In this document: positions 1 to 64,000 of the stretch, piece after piece
How positions within the stretch are numbered: position 1 is the first letter of the stretch
How the letters are laid out: every line of letters starts with the position of its first letter
Assembly (NCBI GenBank): GCA_020137815.1
Contig: CM035354.1
Coordinates: 5,890,001 to 5,954,000 of the forward strand
Source: Hormiphora californensis
Lineage: Eukaryota > Animalia > Ctenophora
Direction of reading: 5' to 3'
DNA length: 64,000 nucleotides
The notes under the pieces: model-generated
Databases searched by the model: none
Seen by the model: the letters and a program-made list of their open reading frames with translations, nothing else
Told to the model about the DNA's origin: nothing
Program-made: the position numbers and the translations under genes

Positions 1-3000
1 AGCCTATCAGTAACGTGAATAGAGACTTCAAAGTGTTGCCGATAGAAGTAGTGGAACTCGTTACCCATTGGTTTGATGTTGGACACTATGAGTCTCAGTG
101 CTTCGTATAGAGATGTTTTATTGTTGGGGTGAAGGGAGTTGGAGGAGAGGGCAACTCGACAGTAGTTCAACCATACTGTAACGTCCTGAGTTGATTATAT
201 TTGATGTTGATGTTGATATTTTATCCTTTTCTGAATTCAAAATTCAAATTAAAGTATACATCCGATTATTCTAATTTAGTAACAGCAATATAATGAACAG
301 TTTTACCCTAGGCTGAGTTGTTTGTACTCGTAGGTTCAATAGAAGTTCTATAAGACTCTCCAGGGCTGGTTCCTCTAAGTATCCTATTGTTATTGTCTCC
401 TCTATCATCCGTAGTATCTCTACAACTGTACTGGCCGCTGAATACTGAATTTTTGGGGGTTTCTGAGTTTCTCTTTGGGTCTGATCTACATGTTGGGATT
501 TGGGTCTGATCTGAATAGGCATTTACCCGATGTTGGGCTTTGGGTAAATAATATCTGGGAGATGCAGGACTGTGATGGGAGGTGGAAAGTATGGTAAACT
601 TCAGATACCTGTAGATGGTAGTTCATCATAACAAATGCCTTTCCCAGTGTTCTCCTAGTCACTACAAGACACTCCACAGTACCCCTGATAGCATCCCACC
701 TTCCATTCTGCCCACATTGCCTGGTGATGTGTCTGGAGAGAGTGAGACAGGTTGTAGGATCAACTCTGAGCCTCACTGAGGTGCCCTCCTCTGTAATTGG
801 CCAGTGTAGTCCTGCGTAGTTGTCACTGGTACACTGACCTGACAGGTATATTGTGGGAGATTTGAATCTCAGAGTTCAAATTTAAGATGGGGAGAAATTT
901 ATCACCCCGTTTAGTGGTCTCTAGAGAAGAGCTGGATAGGATAGGGATCAGGATTTTCAAATAGTTTTCTTACTGAGAGTGTTGAAGGAAAACACGCCAG
1001 GTTTTGTGTAGGTACAGGTCAGTACAGGACCTTGCTGGATCTCTCCCTTCACCCAAGATCCATCCCAAGATAGACATCGTAATCTCCTTCCCTGTAGTAG
1101 TCAGACATGCATTATGTTAGTATTTTAATTTAGGAATGTCCGAGTCAACCAGAATATGTTAGCGGCTAACTTAGCCCATAGCCATATCTTGAGCCAATCT
1201 GAGCAAGTGAATACAAAGTGTTTCAATATATCTCTACTAACCGAGTGATGTTTTGCTGATATAGTGACATTTGCAGGTACAATGTCTGTCCCACCTACTG
1301 TCACCAATATAGTTGGGTGATTGGTCTCACTGTCAGCAACACCACCATCATTGTTGAATAGTCTGCTGGTGGACATCCATACCAGCTGTACCATTTCCCC
1401 CGCTAGTCCACCCCGTACTGTCACATTTAGACCTGGATTAGATGTTGTAAATAAGAAGTTGAGATATAGTTCAGTTCTTCTTGCAACCTCCTTGTCCCCC
1501 TAAGTTAATTTTTCCCTAGCACCCCTGTCTGCCTACCACCCCTGTCTCCCTTGACCCCTGTCTCCCTACAATCCCTACTATACCATCCCTTCTTACGGTT
1601 ATCTCGTCCAATATAGTGGTTAGCATGGGAGTGATCCAGGACCGTACTAAATATCGTCACATTATCAGCATGATACACACGGTGATATGTCACGTCTCCA
1701 GTAGGCACGTGTTCTAGCAGCTCACTTAGCAACTGGTAACCCCTGAAATAGGTTGTTATTGAAATGGGTTCAGGGCTACCTGTCTGGCGGCGCTGAGATC
1801 GGGTCAGTACCGCCAGACAGGGGGCTACTAAGCTACAGTTGCGTTGAATTATTGATCTTGTTTGGTCATTGATTGAAGGCAGTCGAACGTGTCAGCCACA
1901 ATATTATGATCTTGTTTGAGCAGTGTGGCTAATTAATGAACATGATGTGTACCGTATTTAGATCTACACGGTATATTTACTGCAATTACTCTGTATTTTG
2001 TTTCTAATCTGGGAGAGAAGCAATAGTTCCCAATTTGATGTACACCAATTTAGTGTGGGATATTGTGTTTTTATTGAGTTTTTAGCATACCTATATTTAT
2101 TTAGTGATTGGGTGAGAGCTGGTATATATGATTGTTTTTGTTGACATGCATGGCTACTGCCACCACCACTCCTATCTAGATTGTGTAGTTTTTATTGAGA
2201 TGAGAATATTGTTGGCGTGCAGGATCTGGTGTGTGTGATCCAGGCCTCGTCATCAACTTTCAATCGAAGGTTTTTTCTTTGTTGTGACTCAACAACGATT
2301 TCTTGAATCAATAAATTGGCCAATTGGCTGTTTTTGATTCGGACATATTTTTTAGATTTGGCCTGTTCTTTTTCCTATTCATGCCTTTAATTGTTCACGG
2401 AAACAGTGTCAAACGAATCAATTCATACCCAGTGTAGGCGATGTTTTCCCACTGCTCACTGCACAACACCAAGTTTAGATACCGGACAAACATCTCCATC
2501 AGTAGAATGCTCCTCTCCCTCAACCCGACCAGTCTCTCTAGTAGGCCAATGACGGACTCTAGCTCTGTGACTGTCATCTGACAGCCCAGTACTGTCCTGT
2601 TTAGATGCTGGATGACGTCAGACGTGCCAATCAGACCCTGGGTTGGAGGATTAGTATTCAAAGGATAGAGAAAAGGAAGAGGGAGTTTAGTGGGGGGGAG
2701 CAGTCAGGCCTTGGAAAATCTATTGGATCCAATAGGTAGTCATCCGAGTTCTGTAGAAGAGGGAGGTTTTGTAAAACTGAAGGGAGGGCCCAGTAAGAAA
2801 GTGGGCAATCTGTCACTTTGTCCATCACAGATTAGGTGATCATCATTGGTAGCTTACATAATCCTATTACTATTATAATACCCATCATACCTTGTCCAAG
2901 GCGGCTGATATGGCCCCCACCCACTCCGCTCCATCTATTGGCGGTGTGAAGCAGGATCCAGTAAAAGTGATCCATACCCCCTCGTGAGTGCACCTCCTTA

Positions 3001-3148
3001 CTAGAGTGCTAGTTGGGCTAGTACCAGGGCACCATTTAGACACATAGTGGTCGGAGACATTGGGCCAGGGGACACCACCATACCAATCATTGGAACATGT
3101 CAATCCAGCTGATAGGGGAACACAGAGCAACAACAGGAGGAGCAACAT
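1..3148 (-). CDS. Adhesion-GPCR-like extracellular region (signal peptide, HormR, GAIN/GPS-like, second HormR, helical region); continues beyond the left edge
   Basis: ATG 3148: MLLLLLLLCVPLSAG signal peptide, then CSNDWYGGVPWP..KWCPG..RRCTHEGVW (HormR). Phase-compatible GT-AG exons at about 2891-3148, 2429-2637, 1598-1742, 1242-1431, 974-1091 (CLSWDGSW..TCTYTKPGVFSF) and 610-838 (CTSDNYAGLHWP..RQCGQNGRW..C). Further likely exons at about 308-445 and 1-186 (their junction is unresolved). No 7TM region in the window. Confidence 0.65.
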
Positions 3149-4910
3149 TGGGATTGTAATATTGACCCGGTGATATTATTGTGATGTGTTAACAATAGAT
3201 CTTGACATTCTGTCTCTTTTATTCTTGTCACATCAGTCAATAATCATGATCTCTTTTTCCATTACTCTCTCCCTCTGTATGTCTCTCTATATTGACACAC
3301 AAAGGCGGCCATGGGGGCTGGTGGTATCTGAAATGTGAAGTCTTCCAAGCAATTACTTGAAGCTATGAATTAGAGACCTCTCTGCAGCAGATCCATGTCT
3401 AGATTCATCTATTCATATTGTTCTTTTTGCTTCGAATCGGAGGGTGGTCTCCATTTATTAGACATTGGAAGAAATAGAGAGAAACTGAGAAAGAGAGGTA
3501 AAAATTAGGGAAGAAGTTGGAAAGATAGGGAGCATCTCTGTTTATACAAGCTCCCTCCGTTTCCCGTGTTTGTTTTCCAGGTTTCACTTCCACTGTCATC
3601 AAGATGAGTCCCTCTTCCACCCCCATTTGACATTCCTCAATATTCTTTACCGCGGCCCTTCACGGCTCCCACATCTATAGCTTTCCAGTATAGTGATCAG
3701 TAGGCATAACCAATCAGATCATGTATGTAATCTTGCTGTTTTAACTTGTTACAGCTCTTGCAATTGCTCCGTTCACTGCTTCTCAATTCGACAATTCCTA
3801 GAAGGTTTCAGGATGACGCCTAACACGCAAGCTCTCTCTAACTTTCTCTAACTAACTCTCTCCCAACTTCTAACACAGGCCCTCTCTCTCAATAGTCTAG
3901 TAACTTCTTCAGCTCCTTCACTCTCTCTCTCTAGTCTCTACTCGTGTACACATGTGGACATAACTGCTGTGCAGCCTTTGGACATACAAGTTGCTGTAGC
4001 CTACTCTACTCCAAACATAGCTATAATCACTTTGCCCTGGATTGTCCAGTTGCATGACGCGTGACACTGTTCACTGTTCACGCGATATTTATAAAAGGAA
4101 TAGCAAGGAATTGTCGACGCCGACACAAGTTGCACTGTCGAAATTCCTTGCTACTGCTACAGCAGCATGTAGGTTCCGGAAAAATAGTCCGGGAATTAGA
4201 AGTGTATTTGTAACATCTGAGTTTGTGTGTCATACACCGTGCAATATTCAGTTATTACGTTCACTGCTTTTTATGTGGATATTTTGTTGCACGCGTTTCC
4301 TAATTTCTAGATTTGTTTTTCACACTTTCCTCTGAAAAGTCATCAGCCAGAGAGGCATAGAGTTTGTAAAAGTTCTGGAATTTCAAGGAGTTGCAGTCCA
4401 GTGTAACATCCTATTGATTTGCTATTGGCACGCTAGTGACAAATTGAATAGTTCCAATGGTCTCTCTCTTGTATCCACCCAGTCTCTGATCTCTCCCAAT
4501 TTATCCCCGGGAAATTGCTCTCTATCAGAGAATGCTGGCGAGTCTGGTGTTTATTCATATTCTCTCTCATTATTCCCCATTTTTACAATTTGTCCCAGCT
4601 TCCCCCTGAATTGGACAGGAGGTGTTTGTTTAACTGGGACGCCGCCGCCACGCGTTGCATATATTATGTACATCACTTCCCCTTTAACGTTTATTCAATA
4701 TGGTTGTAGCAGTCAATCCTCGTCCCAAATCCACAATGGTACAAAAAGTGGAGAGCGATGGAGTAGGTGGTGGAGGTGGTGGTTTTCTAGGGATCCCAAA
4801 AGCACCGTAAGTCGATATCATATGGAGTGGAAAGATGATGTTTGTGTGGCAAATGCGTGATACCCGGACACGCAATTCCGCCCTTATTACTGATGTGTCT
4901 ATTTTCTCTG

Positions 4911-5078
<168 letters not shown>

Positions 5079-5242
5079 CCTAGCTATCACGCACGTTGCT
5101 AGCGGCGTATTACTGTTGTTGTTGATCTAAGTTTGGCTGTGTACAATATTCTCTCTGCTCAACTCGCTGTTGCACTAAATCGCTCAATAGCAAGCAGTAA
5201 TTGTAGTTGTACTGACAGTACTGTGTAATTGTGTAGTACACG

Positions 5243-8242
5243 ATGAGTCATGCTTTTCCTACAGGACGGGCGCGTAGCCAGTACGTTTTAATATGTGTGT
5301 GACCTCTTTAAATTTAGTGTTCTGGTACTGTCCATTCCGTTCTGTTCAATTCTGTTTGTGTGTCTGGAGATCTATGTTTCGGAGTTATTTAGCTACTAGT
5401 TCTGCTATATTCTACACATGATCCCCTTTCAGATCGGATACAAGTAACATAGGACAGACTGCAATTGATGAAAGTCTACTTCTGGAGTTCCTTGAAGATG
5501 AGGGAGTCGATGTTTCCACTGCCAAGTTCCTTCACGTATGTATTTTAACGCAATTCTGTCTTCTATTAGAAGTTCTAACTTGATGAATTAGTAATAATTG
5601 ATCAAATGTGTGTGTTTAGATTTTCTACTTTTAGCATCCAACCTCTTTCTCAATTCAGGGGCTTAGCAAGAATGGTTTGAGACCCCTGTCGGACCCCCGG
5701 TTCAAGATAACGATTGACAAGATCAAGGCAATGAGTAGTGATAAAGATACTATCCCTGAAGTTATGGACATGGATAGCTTCAAAAGGTATAGAGCAGCGA
5801 AACATGATATAGGGGTGGGTCAAAGCCCAGAGTGAATGACTTTTTTGAGAGACTTTATATTCTTCCCCCCCCCCCCCATGTATGAGTAGACCTATGATCC
5901 CCCTATCCCAGCATGTTACCGACCTCCCTCCCTCCCTCGCAGGTGTCTATCCTCCAACATGGTGTTCATCACCCAGGCCCTCTGTGGCAACCTCGTCATC
6001 CCAAAGTGGGGCGACTTCACCCACATCATCAGGGAAATATTCGAGGAGTGTCGACAGGCAAAAACCGGTAAAGTAGCTGATCTGACTCCACAAATGGCAA
6101 AGGTGAACGCGGAGAAGTATGCTGTCAGCATTTGTACAGTTGATGGGCAAAGGTTTAGTGTGGGTGATTTCAAGGATTCCTTCCCGGTTCAAGATCTGAA
6201 TAGAGTTCTTCTTTACACCCTATGTTGTACTGACAAGTCTGTGGATTACATTCACAAGTGAGTTTAGAAGTAGGATCTTAGTACGGGCGGGTTTGAAGAT
6301 GTGGCAACTTCTTCATTTTGGAAAACTCAAATCCAAGGCCTTATATTGTAACCCTCAATTATCTACAGCTACATTGGCAAGGAGCCTAGTGGTTCTGAGG
6401 GTGATGCTTTGGCCCTAAAGAACAAGAAACCTCACAACCCCCTCCTTCTCACTGGAGGACTAACTCTGGCATCATTGATGAAACCCACTCTCTGTTTCTC
6501 AGAGCGATTTGAGTACTTCGCAAAGAAATGCCAACAGTGAGTGTAGATGAGAGAGGGAGAGATATGTTTGACCAAGTCACGTGATTACACAATCTCGAGA
6601 CAATTATGTCAAAAGCCGGAAAGGAGAGGAACAAATAGAGCCTAATATTCACCCGTTCATTCAGGTTCTGTGGTAATGAATATGTTGGGTTCAATAACTC
6701 CCTGGCCCTATCTCTGAAGGATCACTCCAACAGACTGTACGCTATCGGCCACTACCTCAGGGAAAATGATTGCTTCTCTAAAGATACAAAGGTTAGTGGT
6801 GACAGTGACACCCATTTGTAAAGCAACGTCCCTTCATGGAGGAGATGCAACCCCATCGGCCATCTCCCACCCAATAACGGATAACCCACCGACCCAATCT
6901 CCCATCAGTAACCCATCCCTATCCCCCTGTTTTAGTACGAGGATCTAGAGAAGACGATGGAGCTATTTATCCACTATAGCGCCATTGAGATGACATGTGA
7001 TGCTGCCTCTGTCATGGCCGCCACCCTGGCCTCTGGGGGACTGTGCCCTCTCACTGGGGAGAAGGTGGTGTATCCTGAGGCGGTTAGGAACTGTCTGAGT
7101 ATGATGAACTGTTGTGGAGTTAACGATTACAGCGGAGAATTCATGTTTGAGGTGAGGATTTCAATGAATTTAATCTGTTTTTAGATCTCCATGATTTGGA
7201 GCATCTCCTGCATTCAGCTTAGAGTCATCAGCTTAGTGAGGGGCCAGGATACGCTAGCCGAGTATCTTGTAAACACGTATCTGTAGTATAACTTCTAAAA
7301 CCCCACCCTCCCAGGTTGGTCTCCCAGCCAAGTCAAATGTCTCTGGAGCCCTAATAGTGGTGATCCCTAATGTCCTGGGAATGTGTATCTACTCTCCCCG
7401 ACTGGATAGGAGCAAGAACTCTGTCAGGGGCGTCAAGTTCTGTAAAATGTTCACAGACAGATTTGTTTTCCACCAGTTTGATCCTACTGATAGGTCTAGC
7501 AACAAGATTGACCCCCGAAGAAAGGACTTCACTGAGACTAGGGTAAGGAGAGTTGTGTGTGTGTGTATAAGTTCAGTGTCCAGTGATCCTATAAACTCTA
7601 TGAATTTGTCACAATGAGTTAATTGAAACAACACACACACAGGACCAGCAAAGTCTAATCCTGCTGTTTGCTGCCTATAACGGCAACATGACTACTCTAT
7701 ATCGGTATCTGAAGGAGGGAATTAACTTTGGATACCCTGATTATGATGGCAGGACAGCACTTCACCTTGCCGTCTGTGGAAGTAAGTGATACATCATTAA
7801 TTATCTCTCTCCCACACGGCCACAATTACAATATAGGGCCTATCAAAAAATTAGTGCCTCTCCGAGTCATGTATCTATAATTGGAACCCAATTCCTTCAG
7901 TCAAGCCGCCTGTCTATCACTACCAATTACCAGCCCTTAATTTATTTACCGATTCACTACCGGATATTATGCATTGCACCGGCGTCTTTGATTAATTAAC
8001 AATAACGCCCTCCCTTCCAAACTAACACAGTCCTCCTCCCCTCCCCAGGTCAGCTAGATGTGGTGAAGTTCCTGGTTGAAAAGTGTCACGTTGATGTGAA
8101 CCCTGTAGATCGGTGGGAGAACACACCGCTGGATGATGCCCACAAATACAACAACACCCACATTATCCACTTCCTCCAGAGGAAGGGAGCTCAGAAGGGC
8201 AAGACGATCATGGGAAACTGCACCGAGACATTGCCGCATTAG
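5243..8242 (+). CDS. Glutaminase (GLS/KGA-like) homologue 1 with C-terminal ankyrin repeats; predicted catalytically inactive
   Basis: 10 phase-compatible exons (about 5243-5280, 5433-5535, 5659-5786, 5943-6257, 6369-6536, 6665-6791, 6936-7151, 7315-7542, 7643-7781, 8049-8242). Motifs: SICTVDGQRFSVGD, YIGKEPSG, KPHNP, AATLASGGLCPLTGE, VGLPAKS, YSPRLDRSKNSVRG, DYDGRTALHLA, DRWENTPLDDA. Confidence 0.93.
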
Positions 8243-8606
8243 GGAAGTTTGGGACGTGTAGGACTTGCAACTGGGAGTTGTTAATGACAATTTGATTGAC
8301 TCTGAAGTTATCGCAGTATGATATGTGCATGTGGGAGAAGAATGTTTTAGTTTACTTAGGTCTGGCGGCACCAGACCCCGCTTAGATCGCGATAGGGTCG
8401 TTGCCGTCAGACAGCTGTAGTTTACAAACTATCAGAATGAATCAGAGAGACACAACAGAATGATATGATATAGACGATGTGTTTTGTATGTTACGTGCAG
8501 GCCTGTGTGACGATCTTGATATACGTTTATGAGAAGAAATTAGTGTTCATGTCAAGTGAGTTATATTTCATCTCAGTTTATTAAAACTCCGTGTTTTTCC
8601 ATATTG

Positions 8607-8772
8607 CAAGGGTATTCTCTACTTTGATTTAGCTTCACAAAAGTGAAACTAGGAGCCAAGACAGACCCTGCTTTGTCTACGTACTACGTGACGTAGCAGC
8701 CCCCTCTGTGTGCCAACACAGAGGGGCGCGACTTGCCCAAGACCCAGCTGTGTCTGATAGAGAATACCCTTG
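8607..8772. mobile_element. MITE-like element with 15-bp terminal inverted repeats
   Basis: caagggtattctcta (8607-8621) / tagagaatacccttg (8758-8772); internal hairpin cccctctgtg..cacagagggg; no clear TSD. Confidence 0.6.
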
Positions 8773-9841
8773 GTTCCTTGTGTGTACACCAGATAATAAA
8801 GTCATAGTCTTGGAAATTTGAAAATATAGATTAACCTAACAACAATGTATAAATCACCACTTTCACCCCTGCTTCTGTAGTTAATATAGTGGTTTAATAT
8901 TCCAACACAAAACCCTCATATATCGCTCTCATTTTGCAGTATAAACTGCAACAACTTGTTGAATCAACAAGCAACAACAACTTAATAAGTGAAAAAACAG
9001 TGACAATAATGTGGGGGCGGGTAAAAAGACATGCTCTGAATCTGAAGATGCAACTTATCATTTTCTCTGGGATACTTCTCCAAAAACATTGTACAAACAC
9101 TAAACTGGTCTTCCTAGAGCATAAACTTGTGATAAAAGAAACTGGCGGCAGCTGTAGTAATATATGCCTGTAAATGAGTTAAAATGAATTTGTGAAGGAT
9201 CTAAAAATAATTTTAAAGCTGTGAAAATTATAAATTTTAAATTCTATGAACTCTCGGTAGAAACCACAGAACAAACACCACACACGTCTCAAAGTGATAC
9301 TCAAACAGTGTATAATAGAGACAACACTGGTAACGAATAGAAAGGTCAACTTTATACGTTACCAAGATGAACAAGGAATTATTGGCACAAAGGTCAAATA
9401 CCTGTCTGACAAAACCAACGTTGTCGAGTTGTCAGATCAATAATTTAATTTTAATGGGATAAATGGGATGTAATTTATTGTCTAGCTCGCCAAATTAACG
9501 AGATTGTGCAATTGTTACGCTCTGACAACAAATTGTACAGTAGGTAGTTAAATATTGTGCTGACACTTCAGGGGAAGGGGATATTTGGGCAAGGGAATAT
9601 ATCGTGTAAATATACTATTAATATGGTCATAAAATTAGTATGTTTAACAAGATTAAGATTTCTCCCCCTCACGCAATCATTAGTGGCCAAGTTATCAACC
9701 AGGCGCACTTTAAATTCTGAATTACAGGGCGGTCATTCATTCACTCTCTGACGTTAATCAGTGTCCGTTCCACTGCAGAAATTATATAGAGCCACAAAAA
9801 CTCCTCAGTATATCATTGCTCACTCGGCAAGACATGCAGCA

Positions 9842-12800
9842 TTAGGAGAAAACTCCAAAGTTGGCTAGACTCTCATCCTGTGACAGCATCTCATCTACTG
9901 TGTCCGGTGTTGGTGCCTGCATCTCATCTACTGTGTCCGGTGTTGGTGCCTGAAACAAGAGAGAGGTACTGTTAGGTGTTGGGTTGGTTTGTGTGTTGAT
10001 TTGTTCTGTGGTAATAACATGAAGTTGCCAAACAGTGCCCCCTTTTTCCTGCCCACCCGAACTAGGTGATACTGTTTCATGTTTCCTTCTCCTTTGCAGT
10101 TTGCACACCTACAACCTTTTACAACAGCAGAGTTCTAACTAAATAACAAAGCGGAGTCATTGTTATTTTTTATCCCCTGACCCTCATGATGTGCATATAA
10201 ATTATCTGATTGTATAATACAAGCCCTCCCTAAAACATCTCTGATACACCTGATAGTGACTACTACTTGTTGCTTCGTTCTTTACTACACCATGATTTAA
10301 TGCATGTCACTGTCCCTGGGTAGATCTAGGTGCATGTATTTCAATTTCATAGGTGCATGTATTCCAATTTCATGGGTGGGACCACCTTGATGGTGATGCC
10401 ACCCCCTCTTAGGAGGGGTGGTTGCGTCACCAAGGAGGGACCACCGTGTCACAACTTCTCCCAGGAATTATATTTTAAATGCAGCGTGGTGGTAACTAGA
10501 CGTGCCTTCTACTAGTCTGTATGACAGTTAAAACTGCTGATGACATATACGCGATACCCTCGCCCTATATGTATCTCTCTCTGACACGCAACCCTTCTTA
10601 ATGTAAAATGAGGTAGAGTTGCAGTTGTGACGCAAGCTACCACCGCCTATCAAATTATCGTCACATGTCTCTCTTTCTAGCCGTCCCACACCCAATATCC
10701 GTTGCATGCACATTGCACAAACTTCCGCTTTGTGTTAGTGCTGGGTGCTTTTCTATACCCTTCTTGTAGTAGCTTTCATGCAGCCTGAAACCGTCCCATA
10801 TTGTTCAGACAGTGACACAGTATTTAGTAACCTAGTTTACTGTTAGCAACTTGAGTTTACTTTTGGTTACGATGTTACCCCTTGCCAGCGCGCACGAAGG
10901 TCGCCCTAAACAGAGTGTGAGGTGTCTTCGATACCAAAGTTTACTTACTGGACTGGGGAGACAGGGGGTTGGTGCTGCTGATACATCGGCAATATAACCT
11001 CCACCCTCATCGTCAGCAACGTAGTTCTGGGGGATAGAGATAGTAGGGGGTTATAGTCTATAAATATAGGGTTTAAAGGTAAGGGGATGATGGGGGGAAG
11101 TATCTGGCACCAGTCTGTAGAATTTAGACATCGCTAAATTAAACTGCCGTTTATCGCGGCTGACAGTTTTTCAAGAAAGAAGCCTTGCAAGAGTGCACTA
11201 CAACATGTGTTTAGGCCACTTCAAAATCCGGTAGAAGCTAGAAGTTGCTGACAGTAGCTAGATGTGAATATAGCACACATTTTGCAGTTGTTACCTGGCT
11301 GTCGCTAGAGTCCGATGGAGATGTAGAAGTTTCCTCTCTCTTCCCATTGATACCTGCTGCCTGCAACAAAATATTCTTGTAATTCTTGCATATATTTGTC
11401 AGTTTCCTTCTCTTGTTTGTTTGACAATGGCCAACGCATATATGGCCATTTTCTGTATATCACACTGCTATTTCTCTCTTTGAAGTCAAAATGTTGGTAT
11501 AGTTTAGATAACTCTATCAAATATATATCAGACAGCTTGTTTTACCTTGTCTAGGTTGATATTGGGTAGGGAGTACGTCTTGAGAGGGGGTCTGTTCTCA
11601 GGATTGAGGAGAGTGTTCCTCTTTTTCGGAGTTTTTCGTCGTTTGAGGGTAGCCGGGGGAAGGGGAGGAGGTTCCGCACCATTAGATAGCTTTTTGTACT
11701 CTTGTAACAGGTGTTTATACTGTGCATCCCTCTTCTGGAGCTTCTCCTTCAGTTTCCTGTGAGACTCAATCTCCTTCCTCCATTCTTCAAGTTGCTCCGG
11801 CTTGCTGAGTCGGACCTTGAATACACCTCGCCACGACATCTGGCTAGCTCTGTAGCTCTCCTCTGTCCTCTTTTGTAGGTCCCTTTCCACCTCGACCAAG
11901 TGCTTCTTGATAAACAGGGCAGCGGGCCTTGCTTCTGGGTGGGGATTCCTGGAGAGGAAAGATGTGGTTACAATTTAGCACTTAGCAGTAACCCGAGCAT
12001 TCCTAATTTTCTCACAAACACCCCACGTCTTATAACGACTACCATTTCCTGCTAGTCATATTGAGAAGGAAGATGCCACCTTCAACAACAAGTAGTAAGG
12101 TGATAAGCCAGGAATACCAAAAAAAAATTGTTACAAAGGATTTCCACCTCAAATGTACTCCTAAGGGTCACTTCTATCGATTCCAACCAATGTTCATATT
12201 TGTTCAGGGGTGCTAAGGCCTCATTTCCGGGTGGGCGTGGTACCTGTTTTTTCAGTCTGAGGCCAAAACCATAAGTACATACCCTTAAAATAGGAGTAGA
12301 GATAAGATCGAGGGTACTAGAGTGATCAGCGTCCTCGCATTAGTGGGGGTAGGTGCTAGAATTAAGTCTCTATCTCATCTGGTTAATTAGATAATTGGAT
12401 AATTAGTTTTGCGCATAACCGTTTTTTGGCTATATGGCTATAGCCACTTAGGAATGGTTTAAAGACTTTTCATTGGTGCCATTTTGTAGGCAAAGCGAAT
12501 TTATGGGGGGGCGACGTCGGACTTTTAAGCTCTATCTCCAACCGTTTAGCCGTTATTTGGCTTTTAAGATTCTCCAAATGAGCAAAATACGGTAAAATCC
12601 CCGATTTTGAACACCGTTAAAGCCAAATAACGGCTAAACAGTTGAAGATAGAGCTTAAAATTCCGACGTCGACCCCCCATAAATTCGCTTTGCCTACAAA
12701 ATGGCACCAATGAAAAGTCTCTAAACCATTCCTAAGTGGCTATAGCCATATAGCCAAAAAACGGTTATGCGCAAAACTAATTATCCAATTATCTAATTAA

Positions 12801-15800
12801 CCAGATGAGATAGAGACTTAATTCCAGGACCTACCCCCACTAATGCGAGGACGCTGATCACTCTAGTGCCCTCGATTTTATCTCTACTCCTATTTTAAGG
12901 GTACTTATGGTTTTGGCCTCAGGCTGAAAATACAGGTACTACGCCCACCCGGAAATGAGGCCTTAGCACCCCTGAACAAATATGAACATTGGTTGGAATC
13001 GATAGAAGTGACCCTTAGGAGTACATTTGAGGTGGAAATCCTTTGTAACAATTTTTTTTGTGGTTGAGGCAAAAATTTTAGTTAAATCACCTTATGACGC
13101 CATCAGCTGCAGCAATAAGGAGGGAATAAGGATCAGGACGCGCGCAAAATTTCTCCTACTCTCAACATCGCGCCCTACGCAAAGTCAGAGAAAATCTCTA
13201 TTAAAAACTTTGAGGAGACACGAGGAGGAAAAGAAGAGGAACTATATGGACCGGGTAATTCAGGTTGAGAAGGCCACCTTCACACCTGTAGTATTCTCCA
13301 CTTCTGGTGCAATGGGTGATGACGCGGATAGACTGTACAAACAAATTGCAAAAAGTCTCAGTGCCCGAAACAAAAACACCTATGCTGATACTATTCGATA
13401 CATCAGACAAAGGCTAGCTGTTTGCCTGTTGAAGACGACCATCATCAGTCTTAGAGGATACCGAGGAAGGCGTCCATGTCGAGTTGATGACAGTGTGGAT
13501 TACAACCTGCTCTATCTGTAGAGGAAGAAGACATAAATTTGATTGTTATTCTTTTTTAATAATTTTTCCCCCCAAAAAAAAAATTATAATTTGGAGATGA
13601 ACGTCGAAGTGGCCGTTCGTTCAGTGCGTTTCTACGCGACAGTGCTCCTTCATAAAACACTTTATGTGCCCAAAGCTGTAAAGCTGTTGCTCAAACTTTT
13701 TGAACTTCCAGTGGAAGTTTGTTAATACTTTCGAATGACCTTTAACATGCCAGTCCCCATAGTTACCAATTCAGTTGCCATGGCAACCGTGTTTTTGACG
13801 TTGAAAGGGGCGAAAAGAACCACCCGGCGAAGCCGGGTGGGTTTTCAAAATGCCCTTACTTGAGGCGCACCCAATGGGTGCGCTAGTCTCTATTATAATT
13901 TGGAGATGAACGTCGAAGTCGTTCGTTCAGTGCGTTTCTACGCGACAGTGCTCCTTCATAAAACACTTCATATGACTAAAGCTGTATAAGCTGTCATTCA
14001 CACTTTGGAACTTCCAGTGGAAGTTTGTTAATATTTTCGAATGACTTTTAACATGTCAGTCCCCATAGTTACCAATTCAGTTGCCATGGCAACCGTTTTA
14101 TAGACGTTGAAAGGGGCAAAAAGAACCACCCGGCGAAGCCGGGTGGGTTATCGAAAAGCCCTTACTTGAGGCGCACCCAATGGGTGCGCTAGTCAACTAA
14201 AAAGCATATAATAAATTAATTCATGGTCTTGATAATTCTTCTTATCCTCTTCATATTTACTTCACGTAACAAGCTCAGTGCAAGCTAGGTTGGCGATGGT
14301 GATCTTCCTCCGATTTCCTCTCAAGGCTATGAGGCATGTCCTCAGTAGTGAGAACCGTAACCTCGTTCTGAGGTGAGCCATGACCTCAGCGTATGGTTCT
14401 CCTGTTCTTGTTGAGATTCGGGATGAGAGTGTCTTCAAGACTTTGTGAAACTCATTAGCTATCCCACCCGCTGTGTTCATGACCAATGGAGAAAATTTCC
14501 CTCCTTCAACTTCTCGAACCCGTTTACCGTATGATACCTACGCAAAGTAAGAAAGTTCGAATCCCGGATCGACTCTACTTTTACTCAGGCACGTGCCGAC
14601 GCTGCTGTAAATGCACCAGGGGCTGTGGACAAAACAAATGATCAATGAATTATGGTGAAAGACATGGGATACCATGCGGTAATGCAGTACCTATAATAAT
14701 AATAGGGTCGGGTGTGTAATTTTAGCCGGTTTTCTGTGAGTGTAAAACACTGATACTGGCCTCTTTCAGTGCAGATACGTTAATACAGATGCGTCCCTGT
14801 TGATTCTCTCTCTCTATCTCTATTCAGTATCCCTCTGTCTCTGTCACTGCCTCTGTCTCTGTCTCTATCTATCTCTCTGTCTCTGTCTCTGTCTCCCCTC
14901 TCTTTCTTTCTGTCCATTAGCTACTTATTACCTACATTTCAGCACCTATTTTGCTGCCTGGCACGGTACTGCTAAGTTTAGAACATCAGTTGCTTTTTTG
15001 CCATCTACCTATCTACAATTTCAACCTTTGCCATATTAACGAACATTTGATTTGACCACATTTGTTTTACGCTCTATTTGATTTGACAACCGTCTAACTT
15101 CTTCAGTAGTACATAATGGAAGAGCTAATACCGATTGAAGAGCTAATACCGATGACAGATGGATTACAACCGATGTCTTTGCGACCCCAAATGATCGCTA
15201 TAAACCCATTTGGTGACCATCTAAAAATAGAAGACGAGATAATACTCCGACCGATAACCGAGGAGCCTTTTGAGAAAATGGCAATAAACCCGCTAGGTGG
15301 GAAACTCCAAATACCTCAAAATGCCAGCACGGGATACGAAAGTGATGGTTTTCAGTATCGGAGGTTCTACATCTCTCAAGTTGTAATTATACCATCTCTT
15401 GTCATGATGGTGGTATTCTCTCTACTGCTTACTGTATGTAATTCTGAGACATCTGAGGGGTGTTTTGAAGCTTGTATCTATCAGTGATCTACTATGCTCT
15501 CTCGATCCTTTTCTTCGCCTCTCAGATTATATGGATGATATTCTCAGACATGGTAAGAGCTGTATAACACTCGATCTTATGTACAGAGCTAGTACCTACT
15601 GCAGCTCGAGGGAGAGTCCGTGTGTGTGTGTGTACTGTGTTTTTGATTAAAAACATGTTTTCCAAAATTGAACAGCCGGTCTAAACCCCCCTGTAGCGTG
15701 ACATTCAACTATCTTATTAGCATGTACTGAATGTAACACATTGACTCAATATACGGGCATTATTGTCAACGGCCACCAACTACACATTCTATGAAACTTT

Positions 15801-18800
15801 CATAAGCAGACTCATGATACGTCACTAGATACGTCACTAGCATACGTCACATCACATTTACTATATTGCCTCACTCATTCTGAATGCTGGCATAATAGCA
15901 GGATATTATTCAGACAGGGATCACTAGTGAGGCCCCCCCCCCCCTAACTGAATGAATGGAATGTGTGTGTGTGTCTGCCACCTGGATCATACTAAAAAGC
16001 TACAGCTGCTATAACACAACACCCCCCTCATGAGTCATTCATAATGTATACAGCAGCAGCTGCCTTTTTACAGAGCCATACTGAGGACAAATGAGCCAAA
16101 TATACTCTACATTGTTATACATGAGTGGATGAGAGACAGCTTGTGTTATAGACTCGTGTATCACATACGTTATTATTAGAAAGAGTTCTAAGATATAAAT
16201 GCGTTGTAAATAGCTTTGTTTTTCAGCTGTCGGCAGATTGGGAATGTCAAAGTTGGCAGAATAAGATTGTGGAATCTCTCGTTCTTACTGGTAAGGAGCT
16301 ATAATGTGTGTTGGTTGGGTTGGTTGGTATGAGCGGCTGGTGATTTGGTTGTCCTACACTGACTGTACAGTGTACACCGCGCAACCTCGCCGAAGAGGAG
16401 GGTCTCATATGAGACAATGATTTGGGGGCCTTGTTAGAGGCTCTCCTGTTGACCATGAGAGGCTTCCCTGGTTTGGGATTTGCCGCCGCTGGGGGGTTAG
16501 ATTGCGCACGTGAGTGACTTCGGGGGTGAACTTGCTTACCACCGAGAGTTCGATTTGCCCTGGGGCGTCTCGGTGGGTTTGTAGTGAGTTGGTTTGTAAG
16601 CCTTACAATGTAAGGAATGTGTAAATCCCCCTACCATGGTTCCTAGATCCTATTCTAGTATTCAGGACATCGTCCCCAGCACCCTCCCTCTTACCCAATA
16701 CACATTCCCCTCCGGGTATCCTACTCGTGCCCCTTCCCTCTCATCTATTATCCCCCTCCAGGTTTCCTACTCGACCCCCCTATCACCCATCCCCCCTCCG
16801 GGTATCCTACTCGTGCCCCTTCCCTCTCATCTATTATCCCCCTCCAGGTTTCCTACTCGACCCCCCTATCGCCCATGCCCCCTCCGGGTATGCCTACTCG
16901 TGCCCCTTGGCCCTTCCCTCTCATCTATTATCCCTATTCAGGTATCCTCCTGCCGGCAATGTCAGTCCTGGTAGTGACTGTGATCCGAGTTCCTCTTCCT
17001 ACTAAACCCATTCCACTGGAGAGATATCATCTGTTACAGAAACCAGATCCTCGCCTTCATCCTAGTCACCCTGCTAACCTTCCTCCTGGGCAGTATGCCC
17101 CTAATAGGACTGTGTGAGCTGGAAGAAGTGGGAGGGGAATGTGTTATGAAGAAAACTCTCTCCGCACAGTGTGTGGCATGTTTTGCCACAACACTCGGTT
17201 TAGGGTTGGTTGTTCCTAAGGCATCCGTGTTTGTTCTCTACTTCATGATCTATGGGGTGGTACGGAAGGCACGAGAGAGCAAGAAGAGTCTGTCTACACG
17301 GAGTACTCTGTTGAGTGGAACTGGAAGTGGTAGTGGTAGTGAAAGGGTTAGAACAGAGCGAGAATCATTTCCCTGGTCAATCCTGGTAATTCTCTCACTC
17401 AATGTTTTGTCAGCCGTACCCTGGGTTGTACTGCTCGGGTTCCCGGAATATCTCTATGGATCAGAGAAATCAGAAACCTCATATCTATTACTAGATATCC
17501 TGTACTCAACACTGCTGATATCAATAGCAGTTAGCCCCTTGGCGTATCTGTTGACAACAGCTGTGGTGAGACAACAAACTTGGGACTCAATTAAAGGGTG
17601 CTTCTCTTGCTGTAAATCATCGTGAAGAAGAAGGAACCCTCATCATTAGATCGGAGAATTGGTCTGACAGGGATCAGTTGAGGTGGATAGCGTTACAGAC
17701 TAATGACATGCAGTAATGATACTGGATCATGGAGTAATTTCATATTCTCCCCCCGGAGCTATCTATCGAGGATTATATTACTGACACATTGAAACAATAA
17801 GACAATACGCAGTGAACATCTGAAATGACTCATCATTTTGTTGATAAAATGAATGATCAATTCAATTACAAATGTATTTCTTACTTTTATTCCAACCTAT
17901 AATTCACGCAGAATTAAGTTTGACAGCCAACCGGGGTAAATATTTGGTAACGAAGTTACCCCTCCCTTGCCGGCGCGGCGTGCGAAGCACGCCAAACGAA
18001 GGCCGCGAAGCGGCCTGAGTGTGAGGTGTCTTCGATACCAAGGTAAATATATCATTTTAAACTGTTTAGCTTGGCAAGTGTATGGTAATGCGAGAGCCCT
18101 ATCATGCATAATCGAATTTGGATATCCTAATGCCCAGAGAGAGGTCTTGAGCTCTTTTTCAAGGGGGAGGGATAGAGGGAGATAAAGTAAACATTAGATC
18201 ACCCCTGCCACACGTCACAGACCAACCAACCAATAGTAGTTGAACCATAATTAGTGTAGTCACGTGACTCTTCCTATCACGTGATATACCGTAGTAGTAG
18301 TCAGCGGTTACCAGAGACTGCACTAAGCGGCGTCAGTTAACCTGATACTCTGGAGCCGTCGCTGACCGCTGTCCCTTTCTCTCTATTATAGACCCCATAT
18401 CTCTAACTTCCCCTCTCTCTTTCTCCCACTCCCCCTCTCTCTTTCTCCCACTCCCCTCTCTCTTCTCTTACATCCTGATCGTCCCAAGCTAAGTCTCTCG
18501 GAGAGATGAAAGTGAAAGGGTAGACTCACTGATCCTTTCACTTTCACTTTCATTTTGCTCCGATCTATGATTTAGTTTCACTTTCGCCTTGCAGATTTTC
18601 ATTATTTTCACTTTCATTATATCATTGATGACGTAAGACCCAGTCCCACATATTCTGCATAACATGCTTCGGATATTTACTTTCACTTTCATCTTGCCCC
18701 TGCCTGAATATGCCCCGATCGGACTTCCTTCGAAGCTATTTATAACTCGCTTAGATGGCACCGTTTCATACCCAAATATGGTCACAAAAACATGCCCCCT

Positions 18801-21800
18801 TATAGCCAGTCTCACGTGCCGTTGAGAGAGAAGAATCCTGGCTCGTGACTGATGGGGCACCGGCGTGATATGATCAGACAATTCTTGCCCAGAGAAAAGC
18901 TTATAATGAAAGAAAATGTGACGTTTGATTTCATGATCTGTCTAGGTTTCTCAGTTCTCTAACATTCTAGAACAAGATATGAAGAACAATATATGGATCA
19001 TGTGGGTGAGTATGAAAATCTTCTTACAATCGCACAATGTGTGTGTGGGTCTATAACAGTGCTGTACAGGGGAGCTCATTGCATGAGAAATGTGTCGTCA
19101 CAATAGTAAAGCTTGTTGTTGGTCGAAAGTATTACACTTCTCTGTGTTATGGCATGCATGGTATAATTGTACACACATGAACACATGATCAGCGGCCCAT
19201 CCTTCTAATATTTCATTCACGGTCACCATTACTTATTCAATCTGTTTCATTCTCAGTAGGTGTGTTCAGGGGGTGTTATATTCAGCACCCCTGAACAGAG
19301 TCAGCACCCACCACCCCTAACCAGAACGGCAGAACACTATGATCCCACATTCTACCCCACCCCGGTGTCACTAATACAACATAACATACCAGCACATGGT
19401 GAGGCAGCCCCCCCCCCCCCTGAACAGAACATCCCAGCTACTACATTGTAAAACATACCAGCACATGGTGAGAAGGATCCTAATCCCATCAGGACAATCA
19501 TCAGGAATATGGAGGGAGTAGGCTCCCTTGTAGATACCAAGGTAGACTACATCCTGGCCTGCAGTATGGGATAGGGAGGGTGGTAATTAGTCTAATTAAC
19601 ATGATACAGATGGAGGGGGGATAGTGCTCAATAATAATGAAATCATGGAAATGTGAAGTGTGCACATATTGGAAATAAAGAATCCGTCCCGATATGATGA
19701 ATGATGATGAGAAAATATTACCAGGTGACTCGTGCTGTGATACTGTGTGAGTGATCTGTGAAGAACATGCCCCGCTGTGAATTGTTGTGTTGATGATCAT
19801 GTACCGTAATGATTCAGTTCCTCTCTGTAGGGGTCCTGAAGTGTTGTCATAGACCACACCACCACTGCAAAGGACCTGCAGGGGATAGGAGGGTGTCATG
19901 ATATGGTGGGAATGCAGCAGATAAAATTCTAAAGATAAAAACTCCCATGAACATTGCTCTCTGGAAACGTTATATGAGCTGATAAAACTAAAAACAGACA
20001 TAACTTGAAACTTCAGCAAGACACATAAAGCGTCAAAGCAGCATCTGTAAAACCCAAATAACGCAACACACTCACTCACTATTATAATGCATTATGTTGG
20101 GGTCGCACTGAGGGAGTTAGGGAATAAATTCGGGAAGTGCAGCTCTAAATTATTCCAAAAACTTCCATTCCGCCCGCCCCACTGAAAAATAAAGGACTGT
20201 ATACCGTTTCCAAACAGTTACTCACCAGATATCAGTTGCAGTCGAGATATAATCGGCTGCCACCATCTCCTTTGACATGTAGGCTGTCGTTCCCCGGGAT
20301 TTCGGGATAGCCACCTGCGTGAGACGTACTGATAGTTAACTCAGTGAAAAACAGTATGATTTGGCACGCGAACATGGGGGGCGCGACGTGCCTGCAACAC
20401 TCTGATACATGCGTGATGTTATATTACTATAACCTCATGATTTATATCTAAGGACTAAAGGTATGATCAATGTAATGAGTAATGAGATATAAAAATGTTT
20501 GTTACCAAGGAGGAATGATTGTTCACACACTATCAATATTCAATACACAGTTCAACTCACCTCATCTTCTCCATCTGGTATTACAAGAGCGCTCTCAAAG
20601 TCGATAATCTTCAAGTTCTTCTTAGCACTATCCAGCACCAAACTGAGAAAGAGAGATAGAAAAGGTTATTGAGGATAAACTGATCTTTTGTTGTTAGATT
20701 TTGAAAATAAATAAAGTCCCAAGAAAGACTTAAAATAAATTAAGTCCCAAGAAAGACTATTCAGCCCACTTACTTATCAGTCTTTATGTCACAGTGGATA
20801 ATGTTGTGACTATGAAGGAAAGTCAGACCACTGGCAATATCCCCCGACCACTTTATCAGCTCCGCGGGACTTATCGCATCTGTAAAGAGGGGGTGAGGTT
20901 GGATCAGACGGGAGGGCTAGGGCCTAGGGGTGTGGTATTGTTTATTATATTTTGTAGCTAGGAGGTTGGGCAGGACTCAGTCTGTCACGCAGTCACGCCA
21001 TGAGAGTCTGAACGGGTCAAGGTGTGGCCTGATCTGCCCTCACAGAGCGTGCAGTATGAGCCACACAAGGTGTGGCCATCTTGAAAAAGGGGGTTTCTCT
21101 TCATTTAGCAGTTAGCACTACAATATTGCGTGATAGTTCTGATTCAATTGCAATGGCCATTGGCCACTCCCTTAGACATAATGAAATTTCATAAATTATA
21201 GGGCCGATACTACGGTGCTGCAAGGCGTGGCCGATTTAACTTCTTAAAAACGATAGCATTTATCACGTGATCACCCCATACCACGTGACTGCCAAGGTTG
21301 GCTATCATTTTTGTGAAACTTACTTCTAGGCATTATCAGTCACGTGACATGTATCCTATCTCCTTGGTGCACGAGCCAAAAGCGACCTTGATAGCTTGCA
21401 TAATTTCTTCGTCACGTGAGAGAGAAAGAGCAGCACTGCGTAGCTGATACCCCGACACTGCTTACGTCACACTGCTTACGTCACGCTTAGACCCTGGCAG
21501 GTAGCCAACTAGCCGTTGTTTGGCAGCCTGCCCAGTGAGAAACTAACCATTGTTCTGGATGTACTGTTGCAAGGTCCCTCCTGGCAGGTACTCCATCACG
21601 TAATAACACATGTTGGGACAGTGACCACTGAGAAAAGGGAGGGACTTTGTTATTATTAATCTGGAGCTGGGAGAGAAAGGAATGAATTATATCTGGGGAT
21701 GGGAGAGAAAGGTAGACCCGATACAGATTTATCTGGTATGTAAGGAAAGAAAATGCTAGTTTGGTGACGTCAGTCTTGTGAGCTTTGTTATGAAAAGGAG

Positions 21801-23696
21801 AATATTGTGTGCAGTAGCCAAGATCAAAGAGAGGCGAAGTTTTTTGGAGGACTTTAAATTGAGATGATAAAATTTGACATCATCAATCATCATCATATGT
21901 AGTTCTGTCAGGCCAATGCTCTGACAGACAGCATTACTTGGACATTTTTTAGACGCTTACGAAGAGAAAGCGAGGGAAAGAGAGATCGACTGTCTAATAC
22001 CCCAGTAATATTTGAACACATGAGACAGAAAGAAAGGGATTGTGTGAGAAAGGACCCCATGCCGGTGATAGTTGAACGCATGAGACGGAGAGTCTAGATT
22101 AATGATTAGCAGCTTGCAGGGGGCCGGGGGTCATGATCTAATGCTCCTGCAGCTGAACAATCACACAGTTTTTAGTAACATGCTCTCTTGTTTCCACACT
22201 CAGTGCTTCTAATGTCTACACGCATAGTAATTCTCTCTACCTTCATCTACATATAATATTCAATGTTTTGATTCTCTAATGACTCTAAATCTCTATCTTA
22301 TAGCGAAGATGCTGCAATATATTAGACAGTGCTGCAGTAAAAGCTGAGAAACCCTATGTACACGCATACACACTGTTACTGAGGTAGTGTTAAGTGCAGC
22401 GTGATAAGGGTTAGGAAAAAAGTCCCTCTTTACTTTTCTGATTCTAGGGGAGGAGGGGGGTCAAACTCGGGAAGAGAGGAAGGGGTCAAACTCGGGAGGA
22501 GAGGCTTACGTACAAGATGCGGACAATGTTGTCTGGTTTCACTTTGGCAATCAACTCCAAGAGTTCTCCATTGTGTAAAGACTGGTTAACTACACACTTC
22601 ACTGCTACCTGGGGGAGGAGGAATTATAAATAATGACTTGAGATACTTGCTTTACCAAACAATACACAGCTTGTTGATACCCACAAACAAACTAACCTTA
22701 TTTCCCCTGAATTGTGCAGTTGCAACAGTCCCTTCAGTTCCTGATGAAACAAAATCTCCAACCTTCAATACCCGATCAAAATCATCCGATAACAAATACG
22801 GGTTGAGATCTGAACGCAGGGGAATTAGAATTAAACATTTATTAATTTTGAAAATAAATAACCTTTTAAAATAGAAGTAGACTTACAGTTTTTAACACTA
22901 GTTGACACAGTCTGCATACACCCGAAGGACAGTAATGTCTCAATGTAGGACGCTCTGCTTGTTGATGTAGTCGGGGGAGTCTGAATTTCCACATCGATAT
23001 CAGAGGGGTAGGTTGTGTCATGTGGCTGCTCCTGTAAAAACAAAACCAGATGTTAACAAACCATTCGTAGAAAAACAAATTACTCGTAGAGACACAAATC
23101 ATTCATAGAAAAACAAAACTACCACAAAGGCAAAACGTTACCTTGTTCCAGACAAAACAAACTCAAGACACTCAAAGGCAAGTCGTTACCTTGTTCCAGA
23201 CCAAACCAAACTCAAGAATCTCTCAAAGGCAAAACGTTACCTGATCCAGCTTAACATCAACCTTAGAATTTGATTTAGGCCAGGAGTAGTGTGATACCCC
23301 TGTCGACGCCGTGCGGCTCTCGCCGCTCGGTGTCGCCAGTGGTTGACCACGGTCTTCCTGGAGCGTCTGAAGTAACATGCTCTGCATAAACTGATTGGTG
23401 GGTGGCCTTGCTACGGCGGAGTGGAGGACGTGCTGGGGCGCCTAATAAGCGTGTTCAGTGCGGCCTCTACTACTTTCGGGCAGGTCATCCTCCAGACGCA
23501 GCAATCACAAACAAACAAAACAAACAAACAAATAATTTGAAAAATGTAAATTTACCGTTATCGTTGTGTCGAATATCGTGGATGAATTAAAGCCGGTAAT
23601 AGTAATATCGGCTCCATCAATAGCTGCTGAGGAGTCATGTCGACCCTCTGTCATGTAGGCCGAATCTGCTGCATAGCTCCTCTCCAATCTCTCCAT
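9842..23696 (-). CDS. Divergent TKL-group protein kinase, DLK/LZK (MAP3K12/13)-like, with C-terminal coiled coil
   Basis: About 15 exons reassemble to VSSGTEGTV..VAVK..VMEYLPGGTL..IIHCDIKTDN..KIIDFES..GTTAYMSKE..TDIWSFAVVVW..LHIPDDCPDGIRILLTMCW|NPHPEARP..EESYRASQMSWR. The last part resembles the DLK/LZK post-kinase segment. A 7.5-kb intron spans about 11950-19458. Terminal exons are less certain. Confidence 0.8.
12118..13060. mobile_element. Foldback / long inverted-repeat element (about 445-bp arms, about 50-bp spacer)
   Basis: 12118-12566 is the near-perfect reverse complement of 12617-13060. Confidence 0.9.
13186..13560 (+). mobile_element. 3' fragment of a CRE-like RLE non-LTR retrotransposon
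   Basis: RRHEEEKKRNY..VEKATFTPVVFSTSGAMG..YIRQRLAVCLLKTTIISLRGYR, typical of the C-terminus of CRE-clade endonuclease domains. Confidence 0.75.
13583..14192 (+). mobile_element. Head-to-tail dimer of a 305-bp non-autonomous Helitron
   Basis: Two copies (13583-13886, 13887-14192). Each ends in hairpins cacccggcgaagccgggtg and gcgcacccaatgggtgcgc followed by CTAG. The junction reads CTAG|TC. Confidence 0.75.
14200..14536 (-). mobile_element. 3' fragment of a second, different CRE-like retrotransposon
   Basis: YGKRVREVEGGKFSPLVMNTAGGIA..YAEVMAHLRTRLRFSLLRTCLIALRGNR. Confidence 0.75.
14549..14705 (+). mobile_element. Possible 5'-truncated tRNA-derived SINE
   Basis: B-box-like gttcgaatcc near 14555 and a (taa)n tail near 14693-14704; no A box seen. 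Confidence 0.35.
15116..17625 (+). CDS. Rhodopsin-like 7TM GPCR nested antisense in the kinase intron (3 apparent 1-bp frameshifts)
   Basis: Exons at about 15116-15551, 16227-16290 (LSADWECQSWQNKIVESLVLT) and 16942-17625. Seven hydrophobic segments, TVIRF at the TM3 end, AVSPLAYLL in TM7. The frame must be shifted near 15430, 15470 and 16989. Confidence 0.75.
16706..16941 (+). repeat. Tandem duplication (unit about 87 bp) of the splice-acceptor region
   Basis: cccttccctctcatctattatccc..cag|gt occurs three times; the last copy is the acceptor that gives an in-frame join. Confidence 0.85.
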
Positions 23697-24558
23697 GTTT
23701 CATATCACACACTAAATAAATACAAGATTTAGGATGGGAATATGATGAATAAAGGAATAATGCTTGTTTTGTTCAAACGGGGAAGGAGGGTCGAACAAGG
23801 CAAAATAATGCAAATGTTTGGCAAATGAAGGGGTAATAAAAATGCAAAAATTTCCGGGTAAATCAGGGTCTGACTGTATTTCTACTTTCGACTGGGTTTT
23901 ACTAAAACTTTTGGCATCGATGGAAAATATAAATGCTAATTCTATCTAGACACCAAAGAAGGCTGGAGGTATTCTTATTCCTTTTTTAGAAAGGTCAGTT
24001 GACAGACATGCAATAATGTCTCACCTCCCTGAAAATGGTAAGAGGCTAGCACTAGTTTGACAATTGACGGTTCATATTTAGGTATATACCCTGCTAACTT
24101 AAATAATGCGCCAGTGGCGAGAAGTCCCACTAGCGCGCTCTCGATAACCAGCCAGTCCAGCGGCAGATTATTTCCCACTGGCAGGTTATTTATTTTTAAC
24201 TCCTATGTTACATTCAAAGTGTGTGTAAATGATCAGTTCTTACTGAAATACAGAGGGAACACTGTTTGGAAGAGTTACACACTAAATTGGAGAGAAAGAA
24301 ACAACACATTCCGTCAATTACTCTCTCTTTATCTTCCCTTTTGTTTCACTATCTCAATTCCTCTGTGTTATGTCTGGCATGCCCCATATCTTGTTATTTC
24401 TTTCTCTCTCTCCTTAGTAACTGTTACCAAACAATGTACACTCAATTGAGAGATGTTTTTGACTGTTTCTCAGTTCTCTTTGTGTGTTTTGATTAGTGTT
24501 CTCTCTCTTGTTAGTGTGTAATACTTGTAACAAACAACTAAAGCAGGGTATATAACCT

Positions 24559-24744
24559 ATAAACTCTTGCCACAGACGCGTTATAGGTTTAAACCCCTCC
24601 GCCTCTCCCTCGGCTACGCCTCGGGATCGTCGTCGTGATTTAAACCAGTTTATCCGCCAGTGGCGGATAAACTACAGCTACCTTCTCCCAGCGGCGCGCT
24701 GGGAGAAAGGTATCTGAAATAACGCGCCACTGGCAAGAGTTTAT
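24559..24744. mobile_element. Palindromic MITE-like element with nested hairpins
   Basis: TIRs ataaactcttgcca / tggcaagagtttat; internal palindromes agtttatccgccagtggcggataaact and ttctcccagcggcgcgctgggagaa. Confidence 0.6.
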
Positions 24745-25153
24745 GCCTCATATATATTGGAAATAAGGAGGCTAGGAGGAAATAAGCAAAAGACATTATT
24801 AAGACAACGTGGTCAAAATTTACATGAGTTGGGTACAGCTGAACAGCGTTTTGCACTAAAAAAAGAAAAAAAAAGGGAACAGTATTGCACTAACCATTAT
24901 GATGTGATTGGTCAATGCATTACAATGTTCATCCAACGCGATATGTCGTGATGTTCGTAGTCCTATCTGTGCGCGCCGCGCCGTTTAGTACACGGCGCGG
25001 CGTGTACTCTCCCTAATTCCCGCGCGCGCCGTCAGAAATTGGTTTCACTTGAGGCCCGTTTTCGCCGATAACCCTACTGCAAGTTGAGTCGCGGCTTTTT
25101 TTTTTACTTTTTGAGAATTTTTTGTTAATCGCGAAATGTTTCTTTCCTGTTGT

Positions 25154-25278
25154 CTAAAGTCCGTTTCAAGCGACTTGACCCGTAATTCTTGGAATTTGGC
25201 GCATTGCGCGTGTATTTACAAAGGGGAAATCCTGAATTTCCAGGAATCTCAGGTCAAGTCGTTTGAAACGCACTTTAG
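25154..25278. mobile_element. Short inverted-repeat element upstream of PTPDC1
   Basis: ctaaagtccgtttcaagcgacttgacc..ggaattt pairs with aatttccagg..ggtcaagtcgtttgaaacgcactttag. Confidence 0.6.
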
Positions 25279-25431
25279 CTCACTCCCAGGCATTTGATCT
25301 TGCCTCACAGCCCGTATTTATCCGACTATCACTTTATAATGTGACTTTCCGCTAGGCGTATGTCTCAGTCAAACTTTCAGGATTTTAGTACGGCTGGATT
25401 TTAGTCACCAGTAGATGGACTGGGGTAGGGG

Positions 25432-28400
25432 ATGGAGGTAGAAACAACAGCAGCTCGTATAGATGAGAAATCAGTTAACCCTTCATATTCGTTTATCTCT
25501 GAGGCATTTCGACATGTCACCGCTGGGCCACTTCAATGTTCAGTAAGTCCAATGGACTTTGTCCACACTCAACTTTTCCAATGATTTTATAGATTTAATA
25601 AATACCAATATCCTGTTGATACCGATGTTTATCACCAGGTGTTTTGTGGGGGTAAAACGTGCAAGTATGAGCGTTCAGATTTCTGGGAAACTGACCAAAT
25701 GGCTATTCCTGGGTTGTTTTCTCACTGGGTGACCGATACGATACTGGCGATGGCACGATTAAATTATACTGAAATGAAGAAAAACAACATGATTGATTCT
25801 TTTAAGAAGTAAGAACGAATAAATATTATTTAAATTTGTTGGTAACTACACACATTTTGTTTTGCTAGATGACGTCAAATAATTGTCCAATTTCAAATTT
25901 TCTCTACATGCATCTGAAAGTAAAGAAGCAGCACAGACAACACGCAACAAACATCATGCATCACTCAAACCTTAATGTATCTCCCCCTTCTCTCTCTCTT
26001 TTGTTTACTGCACAATGCACATATAAAACAGATATCAATCCATTCTGTGACATCACCATCCATCCCTTTCTCTACAAAGTGCAATCTCTATATCAGTTCT
26101 ATATCTAACCCCTGACCTCTTTCAGGCAGAATATAAAGACTGTGATAAACCTTCAAGAGAACGGTGAACATGCCAGTTGTGGCATGCCCCTTCACTCCTC
26201 TGGGTTTAGTTACGACCCTCAGGAACTGATGGATAACGATATATTCTACTATAATTTTAACATCCAGGACTACTCAGTCCCTCTCCAGCGGACCCTGCTG
26301 GATATCTGCAAGGTGGTGTCCTTCGCCCAGACTGAGGGTGGAGTGGCGATTCATTGTCACTGCGGGTTTAGGTAGAACTGGTGTTGTGATAGCCTGCTTC
26401 CTTATTTACCATCACAAAATGAAGCCTAAAGATGTAAGTCTACTACTAACTTGGTAACCGTAGCAACTCCGTCACTGTGTAGTTACTGAGTTTACCCGGT
26501 GGTATAAGAGATTGACGTGACTACTTAACTACTTAATTAATGCTCTCCGGCATTTTAAATTTTACCGTATATTATTCTTTCTCGGCAGTCGGCATTGAAA
26601 AAATATTTAGACAGTTAGACAACTCTGTTTAACGTTACGGTTTCTTTCCAGGCGATTCTGCTGGTCCGAAAGAACAGGCCCCGATCAATACAAACCCGGA
26701 ACCAGCTAAAGGCAGTGTTCAAGTTTGCCCTGTACTTGGCTCCCCTCTGGCATCATTTCCCTGTTTCCAGGTTTGTTACAGTTTATAGCTGCCCATTGGG
26801 TCACATCGTTACCATAGCAACTGCACAATTCATCTCTTACTACCGTCACAAGTCCATTATACGGGTGTTTCTGCAGCTGGTACAATCTGTTCATATCTCG
26901 TCTTGACACCATCCGTTCCCACACCGGTTATGTGGGTAACAGAGGTGACAAGACTCACAAAGTACCTCCTCAAATTGGCCCCCCTACTGATTAATATCAT
27001 GGGATTTAGAGCCGCATTGAGGAAGAATAGAGAGTACCCAGAATAATAATGGAAAAGCCGCTTCTCCCTTTTTGCAAAGTGCCACATGGAGTCAACACAC
27101 TGTTCTACAAAGGGGTACACCAGCCCCGTACTGCTCATTATGTAGACGATGGTAACTATGGTGATAGTGATACTGACTGAGCTCCTCAGATTATCCTCCT
27201 GACCCCGGGGTAGGGCCTTCATTCTAGAGATTAGGAAGAGTTGGGTGGCACTGGAGATGACCATGAGAATCACTGGTAGAATCATGGGCAGGAGGAAGAG
27301 AATGTTGAGGAGGAAGCACTTATTGCCACACTGGGTGTTACAGTCACCCTCCATATAGGAGAATATCACCTTGGCCTTGCTGGGCGTGAAGAAATACGTC
27401 ACCAGGGTCAGAGCTGAAATGGGAAGGGGAAGTGAGTTGGAGTGTGAGGGGGATGTTAGATGTAAAGGAGAGAGGGAGAACTATTATATAGAATTTGTTG
27501 TCGTTAGTCGTTGCCATAGCAATAGAAACATTCAACACTACAACTACTCAGTAAAGCAGTAAAGCAGTAAGGGCACGCTGTATATGTAGATCAGAGATGC
27601 TTCTACAGCGGATATTTATTCTTTAATGAAGAATTAGGATTGTACAATGTACACTGAATAATTAGACGACCAACTAAACATACAGTCATTGCTACTAGGC
27701 TGAATTATCATAGCACTGGCAAGTGCCCCGGGCCCAAAAGGGGGGTGTGGGGGCACAGCCCCCACCATAAACGGGGGTGTGGGGGCAGAGCCCCCACCTT
27801 AGAAATACCCTCTAACTCAAAAAACAAAAGAGAGAGCACACGCAACACTTCTACACACAAGCGCGTAAAAACCTGCCAGTGCTACTATATACCATTGCAG
27901 ATTTCGGGGTTTTTGATGCTTTAAAAAAGCATGTTCCAGATGAAGTAGAGAGCTGAAATTTTGTACTCTGGGGGCCCTCATATAGGAGAAGAGGCATGCA
28001 AGTTTTCAGAACGATCGGATTTAAGGTAAAAATTTGCCAGAGGGGTCCCAAAATGCAAAAATGTAAGGAGGGGGAGGGGAGGGGAGGGGAGGGGGAGGAG
28101 GACGCTTTTTTATCTTTGAGTGTTCTCCTAAACCACAAATAGTAGAGACTTGCCGTTTGGAACAGTGGTTCCTTACATCATTGCGCTCGGTAATAGCTGT
28201 GTGAGAACTTCGAAATCGCCATAGTTCATTAATTATTCATTAATTAGTCATTAAATATTCATTTAAACCATGGTCGCGATATGACATGACTCGAAGGTCA
28301 TAGAATCTTGAAACCGGTCTTATTCGACGCGGAATCTTCGATTTATGGGGGGTCTTACTCGGGACAAAAATCTCTATCTCGCACCGTTAAGCCGTTATTT

Positions 28401-31400
28401 GCATATTTATGCACCTATTCACGATTTTATGCATATTTTCAATATTTTCACTTCGGCTGGTCCTAGAACGTTTTCATGGACATATTTCGACGCAAAATAG
28501 TCGATTTATGGGGGGTCGTCCCCCGGACAAAAAGTCGTATCTCGCACTGTTAAGCCGTTATTTGCATATTTATGCACCGATTCATGATTTAATTAAATCA
28601 TCAGCCGAACTGGAAATATTCAGAATATGCATTAATGCATATTCTGAATATTTCCAGTTCGGCTGATCCTAGAACGTTTTCATGGACATATTTCGACGCA
28701 AAATAGTCGATTTATGGGGGGTCTTACTCGGGACAAAAATCTCTATCTGGCACCGTTCAGCCGTTATTTGCATATTTATGCACCGATTCATGATTTAATG
28801 CATATTCTTAATATTTCCACTTCGGCTGGTCCTAGAACGTTTTCATGGACATATTCCGGCGCAGAATAGTCGATTTATGGGGGGTCGTCCCCCTGACAAA
28901 AAGTCGTATCTCTCACCGTTTAGTCGTTATTCGCATACTTATGAACTATTCAAGTTCGAAAATATGCAGAAATCAGAAAAAATAGCTTTTTCTATTTAAC
29001 ACCAAAAAGAACAGAAATTAAGTCCAAAAACCAATTAAATAAATTAGTTTGGATGCCCGGGCCCATGTGGTGTCACGGGGGTAACACCTTTAGGCTACTG
29101 CCATAATTAACGGCATATCTCGTTAATTGTTAATTGTTATCCTTCAATCTTTCTATCTCTATCTATCTCTCTCTCACTCTCTCTCTCACACTATTTTTCT
29201 CTCTCTCTCTCTTTCCCTCTCACTGTTTCTTTCACTATATCTCTCTTTTTTCTTTCTCCTCTTATTTATCTCTCCGTCTTTCTTGATTATATCTCACTCT
29301 TTCTATTCTATCCTAATTTCTTTTGCCTTTATCTCTCTCGATATCCATCATTTATGACAGTAGCCTAAAGGTGTTACCCCCGTGACACCACATGGGCCCG
29401 GGCATCCAAACTAATTTATTTAATTGGTTTTTGGACTTAATTTTAGACATACATATACCTTTGTCCTGTGTATATATGGTTTCATTGATGAGTGTGTAGA
29501 TCTCAAACCCACTGAACACAACTGAAATATATTAGCATTAGAAACTGTTAGAAAACCTGTGAGAAGCTGTTGGAAGATCTGTCAGGTCCTGTGAGAATTT
29601 CTCACTGAGAACCCATAAATTCTTGCCTATACATGTGTCAATCACATTTAGAGAACTTGCCCCTTCAACTTACCCCAAATAAGTACGTAGAAGATGATAG
29701 CTTTCACGATAGTTTTCCTTCTGACCACGAAGAATGGAAAGATCAGATGGATGGTCCTCACCATTTCAATAGTCAGACTCACAAACGCAGACATCCGGAA
29801 GGAGAGAAGGGAGGTGAAGTAGGCGACATAGCAAACCACCATTAGAAATGTAGTCACATCTCGGTTAATCAGGAGAGTTAGGAAGGCGATGGCGTGGAGA
29901 AAAGCACAAATTGACGTCATCAGATCACTGCTTGATAGAACCAGGTAGAGGAGTTGGACAAGGGAGAGGGCTCGGCGGCAGCAGCATATCACAGTTAGGT
30001 TCAGTAGGATGCCTGCCATCCCAACCAACAGACAGCCCAGGAAAGTGAGGATTATACACTCAGTTGACAAGTCCTCAGTGAAGGTGGGCATCTTTGACTT
30101 TGAGTTTGATTTAGTCATCCAAATACTTGGATCCCCTGTTGTCATGGCCGAGGAAAGGCCGGTGGTATCAAAGGCAATGCGTCCAGCTGCACTTGTCAAG
30201 TTCATGGCTATATCCTGAGTGGAATGGGGAACAGATCAGAAGTTTGTGCAGCTGTCGGGGGAACAAATAGTGTGGAAATCATAAAAATGAAATCGATACT
30301 AATTATTATATGGGGGACACGGGGATGGGGGTACCAATTTGCTTTTTAGTATACTCGAATACTTTGTATAACAGAAACGTATGTTGGTGCCCCCCCCCCC
30401 CTAAGCATCTAAACACTCTCAACTTGTTTCTCAAGCACAAACTGTACGAATATATTGCCATATTCAGTATTAGAATATTAGACGAATCTCTTTGCTAGAC
30501 ATCAAGCCGATATATTGTACAACTATATAAGCCTGTAATATACAGAAAGATCAAAGAACATAAAGCATGTTATAGAGCTTATAATCATAGATTGTCAAGA
30601 AATATTGACGCACAAAGGGTATTGTAAGATGGCGAACAAAAAGTTGAAGTGTGCCTTTGAAAATACAAAACACTTGCCTAAAATTCTCCACTCACGGTTT
30701 ACACTCTCTAAATTCTCATTTTCCTACTCTCTATTATAAACATCTCTATTTATATAGTTTCTTACTCTCCCGAGTCCTCATTGGGAAAGGGCACACAACT
30801 TTAATGGCTGTACTCTTTAACAAGCAACATATTGTGGAGCCACTACCATTGTTCACTCATCACCCCACTTCTCTAAATAGACCAAGGGGTCCTGCACAGG
30901 GCCTTTGAATATTCTAAAGTTGTCTCTTTAAAACCACCCATTTTTTTGAAGAGTTCCATGTAAACACGAGAAAGATAGAGAGAAAGAGAGCTGAAGACAG
31001 GTAGTTTTTTACCCACAATGTTGAATAAAAACAGTGCTCTGCGCCACGTGCTTGATCTGTGTGCACTGTGCTGAGTGCACACTGTGCACATGACGGAGAA
31101 TGAACAGAAAACAAAGGGCACACAAAGACGGGGAGACTGAATCGGAATAAAAAGGCAAAAAGAAATGCACGCATTTAATTGTGAAATGAACGGAGTAGAG
31201 AAACAAAGAAAACATACGATTCTACTTTTTAAACAACCTCGACTGATGGTATCAAGCACATTAAGAGACTACAGAAAACTGGAACTATGCTCTCTCTCTC
31301 TCGGGGAGTCTCCTGTTTAACTCTTTGAGCTAGTCTCCACTCAGAGTTCCTCTAAAAAAGGCACATTAAAATATCATGCCAATGTGAATTATATTCCTGT

Positions 31401-34400
31401 TATCAGTAGGTACTACTGTCGCTTATAATGAACTAATGAACTTATATACTGAGCAGGATAAAGAGGTGTTCTTCGATCAGCTTTCGTTATTTTTGAGTCC
31501 TAGGCAGAAATCAGGAAGTTGTCCTACTCAAGGGTGAAATAACGGGGGAGAAAAGGGGACACTGGTCATGGCAATTCAAATGATGGCTTCAATGAATTCA
31601 GTAGGTAATCTCTTATCTAGATGGTTCGGTATATTCAGCGTGGCATCCAGGGTCTCCGTTGTTAAACTTTTTCATAAATTGGACAGCTTCTCTACGCATT
31701 CATAGTCACGCATCAACAGTCATTTATACGCATTCACAGTCTGTTATACTATTCAACTGAAAAAGGATTCTGCTCAGTTCTGAATAAATCTGGGTTCCCA
31801 TATGTTGTCTATTTTGGCAACACACCGCCTCAAGTATAACTGTTTTATATATGATTTAGTTGGCCCATTCTCTAATATATCTAACCTAGTCTCAGATTCT
31901 CTAATATATCTCACATCCCCCAGCTCTAGATCAGATACGTTAGATGTTATCTTGGAGAAACAGAAGAAAGTGCTGCACGGAGAGGAAGGGAGGACACTGA
32001 AATACATTCCCAAGGTGAGAACAATTAGAACTCGCCACTCCTTAGCATGCAAATATCAATATTATTATCAATAATATTATCAATAATATTACAATTATAA
32101 TACAACACGCTGTTTGACTAGTAGGAGAGTCTGGCGAAAAGTATACTGTAGCGATGAAAAAGTGACGAAAAACTTCTTAGGACCTTGCTTGCCGACTTCA
32201 GTATTACTTCGTCATTACTTCATCTAATCAAATTGAGTTGGGCGTATACAGTATAGGATAAATCTACAGATTAAATCACACAAAAGGCCTAGGGTAAAAA
32301 GATGAAAAAGTCAAAGAGGGAGATGGCAAAAGCGCTAAAGTCTATCAACACCTTCACTAAGTACTGCCGCAAAAGCAAGGCAGAAGTTCTCAGTGCACAT
32401 GGGAATTTCTCCCACAAACTAAAACTGTTTCTTACTATCCCTCCACTAGTGCCGCAGTTCTCTCGTAGAGCCACCTCGTGTACTGCACACTCACTCGTGC
32501 GACTATAATATAGTGCTTACTGCTTACTGTGAACTTGGGGTTGGAGGTTAGTATTGTCAACACTGTTACACACTAGATACAACTGGAATGTGATGCCGTG
32601 TAGTACCTGGTGCAGCTCGGAGAAGTAGTTAACGCTTGTTAGACTGTCTGGAATCATAATTTTAAGAAATTGGGCTTTTGAGAGGAAAGAAATTGGGTTT
32701 TTGAGACGAGAGGAATTTAAAAACCTCTACTAAAATTCTCAATAAGCGAGTTTAAAATTGTACTTCGCCGCACAAGAAAGGTGCAATTAATTTCGATGTG
32801 GTGCCCTTGGTCCCTTTGTTATTAATTATATAGACCAAGTTGTATTGCAAAACAAGTCACCTCATCTTTGGGGGAGATTATAATGAGAGTAGGACACAAA
32901 GAGATTTTGAGAGACTCTTAGGTAGACACATCTTTGTACCATGATATATCAGACAGTAAAAGCCTATCTTCTGACAACAGAGCGGTTACAATATTGAATA
33001 TATTCATTACACTCCCAAAACTTTACATTGCGACACAGATTCTATATGGACCTATTTAGTTTTTTTCTTCCTGAGAATTCCACTTCCAATATCTTCTAAC
33101 CTCCCCTCTCCAATCCTCAACCTCCAACCTCCCCCTCCAACCTCCCCTCCAACCTCCCCCCTCTAACCTCCCCTCTCCAATCCTCAACCTCCAACCTCCC
33201 CCTCCAACCTCCCCTCCAACCTCCCCCCTCTAACCTCCCCTCTCCAATCCTCAACCTCCAACCTCCCCCTCCAACCTCCCCTCCAACCTCCCCCCTCTAA
33301 CCTCCCCTCTCCAATCCTCAACCTCCTCCTCCCTCAGGTGGTGTTTGTGATATGTAGCGGTCTCATCTCCAACACGCGGCACTCCTCCACCCTGCTGTGT
33401 AAGCGGTTCCACCCCCTCTCACCATCCCGTCGTCCCATGACCTGCCAGCCGGCCCTGGAGTGGGAGACACGTGATGTGGAGGATGACCTGGACAGTCTTA
33501 GTGGGGACAAGGTGGTGGGATGTACAAATGATCTGTCAGAGGTGGAGGAGATGGAGGCCCAGATGACACCAAGAAGTGAGGATACCACAACCCCAATCAC
33601 AAATAGAGAGGAGGAAGAGGAGGTGAAGGAGGATGAAGTTATAGAAGTCAAACCCGGGGAAAACAAAAAGATGGGGGGAGTCTGGCCTCAAACGGCGGTT
33701 TTTTGGGTCGTCGAGTGCGATACAAATACATGTTTCATGTAAAGAGGGATTTAACAAAAACAGGAAATCTAACTAAAAACGGGTCAAAGTTTAATCTCAG
33801 CCCCCCGGCGCCTTTTTTATCACAGGGAAACCCAAAAAGAGGGCCCAAAGGATGGGAAAAATACATCATGAAGCAAATTATTTTTGGTTCCCACAATCCC
33901 CCAAAAAATAGGGGTAAATTTTTTCTAAAAGGCGGGGAGAAACGAAAGGAAGGAGTAAAAATTTTTAGGCACATGCCCTAAATCTCTTTTTGGGGGCCCA
34001 GATTTTGCATTAGAAAAGGGGCGGAAGGGGGGGGAAGAGGGGAGGGGAGAGGAGGGGGGAAAGAGAGGGACGCAGAGAGGAAGGGACCCCAAGGGCCCCC
34101 ACCCGAGCAAACCCAACCTTTTTCCCCTTTTTTTTTTCCCCTTTTTGGAAAAAAGGGGCACGGCGGGGTGCCCCCCAAAACCCGCCACGGGTGGGTTAGA
34201 AAGGGATTACCCCCCGCCTCTGAAAATTTTCTCTCTTTTTTGTTCTCATCTCATCATCCCCCCTCTTTTCCCCCTTCTCTCTCTCCCCTTTCTCCCCCTA
34301 AAATAAATTTACTCCCTGGGATTTTATCAGGCCCCGGGCATTGGATTTACCCAAGGTGCTTTACTTTCATCAGACACGTGACCCCAAAAGGGAAAAAAAC

Positions 34401-35997
34401 CCGTAACAATAACAAAAATAAAAATTTAAAGGGGGGGTTGGGGCTGATTTCCAAAAAACGGAAAATAAAAATTATTGGGGAAGGAGGGGGGGAAAAAAAG
34501 GGGAAACCCGAGGGGGGAACAAGAGAAAAAAGAAAAATAGGGGGGCGACAGAACCCCGGGGGAAGGAAAAAAAAAGGGGAGAGAGGGGGAAGGGGGGAAG
34601 GAAGGAGGGAGGAAAGGGAAAGGGGGAAAGGAAGAAAAAAGAAAAAAAGAGAGAGAGAGAGAGAAGAAGGGGGCAAAAAAGAAAAAGGAGAAAAGGGGAA
34701 GGGGAGGGGGAGAAGAAAGAGGAAAATGGGAGGGGGGGGAAAAATGGGAGAAAAAGAGGAGGGGAAGAGAGAAAAAAGGAAAAGGAAAGGGGAAAAGCGG
34801 GAAAAACAAAAAAAGGGAAAAGGGGGCGGGGGCCGGGGAAGGGGGAAGGAAAAAAGGAGAGAGGAAGGGGGGGAAAGAGGGGGGGGGGGGAGAGGGGGGA
34901 AAAAGGAGAGGGGGAGGGGGAGAGGGAAAGGGAGAGAAGGGAGAGGAAGAAAAGAGAGGAGAAAGAAGGGAAGGGAAAAGAAAAAGAGAGAGAGAGGAAA
35001 ACCGGGGGTGGGGGGGAAAAGGGGGAAAAGAGGGGGAAAAAAAAAAAAAAAAACAAAAAAAAAGGTAGAGTTCTTAAAAGAGAGTTTTTAAAGTTTTCTT
35101 GGAATTTGAAAAAAAGAGATTGGGCCCCCCCCCCGCGGGGGGGTATTTCCTTTTTCTTTTCTCCTCTCGCCCGCTTTCCTCTTCGTCTTTCCCTCCTTTT
35201 CCCTCTCTTTTCTTTCTCTTCTCTTCCCCTCTCTTCCCTTCTTCTTTGAGTTGCTTCCGCACTGCTTTTTTTCCCAGGGAAACATGAGATAATTTCCTCT
35301 TCAGCGGCCGCGTGGAGAGCCTTGTGGCCGTTTCAGTGGTCCTGGAGAGAGAAAGGGAAAAAAAGAAATCATTGTGCGATATTGACACAGTCATCCGGCA
35401 AATTAACGTCGGAATTTGGGAATCGGTAAGAGAGATCACACTGATGAATCAGTATAATGTCTGACGTCTGTTTCCGGTATCTTTTATTTCTGTGCAGTAC
35501 TATAATAACATTAACTAATTGTTCTAAGCCTTCGTATTTTCTCCCAGGTCCTAAGTTTGAGTCTCTATCAACAAGGAACCCTCCTTCGCCGTTGGGTGGA
35601 AAACCTAGCAGCCCCAATTCTCACACCTAGGCAGTTGGAAACGATGTCGCTGCTTGATCTTGAAGGACTTTCTGAGGCTGTGGACAGGCTGCCTCCCTCG
35701 ACCAGCTCTATCATTCACTGTCTCTGTGTTACTTTCAGTGCTGTAAGTTAGAAGAGAGAGAGAAATGAACTCGTCGGTGAAACTTTTGAGACATTTAATT
35801 TCTTAAACACCAATCAAAAATGTGTTTCTCTCTCTTTACAGCTCCTGTACGGTCCTTTACTGACACGAAGAGAGGAAGTGCAGCGAGCGATTAATATGCT
35901 TTTGTCTAGTGGGAGCATCTCCTTACAAGGTAACAAAACTCACAGTGACAGCTCTGTGAAACAGAGAAATAATATTGTAATAGCAACTGTAGTTTAA
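25432..35997 (+). CDS. PTPDC1: Protein tyrosine phosphatase domain-containing protein 1
   Basis: CGGKTCKYE..AIPGLFSHWVTDTILAMAR..VINLQENGEHASCG..SGFSYDP..VAIHCH[A]GLGRTGVVIAC (needs removal of 1 base near 26361)..VRKNRPRSIQTRNQL..QKKVLHGEEGRTLKYIPK..WVENLAAPILT. Exons at about 25432-25542, 25639-25808, 26126-26433, 26652-26770, 31924-32014, 33338-?, 35278-35425, 35548-35743, 35842-35997. Confidence 0.9.
26857..30205 (-). CDS. Rhodopsin-like 7TM GPCR nested antisense in a PTPDC1 intron
   Basis: Three phase-compatible exons (about 29674-30205, 29459-29521, 26857-27413). GILLN in TM1, LSSSDL in TM2, MVRTIHLIFPF at TM3, NAALNPMILISRG in TM7. Confidence 0.88.
27695..29443 (-). mobile_element. Composite non-autonomous Helitron-like element with internal tandem array and inverted repeat, inside the nested GPCR's intron
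   Basis: Minus-strand end ...cagcCTAG|T at 27695, preceded by GC hairpins (tgggggcacagccccca). Four units of about 165-205 bp at 28320-28950. An inverted repeat of about 86 bp at 29015-29100 / 29358-29443. The right boundary is uncertain. Confidence 0.5.
33090..33335 (+). repeat. C-rich minisatellite (cctccaacctcccc-type) upstream of a PTPDC1 acceptor
   Basis: A unit of about 67 bp repeated about 3.5 times. Confidence 0.85.
33640..35400. other. Low-quality or garbled sequence (probable raw-read gap fill across a GA microsatellite)
   Basis: Abrupt switch to homopolymer-inflated A/G then C/T runs; flanking PTPDC1 exons degrade progressively into it. Confidence 0.8.
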
Positions 35998-38243
35998 AAA
36001 GTAGCGACTATTTTATAGTGCCATTTTAAAGCACTTAATAAATAGCAGGTATTAGAAAGCACTTACACACAATACAAAGGCACGCTGGCAATAAATCTTT
36101 AATCTAAAGGTTTATGAGGAGTTTTATTATTCCAAATTGCCTTAATAATAACTCATGACTAGAATGCAATATACAATGCCATTATAACAACGATTCACTA
36201 CTAATATGTTACTATTATACTGCGCTACCATTTCTTATATATGATTTATGTCCAATCAATTGCTAAACAACCAAGGTGCGAGAGAGATCTGAGATGGAGA
36301 GGGAAGGGGATGCAGAGACAAAAAGAGAGTCATAGAGAGTGGGATTGAGTGACTGATTGCCCAGGTTCATAATAATATATGCACATAATATGCTCATTAC
36401 ATAATGTCATTATAATGCATTTCCAATTCCATACCAGCTGAGTTGTGGATCTCACCACCATCACCCATTTTGATTTGTACCCACGTAGAGAGAGAGAGGG
36501 TCAAGCAAGGGAACATATGTTTCACTAAACATTACCTCCGACCTCGTTTCAGATGTTACAAGATCTCGCAACCTAATGGGCAACCTACTAAAACTAAAGT
36601 ACCGAGATATAAAACTTTAATCACGTCCTGAGTCCTGACCAAGCTAGCAGGGATCCCCGCTCAGAGAGTTTGTTGAGACCAAGTGCCCTGATTTATAAAA
36701 CTACCACAATGGGAGTAGTTATCAACAAATATTTTAATCCTTGTTCTGTCAGACTGAATATATGATAGGATGGTCTTGACAAATAAGTCGACTACGATAA
36801 CCATATATTGCTTATTATCGGAGTATTGTTGAAGTTTGTTTATTTGAGAGTTTTATCAGGTTTTTGTGTGTATAAAAAGAGGCTGCTACGAAAGGATTGT
36901 GTGCATTTTATTGGTTCAGTTTTTTAGCTCGGTTTACTCAAACTAATTTGTTTCGATTACTGAAGTCAAACCACGATTTACCGGGCAACTAAATTTCCCA
37001 CAATGTTTTCCCGAAATACCGGGCAAAATCCTTTCCCCGAGCATCCAGGTAAACCGTGGTCCGACAATTCAATGTTTTACCAAAGATTTGTAGCAGTGTG
37101 GACTGTGGCAATCTATAAATTACAAATTACCACCAACCAGGTTGTGGTGGCTTGTTATTTACTATGCTGTAACGCGCGCAGCTAGCAATAAATGAAAGTG
37201 TGAGTTGTCAGCAGTTAGTGTTGCGCGCACACGCCGGCAGACAATTTCATCTGTTTGCGCCAAGTTTTCACCAATCAAATTGCCGCGCCCGCTCCACAGT
37301 TTTGACAGTCAACCAGGCCAAATTCCTGGAATTAACTCACCCATGATACGAATCATATTGGTAATGAAATTCCCCCTCTGCGCTAGCTCACTATATGCAA
37401 TAATAGGGGTGACTTCGTAACCAACGAATCATACAAGACACACGGAGTCAACATGGCGCCGATCGCCCATTCACACTGCGGAGTACTGCAGCAGTACCCG
37501 TCAGACCGGAATGTGATCCTCAGATTCATCAAACCACTGCTGGAGACAAAATCAAAGACGGAAAATAACAGGCACCACACAGGGCGAACATAAACTAAGC
37601 TTTAAAATAGTTTTACAAATTATAAATTAAATTAATACCCGTTAGATATTCAGATGCTCTGATAATAAATTAATTTGACAGTTTTTGTTTGATAGTGTTT
37701 CAAATGCTCAGCTAGCCACAGTAGGTAGCCACAGTATGTAACAGATTAAACTGCTAACTAATGATAGAATAATACAGCCCCAATAAAAGAGATTAAAACA
37801 CTAATAAAATAATAGTTTAATAAAGGTAAAAGAAAGATGCTTTAACCAACATAACTCCCTCTTCAGCCTCTACAGAAGGGGAGAGGGGACGAAACAATTT
37901 GATGTCAGGTACCATATGGACCATGGTAGATATTACATACCTCATAATAAAGGGTCAACTGGTCTTATTATAGTTCATTACATTTTAAAACATTACAACC
38001 TATCTCTAATGCATTATAACATATCCCTAATGCTAATGGATCTCATCTTTAACACAAGTAGTCAGTAACCCTCCAGTCTCCATCACGTCAATTACGTCAT
38101 TACTTACTAACACATTACAAGAGAGAAAGGGTTTGTCAGTTGGGCCTAGCCTAGAGGCGCCATTATAAACTGTCTACTGAGTACTGGAGTACTACTGCCT
38201 ACTGTTAAAGATTAGATACCATATCTAACTACTACTACTACTA

Positions 38244-40655
38244 CTACTGCTGTCCACCCTCTTGTAGTTGTTGGGTGGAAGGAGTGACCCAGACAGTGGT
38301 AAACCAGGCGGGGGTCAAGTTGAGGGGGGACGGAACTGGAGACTGGGGCAGGTAGAATGTCTGCTGTTGCTGGTAGTACATGGGGGACTGAGGGTGGTAG
38401 ATGTTGAATGGTGAGAGGGGTGGCAGGTAGGTGGTGGGGCTACCAAGGTGGCCTACAGCTCCTCCAGGACTGCCGAGAGGTAGGAGTGTTGGGGGTACAA
38501 CAGGATGATTGGGGGTTGTTGGAGTTTGTGGTGGACTGAAACAGGACCCGGGTGCCTCCTGAGAAAGAAAAAAGGGTTACTGATGTAGAAAAAACACGTT
38601 ATCAGCGTCTGTCAGCAGTGACGCATCATTTTAAAATCTCCGCACAAACGACTAGCACAAATAGACCAACATGCAAAGAATTGCTTGCTGCTCAGTTTGT
38701 TTTTATGTTAGCGACTTGAAACAAAGTACATCGTTTAATTTAATTGTCTATGTCTAGGTCAAAACTAGACGAAAAATGAAGAAAGAAGAAACTCAAAAAC
38801 ACGTCTTTTCGACCAAATATTTTGGAATCGCCATAGCTCTGGAACTAGGGCTGATCTCAAAAATCGGCGAGGAACGGAGATTTTAAAATGATGCGACACT
38901 GCAGCTGACAGACCCTGGTTATAACTGGATAAGAGGTCAAAAATATCAGGTTATTCAAATCATGGTCTCACCACAGAGGAGGGAAGTCGGAGTTCTCGGT
39001 AGTTTTTCCGGTAGCTGAAGGACTGGGCATTTGGGTTCTTCCTGGGTGCGTGCCGGTCCATCTTGACGTGAACCTGTAGATACATTGTCAGAGATGAGAG
39101 GGAAGAGAGGGGGATTAATGTTGATAGGCTACAATGGTCTCTAATACCCCAGGCCATGTAGATATTACCACAATTTGAATTACCTGGGGCTGTTTATCCA
39201 GGACAAGCCCATTAATGTACAGAGCATCCGGCCTCGCCCGTGACTTATCTCCCTTGATCTATATGTTATTGGTGGCAGGGACGAATTAGAGTAGACTCTC
39301 GTAGAGGAGCTGATGTGTAGAGACTAAGGGAATCCGTGAATAACATGTAGAATCAGTAGAGATCTAGTAGATTTAGTAGAGATGTAAGAGATCAGGATCA
39401 TACCGTGATTGGACGTATGGATAGAAGCCTGTATTTTTTTATACTTGTAGTCAAGTGTAGATCCACAATACTAATCCAGAAACCCTAACCCTAAATATGT
39501 AAATACCCATATCTAATGCCCGGAGAACCGCGTCATTTAACACATCTCTAACCACCCCTGGGCTACCCGGATGCAAGTAGAGAAGTGCATCTCACAACGG
39601 GGGGAGCCAACATTTGCAAAACTAATAATAGTGAATTTCCTGGGGCTTATTTATCAGCCTCAAAACGGGGGCGATCTGTCTACTGAATTACTCCTGTAGG
39701 AGACAAATATTTGGGTAGGCAGGACGTACTCTATGAGTAGACTCTACTCTAGAGTAGCTCTGATCTAGTAGAGATCTAGTAGAGATCTAGTAGAGATGAA
39801 GTAGAGATGAAGTAGAGATCTAGTAGAGATCAGTAGAGATCTAGTAGAGATCTAGAAGAGATCAGTAGAGATCTAGTATAGATCTAGTAGAGATCTAGTA
39901 GAGATCAGTAGAGATCTAGTAGAGATCTAGTAGAGATCTAGTAGAGATCTAGTAGAGATCTAGTAGAGATCTAGTAGAGATCAGTAGAGATCAGTGATCT
40001 ACCGTTATATTGGAGCTATGAAATAGAACACCGTGTTTTTACCTTGTATGATAGAAGCTGTTCCGCATCCCTGTCTGTTTTAAAGTCGACAAACCCGTAA
40101 CCCTTAGAATAGTTGTAGATATCCCTGATTATCTTAATGTCCTCCGGATAGAACCCGTGTCTATTTAAACACATCTCTAACTCACTCTCGTGGGTCTGCA
40201 GCAGGGGAAATGAGTAAGGAGAAAGTGAATTCTACAACAAGGGGGGAGCCAAACTTTTAACTCAACAAAGCCAAACAGTAAAAGTAGTTCGGAACGATGC
40301 CGTGGTGCTGATCTCCTATTTCTCATGGCGTTCAGCAACGGTCATTATCATGTCCACTTACCGTAGTGTGCAGGTTGCCGACAAACACACGGTTGGAGTA
40401 GCGGATCCCAGACTTGCAGTTACTGTTCCCTGATTCTCTAAATCGAGGGGGCGTGTCCTGAAACGGGTAGGTGTTAGGATGTACTGTATTACTGAATAAT
40501 AAATGAATATTTTTAGACTCCGCAATAATTGAAACCTAACTAAATTATTTAGCAAATAGGGAAACACGGGGATGGCAAACAAATCGCGGAATCAGAAAGT
40601 TAGTTGATAACTTAACTACAATTTATTTATGGCTTACCTGGTTAAAACGATTCAT
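38244..40655 (-). CDS. Single-RRM RNA-binding protein, Boule/DAZ-like, with a P/Q/Y-rich tail
   Basis: Six phase-0 exons: MNRFNQ|DTPP..GIRYSNRVFVGNLHTT|THESELEMCLNRHGFYPEDIKIIRDIYNYSKGYGFVDFKTDRDAEQLLSYK|IKG..QPQ|VHVKMDRHAPRK..|EAPG..YHPQSPMYYQQQQTFY. Confidence 0.75.
38603..38917. mobile_element. MITE in the last intron of the RRM gene
   Basis: TIRs of about 40 bp (cagcgtctgtcagc..cattttaaaatctccg / cggagattttaaaatg..gctgacagaccctg), flanked by a gttat direct repeat. Confidence 0.75.
39760..39995. repeat. (tagtagagatc)n 11-bp minisatellite
   Basis: About 21 copies with 10/11-bp variants. Confidence 0.95.
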
Positions 40656-40926
40656 TTCAATCAAAATCAAATTAAACAAATAACAATTACAGAAGTCCAG
40701 TCCTACAGTGCAGAAACTTTGACGGGAGTTGGAATTTGAATGTGCGACACAGTTCTGCAATAAATTTGGCGCCAAAACACTTGCTCCAGATGCCTCCGCA
40801 AACAATTGGAGGGTGCAACAGTCAATCAAACGCGCAATGATATTTAAATATTCTGCTTTAAAACGCGGACGCAAAACTTTTAATTTCTACGATGCCTTTT
40901 GCGCCGCGCATCGGTGTGGTAGCAAT

Positions 40927-41104
40927 TTTTTCCCTGCCCGGGTGGATGCCGAAGGGCATCCACCCGGATGATCGTTTTAGCACGTGTGCTAAAAAGATCA
41001 TAAAGGGTTTAGAAATCTCGGATTTGAAATAGTAACTCGAGCGTGGTCAAAATCGCGTGTGTCACGGTAGCAGCATAGTAACTGCTCCTTCATAAAATCA
41101 AATA
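40927..41104. mobile_element. Non-autonomous Helentron/DINE-1-like element copy 1, interrupted by a retro-insertion
   Basis: ttttccctg followed by two hairpins (ccgggtggatgcc..ggcatccacccgg; ttttagcacgtgtgctaaaa) and ctgctccttcataaaa, all shared with copy 2 at 42356. Confidence 0.6.
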
Positions 41105-41148
41105 ACTGTTCAAACTTTTTAACACTACTTTAAACAAATTAATTTGAG
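41105..41148 (+). other. Ctenophore-type spliced-leader (SL) exon sequence fused to the head of a retro-insertion
   Basis: actgttcaaactttttaacactactttaaacaaattaatttgag matches my recollection of the ctenophore SL (..CACTACTTTAAACAAATTAATTTGAG). It is followed by tttt rather than a GT donor, so it is not an SL RNA gene. Confidence 0.75.
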
Positions 41149-41194
41149 TTTTAGGATAAAGCTGATGTAACAGCCCACGAGGGGCAGAAAGAAA

Positions 41195-42214
41195 ATGGTA
41201 AATACGGATAATGAAGAAGAAGCAACTCCTCGGATTTACCTGGTAGCTCATCCTGGGAAACCGGCTACTGATATTGATAGGAGGAATGTTAACGACTGCC
41301 AACATGATACAGTATATTGGGTAAAAGAATTGTTGTCGGAGTGTTCAGGGTTTGGATACAGTAACCCAGAGTTAGTGAGATATGGAACTGGTCCTCCACC
41401 AAGGGCTACCTGGGATGATTTGGAGGTTCCGTCTACGAGCAAGCTTAATACGCTGTCGAAGAAAAAGCTGCTAGATTTTACTAAGAGGGCGTGTGGTATT
41501 TTGCTTGAACAGACATTCCCACTTATTCAAAAGTTGCGTGACAAGGGTTGTGAAAGTATGATGGTTAGAGAGTGCGAAGAGGAGCTCAGACAGCAAGGAA
41601 AGGAGCTAATTAAAGCTCAACGAGACCTAGTAGCGGCGCAAGAGGAACTACTCAATATCCAGAGGCAGTTGCTTGAAAAGAGGGAGGTTGAGATTACAGC
41701 TGTGCAGTCAACGGCACAGCAAGAACTGAAGAGCTTCTCCTCCGTTTTGAAGGAAGAATGTGCCTCGGCGCTGGCGCCAAAGAAAATTCAATCAGCGATT
41801 GTGGCAGCCTCTGAGGACCGTGGGTGTAACATCATCATCCATGGCCTGGAAGAGTCAATAAATAGTAGCGTTGAGCTTGAAACTCAAGTAGAGTCTCTTC
41901 TTGTTGAGCTAGGAGAGACTCAGAACGTGAAATCAGTGGAGCGCTTGGGAAGGCAGTCTTTAACTGTCAGACCAGTGAAAGTCGTACTGAAGAGCAGAGA
42001 CGCTCAGATGTCGATCCTGTCGAAAAAATCCCGACTAAAAAGGACCGGCAAGTTCGATAAAGTCTTCATTTCGCCTGGCAGGACTTTGGAGGAACGAAAT
42101 GAGAGAAGACAGCTTGTTGATCGACTGAAGAAAATGGTGCAAAGGTCTCCTGAAAAACATTACTTCATTCGTGGGAAGGAGGTGGTGGAAGCACCAGGGA
42201 CCACTGAGAATTGA
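41195..42214 (+). CDS. LINE ORF1p-like protein (coiled coil plus RRM-like/C-terminal domain), intronless, no ORF2
   Basis: Intact 339-aa ORF with a heptad-rich middle and EDRGCNIIIHGLEE..VERLG..RPVKVVL..KVFISPGRTLEERNERRQL; (tttcaag)n tail at 42302-42335. Confidence 0.75.
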   Translation: MVNTDNEEEATPRIYLVAHPGKPATDIDRRNVNDCQHDTVYWVKELLSECSGFGYSNPELVRYGTGPPPRATWDDLEVPSTSKLNTLSKKKLLDFTKRACGILLEQTFPLIQKLRDKGCESMMVRECEEELRQQGKELIKAQRDLVAAQEELLNIQRQLLEKREVEITAVQSTAQQELKSFSSVLKEECASALAPKKIQSAIVAASEDRGCNIIIHGLEESINSSVELETQVESLLVELGETQNVKSVERLGRQSLTVRPVKVVLKSRDAQMSILSKKSRLKRTGKFDKVFISPGRTLEERNERRQLVDRLKKMVQRSPEKHYFIRGKEVVEAPGTTEN

Positions 42215-42355
42215 AATTAAATTTGTTGAGTTTAGAAGTGATGAGCGAGGAAAGGACAGTTGAGTTGAAAGGTGGTCATTTGTTTGATAGCCTCAATTAT
42301 TTTTCAAGTTTCAAGTTTCAAGTTTCAAGTTTCAAATATGATGTCAGGACGCTTA

Positions 42356-43195
42356 TTTTTTCCCTGACCGGGTGAATGCCGAAGGCATTCACCCGGATGA
42401 TCTTTTTAGCACGCACGTGCTAAAAAGATCATTCAGGGTTTAGAAATCAGCAGATCGTGGAGTTAACTAAAAGTGTCCGTCCCAGGGGCGAAGCAAGGCT
42501 GAGTCCAGTGGGTCCAGGACCCACTTTTTGGACGAGAGAGGAGAAGAAAATGAGAAAACTTGCTAAAAAGTGAAAATATCGGCAAAAACAACCAAAAAAA
42601 AGTGAAAAAATGAACCGATTTTCAATTGAAAAAGCGAATGCGCGCAAGAAAAAATTATGCGGCAGCGCTGGGTCCGGACCCACCTCGCGCGTTACATTTT
42701 CTGCAGCGCTGGACCCAAAATTTTTTTCGTGAATGAACGCCGCGCACCGCCCCTGGTCCGTCCGTCCGTCCACCGTTACACTTAGTAATAAAGTCTGCTC
42801 CTTCATAAAACTTTCAGCTCACACTTTGATGATGCAACAAAGGAAATGATTAACACGCACTGTGGCGCGCAATTACTCACTCGTAACACTTGCTACTTTC
42901 ACCTGAAATCACTTTGGGTACCCATACAGCCGTACCATGACGTTTTAGCAAGTCTTCTAAGCATGAAACTACTATCACTCAATAAGTGACTGGAGTTAAC
43001 TTAAGGGTAAAGTTGAAGCACTTGGTAACCAACTAGGTTCTCCTAAGCAACTGTCTTGGTTATCATAGCAACTGCCTTGGTTACCATAGCAACTGCTTTG
43101 ATTACCATAGCAACCACCCTGGATACCATAGCAACTAACATCGTATCAGCCAAAAATTGCTCTTTGAGTGCAAAATTCATCGGGAAATCCAGTTT
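42356..43195. mobile_element. Non-autonomous Helentron/DINE-1-like element copy 2
   Basis: Same double-hairpin head as 40927, a (gtcc)n microsatellite, ctgctccttcataaaa and a tandem ggttaccatagcaac array at 43058-43135. The right end is approximate. Confidence 0.6.
42483..42755. mobile_element. hAT-type MITE
   Basis: caggggcg..cgcccctg termini with an 8-bp flanking duplication gtccgtcc (42475-42482 / 42756-42763), within a gtcc repeat. Confidence 0.7.
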
Positions 43196-43802
43196 TGAAG
43201 CTTAGTCATCAATTTTACACCCATCTGGGGCAGGGAAACACCGCATTATGAATACATAATGCAATAATTCTTGTTCAAAGCTGTGCGCGGCGCTCACAAC
43301 ACTGTTGCTGAAGGGGTGAGGGTAGAGTAAAACAGCTGTGTAACTGCATACATACAGGACGCATGCATCTCACATTGTGACCAAGCCTTGATATTGTGAT
43401 ACTGATAGTGTGATACTGATCCTGTCGACGGAGGGCAGGGAAACACCGCATTATGAATACATAATGCAATAATTCTTGTTCCGAAGAAATTTTCCGTCGC
43501 GGTTTTCGGTTTTTGAATTTTTTTTGACCACTTTTTAAATTTTTTGAGTCGTGTTTCTTTAAAGGCGCTGCCTTACCACCGAACCGCCGCTGTATCATAT
43601 GCCAGCCGTGTTTATTACGTTACCCGCCTCCCAAGAAGCATACAGCATCACATAAGCTATTGTAAACATTCGTCCAGGGCAGCCTGCGCCCAGCGCCCTG
43701 CAGTGGCAACTGGCAATCCCGGATCCGCTCACCGCTGTGATTGCCATGTCCCCAACTATCCCATACTCCTCTCATTCAGTTTTGTTTCTCATAGTACTCT
43801 CC

Positions 43803-44046
43803 TCGGTGTTTCTTTCCCCCGACCTAACACCGGAGGAACAGCGAGAACGGAAAACTCTCGTTGATACAGTGAAAGGACTGATGCGAGACAATCCGAATGG
43901 ACGATATTGGGTTAGCAGGGGGGTAATTAAATGTGGCTGACTTCTAATCAGTGACATGTGCACTGAAGAGACTTCTAATGGGACTTATTAATGGCTATCC
44001 GTTTTGCCCACAAAAAAGGGGCAGTATATGTAATGTATACATTTTA

Positions 44047-44079
<33 letters not shown>
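43803..44079 (+). mobile_element. 5'-truncated copy of another ORF1-like element ending in (taa)n
   Basis: SVFLSPDLTPEEQRERKTLVDTVKGLMRDNPNGRYWVSRGVI* is homologous to the C-terminus of the 41195 ORF. A UTR of about 110 bp follows, then (taa)n at 44052-44079. Confidence 0.65.
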
Positions 44080-44240
44080 GTACTCTTCGCCGATTGTTAC
44101 TTTCGATTTTTAAATTCCGATCAGCTGATTTACGATTAGTGTTCGCACAAACGGAATTTAAATTATAAAGAAAATTATTTAAATACAATTATTGTATTTT
44201 TATAATCAACTTCACATTATAAAGAATAGTAAAGAGTGTT

Positions 44241-46064
44241 ATGACATACTTGACTTTGGGGAACTTTGGATTATTCCTCTTCTTTCTCTACCTGGCAAAC
44301 TCCTTCAACGTTTTCTATACACTTTACTACCCAAAACTTTGTACCGAGGACTCAATATCATGCCTGTCGCCACAGTTTCCACCCGAAGGGAAATATGATC
44401 TTTATCTGTATGCCACAAAGACTCAAGGAACTGTCAACAGAGACGGTTTAATTTTCAAGAAAGAGGGCGTATCTCTTACCGATTCACTGGAAGAGGACAT
44501 CCAGGTCACTTTAGAAAGGGGCTTTACTAAAAATGTAACAATTTATGGTCAGGTTCTAGTGGTTAAATCAGGTGCTGATCCCCTTTCTCGGTCTACTGTT
44601 TCTGCCAACTACCTAACTACACTGACATCCCTCAAGAGACCGGATTCAAAGAAAGTGAACCTGCTTGATGGTATATCTGTAATAGATAACTCGACTATAA
44701 TCTCGCACTGGCGGCCCCGGCTCATAGTTCATATATTGGATCCTGATATAAAGTTTGACAGCGGTGATTTTCCCATGGAGTTCAGACGGGTCATGGATAG
44801 AAAGAGTCTAACTTATCGGCCTGTCCTCTACGTTGATCAGCTGAGTCTGACTAGACGATACGATGTTCCAATCACATCAGAGAGGGTAAATCTAACAATC
44901 AGTTTCTCACCCATCACCATTGGAAAAATGAGGATATGGTTACAATTTGAGGAGGCTTTAAACAACTTGAGAGCTCTTGGTTTTGGTGAGGACGATGTGG
45001 ACGAGGTTAAGGGAATCTTCTCTGACACGAACATGTACTTCCTGACCCTCACATTCATTGTATCGGTCTTCCATCTTCTGTTCGACTTCCTAGCCTTCAA
45101 AAACGATATCTCCTTCTGGAAAAAGAGGAAGAGCACGGTCGGGTTGAGTACTAGAGGTGTGGTGTGGAGGGCGGTTAGTCAGATAATTGTATTCCTGTAT
45201 CTGTGTGAACACAAGACATCATACATTGTACTGGGACCTGCTGGAGTTGGGATGATTATAGAAATGTGGAAGGTCAGCAAGAGTCTCAAGTTCTCTCTTG
45301 CTGGAGGGAAGGTGACATTTGGGGAGAAGAGTGAGGAAGAGAAGCTGTCGGAAGAGATTGATAAGGAGGCGATGAGATATCTTCAGTGGCTTGTGTACCC
45401 ATTGCTGTTTGGCGGTGCTCTATACTCTCTCTTTTATATGCCTCAACGCAGCTGGTAAGTTAACACATACAGGCATTCCTATTGACTATTACACAGTTGA
45501 GTGCTTTCAGATGCACTGTTTACTTTAACATATTTTGGCAATGGCATATTGAACATTTTATGTCCATCTCTCCACTCTAACCTCTCTTTCTCTTTATCCT
45601 CCCTGACCCCTCTTTCTCTCTCTTTCTCTATCTCTTTCCTCCAGTTCCACTCTGACCCCTTTCTCTCTTTCTTCAGGTATAGCTGGGTTATTAACACCCT
45701 CGTGAACGGGGTTTACTGTTTCGGATTCCTCTTCATGACACCCCAGCTCTTCCTAAACTACCGCCTCAAATCTGTGGCCCATCTCCCCTGGAGAGCGTTC
45801 ATGTACAAGGCATTCAACACGTTTATTGATGATGTCTTCGCATTTATCATCACCATGCCAACCGCTCATCGGATAGCCTGTTTCCGGGACGATATTATAT
45901 TCCTGATATATCTCTACCAGAGATGGCTGTATCCCGTGGACAAGAAACGGGTTAATGAGTTCGGTCAGGTATTTGAGGATGAGGCGATTGAGGGAAGTGC
46001 TATTGAGGATGTGAAGAAGGATGGTAGTTTAGAGATTTCTGAAACTGAAAAGAAGAATCAGTAG
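44241..46064 (+). CDS. CLPTM1L: CLPTM1-like protein (lipid scramblase family)
   Basis: Exons 44241-45454 and 45677-46064. DEVKGIFSDTNMYFL..FDFLAFKNDISFWK..PQLFLNYRLKSVAHLPWRAFMYKAFNTFIDDVFAFIITMPTAHRIACFRDD..YQRWLYPVDKKRVNEFG. Confidence 0.95.
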
Positions 46065-46301
46065 ATATTTGGGAACAAAGCTGATCTTTCTTTATTTGTT
46101 TTGGTTCTTGTTATGGTTGTTAAGATGGGATCTCGATAGGTTTCATACACGACAATTTGTTATGTTGGGTTTTAATCATCTTATTTATTATTGATTTTGC
46201 TATCCCGTTTAAAAAATTGCTTTCCAAAATCAATCCCCTCCTTCTTATATTTCCAATCCCCGACAAATCACCACAAAACCCTACATTATAGTACACACGA
46301 G

Positions 46302-47237
46302 ATGGCTGACGATGAGGTTGCCGCCATTACAGAGAATATGGTGAAGCAGTCGCCCAAGATGGTCCGTCCTGCATCCCCAATAGTTGATATCTATGGAGAC
46401 GAGGAGGAGAGTTATGATGTCGGAGGAGCTATAAATGTGAGTAGACGACGTGATTTACTAATTGAGGTGTTACATCTATGAATGTGGTTGGTTCCAGAAT
46501 TACTGATCAATGGTTTCTTGTGACAGACACAGTTTGGTAATAAAAGCTAGTCTTTCCCTTGCCGTTTGCAGTGTTTATGTTCAAAACAGAGAGGGGTGTG
46601 TAAGGGATATCACATTTCCACAATGATACCAGCTTGGCTGATTTCCAAATATTATAACGTGTCTCTCACTTTTCTCTTGGTACCACAAACAACAAACACA
46701 AATTACAAATACTTAAATTTACTTCCGGCAGCAATCCCCACACTTTTTCCAATTCACATCCCCCTTTCTAACCCCACCCAATTCACATGTCCCCTTCGTA
46801 ATACCCAAAAATTTTCCTAATCCCCTGGCCCTATTTTTACAGGTGGACATGCAGTCTCCCCCACACTCACCCAGCAACATGAGACACGATAGTTTCTTCA
46901 ACGAAAACACAGCAATGGCGGAAACTACTGAGTGTAAGTTTGGTGTGGCTTTGACATAACAAACCACAAACTGTATATATTTTGATTTTCCTAATTCCAC
47001 TGATCGTTATCCCGTCTTTTGTTTTCCTCCCACCGATTTGCTGCTTGAAGTCTCCCCATTTGCATTCATAATGATGGTCCTCCTGTGCGGGTCTGTCTGA
47101 GGTTAATCGTTTCGGGGGAGATCACTGCGTAATTTAGAGGCGGGATCGTGCAGCACCAAACTCTCCTGTCGTGTGTGTAGTTAGTGGTGTAATGCTAGCT
47201 TGGTATGGAGATAGAGAGGGGAGAGAGAGATAGAGAG

Positions 47238-47315
<78 letters not shown>

Positions 47316-50300
47316 AGTTGGTCCACCTGCCACCACCTCCTATCGGTTTCCCCCGGGCAACAGGGTCACACGGAGTACCTTTTCCCCATCCCCTTTTCCC
47401 CTTGATCGATTTTCAGGTCCGTGTGGCCGTGGCTAAGCGTGGCTGTGTATCAAAAATACGGAAAAAAATCATAAAATACAAAACACAAAAAGATCTTCTT
47501 GGCTAGGCGGCCCACAGTGTATCATCGCCAACTATTACGTTCCTACCCCGCCTTCCCCGGCTTAGGGTTACCCGTGGAACAGGCACCTTCCAGCCACCTG
47601 TGGACCTCCAATGCCCCTTTATCTACTAACCCACTAACCAATCCTGATACTAATCTGCTAACCCCCTAAACCTCCCATTAATAGGGTACCCCGATCCAGA
47701 GAGAATAGTATACCCCTTACCCCGCGCCTGAGAGGATAGTTTACCCCGCTCCACAGAGGATAGTTGCCCCGATCCAGAGAGAATAGTATACCCCTTACCC
47801 CGCGCCTGAGAGGATAGTTTACCCCGCTCCACAGAGGATAGTTGCCCCGTTCCGGAGAGAATAGTATACCCCTTACCCCGCGCCTGAGAGGATAGTTTAC
47901 CCCGCTCCACAGAGGATAGTTGCCCCGTTCCGGAGAGAATAGTATACCCCTTACCCCGCGCCTGAGAGGATAGTTTACCCCGCTCCACAGAGGATAGTTG
48001 CCCCGTTCCGGAGAGGATAGTATACCCCTTACCCCGCGCCTGAGAGGATAGTTTACCCCGCTCCACAGAGGATAGTTGCCCCGTTCCGGAGAGGATAGTA
48101 CACCCCTTACCCCACACCTGAGAGGATAGTTTACCCCGCTCCACAGAGGATAGTTGCCCCGTTCCGGAGAGGATAGTATACCCCTTACCCCGCGCCTGAG
48201 AGGATAGTTTACCCCGCTCCACAGAGGATAGTTGCCCCGTTCCGGAGAGGATAGTATACCCCTTACCCCACACCTGAGAGGATAGTTTACCCCGCTCCAC
48301 AGAGGATAGTTGCCCCGTTCCGGAGAGGATAGTATACCCCCTACCCCGCGCCTGAGAGGATAGTTTACCCCGCTCCACAGAGGATAGTTGTCCCGTTCCG
48401 GAGAGAATAGTATACCCCTTACCCCGCGCCTGAGAGGATAGTTTACCCCGCTCCACAGAGGATAGTTGCCCCGTTCCGGAGAGGATAGTATACCCCTTAC
48501 CCCGCGCCTGAGAGGATAGTTTACCCCGCTCCACAGAGGATAGTTGCCCGTTCCGGAGAGGATAGTATACCCCTTACCCCACACCTGAGAGGATAGTTTA
48601 CCCCGCTCCACAGAGGATAGTTGCCCCGTTCCGGAGAGGATAGTATACCCCTTACCCCGCACCTGAGAGGATAGTTTACCCCGCTCCACAGAGGATAGTT
48701 GCCCCGTTCCGGAGAGGATAGTTGCCCCGATCCAGAGAGAATAGTATACCCCTTACCCCGCGCCTGAGAGGATAGTTTACCCCGCTCCACAGAGGATAGT
48801 TGCCCCGTTCCGGAGAGGATAGTATACCCCTTACCCCGCACCTGAGAGGATAGTTTACCCCGCTCCACAGAGGATAGTTGCCCCGTTCCTGAGAGGATAG
48901 TTTACCCTGTTCCTGGGAGGATAGTTTACCCCGTTCCAGTTAGATCATAATGCTTCACATATATGTCCCCGTTACAGATCCACCATATAGACATATAGAT
49001 ACACACCCGTACGCTGAAAGTGTCGGTTCGTGCTGAAAAGCTGCAAGGATGGCCGGGTAAACCATCCACTAACGGACCAAATGTGGCGGTGGGATTCCGT
49101 TACCGCTGTGCACCGGTGGCAGTGTTAAGACCCCCAAACCCGGCTCTTCTTCTAACAAACCGATGACTATGTATACACAGTGATTGGTTTGAAACTCACC
49201 CCCAAAACTTACTCATCTTATTCGACATGAGTACTAACACCCGTAAACCAAGGAAGGTCTGGTCTAAGCAAGAGAACCTAGACTTGGTGTACTGCTACTA
49301 CAGCAGCAACCCAGGCACATCCGGATCCTGGAAGAGGCTCGAACGCCTATGGGAAGACAAGGGACACGACCCATTAACAGGTGCCAAACTCTCAAGCCAG
49401 TTCAGATCAATAGAGAAATCTGGACACATGGTAACACCGCAGGAGATGGCTGATCAGCGAATGCTAGCAGGGCTAGCAGCATCTGGCCTAAATATACTCC
49501 CGGAAGTGGATCTCACGGTGAATGATAACACTGCGGGTCCGAGTACCTCGGCAAATGGGGACACCACCGATCCCCCACCACCACCCCCAACTAGAGCGCC
49601 ACGAACGAAATGGACCACAGAAATGAACATTACGCTCGTGTTCATCCACTCGTACTCACAACCTGACAAAAGAGGAGTATGGAACCGAGTGGAGGAAAGG
49701 TGGTCAAAGACAACCTACCCTTCCAAGACTGATGACCAGCTTAGATCCCAACTGAGATCTATAACTCAGTCGGGACTCCTTTCACCACAGAAGCTGATGG
49801 AAATCAGAACAGCGGCCGTAGCCGACCGTGAAGCAACTGAATCGGCACGACAGGCTGTGGTAGAGGACAACCCACCCCCAGAAACCATTGAACCCCCCAC
49901 AAACCCAGTGGAAGAGGAAGAGGAAGAGGAAGGGCCATCACCGAACCCTGAAATCGTGGAGCAGTTCAAGAAACTACTCGAGGAACCAAGCTCCATCAAA
50001 GTCACCGACTTGAGGCATGTCCCCTGGGGGAAGCTACGAGTGGCAATTGACCGACTCAGCCCGGTAATCAAGTCCTTTGAAACTCCAGACCTTACCACAC
50101 TGAACACGCTACTGATGGCCGTAGCCCATGTGGTCCGAGAACAGATGGGCGTTAAGGCACCAAGCGAACCCACCAACAACACCCCCAGAAGGAATAAACA
50201 ACCTATGTGGCTGCGACGACTCGAAGAGAGTGTCGCCAAGCTTCGCTCAGACCTCTCCAGGCTGACCGAAATGAGCAGAGGTGCCACCCACAAGTTCCAA

Positions 50301-53296
50301 ACTATAGATATTATCTATAGAAGATACCCGCTGCTGCCCAAGAAGGGCTATAAACAAGTTATAGAAGAAGTGAAGCAGAGACTGCTAGCGAAGGCCGGAA
50401 AGATTAAGAGATACAAGAAGAAGCAGCAGACATTCGTTGACAACAACCTGTTCCAGAACAACCAACGAAACTTTTACCGGAAACTGGAGAAACGTGGATC
50501 GGACCCCACGCCACTCGATTGTACTCCAGAAGACCAGACCAGGACGCTTAACTTCTGGAAAAATATCTGGGAAAACGAGGCTGGTCATAACACTGAAGCA
50601 GAATGGTTAGACGGAGTCCAGGAGAACTTTGAAACAGTCAGCCAACAGGAAGAGTTTCAGATCACCACGGAAAGAGTTGCAGCTCGGGTGAAAGGAATGA
50701 CCAACTGGTCAACCCCAGGTATAGATGGTCTCCACGCCTTCTGGATTAAACACACGACTTGCCTCCATGGTCGGATAGCTGAGCTACTCAACGAAAGTCT
50801 CATTACGAGTCAAGTCCCGGCATGGATGACTGAAGGCAGGACCTTCCTCCTGATTAAAGACCCCAAGAAGGGAATGTCAAACCCGGGGAACTTTAGACCC
50901 ATAACCTGCCTTCCGAACCTCTGGAAGCTGTATACAGGAATATTATCAGAAGACATCTACCAGCACCTCGATGTAAACGGGCTCTTTCCGGAAGAGCAGA
51001 AGGGGTGCCGCAAAAAGAGTCGAGGATGTAAAGAACAACTAGCAATTGACAAACTTATCCTACGTCATTGCAAACGCTCAAAGTCTTCCTTGTATATGGC
51101 TTTCATAGACTATCAGAAGGCATACGACTCGATCCCCCACTCCTGGATCCTTAAGTCAATGGAGATGTGCGGGATAAACCCTCAGATAATCCGACTATTC
51201 GAGTCATCATTCCAGCAGTGTATTGTCAACATCGTCCAATCTGGGTCAGACTTAGGTAAAATACACATCAAGAGAGGCCTCTTCCAAGGAGACTCCGTCT
51301 CCCCTATTCACTTTATTATAGGCCTGATCCCCCTGTCCATGCTCCTAGCTGCCCAAGGAAGAGGCTACACCATATCTGAACCCAGTAAGCTCCAGATCCA
51401 GATATTAGTATTAACCACCGCCTATACATGGACGATCTTAAGCTGTATGCCAGCTCGAAAGAGGACCTTCAGCAGCTCTTAGCAGTCACTGAGAAGTTTA
51501 GCACTGACATCAACATGTCCTTTGGTCTATCCAAGTGCGGAGCTCTAGACATTGTGGACGGAGTCAGAAGTCGGATGCAGGGAATAAGCCTACCAAGTGG
51601 AGACAGAATACCCGAGGTGGAAGATGGAGGCTATAAGTACCTCGGCATCCTGGAGGTTGACCGTATTCTTCATCAAGAAATGAAAGCTAAGGTCAAAGCC
51701 GAATACACCCGAAGAGTCAAGAAACTACTGTCCTCGAGCCTGCAAGGCAAGAACCTCATCACAGCAATCAACACATGGGCAATACCTGTGATCCGTTACG
51801 GTGCCGGAATACTGGACTGGTCCACTTCCGAAGCCAGTGGACTAGACATGATGACTAGGAAGATCCTGAGAAGAGGAGTCATCAAGAGCAACAGTGACAT
51901 TGACCGGCTGTATGTTTGCAGGAAACTGGGAGGAAGGGGTCTCCAACGGATTGAAGATGTCATTGTGAAGGAAGAGACAGGACTAGTGACATTCTTCACC
52001 AATTCCACGGACCCCAAGATCCGTGCCCTCCACACGGCGATGCAGTCTGAAGATATGCTAACTGGACCTCCAGAAGACGCAGAAGCCCTGAAGGAAAGAC
52101 TACAGACGGAACTTATAGAGAAATGGAAACACAAAGTCTTACATGGAAGATTCCTGAAGCAACTTGAAGAAGGGGGATGCGACCCTGACGCGACCTGGGC
52201 CTGGCTCAACAAAGAGAGCCTCAGCAGATACACCGAAGCCGATGTCTTTGCTGCCCAGGATCAAGCCATTCGCACGAACTGGTTGAGAGCTGCCATACAG
52301 AAAGAGAATGAAGTGACTGAGAAGTGCCGGATCTGTAACCAACACAACGAGTCAGTGGAACACATCCTAAACGGATGCACGAAACTTGCCAACGGAGACT
52401 ATAAACTCCGACACGATCGAGTAGCTGCTGCCCTGCACTGGGGAATATGCAAGGACCACGGATTTCCTACCGAATCAAAGTGGTGGAGCCACTATGCAGA
52501 GAAAGTGCTCGAGAATGAGAACTGCAAGATCCTCTGGGATTTCCACATTCAGACGGATAACCCCATCGAGGCATGTAAACCTGACGTGGTCCTTCTAGAC
52601 AAACTAAAGAAGGAAGCGCTTCTGATCGATGTCGCTGTACCAAAGGACAGGTCAGTCTCGGACAGGGAGATGGAGAAGATCGAGAAGTACCAAGAACTAC
52701 GGAGGGAGCTCACACGAATTTGGGATCTTAAAAAGGCCACGGTCATCCCTATCGTGATCGGAGCTCTTGGCGGAGTCAGCCCCCGACTGGAGAAGTACCT
52801 GACTGCTATAACCCGCCAAATTTACCCTTCACAGCTTCAAAAGTCAGTCCTCTTTAACTCGATGAACACGCTCCGGAAAGTTCTCGACATGTAATATTAC
52901 CTCCCGAGCTGTCCCCCCTGTTATTGTCAATTATTTTTTTACCCTTTTTACCCGTTCCTGCTTGCCCCTAGATTTCCCTAGATTCAGACAGTTTGCTTCT
53001 TCAGTTCCTGATAAGTTGCCTCTTCTTAGGCTCCGTTCCAGAAGGTTGGGCTTCTTTCCAGATAGCTTAGGAGGTCTTATGCTCCGCCACCATGAGCTTT
53101 AACTCCCCTTTAAATGTTTTCCCTTACTTTATCCCATATGTACATTGTTCAACTTTCCCCTATGTACATTGTTTTACCTACCTTTACTCCGCAGGCCCTC
53201 CGGGCCCTCAGATCCAACAGGATCCGGGCTCGGGGGATTTAACCCTGCTCACGCATGGGACCTTACGGCCCCATGCGGGAGTGGTGCGTGTAGTGG

Positions 53297-53356
<60 letters not shown>

Positions 53357-55015
53357 TATGATCGATCATCTATTACAACATTAACTATCTTCCTATAATC
53401 ATCGTTATAACACGCCCTTGTTGATATTACATTTTACAGGTGTCATCAAATATCCGTTACATTTATTATTTTGTTTTGCAGTTCGAACATATTCATACCC
53501 AGGATTGTAATTACATAATGAGGACGTAAAGGGGCGGGGCTCTATCATTTCTCCGTGACGGGAGCGCGAAACATTATTTTGCAGGGGATATAACAGCCTG
53601 CAGAGTGACAGAGAAAAGAGAACAATGATAAATATGGGGTCGTGAAATGGGGCATATTATGTGAAAGAGATGGGATATATATACTGTGCACGATCCCTCT
53701 AATGGGGGCTTCTTCTTTTAGAGCCTCTTGATGTTTCTCATTACATTTTGTAGCTGGTCACACACTTCCCCAAAGTTGTCTTCTTCTTTAGAAATAGGAT
53801 GCTTGTTTCTGATTGATTTCACATTTCTTATTATTTGTCGATCCTAGAATCTTTCCAGGAACCGGAAATTGAATTCTTAGATTTGTTATTCAGCGACACA
53901 CGATTCAGAGAGAGAGAACTTGGTTATCGATACTCTTTTTATCACTCTCCAATATATGCTTGCTCTCTATCTGTCTCTTTCTAATCGCCCCTTTCTCTCT
54001 GTTTCTCGAATACACTTGTCCTCACTTGGGAGAGGGAGGGGAGAGATAGAGAGAGAGAGAGATAAAAGAGAGAGCGCCAGCGTCCTAAGATTGTGTACTA
54101 TTCCCATTGTGTCCCCTCTCTCAATGTCCCTTACTTGAAGCTTCTTTGTGTATTGGGGGTTAGTGCTGTGTGTGTGTTAGATTAGATTGACTCTCTTGTT
54201 GTTTAGTATCTCTCAACACTCGTCACTCTTAGTAACTTAGAAGTCCTGCTTTCTAGTTTTGTCAAGTTCAGTGCATTGTGTTTCAATTGTACTTCTTAAG
54301 TATAGAGAGAATCAAATCAGTACGCTATGGATATTGATGACACTTTGGATGCCCTGGGAGAGAAGGCTACCTAGTATGAGGAATACACTATATCCAGTCA
54401 GGGGGAGGAAGTTACAGGTGATTGGAATAACATTAGTATTGTCATTGACCATTGTTTATCATTTAATTGTTCGGTTTTATGTTTTCAGTTTTGGGTTTTT
54501 AATCCCTGCTTTTTCATATCAATTTATCTCCAACATGTAGCATTTTGACTGTCTAACTGTCTGTATGTTATGGGATAACTATCCCATAATGGTCTCAGTC
54601 CTAACTTGCACTCTGTATCACTAATGACGAAGTTGCTAGCTTCCCATGTATCTTAGACTCAAGACTCGCTACCGACAATTATATTTGATCTTCTTATCGT
54701 ACCTGTATCTTTTCTTTATAATTTCTTTTTTATCAAGTTCAAGTGTTTCCACGATACTCGATAGATCTTTATTCTGTTCTCAGGTCTCAACCTTGTTGTG
54801 CTCTGGATGCTGTAGAGGTGTCGCGTGTAGCAGGAGTGGAGAGCGCAGGAGGAGTAGAGAGCGAAGTAAGCAGAGAAAGAGAAAAGAGAGAGCGGAGACG
54901 AGTAGATCGGAGAGAGAGCGCAATTGCTAGAGAAGAGACTGTTAGAGTAGCGAGAGGATAGAGAGCTCGCGTAGATTCTAGGAGCTCGCTGGCTCTCTCC
55001 GACTCCTCTCTCTCA

Positions 55016-55060
<45 letters not shown>

Positions 55061-57077
55061 CTCCCTCTGTCTCTCTCTCTGTCTCTCCCTCTCTCTCTCT
55101 CTCTCTCCCTCTCTTTTCCTAATGGATATCCCATTTTCAGCGGGCGTGTGGAACTGGTTTAACTACGCTAAGAGTACGATCGATGCTGGCCTTGACTCAG
55201 CACACAGCTACCTTGAAGATAACCCGGTTAGTAAACTGAAAAAAAAGGATTCAGCTCATGAATGTTAATTTGTATAAGTAATTTCTTGTTTTACTCCCTT
55301 TTCTTTCTTCTGAACGTAGACTAACAATTCTTACAATACATTTTCGAGTCTGAAATTATTGTAGAACTGATCAGAGCAGAGAGGGTAAGCATCATACCTC
55401 TTCAGTTTATAACAACTCTAACACTAAACATTTGGGTTTTCCATCAAGCGGTTTTATGCCAAAAGATTAGCAAAACCGTAAAAAAGTGGCCCGACACACT
55501 TGCATATTTCCCTCTCTCTTTTTTCCTTCCCTTCCTCTCCCCCTCCCACTCCCTCTCTCTCCCTCTCTCACTGACACATCTCTATATCTTCAGACCCTGC
55601 AAGGGACGACCAACATGATATATTCAGTGGGGGAGGAGGCTCACAAGAAGTTGGCCGCGGCAGGAGGAGTCGCTGGTGGAGTTATGGTAAGACAACCCCT
55701 CCCAAGACAACCTTCTCTTTTCTGAATTCCAGGAATAATGAGCCATGTTAATTTCTTAATTTCTTCTCCCTTTTAGAACTCAGTATCAACCTACGGTTCC
55801 GTTCTACTTTCCTCTGTTTCTGCGACAAAAAACCCTGGTAAGTTCTGCGAAAGCCACTAACAATTAGTTTGTGTGTAAAACGCTTGAAGTTACTCTGACC
55901 AGACCATCTGTTTACATCATCAAAACGCCAGTCGAACTTCTATCGCTAGTTTTCTCAATCTGCTTGTGAAGAGTGGATCCCTGTTTTCGCGCAGTATGTA
56001 TCACGCGCGCACACACTGGCTCTCTTCAGCCTCGTGGCTGGACGTTCCGTTGCTCACATCATCATTCATCGGCTTGATGATTCCACGTTATCAACTTATA
56101 TTATACACTTCACTTTCCCAAGTCATGAACAACAATCTCAAATGTTTCAGATCCCATTATCCTGTGTATAATCTCTGATAAACACATTGACGTGTCTGTC
56201 CTCAACGCCGCATTCAACAACTGCTTCAGTAAAATCACCACCAATACATATGACGTTGTCTCCGGTCTGGCTGCTCAGCTAGTTGGTCCCGCCTCGGCTA
56301 TTGAAGGATGTAGGCTGAGGGTCCAGGCAGCCAGAGCCCAGAAGATAGTGGGAGACACTGATGTGGCTGTTGCGGTGGAGAGTTTTGTTAACGAGATAGT
56401 GCCTGGAACGTAAGTCATTTCTATCTCTTTTTCAGACTTCTTCCCAACTTTTTTATAAAAGATAATTGTTTAATTAATTAATTAATTTAAATGTCTGATG
56501 ATAAAACCCTAAAACCCCGCTCTCTCTCTCTCCTCAGGTGGGTTGAACAGTACTGCATGTTAGTCAGTGACGTGCAGCACGAGATAGACCTGCACGTGTT
56601 CAGTCAGCCTGTAAACGTACCAACAGATCTAACTGTTAGGAGCAAGGAGGCCACTCCCGCTGAGTATGCACTCCGATCATCTGGATACGCCAAATCAATC
56701 ATTGAGGTTCGTGTTTTAGTGTTTACCATTCTCTATCTCAATTCTAATCGATTCTTGTTTTGAAATTAAACTCCATAGTTTCAAACCAGTTTGGTGGGTG
56801 AGTTTAGTGGAAACTATGGAGTTCACTACCATTCTCACAACCCAATTTTAGTTAAACTAACCACCTCCCCTTTTTCCAGGTGATCTCCGAGACTTTCCCT
56901 GAGGTAAACATTAAGGATTGGTACACCCCCTTCGTAGGAGTCTCCAACAGACAGGTCCTGGGTCTGGTGTCCCAACTTCTGGTGGCCCTGTACGTACAGA
57001 AGCTTATCAACACCATGCCCCCCGCCAAGGAGGGAGAGGATGAGGGTGGTATTGAGGGAGAGCTCGAGAGGACGTAG
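46302..57077 (+). CDS. PRRC1: PRRC1 homologue (C-terminal ITPase/YjjX-like domain)
   Basis: 3' exons (55141-55226, 55594-55686, 55777-55837, 56152-56409, 56538-56706, 56880-57077) give SGLAAQLVG..VAVESFVNEIVPGTW..FSQPVNVP..TPAEYALRSSG..DWYTPFVGVS. The 5' exons 46302-46436 and 46843-46933 are joined by phase compatibility only, so they are less certain. Confidence 0.8.
47690..48935. repeat. 78-bp tandem repeat, about 16 copies
   Basis: The unit is built from three gaggatagt-containing subrepeats and copies are near-identical. Confidence 0.95.
49227..52894 (+). CDS. Retrotransposon polyprotein: two Myb-like repeats, RT, CCHC knuckle, PD-(D/E)xK endonuclease; one frameshift near 51390
   Basis: WSKQEN and WTTEMN repeats, PGIDG, FRPITCLP, IDYQKAYDSIPH, GLFQGDSVSP, YMDDLKL, CRIC..ESVEHILNGC, RHD, KPDVV..IDVAVP..EKIEKY. 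Confidence 0.93.
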
Positions 57078-58273
57078 ATAGACAATTGACACTTGAAGTG
57101 CAGGAATTTCTCTTTGAACTAAAAAATATATTGGACTCTTTTATTTTCTTAGCGTGATTGTCCACGTTGTTTTGCTTCCTCTTCAACACATGATGCTTTG
57201 TGTTTTTTTGTGTGTTAAGAGTAAGAGGGAGCGAGTGTGATAAATCGATAAAAAGATAGGACTCTGGATCCATTATGGGATTAATATGTTCAACACGATA
57301 TATGCATGCGACAGTACTGTTTCTTTTTGCGTGTGTAGTGGTTTTGATGTTGTTATTTAACGATTGTTGAGCGAGGTGATGTTGTTGTGTTATAACCCAA
57401 ATCATCAATTGAGCTCTCAGTATATTGGCTGTTTTATTGGTCTTCCTCTCCCTAAATACCAACAATATTTCCCCATACCACTTTCATTCTCTCTTTTTTC
57501 CCAACCTTCATTCTGTTTAGCGTTCAATGTCACAAGCTCTAAAAAGAGAAGTTATTCACAAGATAAGAAAGTCAAGACGGAAGCCGGGAAGCCAACATGA
57601 GCTAGTCAAAATGGTAAGAGCTTGTTGCCTGTTGGGATAATTATAAATTATATACGGCCAGACTGTAGCAAGCCGGATGTTTCACTTTCACTTTACCGAA
57701 TCAAGCTCCACTGGTGATTGGCGATAATTTAAGTGACTGTGAAATTTGAAAATCAGAGAGGTGTCCCGTGGCCTGGTGGCCACTGATTGGCCCAGTCACG
57801 GTTATAAAATGATAATTCACTTATCCCAATTCCGTATTTGCATTGGTAATTCTGACAGTACTCACAAACATGGTTGTATCCATCCCTAGTTCACCTGCCA
57901 ACTCTGGAAAATCTCCGGACGATTTGGAAATCAATCTAGATGATGTTGATACCAACAAGGATATCGCCAGTCCAGCCCCATCCAAGGGGTAAGTGTGAGG
58001 GTGTTGCTAAGTGAGAGCTCCTTCATAAAATAAATTGTTGTTGTGGAGGTGCTGTAATTTTGCTGTGCACGCTGTTGCCTGGGTATTGGTTGTGGAAAAA
58101 GCGGGGGAGAGAGACGAGAGAGATAGTTGAGAGAAACATATGTGCACGGAAACGCTAGTGATAAAATTTTAGCACAGTACCAGGCCATAAAACCATTTTC
58201 TCTCCTGTGTATCGGCAGCACTTGGTTGTTGTGTTTCTCTTCTCCAACTTTTGTAAAATTTGTCCGCAAAGTC

Positions 58274-61009
58274 ATGACGGTTCCAAAGGATTTGAAAGCC
58301 CCGGGTCGAGCTAAAAAGGAGCCTGAGCAAACAACCCCCGTGGCTCTTGATAATACTCCTCCCGCTGATAACAATGATGATGTGAAGCCTGCAGAACCTG
58401 AAAATTCTGTTACTAAAGAGGCTGAAAAGGAGGAAACATTAGCTACAGATGGTTCTCCACCTGTTACTAAACAACCCATACCTGGGGATCATAAGGAGAC
58501 TGTCCCTCACTCTACTACTGCGTGCGTTGAAAAAATTTCTCCACTGAGTGCTGCATTGTTCAGAAGTTATGGGAGTGCCGGCAGGCGCCTTTGGCCAAAC
58601 GAAGCACAGCTGTACCTAAAAGCACTAAAAATGATAAATAAAAACTGCAGTTTAGTAAATCTAAATTGATCAAAGTTGAGACCGAAATAGAGCTATCTGT
58701 AGCTTTAGTTGTACTGTGTGTTTGGCCAAACTTTATGTCTAGGTTACTAAAGCATTGAATCATCAGCATAAAATCAAGCGGTGCAAAAGACGAGTGGAAA
58801 CTTGCGTTTGCCAACTTATGGTATGCCGTATTGTACTCTTACAGTGTGCCGTCTTTAACCCGTTTATCGGTGAAAAATGAGAGATTTACTCCTTCATATA
58901 TTACTCCTTCATAAAACCCTTTTAATACTACAGGAGCCTATCACGAGCTTCCTTCGAACGGGAAACTTCCGGCCGCCGAAGTTCCGACGATTTTTCCGTG
59001 ACATGCCAGTAAGACTCATTTAAATCAAAATCTCTTACACACTTTCTTTCAAAAAACTTCTTTTCACACAAGTGATTCTTTTATCTGACTGAAGTTAAAG
59101 AGGGGTTTTCATTTTCAAAAACGTGAACTCTAACAGTGTGGACATGTGTGGTAGTGGATCATTGGTAGTACAACTGCTTACTATTTCACTTTCAGATCGG
59201 AGTCGGCAGAAGTCCCTGAGATTGATGATCATCTGTTAATGGAGTTTATGGAGGACAATGAGATTATCATCGCTAAATTCCTACATTATCTTCAGTCAAT
59301 TGGGCTGTTCCCTCTCTCTGATCCTCGCTTCAAGAACATCATCAACAAGTAGGTTGGGTTTGAGTCACTGAAATAAAGTTGTGGTTTCAGGTGTAACAAA
59401 CGAGTCCAAGTTGTTCTGGGTGCTCGATCTGTTAATTATTATAACCACTCTTTCAATTCCTAACTACATAATGTTCTCTCAGAATGAAGGCATACAGTAG
59501 GGAGGGGGTAATGCCTGAGACTATGCCCCCTGATGACTTCAAAAGGTGTCTCGGCTCCAACCTTGTGTTCTGCCAGCAGGCCCTACATGGAAACCTGATT
59601 ATCCCTGAGTGGAAGACCTTCACCGATCACCTTGTTGAGTGTTTCGACTCCTGCAAGGAAATCACCGAGGGAACGGTGAGAATTTATAATGATAGGGCTT
59701 TCATTCCTCTTACATTGGGTAAACTAAAGTTTGGTTATAGACCCATTTACCACCATTCTATACACTCCTAGTGGATGTTATCTAGAGAACATGTTGCAGG
59801 TTGAGTCCCTGACACCTCAATTAAGGAATGTGGACCCTGACGCATGGGGCCTCTCCGTTACCACTGTTGATGGACAGAGATTCAGTATTGGGAACTCTAC
59901 TAACCCGTACGTGTTGTAGTGTGTTTATCCCTGTTTCAGTGTGGAATATATTCCCAGTACTAATTGATTAACTAATTGATTTGCTAATTGATTAACTAAT
60001 TGGCCACCCTCTCCTGTAGGTTCCCCCTACTCGACCTGGCCCGGGTGATCTCGTATTGTATGGTGGCTAGTGATGAGTCCTGTGAGTATGTCCACAAGTA
60101 CATTGGCAAGGAGCCAAGTGGCACCCAGGCGGAGGCCCTAGCTCTAAAGGACGGTAGACCCCATAACCCCCTCCTCATGACGGGTGGAGTGACTCTGAAT
60201 TCCTTGATGAAACCTAAACTCTGCTTTTCCGAGCGGTTCGAGTACTTTTCCACTGTCGTCCAGGCGTGAGTTTCAAATGGGTTGCTAATTTGCAATCTGA
60301 GTGCTAGCTTCCACGAGCTCGTTTTAGAGGCAGCTCAGTGGATCATAGACTAGGTTTTCATTCAGGTTTTTGGTCTTTATTTGAGGCCATTTCCTAGGTT
60401 TGCTGGTAATGACTACATTGGGTTCAATAACTCCCTCTCCCTGGCCCTGAAAGATCACTCCAACCGATTGTACGCTGTGGGTCACTTCCTCAAAACTAAC
60501 AAGTGCCTGAACAAAGATGATAACGTGAGTTGTGATTGGTACTCTGTTTGAATCTTTATAATCCGTTGACATGACCCATTAGCTCCCATACAAATTAGCA
60601 TTATGGTTTCCAGTGCAGTAGCTGCAAATTGTAACCATGCCCCTATTCCCTGACAATTACCTCCACTCGACAGATTATCCTGGACGAGGTTACTGAGCTG
60701 GATATCCACTTCTCCTCAATCGAGGCAACATGTGCTAGTGCAAGTGTCATCGCAGCGACACTAGCCGCCGGTGGAATCTGCCCTCTAACAGGTTTAGAGC
60801 GATGTACTGCGGTGTTTTTTCTTTCTACAAATTAAAACTTCTATTTACCAGCTCTGAATTTAAAGCTGAAATTATTAATTAACAACATTAACATAATTGG
60901 AAATTAACTTTCAGCGGAGAAAGCGGCTCTTCCGGACGCAGTTAGGAACTGTCTCAGTCTGATGAACTGCTGTGGAGTAAACGATTACAGTGGAGAATTC
61001 ATGTTTGAG
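58274..61009 (+). CDS. Glutaminase homologue 2, predicted catalytically inactive; 3' exons presumably beyond the window
   Basis: Nine phase-compatible exons (about 58274-58521, 58934-59008, 59196-59348, 59483-59675, 59800-59906, 60020-60265, 60397-60524, 60674-60791, 60915-61009). SVTTVDGQRFSIG, YIGKEPSG, RPHNP, AATLAAGGICPLT, CGVNDYSGEFMFE. Confidence 0.9.
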
Positions 61010-61092
61010 GTATAAGGGGGCTTCCATGCCCGTATTTATTTCTGAAAGGCTCACTTTTTTGGGGGCTGAAGTCTGTAAACTGGAACATAGTC

Positions 61093-63471
61093 TCAAACAA
61101 CAGCAGACCTTATCACCGAACTCCTGCGGTTCACTATTATTCCATTATTTCCGGGATAAATTTCCTCCATATCTTCCACGCCCACTCCGCAATACTCCGG
61201 TATATAGGTGCTGTAGAAGATGGGGTTAAGAAGGCTGTTGCTAGGCAAGCACCACTAAACTAAACACCTCGTAGATGAACACTAGGCGGGGCTGCTGGGT
61301 TAATCCAGCTGTAGTAGAGAACGGTGAAGATGTAGGACAAGCCAAGCGACCACCTGACTTCCGATTAGAAGAGACAGCTTCAATGCGAGCTTATCAACGT
61401 AATCGCTGTTATTCAGGCCGCTGTTGGCCGAGGTTAGAAAGCTAGCCACCAGGATGGAAGCATATGAGATGGTGAGGATAGATAGCAACACGCCAACTAC
61501 GACACAGTATGCGATCTTGTAGTAGAGGTAGCTGGCCTGGTTCTTGAAGATGTTGGCAAGGCAAAGAGGGCTGTTTCCATAGTAACCAATGCTTAGGTAG
61601 TCAAAGATTTCCGGCTTCGATGTTAAGTCCCGAAGGTCCGCTAATACCGTCTCAATGCTCAGCGAAGGTTCTGCAGCTGAAGCCCCATCCTCAGTTGCAT
61701 TATATGCGAGAGAGTGCATCATTCGGAGATGCTTCTCGTCATAACTGGGTATAAAGGGATTCTCCTGGCCAGCTAGTAATAGGATATCCGTCCGGAACAC
61801 CCTCTGGATTACAGACATGGGTAGCGCTGGGAGGATGGCATGGACAAGGTTAAGGACTCCGAGCACTAACGAATATACCCAAATGGCCCTTATGGAGATA
61901 TCCTTCACCAAATCCAAGCAGGTCAGGCACCGGACCAGGCTCATCATCGTTATGAGGAGGAAGGATCCGTGTGAGGAGAAGGAGAAGAGGCATCCCAGAG
62001 CAGAACAGCTGAGGCTAGACCTCCACTTTTCGTCTAGCTGACAATACTCGCCAAAGGAACGTAGACCCATCGCAAAGAGGATCAAAATGACAGAGATAGA
62101 GTCCCATCAAGAGATCATAAAATGCCACCTGTATCCTCAGAACCCTGTCAATTTTTCCAGGTTTACTCTCCGGGGTCGTTTGGATCGTGACGTGTCCTGT
62201 TTTGATGTTTAGTAACACAATAGCGACTCCTCCAGCGAATGCAAGGAAACTCAGCACGTTCGATCGAATGAGAAACTTTCTAGAGCTGAGTCGCCCAGTT
62301 GGACACCCAACACACTCATCCATGCCATTAGCACAGTCCCTTACCCCATCACAGACCCTCTTTTCATCAATCCAAGTGACCTGGTCATGTTCGGTCTCAA
62401 GACCACTACAATAGAACCTCTCTGGGCAGTACAACTCATCGTGACCGTTGGAACAGTCGATGAAACCATCACAAACCTGTCCAGAGTCCCACAGATAGTC
62501 GCCGTTGATGGGATCGCAGGAAAAAAGGGCTGTAAGACTGATGCCCTGTTACGCCCACTTTTCACCCTTTTGCAAAGGCCCGACAACCAGCTTTCAGGAT
62601 CCGTGGTATCAGATGTTTTGTTCTGTGGGAGATACGGCCGGATAACCTTTTCACAGGCCTCCGCCTCTGGATCAGTGCTCAATCCTAAGGCCTTGAGTCT
62701 ATTGCCAGCCCGGAAGATCTCCATCTGATCCATTTTTAGAACGGTACGGACGGTCTCTGATACAGATTTTATTTTGTCGCATTGCACGCTAGAGTAACCA
62801 TCGCAAGACAAGAAGGATAGAGTTCTTTTTAGGTTCTGAGAACAGAGCTCTGTCTCGGGGATACACCCAGTGTAGGATTTATCGGGAAGACACTGAACTG
62901 TCACGGCTCCGCTACACATACACTCGTCTGTGCCTCCCTCGCAGTTGGCTACCCCATCACACACTTGGGAGAAAGGAATGCAGCCGCCCAACTTTCCTGG
63001 ACAGTAGAACATTGGTTTTCCATTACACTGACACTCATCAGTCAAGCAGGCACTTGTTCTGGTGCATTTTACCTGGGCCTCATCGGGATCAGTACCTCCA
63101 ATAACGCACGTTATACCAATCGTAGACTGTTGCTGGAGAAATGTGTATAATTCTTTGAGCATGTCATCAGTAGGTTCTCGGTCTCCAGGCAAAAACTTGT
63201 TTTCCATGAATTGTATGAGATCAAAAACACCTCGACATTCCACATAGTTACCATTAAACGGGGTTACTGCAGTGAAGTTGGTGAACTTCCAAGTTATATT
63301 ACCATCTGGTCCTGAGTAGCTGAGCTGGTTAACGACGCCGTTCAAACAGGCCACCTTCTCGTATTCATATACACTCCCACCGGCTGGGACCATGTTCGGT
63401 GCCCTGATCTTGTACGTAGAGGGTGCTCCAAGGTGAACCAGTGTGGCAAGGAATATGATACAGGAGAACAT
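61093..63471 (-). CDS. LDLa-repeat GPCR (GRL101/RXFP-like 7TM, no LRRs), apparently intronless, nested antisense in a glutaminase-2 intron; about 5 frameshifts
   Basis: Signal peptide MFSCIIFLATLVHLG; LDLa repeats (CIPFSQVCDGVANCEGGTDE, VCDGFIDCSNGHDE, VCDGVRDCANGMDE); AFYDLLMGLYL, WRSSLSCSALG, YYGNSPLC, NSLLNPIFYS. The stop position is uncertain. Confidence 0.8.
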
Positions 63472-63480
63472 GATCACAGT

Positions 63481-63585
63481 CCTGTACCGAATCATGATAT
63501 ACTGGTCCCTGATTGGCTGATAACCAGTCACGTGACCTAAATAACGAGTTCTGATTGGTCGTTTACTCGTTTCGGTCGGTTCCTG
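63481..63585. mobile_element. Short MITE-like repeat just upstream of the LDLa-GPCR start codon
   Basis: accgaa..ttcggt inverted ends with internal ctgattgg (x2) and gtcacgtgac. Resembles a high-copy repeat I recall from Pleurobrachia sequences (unverified). Confidence 0.6.
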
Positions 63586-64000
63586 CTGTACTTTTACCGG
63601 TTCGAGGAGGGTTCCTTATACAATATACATCCTAAGATGGTTTTTGGTATTTCGTGCCAGGCTAGAAATACAGGCGAAAAGGGCGTGGCGCGGAAAGCCA
63701 ACACACATGGGAGCGTGCGTCATTATTTTTTGGTGATTCTGGGGACCTATCTGAGCACTTTGGCGGTGGAAAACAAAACTTGCAAACTACTTAGTTACCA
63801 AAATCACCTCATTTTGGCATAATTTTCCTGGCCTAAAAAGGATAATCATTCGATGCAGACACAATAGGAAGGGGACCTATGAATACATTTTGTAACAATA
63901 GAAGGCCCTGGGTTGGGAGCGTGTCTACCTTCCTTTAATTGTATATCTTGAAGTGGATGATCCCTTTAACAAGCAATGGAATTATTGGAACTATTGTTTT

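Follow-up and report, generated by a model that had tools for sequence, protein, structure and literature searches.

What is left of a glutaminase once the residues of its catalytic site have been replaced, and for what role would such a protein be kept? The question is raised by a gene of the ctenophore Hormiphora californensis, which lies on the forward strand of a stretch of 64,000 nucleotides (GenBank assembly GCA_020137815.1, contig CM035354.1, positions 5,890,001 to 5,954,000; hereafter the window, whose own numbering is used throughout). A first-pass annotation, with an alignment made by eye, had described the gene as intact and its catalytic site as replaced throughout.

Gene Structure and Transcript

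The ten exons of the first-pass annotation have GT/AG at all borders and read through 551 codons without interruption to a stop, and the model requires correction at its 5′ end. The proposed exon 1 (5243-5280) sits inside intron 1 (4807-5432), which also contains a long (CT)n microsatellite at about 4905-5075, and RNA joins exon 2 to an exon that ends at 4806. A single RNA contig, from X1, extends to the acceptor of exon 2 at 5433, and it continues into 30 letters identical to positions 4777-4806; from this loose end we infer the join of 4806 to 5433, and thus a first coding exon (MVQK...GIPKAP) at 4736-4806, or from 4700 if an upstream in-frame ATG is used. The N-termini of the Bolinopsis orthologue P0001 and of L002 align to exon 4736-4806, and this gives a protein of 562 residues, or of 574 if translation begins at the upstream ATG. 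RNA cover over 5217-5333 is absent in four runs, and missing cover by itself proves nothing.

The N-terminal domain is encoded by exons 2 (5433-5535) and 3 (5659-5786); it aligns to homologues carrying PF17959, and exons 2-3 searched alone against Pfam gave zero matches. The glutaminase domain starts in exon 4 (5943-6257; PF04960, E 7.6e-13), continues through exons 5 (6369-6536), 6 (6665-6791) and 7 (6936-7151), and ends in exon 8 (7315-7542) with VGLPAKSNV, so that exons 4-8 jointly span profile positions 1-286 of 286. The ankyrin motifs noted at first reading correspond to matches of Pfam ankyrin families in exon 9 (7643-7781; Ank_2 and Ank_4) and exon 10 (8049-8242), which closes with a TAG stop at 8240-8242. 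RNA contigs cross this stop, and the 3′ untranslated region extends, as far as the contigs do, over 8243-8571 (X5 contig, 8049-8400; X4 contig, 8371-8571).

Splicing is seen directly at seven junctions, as GT..AG joints in RNA contigs from four runs of two studies: 5535|5659 and 5786|5943 in an X1 contig, 6257|6369 in an X5 contig, 6791|6936 in three runs, 7151|7315 in X1, X3 and X4, 7542|7643 in all four runs, and 7781|8049 in X1, X4 and X5. For one further junction, 6536|6665 between exons 5 and 6, the single piece of support is the 12-base overhang at the loose end of an RNA contig. These contigs are environmental metatranscriptome assemblies, which inform on the presence and splicing of the transcript rather than on its level, tissue or timing.

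Replacement of the Catalytic Site

The residue claims were checked with phmmer (HMMER) against PDB chains, and numbering follows the 669-residue chain 8gwr_B. Five of the positions named in the first-pass annotation, Y249, N335, E381, N388 and Y414, are residues that we take to contact the substrate. Exon 4 aligns to human GLS 203-306 without gaps, which yields Y249L (codon 6082-6084), S286D (6193-6195) and K289R (6202-6204), the latter two within the motif FPVQDLNRV, found at 6181-6207 as first reported. The alignments of exons 5, 6 and 7 bear out N335L (6448-6450), E381L (6714-6716) together with N388L (6735-6737), and Y414F (6966-6968) together with Y466N (7122-7124), respectively. The reported loss of the activation loop is equally real: in exon 5 it reads S-E-G-D-A-L-A-L-K (6394-6420), with L316S, R317E, F318G, N319D, K320A and F322A. 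In exon 8, G483N (7336-7338) is a further replacement. Y394 in exon 6, V484 in exon 8, Q285 and the VGLPAKS motif are kept.

The catalytic triad, defined for GLS as S286, K289 and Y466 in PMC13142944, is accordingly converted to Asp, Arg and Asn, and the Ser-x-x-Lys dyad is gone. The residues R317 and K320, which bind phosphate in the animal enzymes according to the same paper, have become Glu and Ala, and the replacement loop is conserved within the clade of dead ctenophore glutaminases described below. A misalignment of the catalytic motifs was rejected, since the alignments around the sites are ungapped and conserved motifs lie on both flanks; the presence of Ser, Lys or Tyr at these sites would have refuted the first-pass reading, and proper alignment shows none of them there. 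The codons for L249, D286, R289, L381, L388, F414 and N466 are covered in RNA with no listed difference from the window, the codon for L335 lying outside the listed pieces; an X3 contig over 6051-6205 of exon 4 shows zero differences, and exon 6 is covered by the X1, X3 and X5 contigs.

The canonical nine-site signature YSKNENYYV occurs in 149 of 280 aligned rows. Eight of these nine catalytic or substrate-contact positions are replaced here, and each is 100% invariant in the 149 canonical sequences, which range from bacteria to mammals. Because the triad, five further substrate contacts and the phosphate-binding loop have all been replaced, hydrolysis of glutamine is predicted to be beyond this protein, and a lack of glutaminase activity (EC 3.5.1.2) is very probable. 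The retained fold, VGLPAKS motif, V484 and Q285 could be taken to mean that other residues compensate and that the protein is still a glutaminase; the replacement of eight otherwise invariant positions, in ungapped alignments between conserved flanking motifs, makes this highly improbable.

A Clade of Dead Glutaminases in Ctenophores

The window holds a second, paralogous dead glutaminase at 59155-61011 on the same strand, recovered by tblastn and from open reading frames as a partial sequence of 343 residues. Its signature is L249, D286, R289, M335, L381, L388, D414 and N466, and in trees it groups with Mnemiopsis G010086. An X3 contig matches positions 60919-61011 exactly and then continues into sequence absent from the window.

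Both copies belong to a larger set of sequences. The signature L-D-R-(L/M)-L-L-x-N-x is found in all eight rows of the ctenophore clade, the new residues at 249, 286, 289, 381, 388 and 466 being invariant in these rows, and at least three paralogue lineages, with members from Bolinopsis, Mnemiopsis and environmental transcripts, have it fixed, as does the second copy. Further members of the cluster are dead-type at every covered site in 12 of 14 cases, and the other two cover none of the sites. Dead loci amount to at least three genes in Mnemiopsis, namely G009493, G010093 and G010086, and at least five in Bolinopsis. A canonical enzyme with the full signature, P0068, coexists with them in Bolinopsis and is the only canonical ctenophore glutaminase among the matches listed. 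Loss of mitochondrial targeting in the dead clade was considered and dropped, as short charged N-termini also occur in the canonical Bolinopsis protein.

The clade is monophyletic (SH-aLRT 100), with a long stem of 1.96 changes per site and short internal branches of 0.18-0.5. Canonical enzymes have 104 columns with an invariance of 95% or more; the dead clade keeps 71 of them and departs from the other 33, of which 14 show a single new residue common to all clade rows. Within the clade, 157 of the 312 columns of the glutaminase domain do not vary, a conservation at least equal to that of the N-domain and the ankyrin domain.

Selection on the Gene

The first-pass annotation had proposed that its reading would fall if the gene were unexpressed and its dN/dS near 1. 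Spliced RNA occurs in two studies, and all 19 variants in the spliced contigs are synonymous. Compared with three intron-less environmental transcripts of orthologues, pN is 0.11-0.20 and pS is 0.70-0.83, the latter saturated; dN/dS is 0.07-0.09 in two of six orthologue pairs, the other four having saturated dS and hence no ratio. The gene is under strong purifying selection.

These observations bear on the reading of the locus as a decaying duplicate or as an artefact of assembly or annotation. The family does show recent duplications, with at least three A-type loci in Bolinopsis, a point in favour of such a reading. A decaying pseudogene and an indel or assembly artefact were both rejected, given the open frame, the correct splicing in two studies, the uniformly synonymous variants, a pN far below the saturated pS and the identical signature in independent genomes and transcriptomes. 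Decay or artefact thus has a negligible probability, and it is highly probable that the gene is expressed and kept by selection and that its product is devoid of the canonical catalytic machinery.

Comparison with Fish Glsl

A group of vertebrate sequences offers a parallel. Zebrafish Glsl is described, in PMC6197330, as a novel Ensembl prediction with swim bladder expression; the database label of fish and coelacanth Glsl (“glutaminase-like”) is “glutaminase liver isoform, mitochondrial”. Like the ctenophore proteins, Glsl is a conserved full-length GLS paralogue without the dyad, with S286E and K289W in 102 aligned rows. The two clades share 23 changed canonical-invariant columns, against 15.2 expected (P about 0.001), and have identical replacements at E381L, N388L, Y466N and L459M, whereas the loop and positions 286, 289, 335 and 386 differ between them.

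The clades fall apart in three free trees. Glsl is placed beside vertebrate GLS plus GLS2 (SH-aLRT 90-92), and the ctenophore dead clade falls beside the ctenophore canonical enzyme (SH-aLRT 96-97), or at the base of animals if that enzyme is omitted. An AU test of trees in which both dead clades were held together did not reject this arrangement over all columns (p-AU 0.40), and removal of 29 active-site and loop columns brought it to borderline rejection (p-AU 0.040). The separate placement of the two clades suggests convergence.

Fold, Oligomer Contacts and Possible Function

An AF2 model of P0001 has a mean pLDDT of 82.3 and superposes on the catalytic core of GLS chains with TM 0.91-0.96 and an rmsd of 1.8-2.6 Å (TM 0.77 on multidomain chains). 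The protein resembles the human kidney-type and liver-type enzymes GLS and GLS2 (PDB 5uqe, 8gwr, 3unw, 8szl) in its order of N-terminal helical domain, PF04960 and C-terminal ankyrin repeats, in about 40% identity and in the canonical-invariant columns it keeps; it differs in the triad, the five substrate contacts, R317 and K320, and the filament contacts F378, Q379 and Q416, which are here Ala, Leu and His. Among the oligomer contacts, the dead clade as a whole retains F355, F373 and N375 and has new, conserved residues at F378, Q379, Q416, R317 and K320, the roles of all these positions being those given in PMC13142944. K311 and R454 are presumably dimer-interface residues, and the interface mutants D391K and K316E had no match in the literature searched.

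The protein likely acts through binding rather than catalysis. Our tentative reading, with a probability somewhat short of even, is that it serves as a regulatory subunit that forms oligomers and performs no catalysis. For assembly it would retain the GLS core and several of the oligomer contacts, and the pocket (Asp-Arg plus Leu, Leu, Leu and Phe) and the loop (S-E-G-E-A-L-x-L-K) would have been rebuilt as a new conserved surface that may no longer respond to glutamine or phosphate. Such a subunit might form assemblies of its own or join those of the canonical ctenophore glutaminase, with the ankyrin repeats also taking part, and the outcome would be the tuning of assembly-dependent glutaminase activity or the recruitment of partners. 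Three residues whose alanine substitution disrupts GLS filaments are changed, however, so that co-assembly with the canonical enzyme is not assured. The invariance of the pocket over three paralogue lineages, moreover, fits ligand binding at least as well as pure assembly, the apparent partial convergence with fish Glsl (E381L, N388L and Y466N) fits ligand binding equally, and the Asp-x-x-Arg pair could in principle support other chemistry.

Ligand binding itself forms a reading of somewhat low probability, in which the more hydrophobic Asp-Arg pocket holds a small molecule other than glutamine and the protein acts as its sensor or carrier, the output being given by oligomerisation and the ankyrin repeats. 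It would account for the six invariant pocket residues in all eight clade rows, for the high conservation of the glutaminase domain relative to the other two domains, and for the apparently independent arrival of fish Glsl at L381, L388 and N466; under the standard genetic code the changes from Glu to Leu and from Asn to Leu each require two base changes, which argues for selection on pocket chemistry. Buried leucines may, however, merely fill and stabilise an unused pocket, and since the residues that grip an amino acid by its amino and carboxylate groups are lost, the sensing of glutamine or glutamate is unlikely.

Catalysis of a different reaction, by Asp-x-x-Arg and the new pocket on a non-polar substrate, is improbable. 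The replacement residues are conserved and not random, a shift in function would be expected to leave just such a long stem with slow evolution after it, and the oxyanion-hole region VGLPAKS-x-V is mostly kept. Against this, all three triad residues have changed at once, Arg is a poor general base, and within the Ser-x-x-Lys beta-lactamase-like fold no protein is known to us that relies on Asp-x-x-Arg.

The regulatory-subunit reading has counterparts elsewhere. Trypanosome “prozymes” are pseudoenzyme partners of metabolic enzymes, and like them and plant PDX1.2, the ctenophore protein is a dead paralogue that selection maintains next to an active one, in an enzyme whose activity depends on oligomer assembly. 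PDX1.2 and the prozymes, in contrast, belong to different fold families, and both have been shown to bind the active paralogue and to regulate it, whereas for the ctenophore protein such a partnership is proposed.

Implications for Ctenophores and the Glutaminase Family

Ctenophore genome papers count eight GLS enzymes in Pleurobrachia and nine in Mnemiopsis, and this expansion has been read as support for elaborate glutamatergic signalling in ctenophores (both as given in PMC4685580). As the dead genes of Mnemiopsis and Bolinopsis are dismantled at the catalytic site yet constrained, such gene counts would overstate glutamate-making capacity, and part of the much-cited ctenophore “glutaminase expansion” is probably not enzyme. 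No description of a GLS-type pseudo-glutaminase was found in the literature searched, which did not extend to Pasquali et al. 2017 (PMC5500818) or the 2014 ctenophore genome paper, either of which may bear on this point.

A conserved function beyond catalysis may be hidden within the glutaminase family. The broadest picture, which we regard as possible though doubtful, is of an old multi-gene comb-jelly family of ex-enzymes with a new, conserved pocket and loop, whose same pocket positions were rebuilt alike and independently in fishes; a second use of the GLS fold, outside catalysis, would on this view have arisen repeatedly, with metabolite sensing or control of glutaminase assembly as examples, and many of the “eight to nine glutaminases” would make no glutamate. 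Ctenophores and fishes would thereby provide two independent natural experiments in which the pocket positions of a drug-target enzyme have been rebuilt, and would open a non-catalytic role of this fold to direct testing, for the glutaminase field and the pseudoenzyme field alike.

Gene structure and expression

Gene 1, the pseudo-glutaminase gene on the plus strand, is spliced, and its exons 4–8 match the Pfam Glutaminase family (PF04960) with a joint profile coverage of 1–286 of 286, while exons 9–10 match ankyrin families. Among named proteins it is closest to the Bolinopsis microptera "glutaminase kidney isoform, mitochondrial-like" (81% identical along its full length) and to Mnemiopsis leidyi hypothetical proteins, which makes a ctenophore other than these two species the most likely source of the window. 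The ten exons of the first-pass annotation have GT/AG at every border and join into a 551-codon open frame, and RNA contigs from four runs of two studies, placed on the region, contain the GT..AG joints 5535|5659, 5786|5943, 6257|6369, 6791|6936, 7151|7315, 7542|7643, and 7781|8049; at 6536|6665, the sole support is a 12-letter loose end of an RNA contig. The proposed first exon (5243–5280), however, is replaced, because the only RNA contig reaching the acceptor at 5433 extends into 30 letters identical to 4777–4806; the upstream coding exon thus runs from 4736 (or 4700) to 4806. The 4736–4806 exon reads MVQK...GFLGIPKAP, to which the Bolinopsis protein and an environmental transcript align at their N-termini; the displaced exon falls inside intron 1, which also contains a long (CT)n microsatellite with a few interruptions (about 4905–5075).

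No functional link was found between gene 1 and its neighbors within the window, which contains a rhodopsin-family receptor fragment (16984–17625), CLPTM1 (44223–45458), and two long plus-strand reverse-transcriptase (RVT_1) ORFs (49167–52894) that likely represent a non-LTR retrotransposon. A short stretch at 63486–63588 is matched by very many different RNA contigs (summed depth >1000 in three runs), each continuing into different sequence, and is therefore a repeated element present in many transcripts.

Replacement of the catalytic site

Each exon of gene 1 was compared by phmmer with human glutaminase chains of solved structure, and residues are numbered as in 8gwr_B (669 residues). A gap-free alignment of exon 4 to residues 203–306 of human kidney-type glutaminase (GLS) shows Y249L, S286D, and K289R; exon 5 carries the loop changes L316S, R317E, F318G, N319D, K320A, and F322A as well as N335L; exon 6 carries E381L and N388L and retains Y394; exon 7 carries Y414F and Y466N; and exon 8 carries G483N and retains V484. 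All of the replacements read by eye in the first-pass annotation are thereby borne out, and positions 286, 289, and 466 carry D, R, and N instead of Ser, Lys, and Tyr. A 2026 review (PMC13142944) describes S286, K289, and Y466 as the catalytic triad of GLS and assigns binding of the activating phosphate to R317 and K320. The listed RNA contig pieces cover the codons for L249, D286, R289, L381, L388, F414, and N466 with no listed difference, but the N335L codon falls outside them.

All 19 of the contig-versus-window differences listed in gene 1 are synonymous. A scan of metagenome contigs recovered three intron-less transcripts of relatives, with pN of 0.11–0.20 against a saturated pS of 0.70–0.83, and dN/dS, computable in two of six pairs, is 0.07–0.09. 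These low ratios and the synonymous differences rule out a decaying duplicate, and the spliced RNA contigs show that gene 1 is expressed.

A family of predicted dead glutaminases in ctenophores

Among 280 aligned rows (278 database proteins and two window copies), 149 carry the canonical signature YSKNENYYV at nine sites (249, 286, 289, 335, 381, 388, 414, 466, and 484). The signature L-D-R-(L/M)-L-L-x-N-x is found instead in gene 1, the window copy at 59155–61011, three proteins of the same subclade (from Bolinopsis or unnamed), and another three from two further subclades. The 90% clusters of these proteins contain 14 additional members, 12 with dead-type residues wherever a site is covered and two with no site covered. 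This dead clade is monophyletic (SH-aLRT 100) with three subclades, and its stem is long (1.96 changes per site) in contrast to its short internal branches (0.18–0.5). Named loci include at least three Mnemiopsis genes (G009493, G010093, and G010086) and at least five Bolinopsis genes, and a further Bolinopsis gene (P0068) carries the complete canonical signature. The dead glutaminases of ctenophores are thus a family, not a singleton. At least three Bolinopsis loci of the A-type lineage (P0001, the gene 1 orthologue, P0282, and P0283) share 87–96% identity and lie on two chromosome-scale contigs, so the family is still duplicating.

The second window copy (59155–61011, plus strand) is a partial paralogue nearest to Mnemiopsis G010086, with at least three differences in intron position from gene 1 and with 3′ exons beyond the window. 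It is transcribed, as one RNA contig is identical to 60919–61011 and then enters an exon absent from the window. The long minus-strand ORFs that follow (61300–62106 and 62341–63615) have no Pfam match.

Moroz and Kohn (2016, PMC4685580) credited one ctenophore with eight and another with nine "GLS enzymes" and stressed the expansion, and a 2026 preprint scored GLS simply as conserved in Ctenophora. A literature search judged mostly by titles and abstract openings found no paper describing a GLS-type pseudo-glutaminase.

Between human positions 140 and 560, canonical enzymes have 104 columns that are at least 95% invariant; the dead clade keeps 71 of these and changes 33, and 14 of the changed columns carry one new residue in all dead-clade rows (L249, T250, D286, R289, G338, L381, N386, L388, H416, C462, V465, N466, N483, and F521). 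Half of the glutaminase-domain columns (157/312) are invariant in every dead-clade row, the domain is conserved no less than the N-domain or the ankyrin domain, and the replacement loop S-E-G-E-A-L-x-L-K is conserved. The AlphaFold2 model of P0001 (mean pLDDT 82.3) superposes on human and mouse GLS with TM 0.91–0.96 and an rmsd of 1.8–2.6 Å. Gene 1 therefore encodes an expressed, constrained, GLS-fold protein without the triad, substrate contacts, or phosphate site, and the product is predicted not to hydrolyze glutamine. That the rebuilt site performs new chemistry appears improbable.

Probable convergence with fish Glsl

Ray-finned fishes and the coelacanth have a conserved paralogue, Glsl, usually labeled "glutaminase liver isoform, mitochondrial"; PMC6197330 treats zebrafish glsl as a novel prediction outside the GLS and GLS2 clusters. 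Glsl is also dead, with S286E and K289W (102 aligned rows; P0042, P0162–P0275), N335E, and N388L, and it shares the identical replacements E381L, N388L, Y466N, and L459M with the ctenophore dead clade. Columns changed in both number 23 of 104, against 15.2 expected (P about 0.001). In three trees, which are quick searches carrying a long-branch warning, Glsl adjoins vertebrate GLS and liver-type GLS2 (SH-aLRT 90–92), and the ctenophore dead clade adjoins the ctenophore canonical enzyme (SH-aLRT 96–97), or lies at the animal base when the canonical row is omitted. Joining both dead clades costs 4.1 log-likelihood units over all columns (p-AU 0.40) and 22.7 units without 29 active-site and loop columns (p-AU 0.040). 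The attraction therefore resides in the rebuilt sites, as expected under convergence; common ancestry of the two dead clades is the less likely alternative, though not by a firm margin. Two ENA proteins of 470–484 residues without ankyrin repeats (P0023 and P0026) keep S286 and carry K289D, Y249H, N335P, N388I, and Y466R, and may represent another non-canonical glutaminase lineage.

Possible function

If the new pocket made the protein a ligand-binding module, this would suit the pocket invariance and the convergence at least as well as a regulatory subunit does; we regard it as a rather unlikely reading. We tentatively prefer a putative regulatory subunit that is non-catalytic and forms oligomers. 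In animals, glutaminase activity requires phosphate-induced assembly into tetramers and filaments, and the filament contacts named in the same review (PMC13142944) are F355, F373, N375, F378, Q379, D412, and Q416; the dead clade keeps F355, F373, and N375, has E at 412, and replaces F378 by A/S, Q379 by L, and Q416 by H. The gene 1 product would thus retain part of the oligomer-contact residues while its phosphate-responsive loop is replaced, and it may act within glutaminase assemblies as a regulatory rather than a catalytic subunit.

Follow-up and report, generated by a model that had tools for sequence, protein, structure and literature searches.

How did a spliced leader come to stand in genomic DNA, at the head of an intact open reading frame (ORF) and between two copies of a short direct repeat? 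This question is raised by one locus in the 64-kb stretch of ctenophore DNA analyzed here (the window). An earlier description made from the letters alone (the sequence-only reading) had proposed a retroelement composed of a target-site duplication, a 44-mer, two untranslated regions (UTRs), an ORF, and a tandem-repeat tail, and all of these parts were recovered in the present analysis.

RESULTS

A leader-headed retroelement with a single ORF

The retroelement unit measures 1,227 nt (window positions 41105 to 42331, plus strand, as are all features given below unless stated otherwise) and is bracketed by a 7-nt target-site duplication, TCAAATA, present as a direct repeat at both ends (5′ copy, 41098 to 41104; 3′ copy, 42332 to 42338). 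Random placement of the unit yielded a direct repeat of at least 7 nt, with ±5 nt of slack at both ends, in 179 of 20,000 cases, and the duplication around the element is more than chance. Since TCAA, 4 of the 7 nt of the duplication, overlaps the last tail unit, ATA is the only part that is clearly separate from it.

The unit opens with a DNA-encoded spliced leader (41105 to 41148), a 44-mer whose first four nucleotides (ACTG, 41105 to 41108) are unmatched and whose remainder (41109 to 41148) constitutes the leader core. This is followed by a 46-nt 5′UTR (41149 to 41194), which starts with TTTTAG (41149 to 41154) and contains a small GCCC/GGGC hairpin, and by an intact ORF of 339 aa running from ATG to stop in the standard code (41195 to 42214), the product of which has a LINE-1 ORF1p-like predicted fold. 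The 3′UTR of 87 nt (42215 to 42301) ends in a 56-nt module (42246 to 42301) that is conserved in comparison with a second copy, L002, and the (TTTCAAG)4.9 microsatellite tail (42302 to 42335) has a period of 7 with 100% matches, its last 4 nt overlapping the duplication. Between the two duplications no reverse transcriptase (RT) ORF was found, in agreement with the sequence-only reading; there is one ORF, and the 87-nt UTR leads from it directly into the tail. Folding of the element head did not differ significantly from that of shuffled sequences (z 0.36), nor was a significant fold or stem-loop detected in the 3′UTR by the same comparison (z −0.84). Rfam returned nothing for the whole window at gathering thresholds and two chance matches only for 40900 to 42500 at an E value of ≤1.

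The element had been said to interrupt a Helentron-like repeat, and it proved to be inserted between two units of a very abundant two-hairpin repeat. The upstream unit (40928 to 41097) ends in GCTCCTTCATAAAA, while the second unit in the downstream flank (42358 to 42810) is 89.5% identical over 95 nt to positions 40925 to 41017. The summed depth of the upstream repeat in run X2 was 190,000 to 400,000, compared with about 136 in the unique flank. The joint from 41097 to 42339 that is expected of an empty site was not found among the 15 joints listed of 52. In runs X2 and X3, contigs with the unique flank end at 40930, at the start of the abundant repeat, and so show the locus of other individuals neither with nor without the insertion.

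The head is a host-type spliced leader

The 44-mer at 41105 to 41148 occurs once in the window, with 0 occurrences expected. It is identical to the published Hormiphora californensis leader at 39 of 44 positions, and at 39 of 40 from position 5 on, the mismatches falling on positions 1 to 4 and 16 of the leader printed in PMC8527503; at position 16 the window copy has T where the leader has C. The proposal that the 44-mer is spliced-leader-like, and indeed the leader of this very species, therefore holds, and judged by this match it is a host-type spliced leader sequence. The further statement that copying had reached the very 5′ end of the RNA is slightly overstated, because the first 4 nt differ from the leader.

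The element's leader lies inside the target-site duplication, at the 5′ end of the element, and is followed by TTTTAG with no GT splice donor. Because TTTTAG, rather than a GT donor, stands directly 3′ of the 44-mer, the latter is not a leader-RNA gene. It had also been suggested that TTTTAG (41149 to 41154) could serve as a fresh acceptor for renewed trans-splicing. This motif is retained in both sequenced copies, the 5′UTRs of which agree at 46 of 46 positions, and since the progeny of splicing at the inner site would lack it, the suggestion finds no support.

Several other candidates were considered and set aside. The head as a whole (leader plus 46 nt) was rejected as an unspliced leader RNA, as a GT donor is missing and visual inspection revealed no clear Sm site. 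A leader-like 16-mer at 36937 to 36952 on the minus strand was rejected as a second leader-headed copy, being alike over only 16 to 18 nt and having no ORF after it. The copepod leader was rejected as a source of the 44-mer, as no match was obtained with the sequence in Table 1 of PMC4664967. The leader core gave 0 matches in the viral_contigs collection, as did the 3′ module. In four RNA runs 6 to 19% of the sampled words were present, words that are unplaced on the locus and so are not evidence of expression.

The ORF product is ORF1p-like by fold

The protein encoded by the ORF varies in its N-terminal part, which is followed by a long helix (about 70 residues), an RRM, and a C-terminal domain of small size. 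In the predicted structure the helix covers residues 119 to 192 and the RRM residues 208 to 296, after which come a C-terminal helix and a hairpin, and the AlphaFold model thus has the order of coiled coil, RRM, and C-terminal domain of LINE-1-type ORF1p. Using Foldseek with two AlphaFold models, the top 9 matches of the first and the top 10 of the second were all human L1 ORF1p, with best E values of 1.7e-4 and 6.4e-5, respectively. VIA gave a Z score of 11.1 to the ORF1p RRM (rmsd of 2.4 over 88 aa), compared with 9.1 for the best generic RRM, so that ORF1p leads the generic RRMs by no more than about 2 Z units; scores of 10.2 to 10.6 were obtained for ORF1p trimer chains, in alignments spanning the helix, the RRM, and the C-terminal part. 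An independent scan of 48,161 chains placed ORF1p in the top 3 positions (Z of 10.4, 9.3, and 9.0), the next match scoring 8.7. The LINE-ORF1-like character claimed for the ORF is accordingly borne out at the level of fold, L1 ORF1p being the top match in the structure searches of two models, and these predictions support an ORF1p-like assignment by fold.

At the sequence level, no Pfam family was assigned to the window protein. Pfam Transposase_22 matched neither this protein nor any of 25 family members and 40 further relatives, and a profile search of PDB sequences with the ORF returned nothing relevant but coiled-coil noise. In the ESM Atlas only ctenophore clusters without names were found (0.82).

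The dN/dS ratio of the ORF was 0.28 overall and 0.13 for aa 121 to 339 relative to L002, and 0.19 relative to a further metagenome relative, L001. By these ratios the ORF is under purifying selection. The G at 42078 is a private Asp-to-Gly change in the ORF of the window copy.

Other copies and relatives

L002, a metagenome locus, has a 5′ flank unrelated to that of the window copy (20 of 46 positions identical). Its head comprises leader positions 3 to 44 and matches the leader published in PMC8527503 at 42 of 42 positions. Compared with the window copy, L002 is identical at 46 of 46 positions of the 5′UTR, at 24 of 31 in the first part of the 3′UTR, and at 56 of 56 in the last part, and it carries the same TTTCAAG tail, while the ORFs, that of L002 having a frameshift, are separated by a dS of 0.54. 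In this pairwise alignment both UTR ends are conserved far above synonymous sites. The two heads begin at different leader positions, 5 in the window copy and 3 in L002, as is expected of independent reverse-transcription stops.

A 5′-truncated relative is located about 1.5 kb downstream of the element (43791 to 44086; body, 43801 to 44076), which was recognized by tblastn through aa 290 to 327 (43.6% identity, E of 7e-5). It consists of the C terminus of the ORF (43806 to 43922), about 130 nt of UTR, and a (TAA)9.7 tail (44051 to 44079), and is flanked by a 10-nt duplication, ATAGTACTCT (43791 to 43800 and 44077 to 44086). The hallmarks of target-primed reverse transcription are thus present in the 7-nt and 10-nt duplications, 5′ truncation, and multiple copies.

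The ORF belongs to a multi-copy family. The contig depth summed over it exceeded the value for the unique flank by a factor of tens to hundreds, amounting to 2,400 to 52,000 in run X2 (unique flank, 133 to 180) and to 7,300 to 135,000 in run X3 (unique flank, 83.5), although summed contig depth is not a copy number. With this depth and the second copy L002, the locus is not a single-copy host gene.

All four metagenome loci of relatives are stand-alone ORFs, L001 ending in (TGA)7, so that the ORF1-only design recurs with three tails, TTTCAAG, TGA, and TAA. The best 150 of 9,554 representative matches are all 118 to 352 aa long, and 10 of 10 fetched relatives are distinct intact variants. At an E value of ≤1e-30, the relatives fall into 207 clusters at 50% identity, and gene models of the ORF are present in a Pleurobrachia bachei protein set. 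No relative was found that runs on into an RT; 34 of 34 relatives for which a contig is given lie on contigs of ≤2,042 nt, and there were 0 relatives among proteins of 595 to 2,000 aa, which is weak evidence. The sole RT element of the window is R2-like, with a single ORF and a (GA)n tail, and an RT-bearing partner with a TTTCAAG tail was found neither in the 64-kb window nor among the relatives. In runs X2, X7, and X8, there are contigs that share only the last ~50 nt and the tail with the element and differ upstream of 42284.

DISCUSSION

Origin of the leader-headed element

A host leader tag in DNA was likely copied back from processed RNA, and an element whose sole product is an RNA-binding protein, with no enzyme for copying, would need the reverse transcriptase of another element. 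The locus is probably a non-autonomous, HAL1-like, ORF1-only LINE derivative, whose trans-spliced RNA would have been copied nearly as far as the cap by the enzyme of a LINE supplied in trans. Precedents exist for both features, as about 30% of transposon Iso-Seq reads in Hydra carry a spliced leader (PMC12220107), and HAL1 derives from L1 and retains ORF1 alone (PMC5753468). The leader would have been joined by trans-splicing at the AG just upstream of TTTTAGGATAAAG. The partner reverse transcriptase may recognize the last 56 nt of the 3′UTR together with the repeat, and the TCAA common to target and tail could reflect annealing between primer and tail during target-primed reverse transcription. 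The element would have no promoter of its own and would depend on transcripts reading through from outside, which would then be trans-spliced. The acceptor may be the terminal AG of the leader in the element's DNA (41147 to 41148), by which the same head would be rebuilt in each cycle. Standing against this reading, the equal conservation of the leader, the 5′UTR, and the 3′ module also fits vertical inheritance of a fixed head. Trans-splicing is the economical source of the leader, while a master copy driven by a leader-gene promoter would yield the same copies.

Such a master copy would adjoin the leader exon in a gene for spliced-leader RNA on its 3′ side and, using the promoter of that gene, make RNA from leader position 1 without trans-splicing, the window copy being its daughter. 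Leader genes are insertion sites of SLACS, CRE, and NeSL, and transcription of SLACS begins at position +1 of the leader gene, which lends this account some appeal, as does the junction between leader and 5′UTR, invariant between two subfamilies with a dS of 0.54. A fixed trans-splice acceptor accounts equally well for that junction, however, and snRNA-type promoters are poor at producing 1.2-kb RNAs. No master copy was found among the copies seen; and since the 5′ flanks of both sequenced copies are unrelated and the window leader lies inside the duplication, both copies are daughters rather than leader-gene inserts. We thus consider promoter capture unlikely. The head might instead be a fossil, captured once from a trans-spliced ancestor and now copied vertically as a 5′UTR, in which case transcription would start from a promoter inside or upstream of the element and trans-splicing would have ceased. 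The leader (39/40), the 5′UTR (46/46), and the 3′ module (56/56) are equally conserved, so that conservation of the leader needs no separate refreshing, and in Ascaris the leader sequence itself is a promoter element of its gene. Nevertheless, the window copy starts at leader position 5 and L002 at position 3, none of the 42 leader positions that L002 retains departs from the host leader although the dS is 0.54, and more than half of the mRNAs are trans-spliced in a related species according to PMC8527503. A fossil leader is likewise doubtful.

The remaining accounts concern what the ORF belongs to. In a bipartite LINE, ORF1 and ORF2 would travel on separate RNAs with a common 3′ module and tail, neither being parasitic on a complete LINE. 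This arrangement would suit an ORF1-only architecture with three different tails and a very large family in which every listed member (the best 150 of 9,554) stands alone, as well as the contigs of runs X2, X7, and X8 that share just the tail and the last ~50 nt, and the presence of a single-ORF RT element in the same window. Yet those contigs may be merely other ORF1 subfamilies, no RT-bearing RNA with a TTTCAAG tail was seen, and the RT element of the window is R2-like with a different tail, a group that to our knowledge never has an ORF1. We judge a bipartite LINE to be quite improbable. Still less credible, and in our estimate very improbable, is the origin of the copies as processed pseudogenes from the trans-spliced mRNA of a domesticated host gene. 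An intact ORF under purifying selection and the Pleurobrachia bachei gene models would agree with a host gene, but the element has a microsatellite tail instead of poly(A), its coding sequence is less conserved than its 3′ module, and its depth surpasses that of the unique flank by a factor of tens to hundreds. The abundance of distinct variants with an intact ORF (10 of 10 fetched) and a 5′-truncated relative with a different tail speak in the same direction.

The preferred reading, that of a LINE derivative copied in trans from trans-spliced RNA, can be extended in a form that we advance as a conjecture with a rather modest chance of being correct. The family would be promoter-less and would use host trans-splicing, its read-through RNA being cut, and capped by addition of the spliced leader, at the AG of its own leader and the head rebuilt in each cycle, with no stacked relict leaders; it would form part of a very large, unannotated group of stand-alone ORF1p-like genes in marine eukaryotes. 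In that case, many of the 718 "leader loci" that were counted in the genome of a relative (PMC8527503) would be element heads and not genes for leader RNA.

The element unites "half" LINEs, which have ORF1 only, with spliced-leader tags fossilized in DNA, two phenomena that had been known separately; in a limited literature search, no animal family derived from a LINE and headed by a leader was found to have been described. If trans-spliced in every cycle, it would show how, where trans-splicing occurs, a retroelement can dispense with a promoter. The reason that ORF1p is kept by non-autonomous elements could also be studied in this natural setting. In addition, leader-headed copies can inflate counts of "leader genes" and can mislead read mapping in which a leader sequence is anchored to the closest leader in the genome, as described for a related ctenophore genome (PMC8527503).

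Comparison with known systems

SLACS/CZAR/CRE and NeSL-1 resemble the ctenophore element in being retroelements physically joined to a spliced-leader sequence. They occupy a fixed site inside leader-RNA genes and have their own RT with a restriction-like endonuclease, whereas the leader of the ctenophore element travels along with it, inside the duplication and between unrelated flanks. Leader-gene-specific insertion was not observed here, the 5′ flanks being unrelated (20/46) and the 3′ flank being the hairpin repeat and not a leader intron. In dinoflagellate "recycled cDNAs," a DNA-encoded 5′ spliced leader marks the copy of a mature trans-spliced RNA (PMC6050394, PMC5585692, and PMC12014239). 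These relict retrogenes share the 5′ DNA-encoded leader with the element; they stem from host genes, of which one or a few copies were made, and often bear stacked, truncated relict leaders. The ctenophore element, in contrast, belongs to a transposable-element family and has a single, nearly complete leader and a LINE-type repeat tail.

The 3′ end is similar to that of stringent-type LINEs and SINEs, which we take to be of the CR1/L2 type, in that a short tandem-repeat tail follows a conserved 3′ module (56/56, against an ORF dS of 0.54), and differs from it in that the 3′UTR has no significant stem-loop. With human LINE-1 ORF1p (PDB 2ykp, 2yko, 2ykq, 2w7a, and 2ldy), the encoded protein has in common the long coiled-coil helix, the RRM, and a short C-terminal domain, although the sequence identity is 12 to 17%, no Pfam match was obtained, and the C-terminal domain of the ctenophore protein is shorter.

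HAL1 of mammals is an ORF1-only derivative of L1 (PMC5753468). The two are alike in being non-autonomous and multi-copy and in having an ORF1p-type gene only, and the ctenophore element, too, would need the enzyme of a LINE, supplied in trans, for its movement. It differs in its spliced-leader head, in its microsatellite tail where HAL1 has poly(A), and in lacking a sequence-level Transposase_22 match, and its descent from a particular LINE is putative. In its narrow definition, HAL1 belongs to the L1 clade and has a poly(A) tail. With its (TTTCAAG)4.9 tail, the ctenophore element falls outside that definition, although it appears to work in the same way.

Architecture of the element and identity of its leader

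The layout that the sequence-only reading had proposed was borne out on re-reading the sequence. Two copies of TCAAATA on the plus strand (41098-41104 and 42332-42338) bracket a 44-mer leader (41105-41148), directly followed by a 46-nt 5'UTR with TTTTAG at its start, an ORF of 339 aa from ATG to stop (41195-42214), a directly adjoining 87-nt 3'UTR and, by tandem-repeat analysis, a (TTTCAAG)4.9 tail (42302-42335), all on the same strand. Four of the seven duplicated bases are shared with the final tail unit, and a direct repeat of at least 7 nt, allowing 5 nt of leeway at either end, occurred in 179 of 20,000 random placements within the window.

The 44-mer was identified by full-text literature search with its last 12 to 16 nt. 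The Hormiphora californensis genome paper (PMC8527503) reports a 44-nt trans-spliced leader, present at 718 places in the genome and carried by 56% of Iso-Seq reads. The 44-mer found here is identical to that published sequence at 39/44 positions, the mismatches being positions 1-4 and 16, and at 39/40 from position 5 on, confirming it as a genuine spliced leader; a copepod leader, also considered, gave no match. Because T comes next, so that a GT donor is lacking, 41105-41148 is not a leader-RNA gene, and the leader sits within the target-site duplication. That the RNA had been copied to its very 5' end was slightly overstated, as positions 1-4 do not match; the copy would stop a few nucleotides short of the cap. 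A search of the window with the leader 3' end, allowing up to two mismatches, returned 3 matches versus 0.13 expected. On the minus strand, a 16-mer at 36937-36952 with one mismatch to the leader 3' end (AACAAATTAGTTTGAG) is followed by neither GT nor an ORF; it could be a chance match or the remnant of an old, truncated leader.

Copy number, family and selection

Contigs from four DNA sequencing runs (X2, X3, X7 and X8) were aligned to 40600-42900. Summed depth, which is not a copy number, reached 2,400-52,000 over the ORF bins versus 133-180 in unique flank in run X2, and 7,300-135,000 versus 83.5 in run X3, which clearly shows a highly repeated region and a multi-copy element. Position 42078 is A in all other contigs (19 in X2, 9 in X3, 4 in X8 and 1 in X7), while the G of the window copy changes a nearly invariant Asp, found in 10/10 fetched full-length variants, to Gly. 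This private change marks the window copy as a slightly decayed daughter, not a master.

A metagenome scan yielded four related loci. One of these, L002, carries a second leader-headed copy, in which 52 nt of unrelated upstream sequence is followed by the leader, an identical 5'UTR, the ORF (71% protein identity to the window copy, with a 1-nt frameshift), the same 3' end and a TTTCAAG tail that continues to the contig end. Its leader spans positions 3-44 and is identical at 42/42 positions to the published leader; the differing starts, at position 5 in the window copy and 3 in L002, fit what independent reverse-transcription stops would give. Between the two copies, identity is 20/46 in the 5' flank, 39/40 in the leader core, 46/46 in the 5'UTR, 24/31 in the first 31 nt of the 3'UTR and 56/56 in its last 56 nt (42246-42301), the ORF values being 70.5% for aa 1-120 and 86% for aa 121-339. 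Synonymous divergence is 0.54 and dN/dS 0.28 overall (0.13 in the helix-RRM-C-terminal part and 0.64 in the N-terminal part); against L001, another of the four loci, dN/dS is 0.19. Given these UTR identities, the RNA ends are far more conserved than silent sites of the ORF, which, as judged from sequence, would fit cis-acting roles or module exchange between subfamilies. Some contigs of the DNA runs have only the last ~50 nt and the tail in common with the element and diverge upstream of 42284, which hints, and no more, at the presence of this module on other elements. A small GCCC-loop-GGGC hairpin with differing loops lies just before the ATG in the 5'UTRs of L001 (1-28) and the window copy (41172-41184), a comparison of two sequences only and without statistical support.

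Searching the window with the ORF by tblastn revealed a 5'-truncated relative at 43806-43922 (aa 290-327, 43.6% identity, E 7e-5), which starts abruptly within the ORF and continues through a stop and a ~130-nt UTR into (TAA)9.7, bracketed by a 10-nt duplication, ATAGTACTCT (43791-43800 and 44077-44086). Truncation at the 5' end is characteristic of target-primed reverse transcription. In L001 (53% identity) the contig stops within or just after a (TGA)7 tail; thus, the arrangement of ORF1 stop, short UTR and microsatellite tail recurs with three tails, TTTCAAG, (TAA) and (TGA). A more distant member, L003, ends in AATTCTGTTAT x2.5 (1316-1343), resembling the ATTCTRT repeats with which CR1 elements terminate, a hint that the LINE partner may differ between subfamilies.

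Predicted fold of the ORF protein and absence of a reverse transcriptase

No Pfam family was found in the window protein, 25 family members or 40 more distant relatives, coiled-coil noise being the only signal. Two AlphaFold models (mean pLDDT 71.8 and 74.0), for which 14 and 25 sequences were aligned, both predicted a variable, helical N-terminal part, a single ~70-residue helix (119/122-192), an RRM with four strands (208-296) and, at the C terminus, a helix plus hairpin. In Foldseek searches of the PDB, human LINE-1 ORF1p chains were the top 9 and top 10 hits, respectively, with best E values of 1.7e-4 and 6.4e-5. VIA-align gave Z 11.1 for the ORF1p RRM (rmsd 2.4, 88 aa) and Z 10.2-10.6 for ORF1p trimer chains over the helix, RRM and C-terminal part, compared with Z 9.1 for the best unrelated RRM, and when 48,161 chains were scanned by a method that does not rely on Foldseek, ORF1p ranked 1-3 (Z 10.4, 9.3 and 9.0; next 8.7). 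The description of the ORF as LINE-ORF1-like was therefore supported, by a modest margin, in modeled fold and architecture, but not at the sequence level.

No relative was found to run on into a reverse transcriptase ORF: 4/4 metagenome loci stand alone, and no relative appeared among proteins of 595-2,000 aa, which is weak evidence by the search's own caveat. For profile-search relatives with a recorded contig, its length did not exceed 2,042 nt in 34/34 cases, bearing in mind that short contigs also arise from assembly breaks in repeats. An exhaustive profile search returned 9,554 representatives at E <= 1e-3, a list whose weak end the coiled coil may inflate, with the best 150 all 118-352 aa long. 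In a sample of ten clusters, most contigs are environmental and 1.0-1.9 kb long, a few reaching 497 kb. These data are good evidence, not proof, that the relatives stand alone without a reverse transcriptase. By sequence profile, the ORF1p-like proteins make up a very large family that lacks annotation, with 1,708 clusters (50% identity) at E <= 1e-10 and 207 at E <= 1e-30; one protein cluster 95% identical to the window ORF contains a gene model labelled Pleurobrachia bachei, which points to a pleurobrachiid-type ctenophore as host.

Other features of the window

A separate R2-like LINE occupies 47208-53353 (+); a single frameshift breaks its one ORF into 49227-51482 and 51389-52894. It matches RVT_1 (1.7e-17), has R2 proteins as best PDB sequence matches (1.8e-21) and carries in its C-terminus a CCHC motif and a restriction-type-endonuclease-like KPD...IDV motif. 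Because (GA)n lies on both sides (47208-47309 and 53300-53353), it likely inserted in a GA microsatellite. A 78-bp tandem array (47689-48939; 13.3 copies, 97% identity) that may be its 5'UTR lies downstream of the first (GA)n and upstream of the ORF, and no leader head was seen on this LINE.

The repeat unit at 40928-41097 and 42358-42810 is very abundant, contains two perfect hairpins and has the end GCTCCTTCATAAA; further ends lie at 13644, 13950 and 58017, and its summed depth in run X2 is 1,500-4,700x unique flank. On the strand of the leader-headed element and 1.9 kb downstream of it, an uninterrupted ORF (44241-45458, +) encodes a CLPTM1 homologue (Pfam E 1e-100 over nearly the entire profile). 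The window also holds an 11-bp tandem array, (GATCTAGTAGA)21, at 39762-39992, and ORFs at 16984-17625 (+) and 26857-27480 (-) whose matches to rhodopsin-type GPCRs (7tm_1) are weak and do not reach the Pfam cut-off.

Proposed mechanism and comparison with known systems

The simplest account of the window copy is trans-splicing followed by copying in trans by a LINE enzyme. The element RNA would obtain its leader by trans-splicing, which affects more than half of H. californensis mRNAs (PMC8527503) and, in Hydra, ~30% of transcripts from transposons (PMC12220107). Priming on the repeat tail, to which the TCAA common to target and tail would fit as a site of primer annealing, a LINE reverse transcriptase supplied in trans would then copy the RNA until only a few nucleotides remained before the cap. 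The sequence-only reading was largely right in its interpretation, with three points unsettled or unsupported. Among them is TTTTAG as a fresh acceptor behind the leader, for which we found no support, both copies retaining this motif. Possibly the acceptor is instead the AG with which the DNA-encoded leader ends; the same junction would then be rebuilt every cycle, which would explain why stacked relict leaders are not seen.

The main competing account, in which a leader-gene promoter drives a master copy, is improbable, and both the window copy and L002 lie outside leader genes. A fossil leader inherited vertically we consider just as improbable, and a true bipartite LINE marginally more so. 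Retrocopies of a host gene are unlikely because of the microsatellite tails, the high copy number and the truncated relative. We retain trans-splicing and copying in trans as the likely reading.

In the limited collection of literature searched, no leader-headed family of such a kind in an animal is described. The element does not belong to the leader-gene-specific LINEs. It is like HAL1 in its working, but is not a HAL1 in the strict sense, since a poly(A) tail is lacking and no affiliation with L1 is detectable. Leader-relict retrocopies are likewise a system that the element resembles in how it works; the dinoflagellate relict leaders are described as stacked, and no such stacking is seen in the element copies here.

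Follow-up and report, generated by a model that had tools for sequence, protein, structure and literature searches.

Two diverged genes of the GLS glutaminase type, P1 and, about 50 kb downstream of it, P2, lie in the window analysed here, a stretch of 64,000 nucleotides from the ctenophore Hormiphora californensis. In both, residues that a working glutaminase relies on have been replaced. This raises the question of whether such genes are decaying copies or a maintained group of proteins and, if the latter, what a glutaminase without its active site might be kept for.

We modelled P2 as a spliced, open-frame gene of GLS-type glutaminase, with nine exons between 57870 and 61009 that encode 411 aa and end at a GT donor. 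All of its introns are GT-AG and all nine exons are open. Residue numbers are those of human KGA, transferred by aligning a P1 exon without gaps to 8gwr_B 203-306 and by way of the opossum GLS row. Splicing was compared with transcript contigs of run X1, which carry the same label, are 82-88% alike to P2 and represent transcripts of a relative, from another individual. The features are as follows.

4700..8242, + strand: P1, a complete paralogue of 10 exons and 574 aa with EF-hand-like, glutaminase and ankyrin parts (GT-AG introns, open exons)
57870..57988, + strand: first coding exon of P2, likely the main start, encoding an acidic N-terminus (ATG, GTAAGT donor, in phase with exon 2)
58274..58521, + strand: first exon in the initial annotation, a possible but unsupported alternative first exon (open frame, weak donor, right phase)
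58934..59008, + strand: P2 exon 2, predicted, Ser/Arg-rich (AG/GT ends, phase 2-2)
59196..59348, + strand: P2 exon 3, EF-hand-like, with a one-residue insertion common to intact ctenophore GLS (exon model, alignment)
59483..59675, + strand: P2 exon 4, where the EF-hand-like part ends and the glutaminase domain begins (sub-threshold Pfam EF-hand_14 match, E 0.0012)
59800..59906, + strand: P2 exon 5, lid; Leu at 59809-59811 replaces Tyr249
60020..60265, + strand: P2 exon 6, changed activation loop; Asp at 60033-60035 replaces Ser286, Arg at 60042-60044 Lys289 and Met at 60177-60179 Asn335 (splice 60265/60398 present in an X1 contig)
60398..60524, + strand: P2 exon 7, tetramer helix with Asn for Asp386; Leu at 60447-60449 replaces Glu381 and Leu at 60468-60470 Asn388 (splice in the X1 contig)
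60674..60791, + strand: P2 exon 8; Asp at 60701-60703 replaces Tyr414
60915..61009, + strand: P2 exon 9, bulk of the predicted dimer face; Asn at 60980-60982 replaces Tyr466; a GT donor follows
61010..64000, + strand: likely long P2 intron of more than 2.99 kb, the last three exons being expected past the window (donor position common to P1)
61303..63495, - strand: intronless, membrane-receptor-like gene with LDLa repeats and two frameshifts (Pfam Ldl_recept_a E 0.005 and 0.0004, below cut-off)

Judged by sequence comparison, the homology of P2 to glutaminase lies far above chance level. The Pfam Glutaminase profile (PF04960) matches the exon at 60021-60263 with an E value of 4.8e-10 and 39.5 bits against a curated cut-off of 27, and the match to human GLS has an E value of 5e-13. 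The motifs quoted in the initial annotation were located at their positions in P2 (VESLTPQ, 59800-59820; FPLLDLARV, 60021-60047; ALALK, 60135-60149; HNPLL, 60162-60176; LKDHSNRLYA, 60447-60476; CGVND, 60971-60985), and their counterparts in P1 lie at 6082-7127.

Both ends of the gene had to be redrawn. The start was initially placed at 58274, probably in error; the first exon that is conserved lies at 57870-57988, and only 1 of 2000 shuffles equalled its similarity to the N-terminus of the Bolinopsis orthologue. The exon at 58274-58521, on the other hand, showed no match to this N-terminus (1211 of 2000 shuffles scored as high). It may still be an alternative first exon of P2, because the Bolinopsis paralogues have several first exons. 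For exon 2 (58934-59008), homology was looked for and none was found. At the other end, the gene probably continues beyond 61009, the last position of the span first annotated. A tblastn search with the C-terminal parts of P1, P0282 (the Bolinopsis P2 orthologue) and P0049 as queries detected none of the last three exons (GLPAKS strand, linker and ankyrin repeats) 3' of 61009 within the window; only P1 matched.

The absence of these exons from the remaining 2.99 kb, set beside other introns of 100-945 nt, could mean that P2 itself is truncated and decaying, its last three exons lost, yet we regard this as very improbable. The nine exons are open with canonical splice sites, the P2 branch (0.27) is not much longer than the path to the orthologues (0.21-0.24), and both named orthologues are full length. 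Further arguing against decay, in a spliced P2-type X1 contig (1869 nt, 82-88% alike to P2) the intron 60266-60397 is precisely removed and another 511 nt follow past 61011, beyond exon 9; the loose end there, for which two contigs were combined into a consensus, continues into the next conserved exon. The simplest reading is that the last intron is long and that the gene at 61303-63495, for which hydrophobic segments suggest the receptor label, is likely nested inside it. Nesting is also common in Hormiphora, for which 1654 host genes with nested intronic genes have been reported (PMC8527503), and this likewise speaks against decay.

Ten pocket residues were scored for catalytic competence. 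All nine that are encoded in the window, position 484 of P2 falling outside it, are replaced in P2 (Y249L, Q285L, S286D, K289R, N335M, E381L, N388L, Y414D and Y466N). P1 has lost eight of the ten, keeping Gln285 and Val484; six replacements are common to both genes, and the P2 orthologues have all ten replaced. Our domain survey covered 517 domain hits in 424 proteins, and all ten residues are intact in 331 of the 436 near-complete domains. The Ser286-x-x-Lys289 dyad is absent from P2, which has Asp-Leu-Ala-Arg at 60033-60044, the catalytic Tyr466 is Asn, the lid Tyr249 is Leu, and the substrate-binding sites 285, 335, 381, 388 and 414 are Leu, Met, Leu, Leu and Asp, respectively. Tyr249, Gln285, Ser286, Asn335, Glu381, Asn388, Tyr414, Tyr466 and Val484 have been named as contacts, and a single Ala at Tyr249, Ser286, Lys289 or Tyr466 of human KGA leads to a strong loss of activity (PMC4929687). 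By analogy with this work on human GLS, the loss of Ser286, Lys289, Tyr249 and Tyr466 would leave P2 and P1 unable to hydrolyse glutamine, and that of Glu381, Asn388, Asn335 and Tyr414 would prevent normal glutamine binding. P2 and P1 belong to the GLS family by descent, yet fail every sequence test for an active glutaminase. Their inactivity is strongly predicted, and the family is very probably a dead enzyme.

The replacements might instead have created active enzymes with a new chemistry or substrate, Asp and Arg standing in for Ser and Lys. Although Asp and Arg occupy the exact dyad positions without variation in 11 of 11 dead-type sequences, Tyr466 of the proton relay has been lost too, together with the lid and every side chain that binds substrate, which makes new chemistry highly implausible. 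Among enzymes of the SxxK fold, none with an Asp nucleophile is known to us.

P1 and P2 are 54% identical (207 of 381 aligned residues), with pS of 0.69, dS of 1.8-1.9, dN of 0.34 and identity at 34 of 87 four-fold sites. A recent duplication is ruled out by this dS and by the separate orthologues of the two genes, and blastn shows no similarity between their introns. The old duplication proposed in the initial annotation is thus borne out, synonymous sites being near saturation, and so is its description of the gene structures: in the shared span, four intron positions are common to P2 and P1 (after 59008/4806, 60265/6536, 60524/6791 and 61009/7151, respectively), while P1 has three of its own and P2 has four. 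The motifs said to be shared by the two genes are present in both, but DLxR is better written D-[LF]-x-R, and there are relatives that deviate from LTPQ, from ALALK or from KDHSN. The X1 contigs also join P1 exons across two introns, and a third paralogue type is present among them.

The closest relatives of P1 and P2 are ctenophore proteins. Dead-type genes were retrieved from Bolinopsis (XP_063679391, XP_063679327, XP_063681260-2, XP_063680959-61 and XP_063680100) and Mnemiopsis (ACHWQZ_G009493, G010093 and G010086), alongside intact genes from both (Bolinopsis XP_063690542/3 and XP_063690163; Mnemiopsis G017577 and G017578); in Bolinopsis XP_063681942, Met replaces Lys289. In RefSeq, the dead-type proteins are named glutaminase-like. 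They account for 5 of 8 Bolinopsis and 3 of 5 Mnemiopsis genes, counted among the named genes retrieved and not among full proteomes. The occurrence of the type in these two genera agrees with the original suggestion of a conserved pseudo-glutaminase subfamily that makes up part of the ctenophore glutaminase expansion. Run against 1.84 billion representatives, a profile built from nine dead-type sequences found one representative of the clade at 1131 bits, with the next match at 780.

P2 is 72-74% identical to G010086 and XP_063680100, and P1 81-83% to G009493 and XP_063679391. Trees were built from hand-picked full-length rows with 20 pocket columns removed, one of 40 rows under a quick mixture model and one of 23 rows under a more careful LG+G4 model. 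In both, P2 and P1 each group with their own Mnemiopsis and Bolinopsis orthologues (support 99 in the 40-row tree; 100/99 and 99/98 in the 23-row tree). As P1 and P2 have separate orthologues in two lobates, their duplication predates the split of this species from them. The dead ctenophore clade (100/100) is sister to the intact ctenophore glutaminases (94; 97/92 in the 23-row tree), marking its descent from the ctenophore enzyme, and shares with them the one-residue insertion in the EF-hand-like part and the motifs FEVGLP, FHQ[FY]D and HLAVC. It contains at least three old paralogue groups.

A similar protein exists in fish. In the bichir GLSL, or glutaminase liver isoform (Polypterus XP_039628727, Erpetoichthys XP_028679460), 10 of 10 pocket residues are replaced, as in the dead type, and Leu381, Leu388 and Asn466 are shared with the ctenophore proteins. 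With the pocket columns left in, a domain-only tree of 68 rows joined the ctenophore dead clade to Polypterus GLSL (89). However, a single ancient dead subfamily including fish GLSL was rejected on full-length rows with the 20 pocket columns removed. The bichir protein groups with vertebrate GLS (94/95), indicating an independent origin, and the AU test rejects its union with the ctenophore clade (p-AU 0.023, for a group defined after the domain-only tree).

The dead-type genes are kept under purifying selection. Across ten pairs formed by P1, P2 and three metagenome loci, dN ranged from 0.11 to 0.36 and dS from 1.25 to saturated. Between P2 and the X1 contigs there are 45 differences, of which 40 were listed; 31 of these 40 fall at third positions, and five first-position differences sit in Leu or Arg codons.

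What selection maintains is less obviously the pocket. The initial annotation had read retention of the substituted pocket as selection on a new binding surface. We looked in 11 dead sequences for an excess of constraint on the pocket over the domain and found none: 6 of 10 pocket sites are invariant, compared with 150 of 306 domain columns (49%); among canonical sites, the figures are 12 of 23 for those replaced and 51 of 64 (80%) for those kept, which are structural. A new binding surface in the kept pocket is therefore unsupported by these alignments, also because three of the six invariant replacements are leucines, which fit a plugged pocket equally well. Free variation of the pocket among orthologues describes it only in part, with six residues invariant in the 11 sequences and positions 285, 335, 414 and 484 variable (F, D, S or T at 414).

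A pocket rebuilt as a new ligand or protein site (Asp286, Arg289, Thr250, Asn466 and Asn483), which would make these proteins metabolite sensors, is accordingly a reading we consider rather improbable. It would explain why the four positions tested by mutagenesis in human KGA (249, 286, 289 and 466) all carry invariant replacements, why five of the invariant replacements around the pocket are polar, and why the helix LKDHSNRLYA is almost invariant. Against these points stand the constraint figures given above and the four variable positions; Asp286 and Arg289, at i and i+3 on a helix, may also simply form a stabilising salt bridge.

The predicted fold offers a different candidate for what is kept. 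The AlphaFold model of P0282 reached a pLDDT of 86.4 and matched mouse GAC (5w2j) in Foldseek with a TM of 0.93 and an rmsd of 2.2 Å, the 144-row alignment behind it consisting mostly of intact glutaminases, which pulls the model towards the GAC fold. An earlier model on a 9-sequence alignment (pLDDT 36.5) was discarded. P0282 matches PF04960 at 248.5 bits and has both the EF-hand-like bundle and the ankyrin repeats; ankyrin exons are also present in P1. On the predicted dimer face, 26 of 30 positions are invariant in the 11 dead sequences, whereas outside it 126 of 286 are (Fisher p 1e-5). The intact paralogue has the same residue at 23 of the 30 positions and at 106 of the 286. This face is conserved in all glutaminases. 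Conservation supports the predicted dimer face, unlike the pocket, as a kept feature.

A predicted complex of an intact and a dead Bolinopsis chain scored 0.69, the best of three controls scoring 0.00, with a contact agreement of at least 79% and a partner pLDDT of at least 86. The score mark is reached by 51 of 78 solved pairs and 2 of 108 mismatched pairs, but close cousins of a true partner passed in 10 of 12 cases, so that mixed dimers are indistinguishable from homodimers by this score. Given that GLS homodimers have already been solved, the predicted complex shows likeness, not binding.

Together, the replacements, orthologues, selection, predicted fold, face and complex, and the precedent of two-domain glutaminases described below suggest that P2 and P1, members of an old ctenophore clade, are non-catalytic subunits that form pairs with the intact enzyme and tune its activity. 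We favour this explanation tentatively, giving it a little less than an even chance. For the partnership with intact glutaminase as such, we see belief and doubt as nearly balanced. The effect on the intact enzyme would most likely be dampening, of which we are less sure. The dead chain is predicted to fold like GLS and to dimerise through its retained dimer face; in cells with intact glutaminase, mixed oligomers with fewer active sites and weaker tetramer bridges would then lower the output. Weaker tetramers are to be expected, by analogy with human GLS, because Asp386 of the tetramer helix is Asn in 11 of 11 dead sequences, in which Arg387 and the filament residue Asn375 are retained. In GAC, Asp386 bridges to Lys396 (PMC8800119). 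GLS activity depends on tetramers as well as on filaments (PMC8800119, PMC9949068), to which Asn375 contributes (PMC9949068).

The phosphate site could point the other way. Lys320, Arg387, Tyr394 and Lys398 are Ala, Arg, Phe and Asn in P2, and the intact ctenophore enzymes also deviate there (Gln320, His398). Ala stands at the place of Lys320 in 11 of 11 dead sequences, a match that a loop deletion leaves uncertain, and a Lys320-to-Ala change activates human GAC (PMC8800119). This Ala could indicate activation rather than dampening.

The initial annotation had also remarked that neither P1 nor P2 begins like a mitochondrial presequence. By composition this holds: the first 40 residues of P2 include 0 Arg and 7 Asp/Glu, those of opossum GLS 8 Arg and 1 Asp/Glu. 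It is not special to the dead type, however, as the four intact ctenophore N-termini examined likewise have no presequence-like composition. With neither kind of N-terminus presequence-like, dead and intact ctenophore glutaminases may both reside in the cytosol.

Several points weigh against the subunit explanation. The predicted complex resembles solved GLS homodimers and may pass because the predictor is familiar with them, and conservation of the dimer face fits homo-oligomers equally well. Moreover, dead copies equal or outnumber intact ones among the named genes, an excess for a simple regulator. The main rival explanation, with the rebuilt ligand site coming next, is that the dead proteins have a role independent of intact glutaminase, either as scaffolds built of homo-oligomers or as structural proteins of high abundance, using their ankyrin repeats and varied N-termini, with the pocket simply plugged. 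The leucines at 249, 381 and 388 would occupy the pocket, few parts vary as little as the ankyrin region (16 and 14 invariant per 20 residues, 500-539 of P0282), and homodimers would also account for the conserved dimer face; the presence of at least three old paralogue groups and the several alternative N-termini of the Bolinopsis paralogues fit as well. We nevertheless hold this to be unlikely. The dimer face stays near that of the intact ctenophore paralogue, even at E471, E475 and Q529, where most of the five other animals in the comparison have a different residue, although shared ancestry explains this too, and the pairing of intact with dead recurs within single chains elsewhere.

This precedent comes from proteins with two near-complete glutaminase domains. 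Of 51 such proteins, mostly of protist type, 46 combine one intact domain (Ser, Lys and at most one other change) with one degenerate domain, four have both intact and one has none; many are unnamed and several are near-copies, and the set does not amount to 46 independent cases. They include protist glutaminases of Saprolegnia, Achlya and Aphanomyces, in which an intact and a degenerate domain are fused in one chain. Their replacements differ from those of the ctenophore type, and the Asn/Glu/Asn binding residues are often kept. The ANDGO and CFRG ids in this set presumably belong to Andalucia and Creolimax. Dead glutaminase domains have arisen repeatedly.

Compared with known enzymes, the dead type has the three-domain layout of animal GLS (KGA/GAC) and GLS2 (PF04960, PF17959, ankyrin; 8gwr, 5uqe, 5w2j), with a core 45% identical to opossum GLS, the same predicted fold (TM 0.93 to GAC) and a conserved predicted dimer face. 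It differs in lacking the Ser-x-x-Lys dyad, Tyr249, Tyr466, the substrate-binding residues and an Arg-rich, presequence-like N-terminus, in its changed activation loop, and in the replacement of Lys320, Lys398 and Asp386. The intact ctenophore GLS proteins (XP_063690543, XP_063690163; ACHWQZ_G017577, G017578), which form the sister clade and also have N-termini without presequence character, keep all ten pocket residues and are 39% identical to P1 and P2 in the core. Outside the family, plant PDX1.2 acts inside mixed oligomers and is a functional analogy only, its fold and pathway being unrelated to dead glutaminases. PDX1.2 is a non-catalytic pseudoenzyme regulator of PLP synthase (PMC6829848).

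These results bear on how ctenophore glutaminases are counted. Moroz and Kohn treated the glutaminases that they counted in Pleurobrachia (eight) and Mnemiopsis (nine) as glutamate-making enzymes and linked their expansion to energy demand as well as to signalling by glutamate (PMC4685580). On sequence grounds, no fewer than three of the named Mnemiopsis genes and five of those in Bolinopsis cannot be ordinary glutaminases. The cited count likely overstates the number of working enzymes and, with dead genes among those counted, needs redoing. Dead-type genes are also unsuitable as markers of glutamate-making cells. As intact copies have multiplied too, the expansion argument is weakened but not removed. 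A 2026 phylogenomic preprint treats ctenophore GLS as a conserved enzyme (10.64898/2026.09.05.749567). Our search of titles and abstracts found no description of dead GLS-type glutaminases; Pasquali 2017, which may bear on novelty, and Moroz 2014 were outside its scope.

GLS is a much-studied drug target whose activity is tied to its oligomer state. If the subunit explanation is true, natural dead subunits would represent a mode of control that we have not found described for the GLS family and that is simple to test in vitro. A broader version, to which we give less credence and which we think more doubtful than not, is that ctenophores have a cytosolic glutaminase system in which several ancient dead subunits, equal to the live ones in number or exceeding them, mix with the enzyme in a cell-type-specific manner and so set glutamate output. 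On this reading the pairing of live and dead glutaminase domains would also be a recurrent, apparently undescribed arrangement across eukaryotes, with separate genes in ctenophores and bichir and fused ones in oomycetes and other protists.

A viral origin was also considered for the intact-type proteins recovered from ENA and was dropped, as viral contigs yielded no relative. Named Mnemiopsis or Bolinopsis genes with an intact pocket fall into three of the clusters formed by these proteins, and the K289M gene into a fourth.

Beyond P1 and P2, the two ctenophore glutaminase-like paralogues with replaced active-site residues, further degenerate glutaminases (the retrieved homologues P0023, P0430, P0199, P0215, P0183/P0439 and P0403) were placed with the intact ctenophore clade. 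Their replacements are other ones, e.g., Lys289 to Met, Asp or Asn (human KGA/GLS numbering), and dead copies seem to have originated more than once within ctenophores. The intact ctenophore glutaminases P0070, P0066, P0059 and P0182 have an N-terminus without Arg-rich character, and their phosphate site carries Gln320 and His398. Judging from these sequences, the intact enzymes may reside in the cytosol and differ from mammalian GLS in how they are regulated.

Degenerate glutaminases also occur outside ctenophores. An intact and a degenerate domain are paired in 46 of the 51 two-domain, protist-type glutaminases (e.g., P0174, P0178, P0181, P0188, P0192, P0201, P0205 and P0213, among others), with the dead domain being N-terminal in the oomycetes Saprolegnia, Achlya and Aphanomyces and C-terminal in most others. 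In the bichir glutaminase-like proteins P0042 (Polypterus) and P0433 (Erpetoichthys), all ten active-site residues are replaced; both of these vertebrate proteins are annotated as 'liver isoform'. Their origin is separate from that of the ctenophore dead clade, with convergence at Leu381, Leu388 and Asn466.

Synonymous sites are near saturation across the P1/P2 pair except in an 81-nt segment (P1 7073-7153, P2 60931-61011) with 90% DNA identity. This identity may reflect strong constraint on the protein together with biased codon use, or else gene conversion confined to this segment. For P1, there is also a possible alternative first exon:

5243-5280, + strand, candidate first exon of P1 with an ATG and a phase-2 donor that fits exon 2

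Past the last P2 exon in the window lies a further gene:

61303-63495, - strand, receptor-like gene with LDLa repeats, no introns and two apparent frameshifts of one base each

This gene is likely nested inside a P2 intron. One frameshift is near 62520 within an A run and the other near 62100, indicating either a pseudogene or an assembly error.

The remaining features include three receptor-like frames, all located between P1 and P2:

16984-17622, + strand, 7TM-receptor-like open frame, 7tm_1 match below cut-off
26860-27480, - strand, 7TM-receptor-like open frame, 7tm_1 match below cut-off
29651-30235, - strand, 7TM-receptor-like open frame, no 7tm_1 match
44223-46130, + strand, CLPTM1-family gene with very long exons (E 1e-100)
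49167-52891, + strand, non-LTR retrotransposon-like reverse transcriptase (RVT_1, zf-RVT) in two overlapping frames

The reverse transcriptase is broken near 51400-51480. A tandem-repeat array spans ~47650-48900, and a purine-rich, low-complexity stretch at ~33900-35300 resembles poor-quality sequence.
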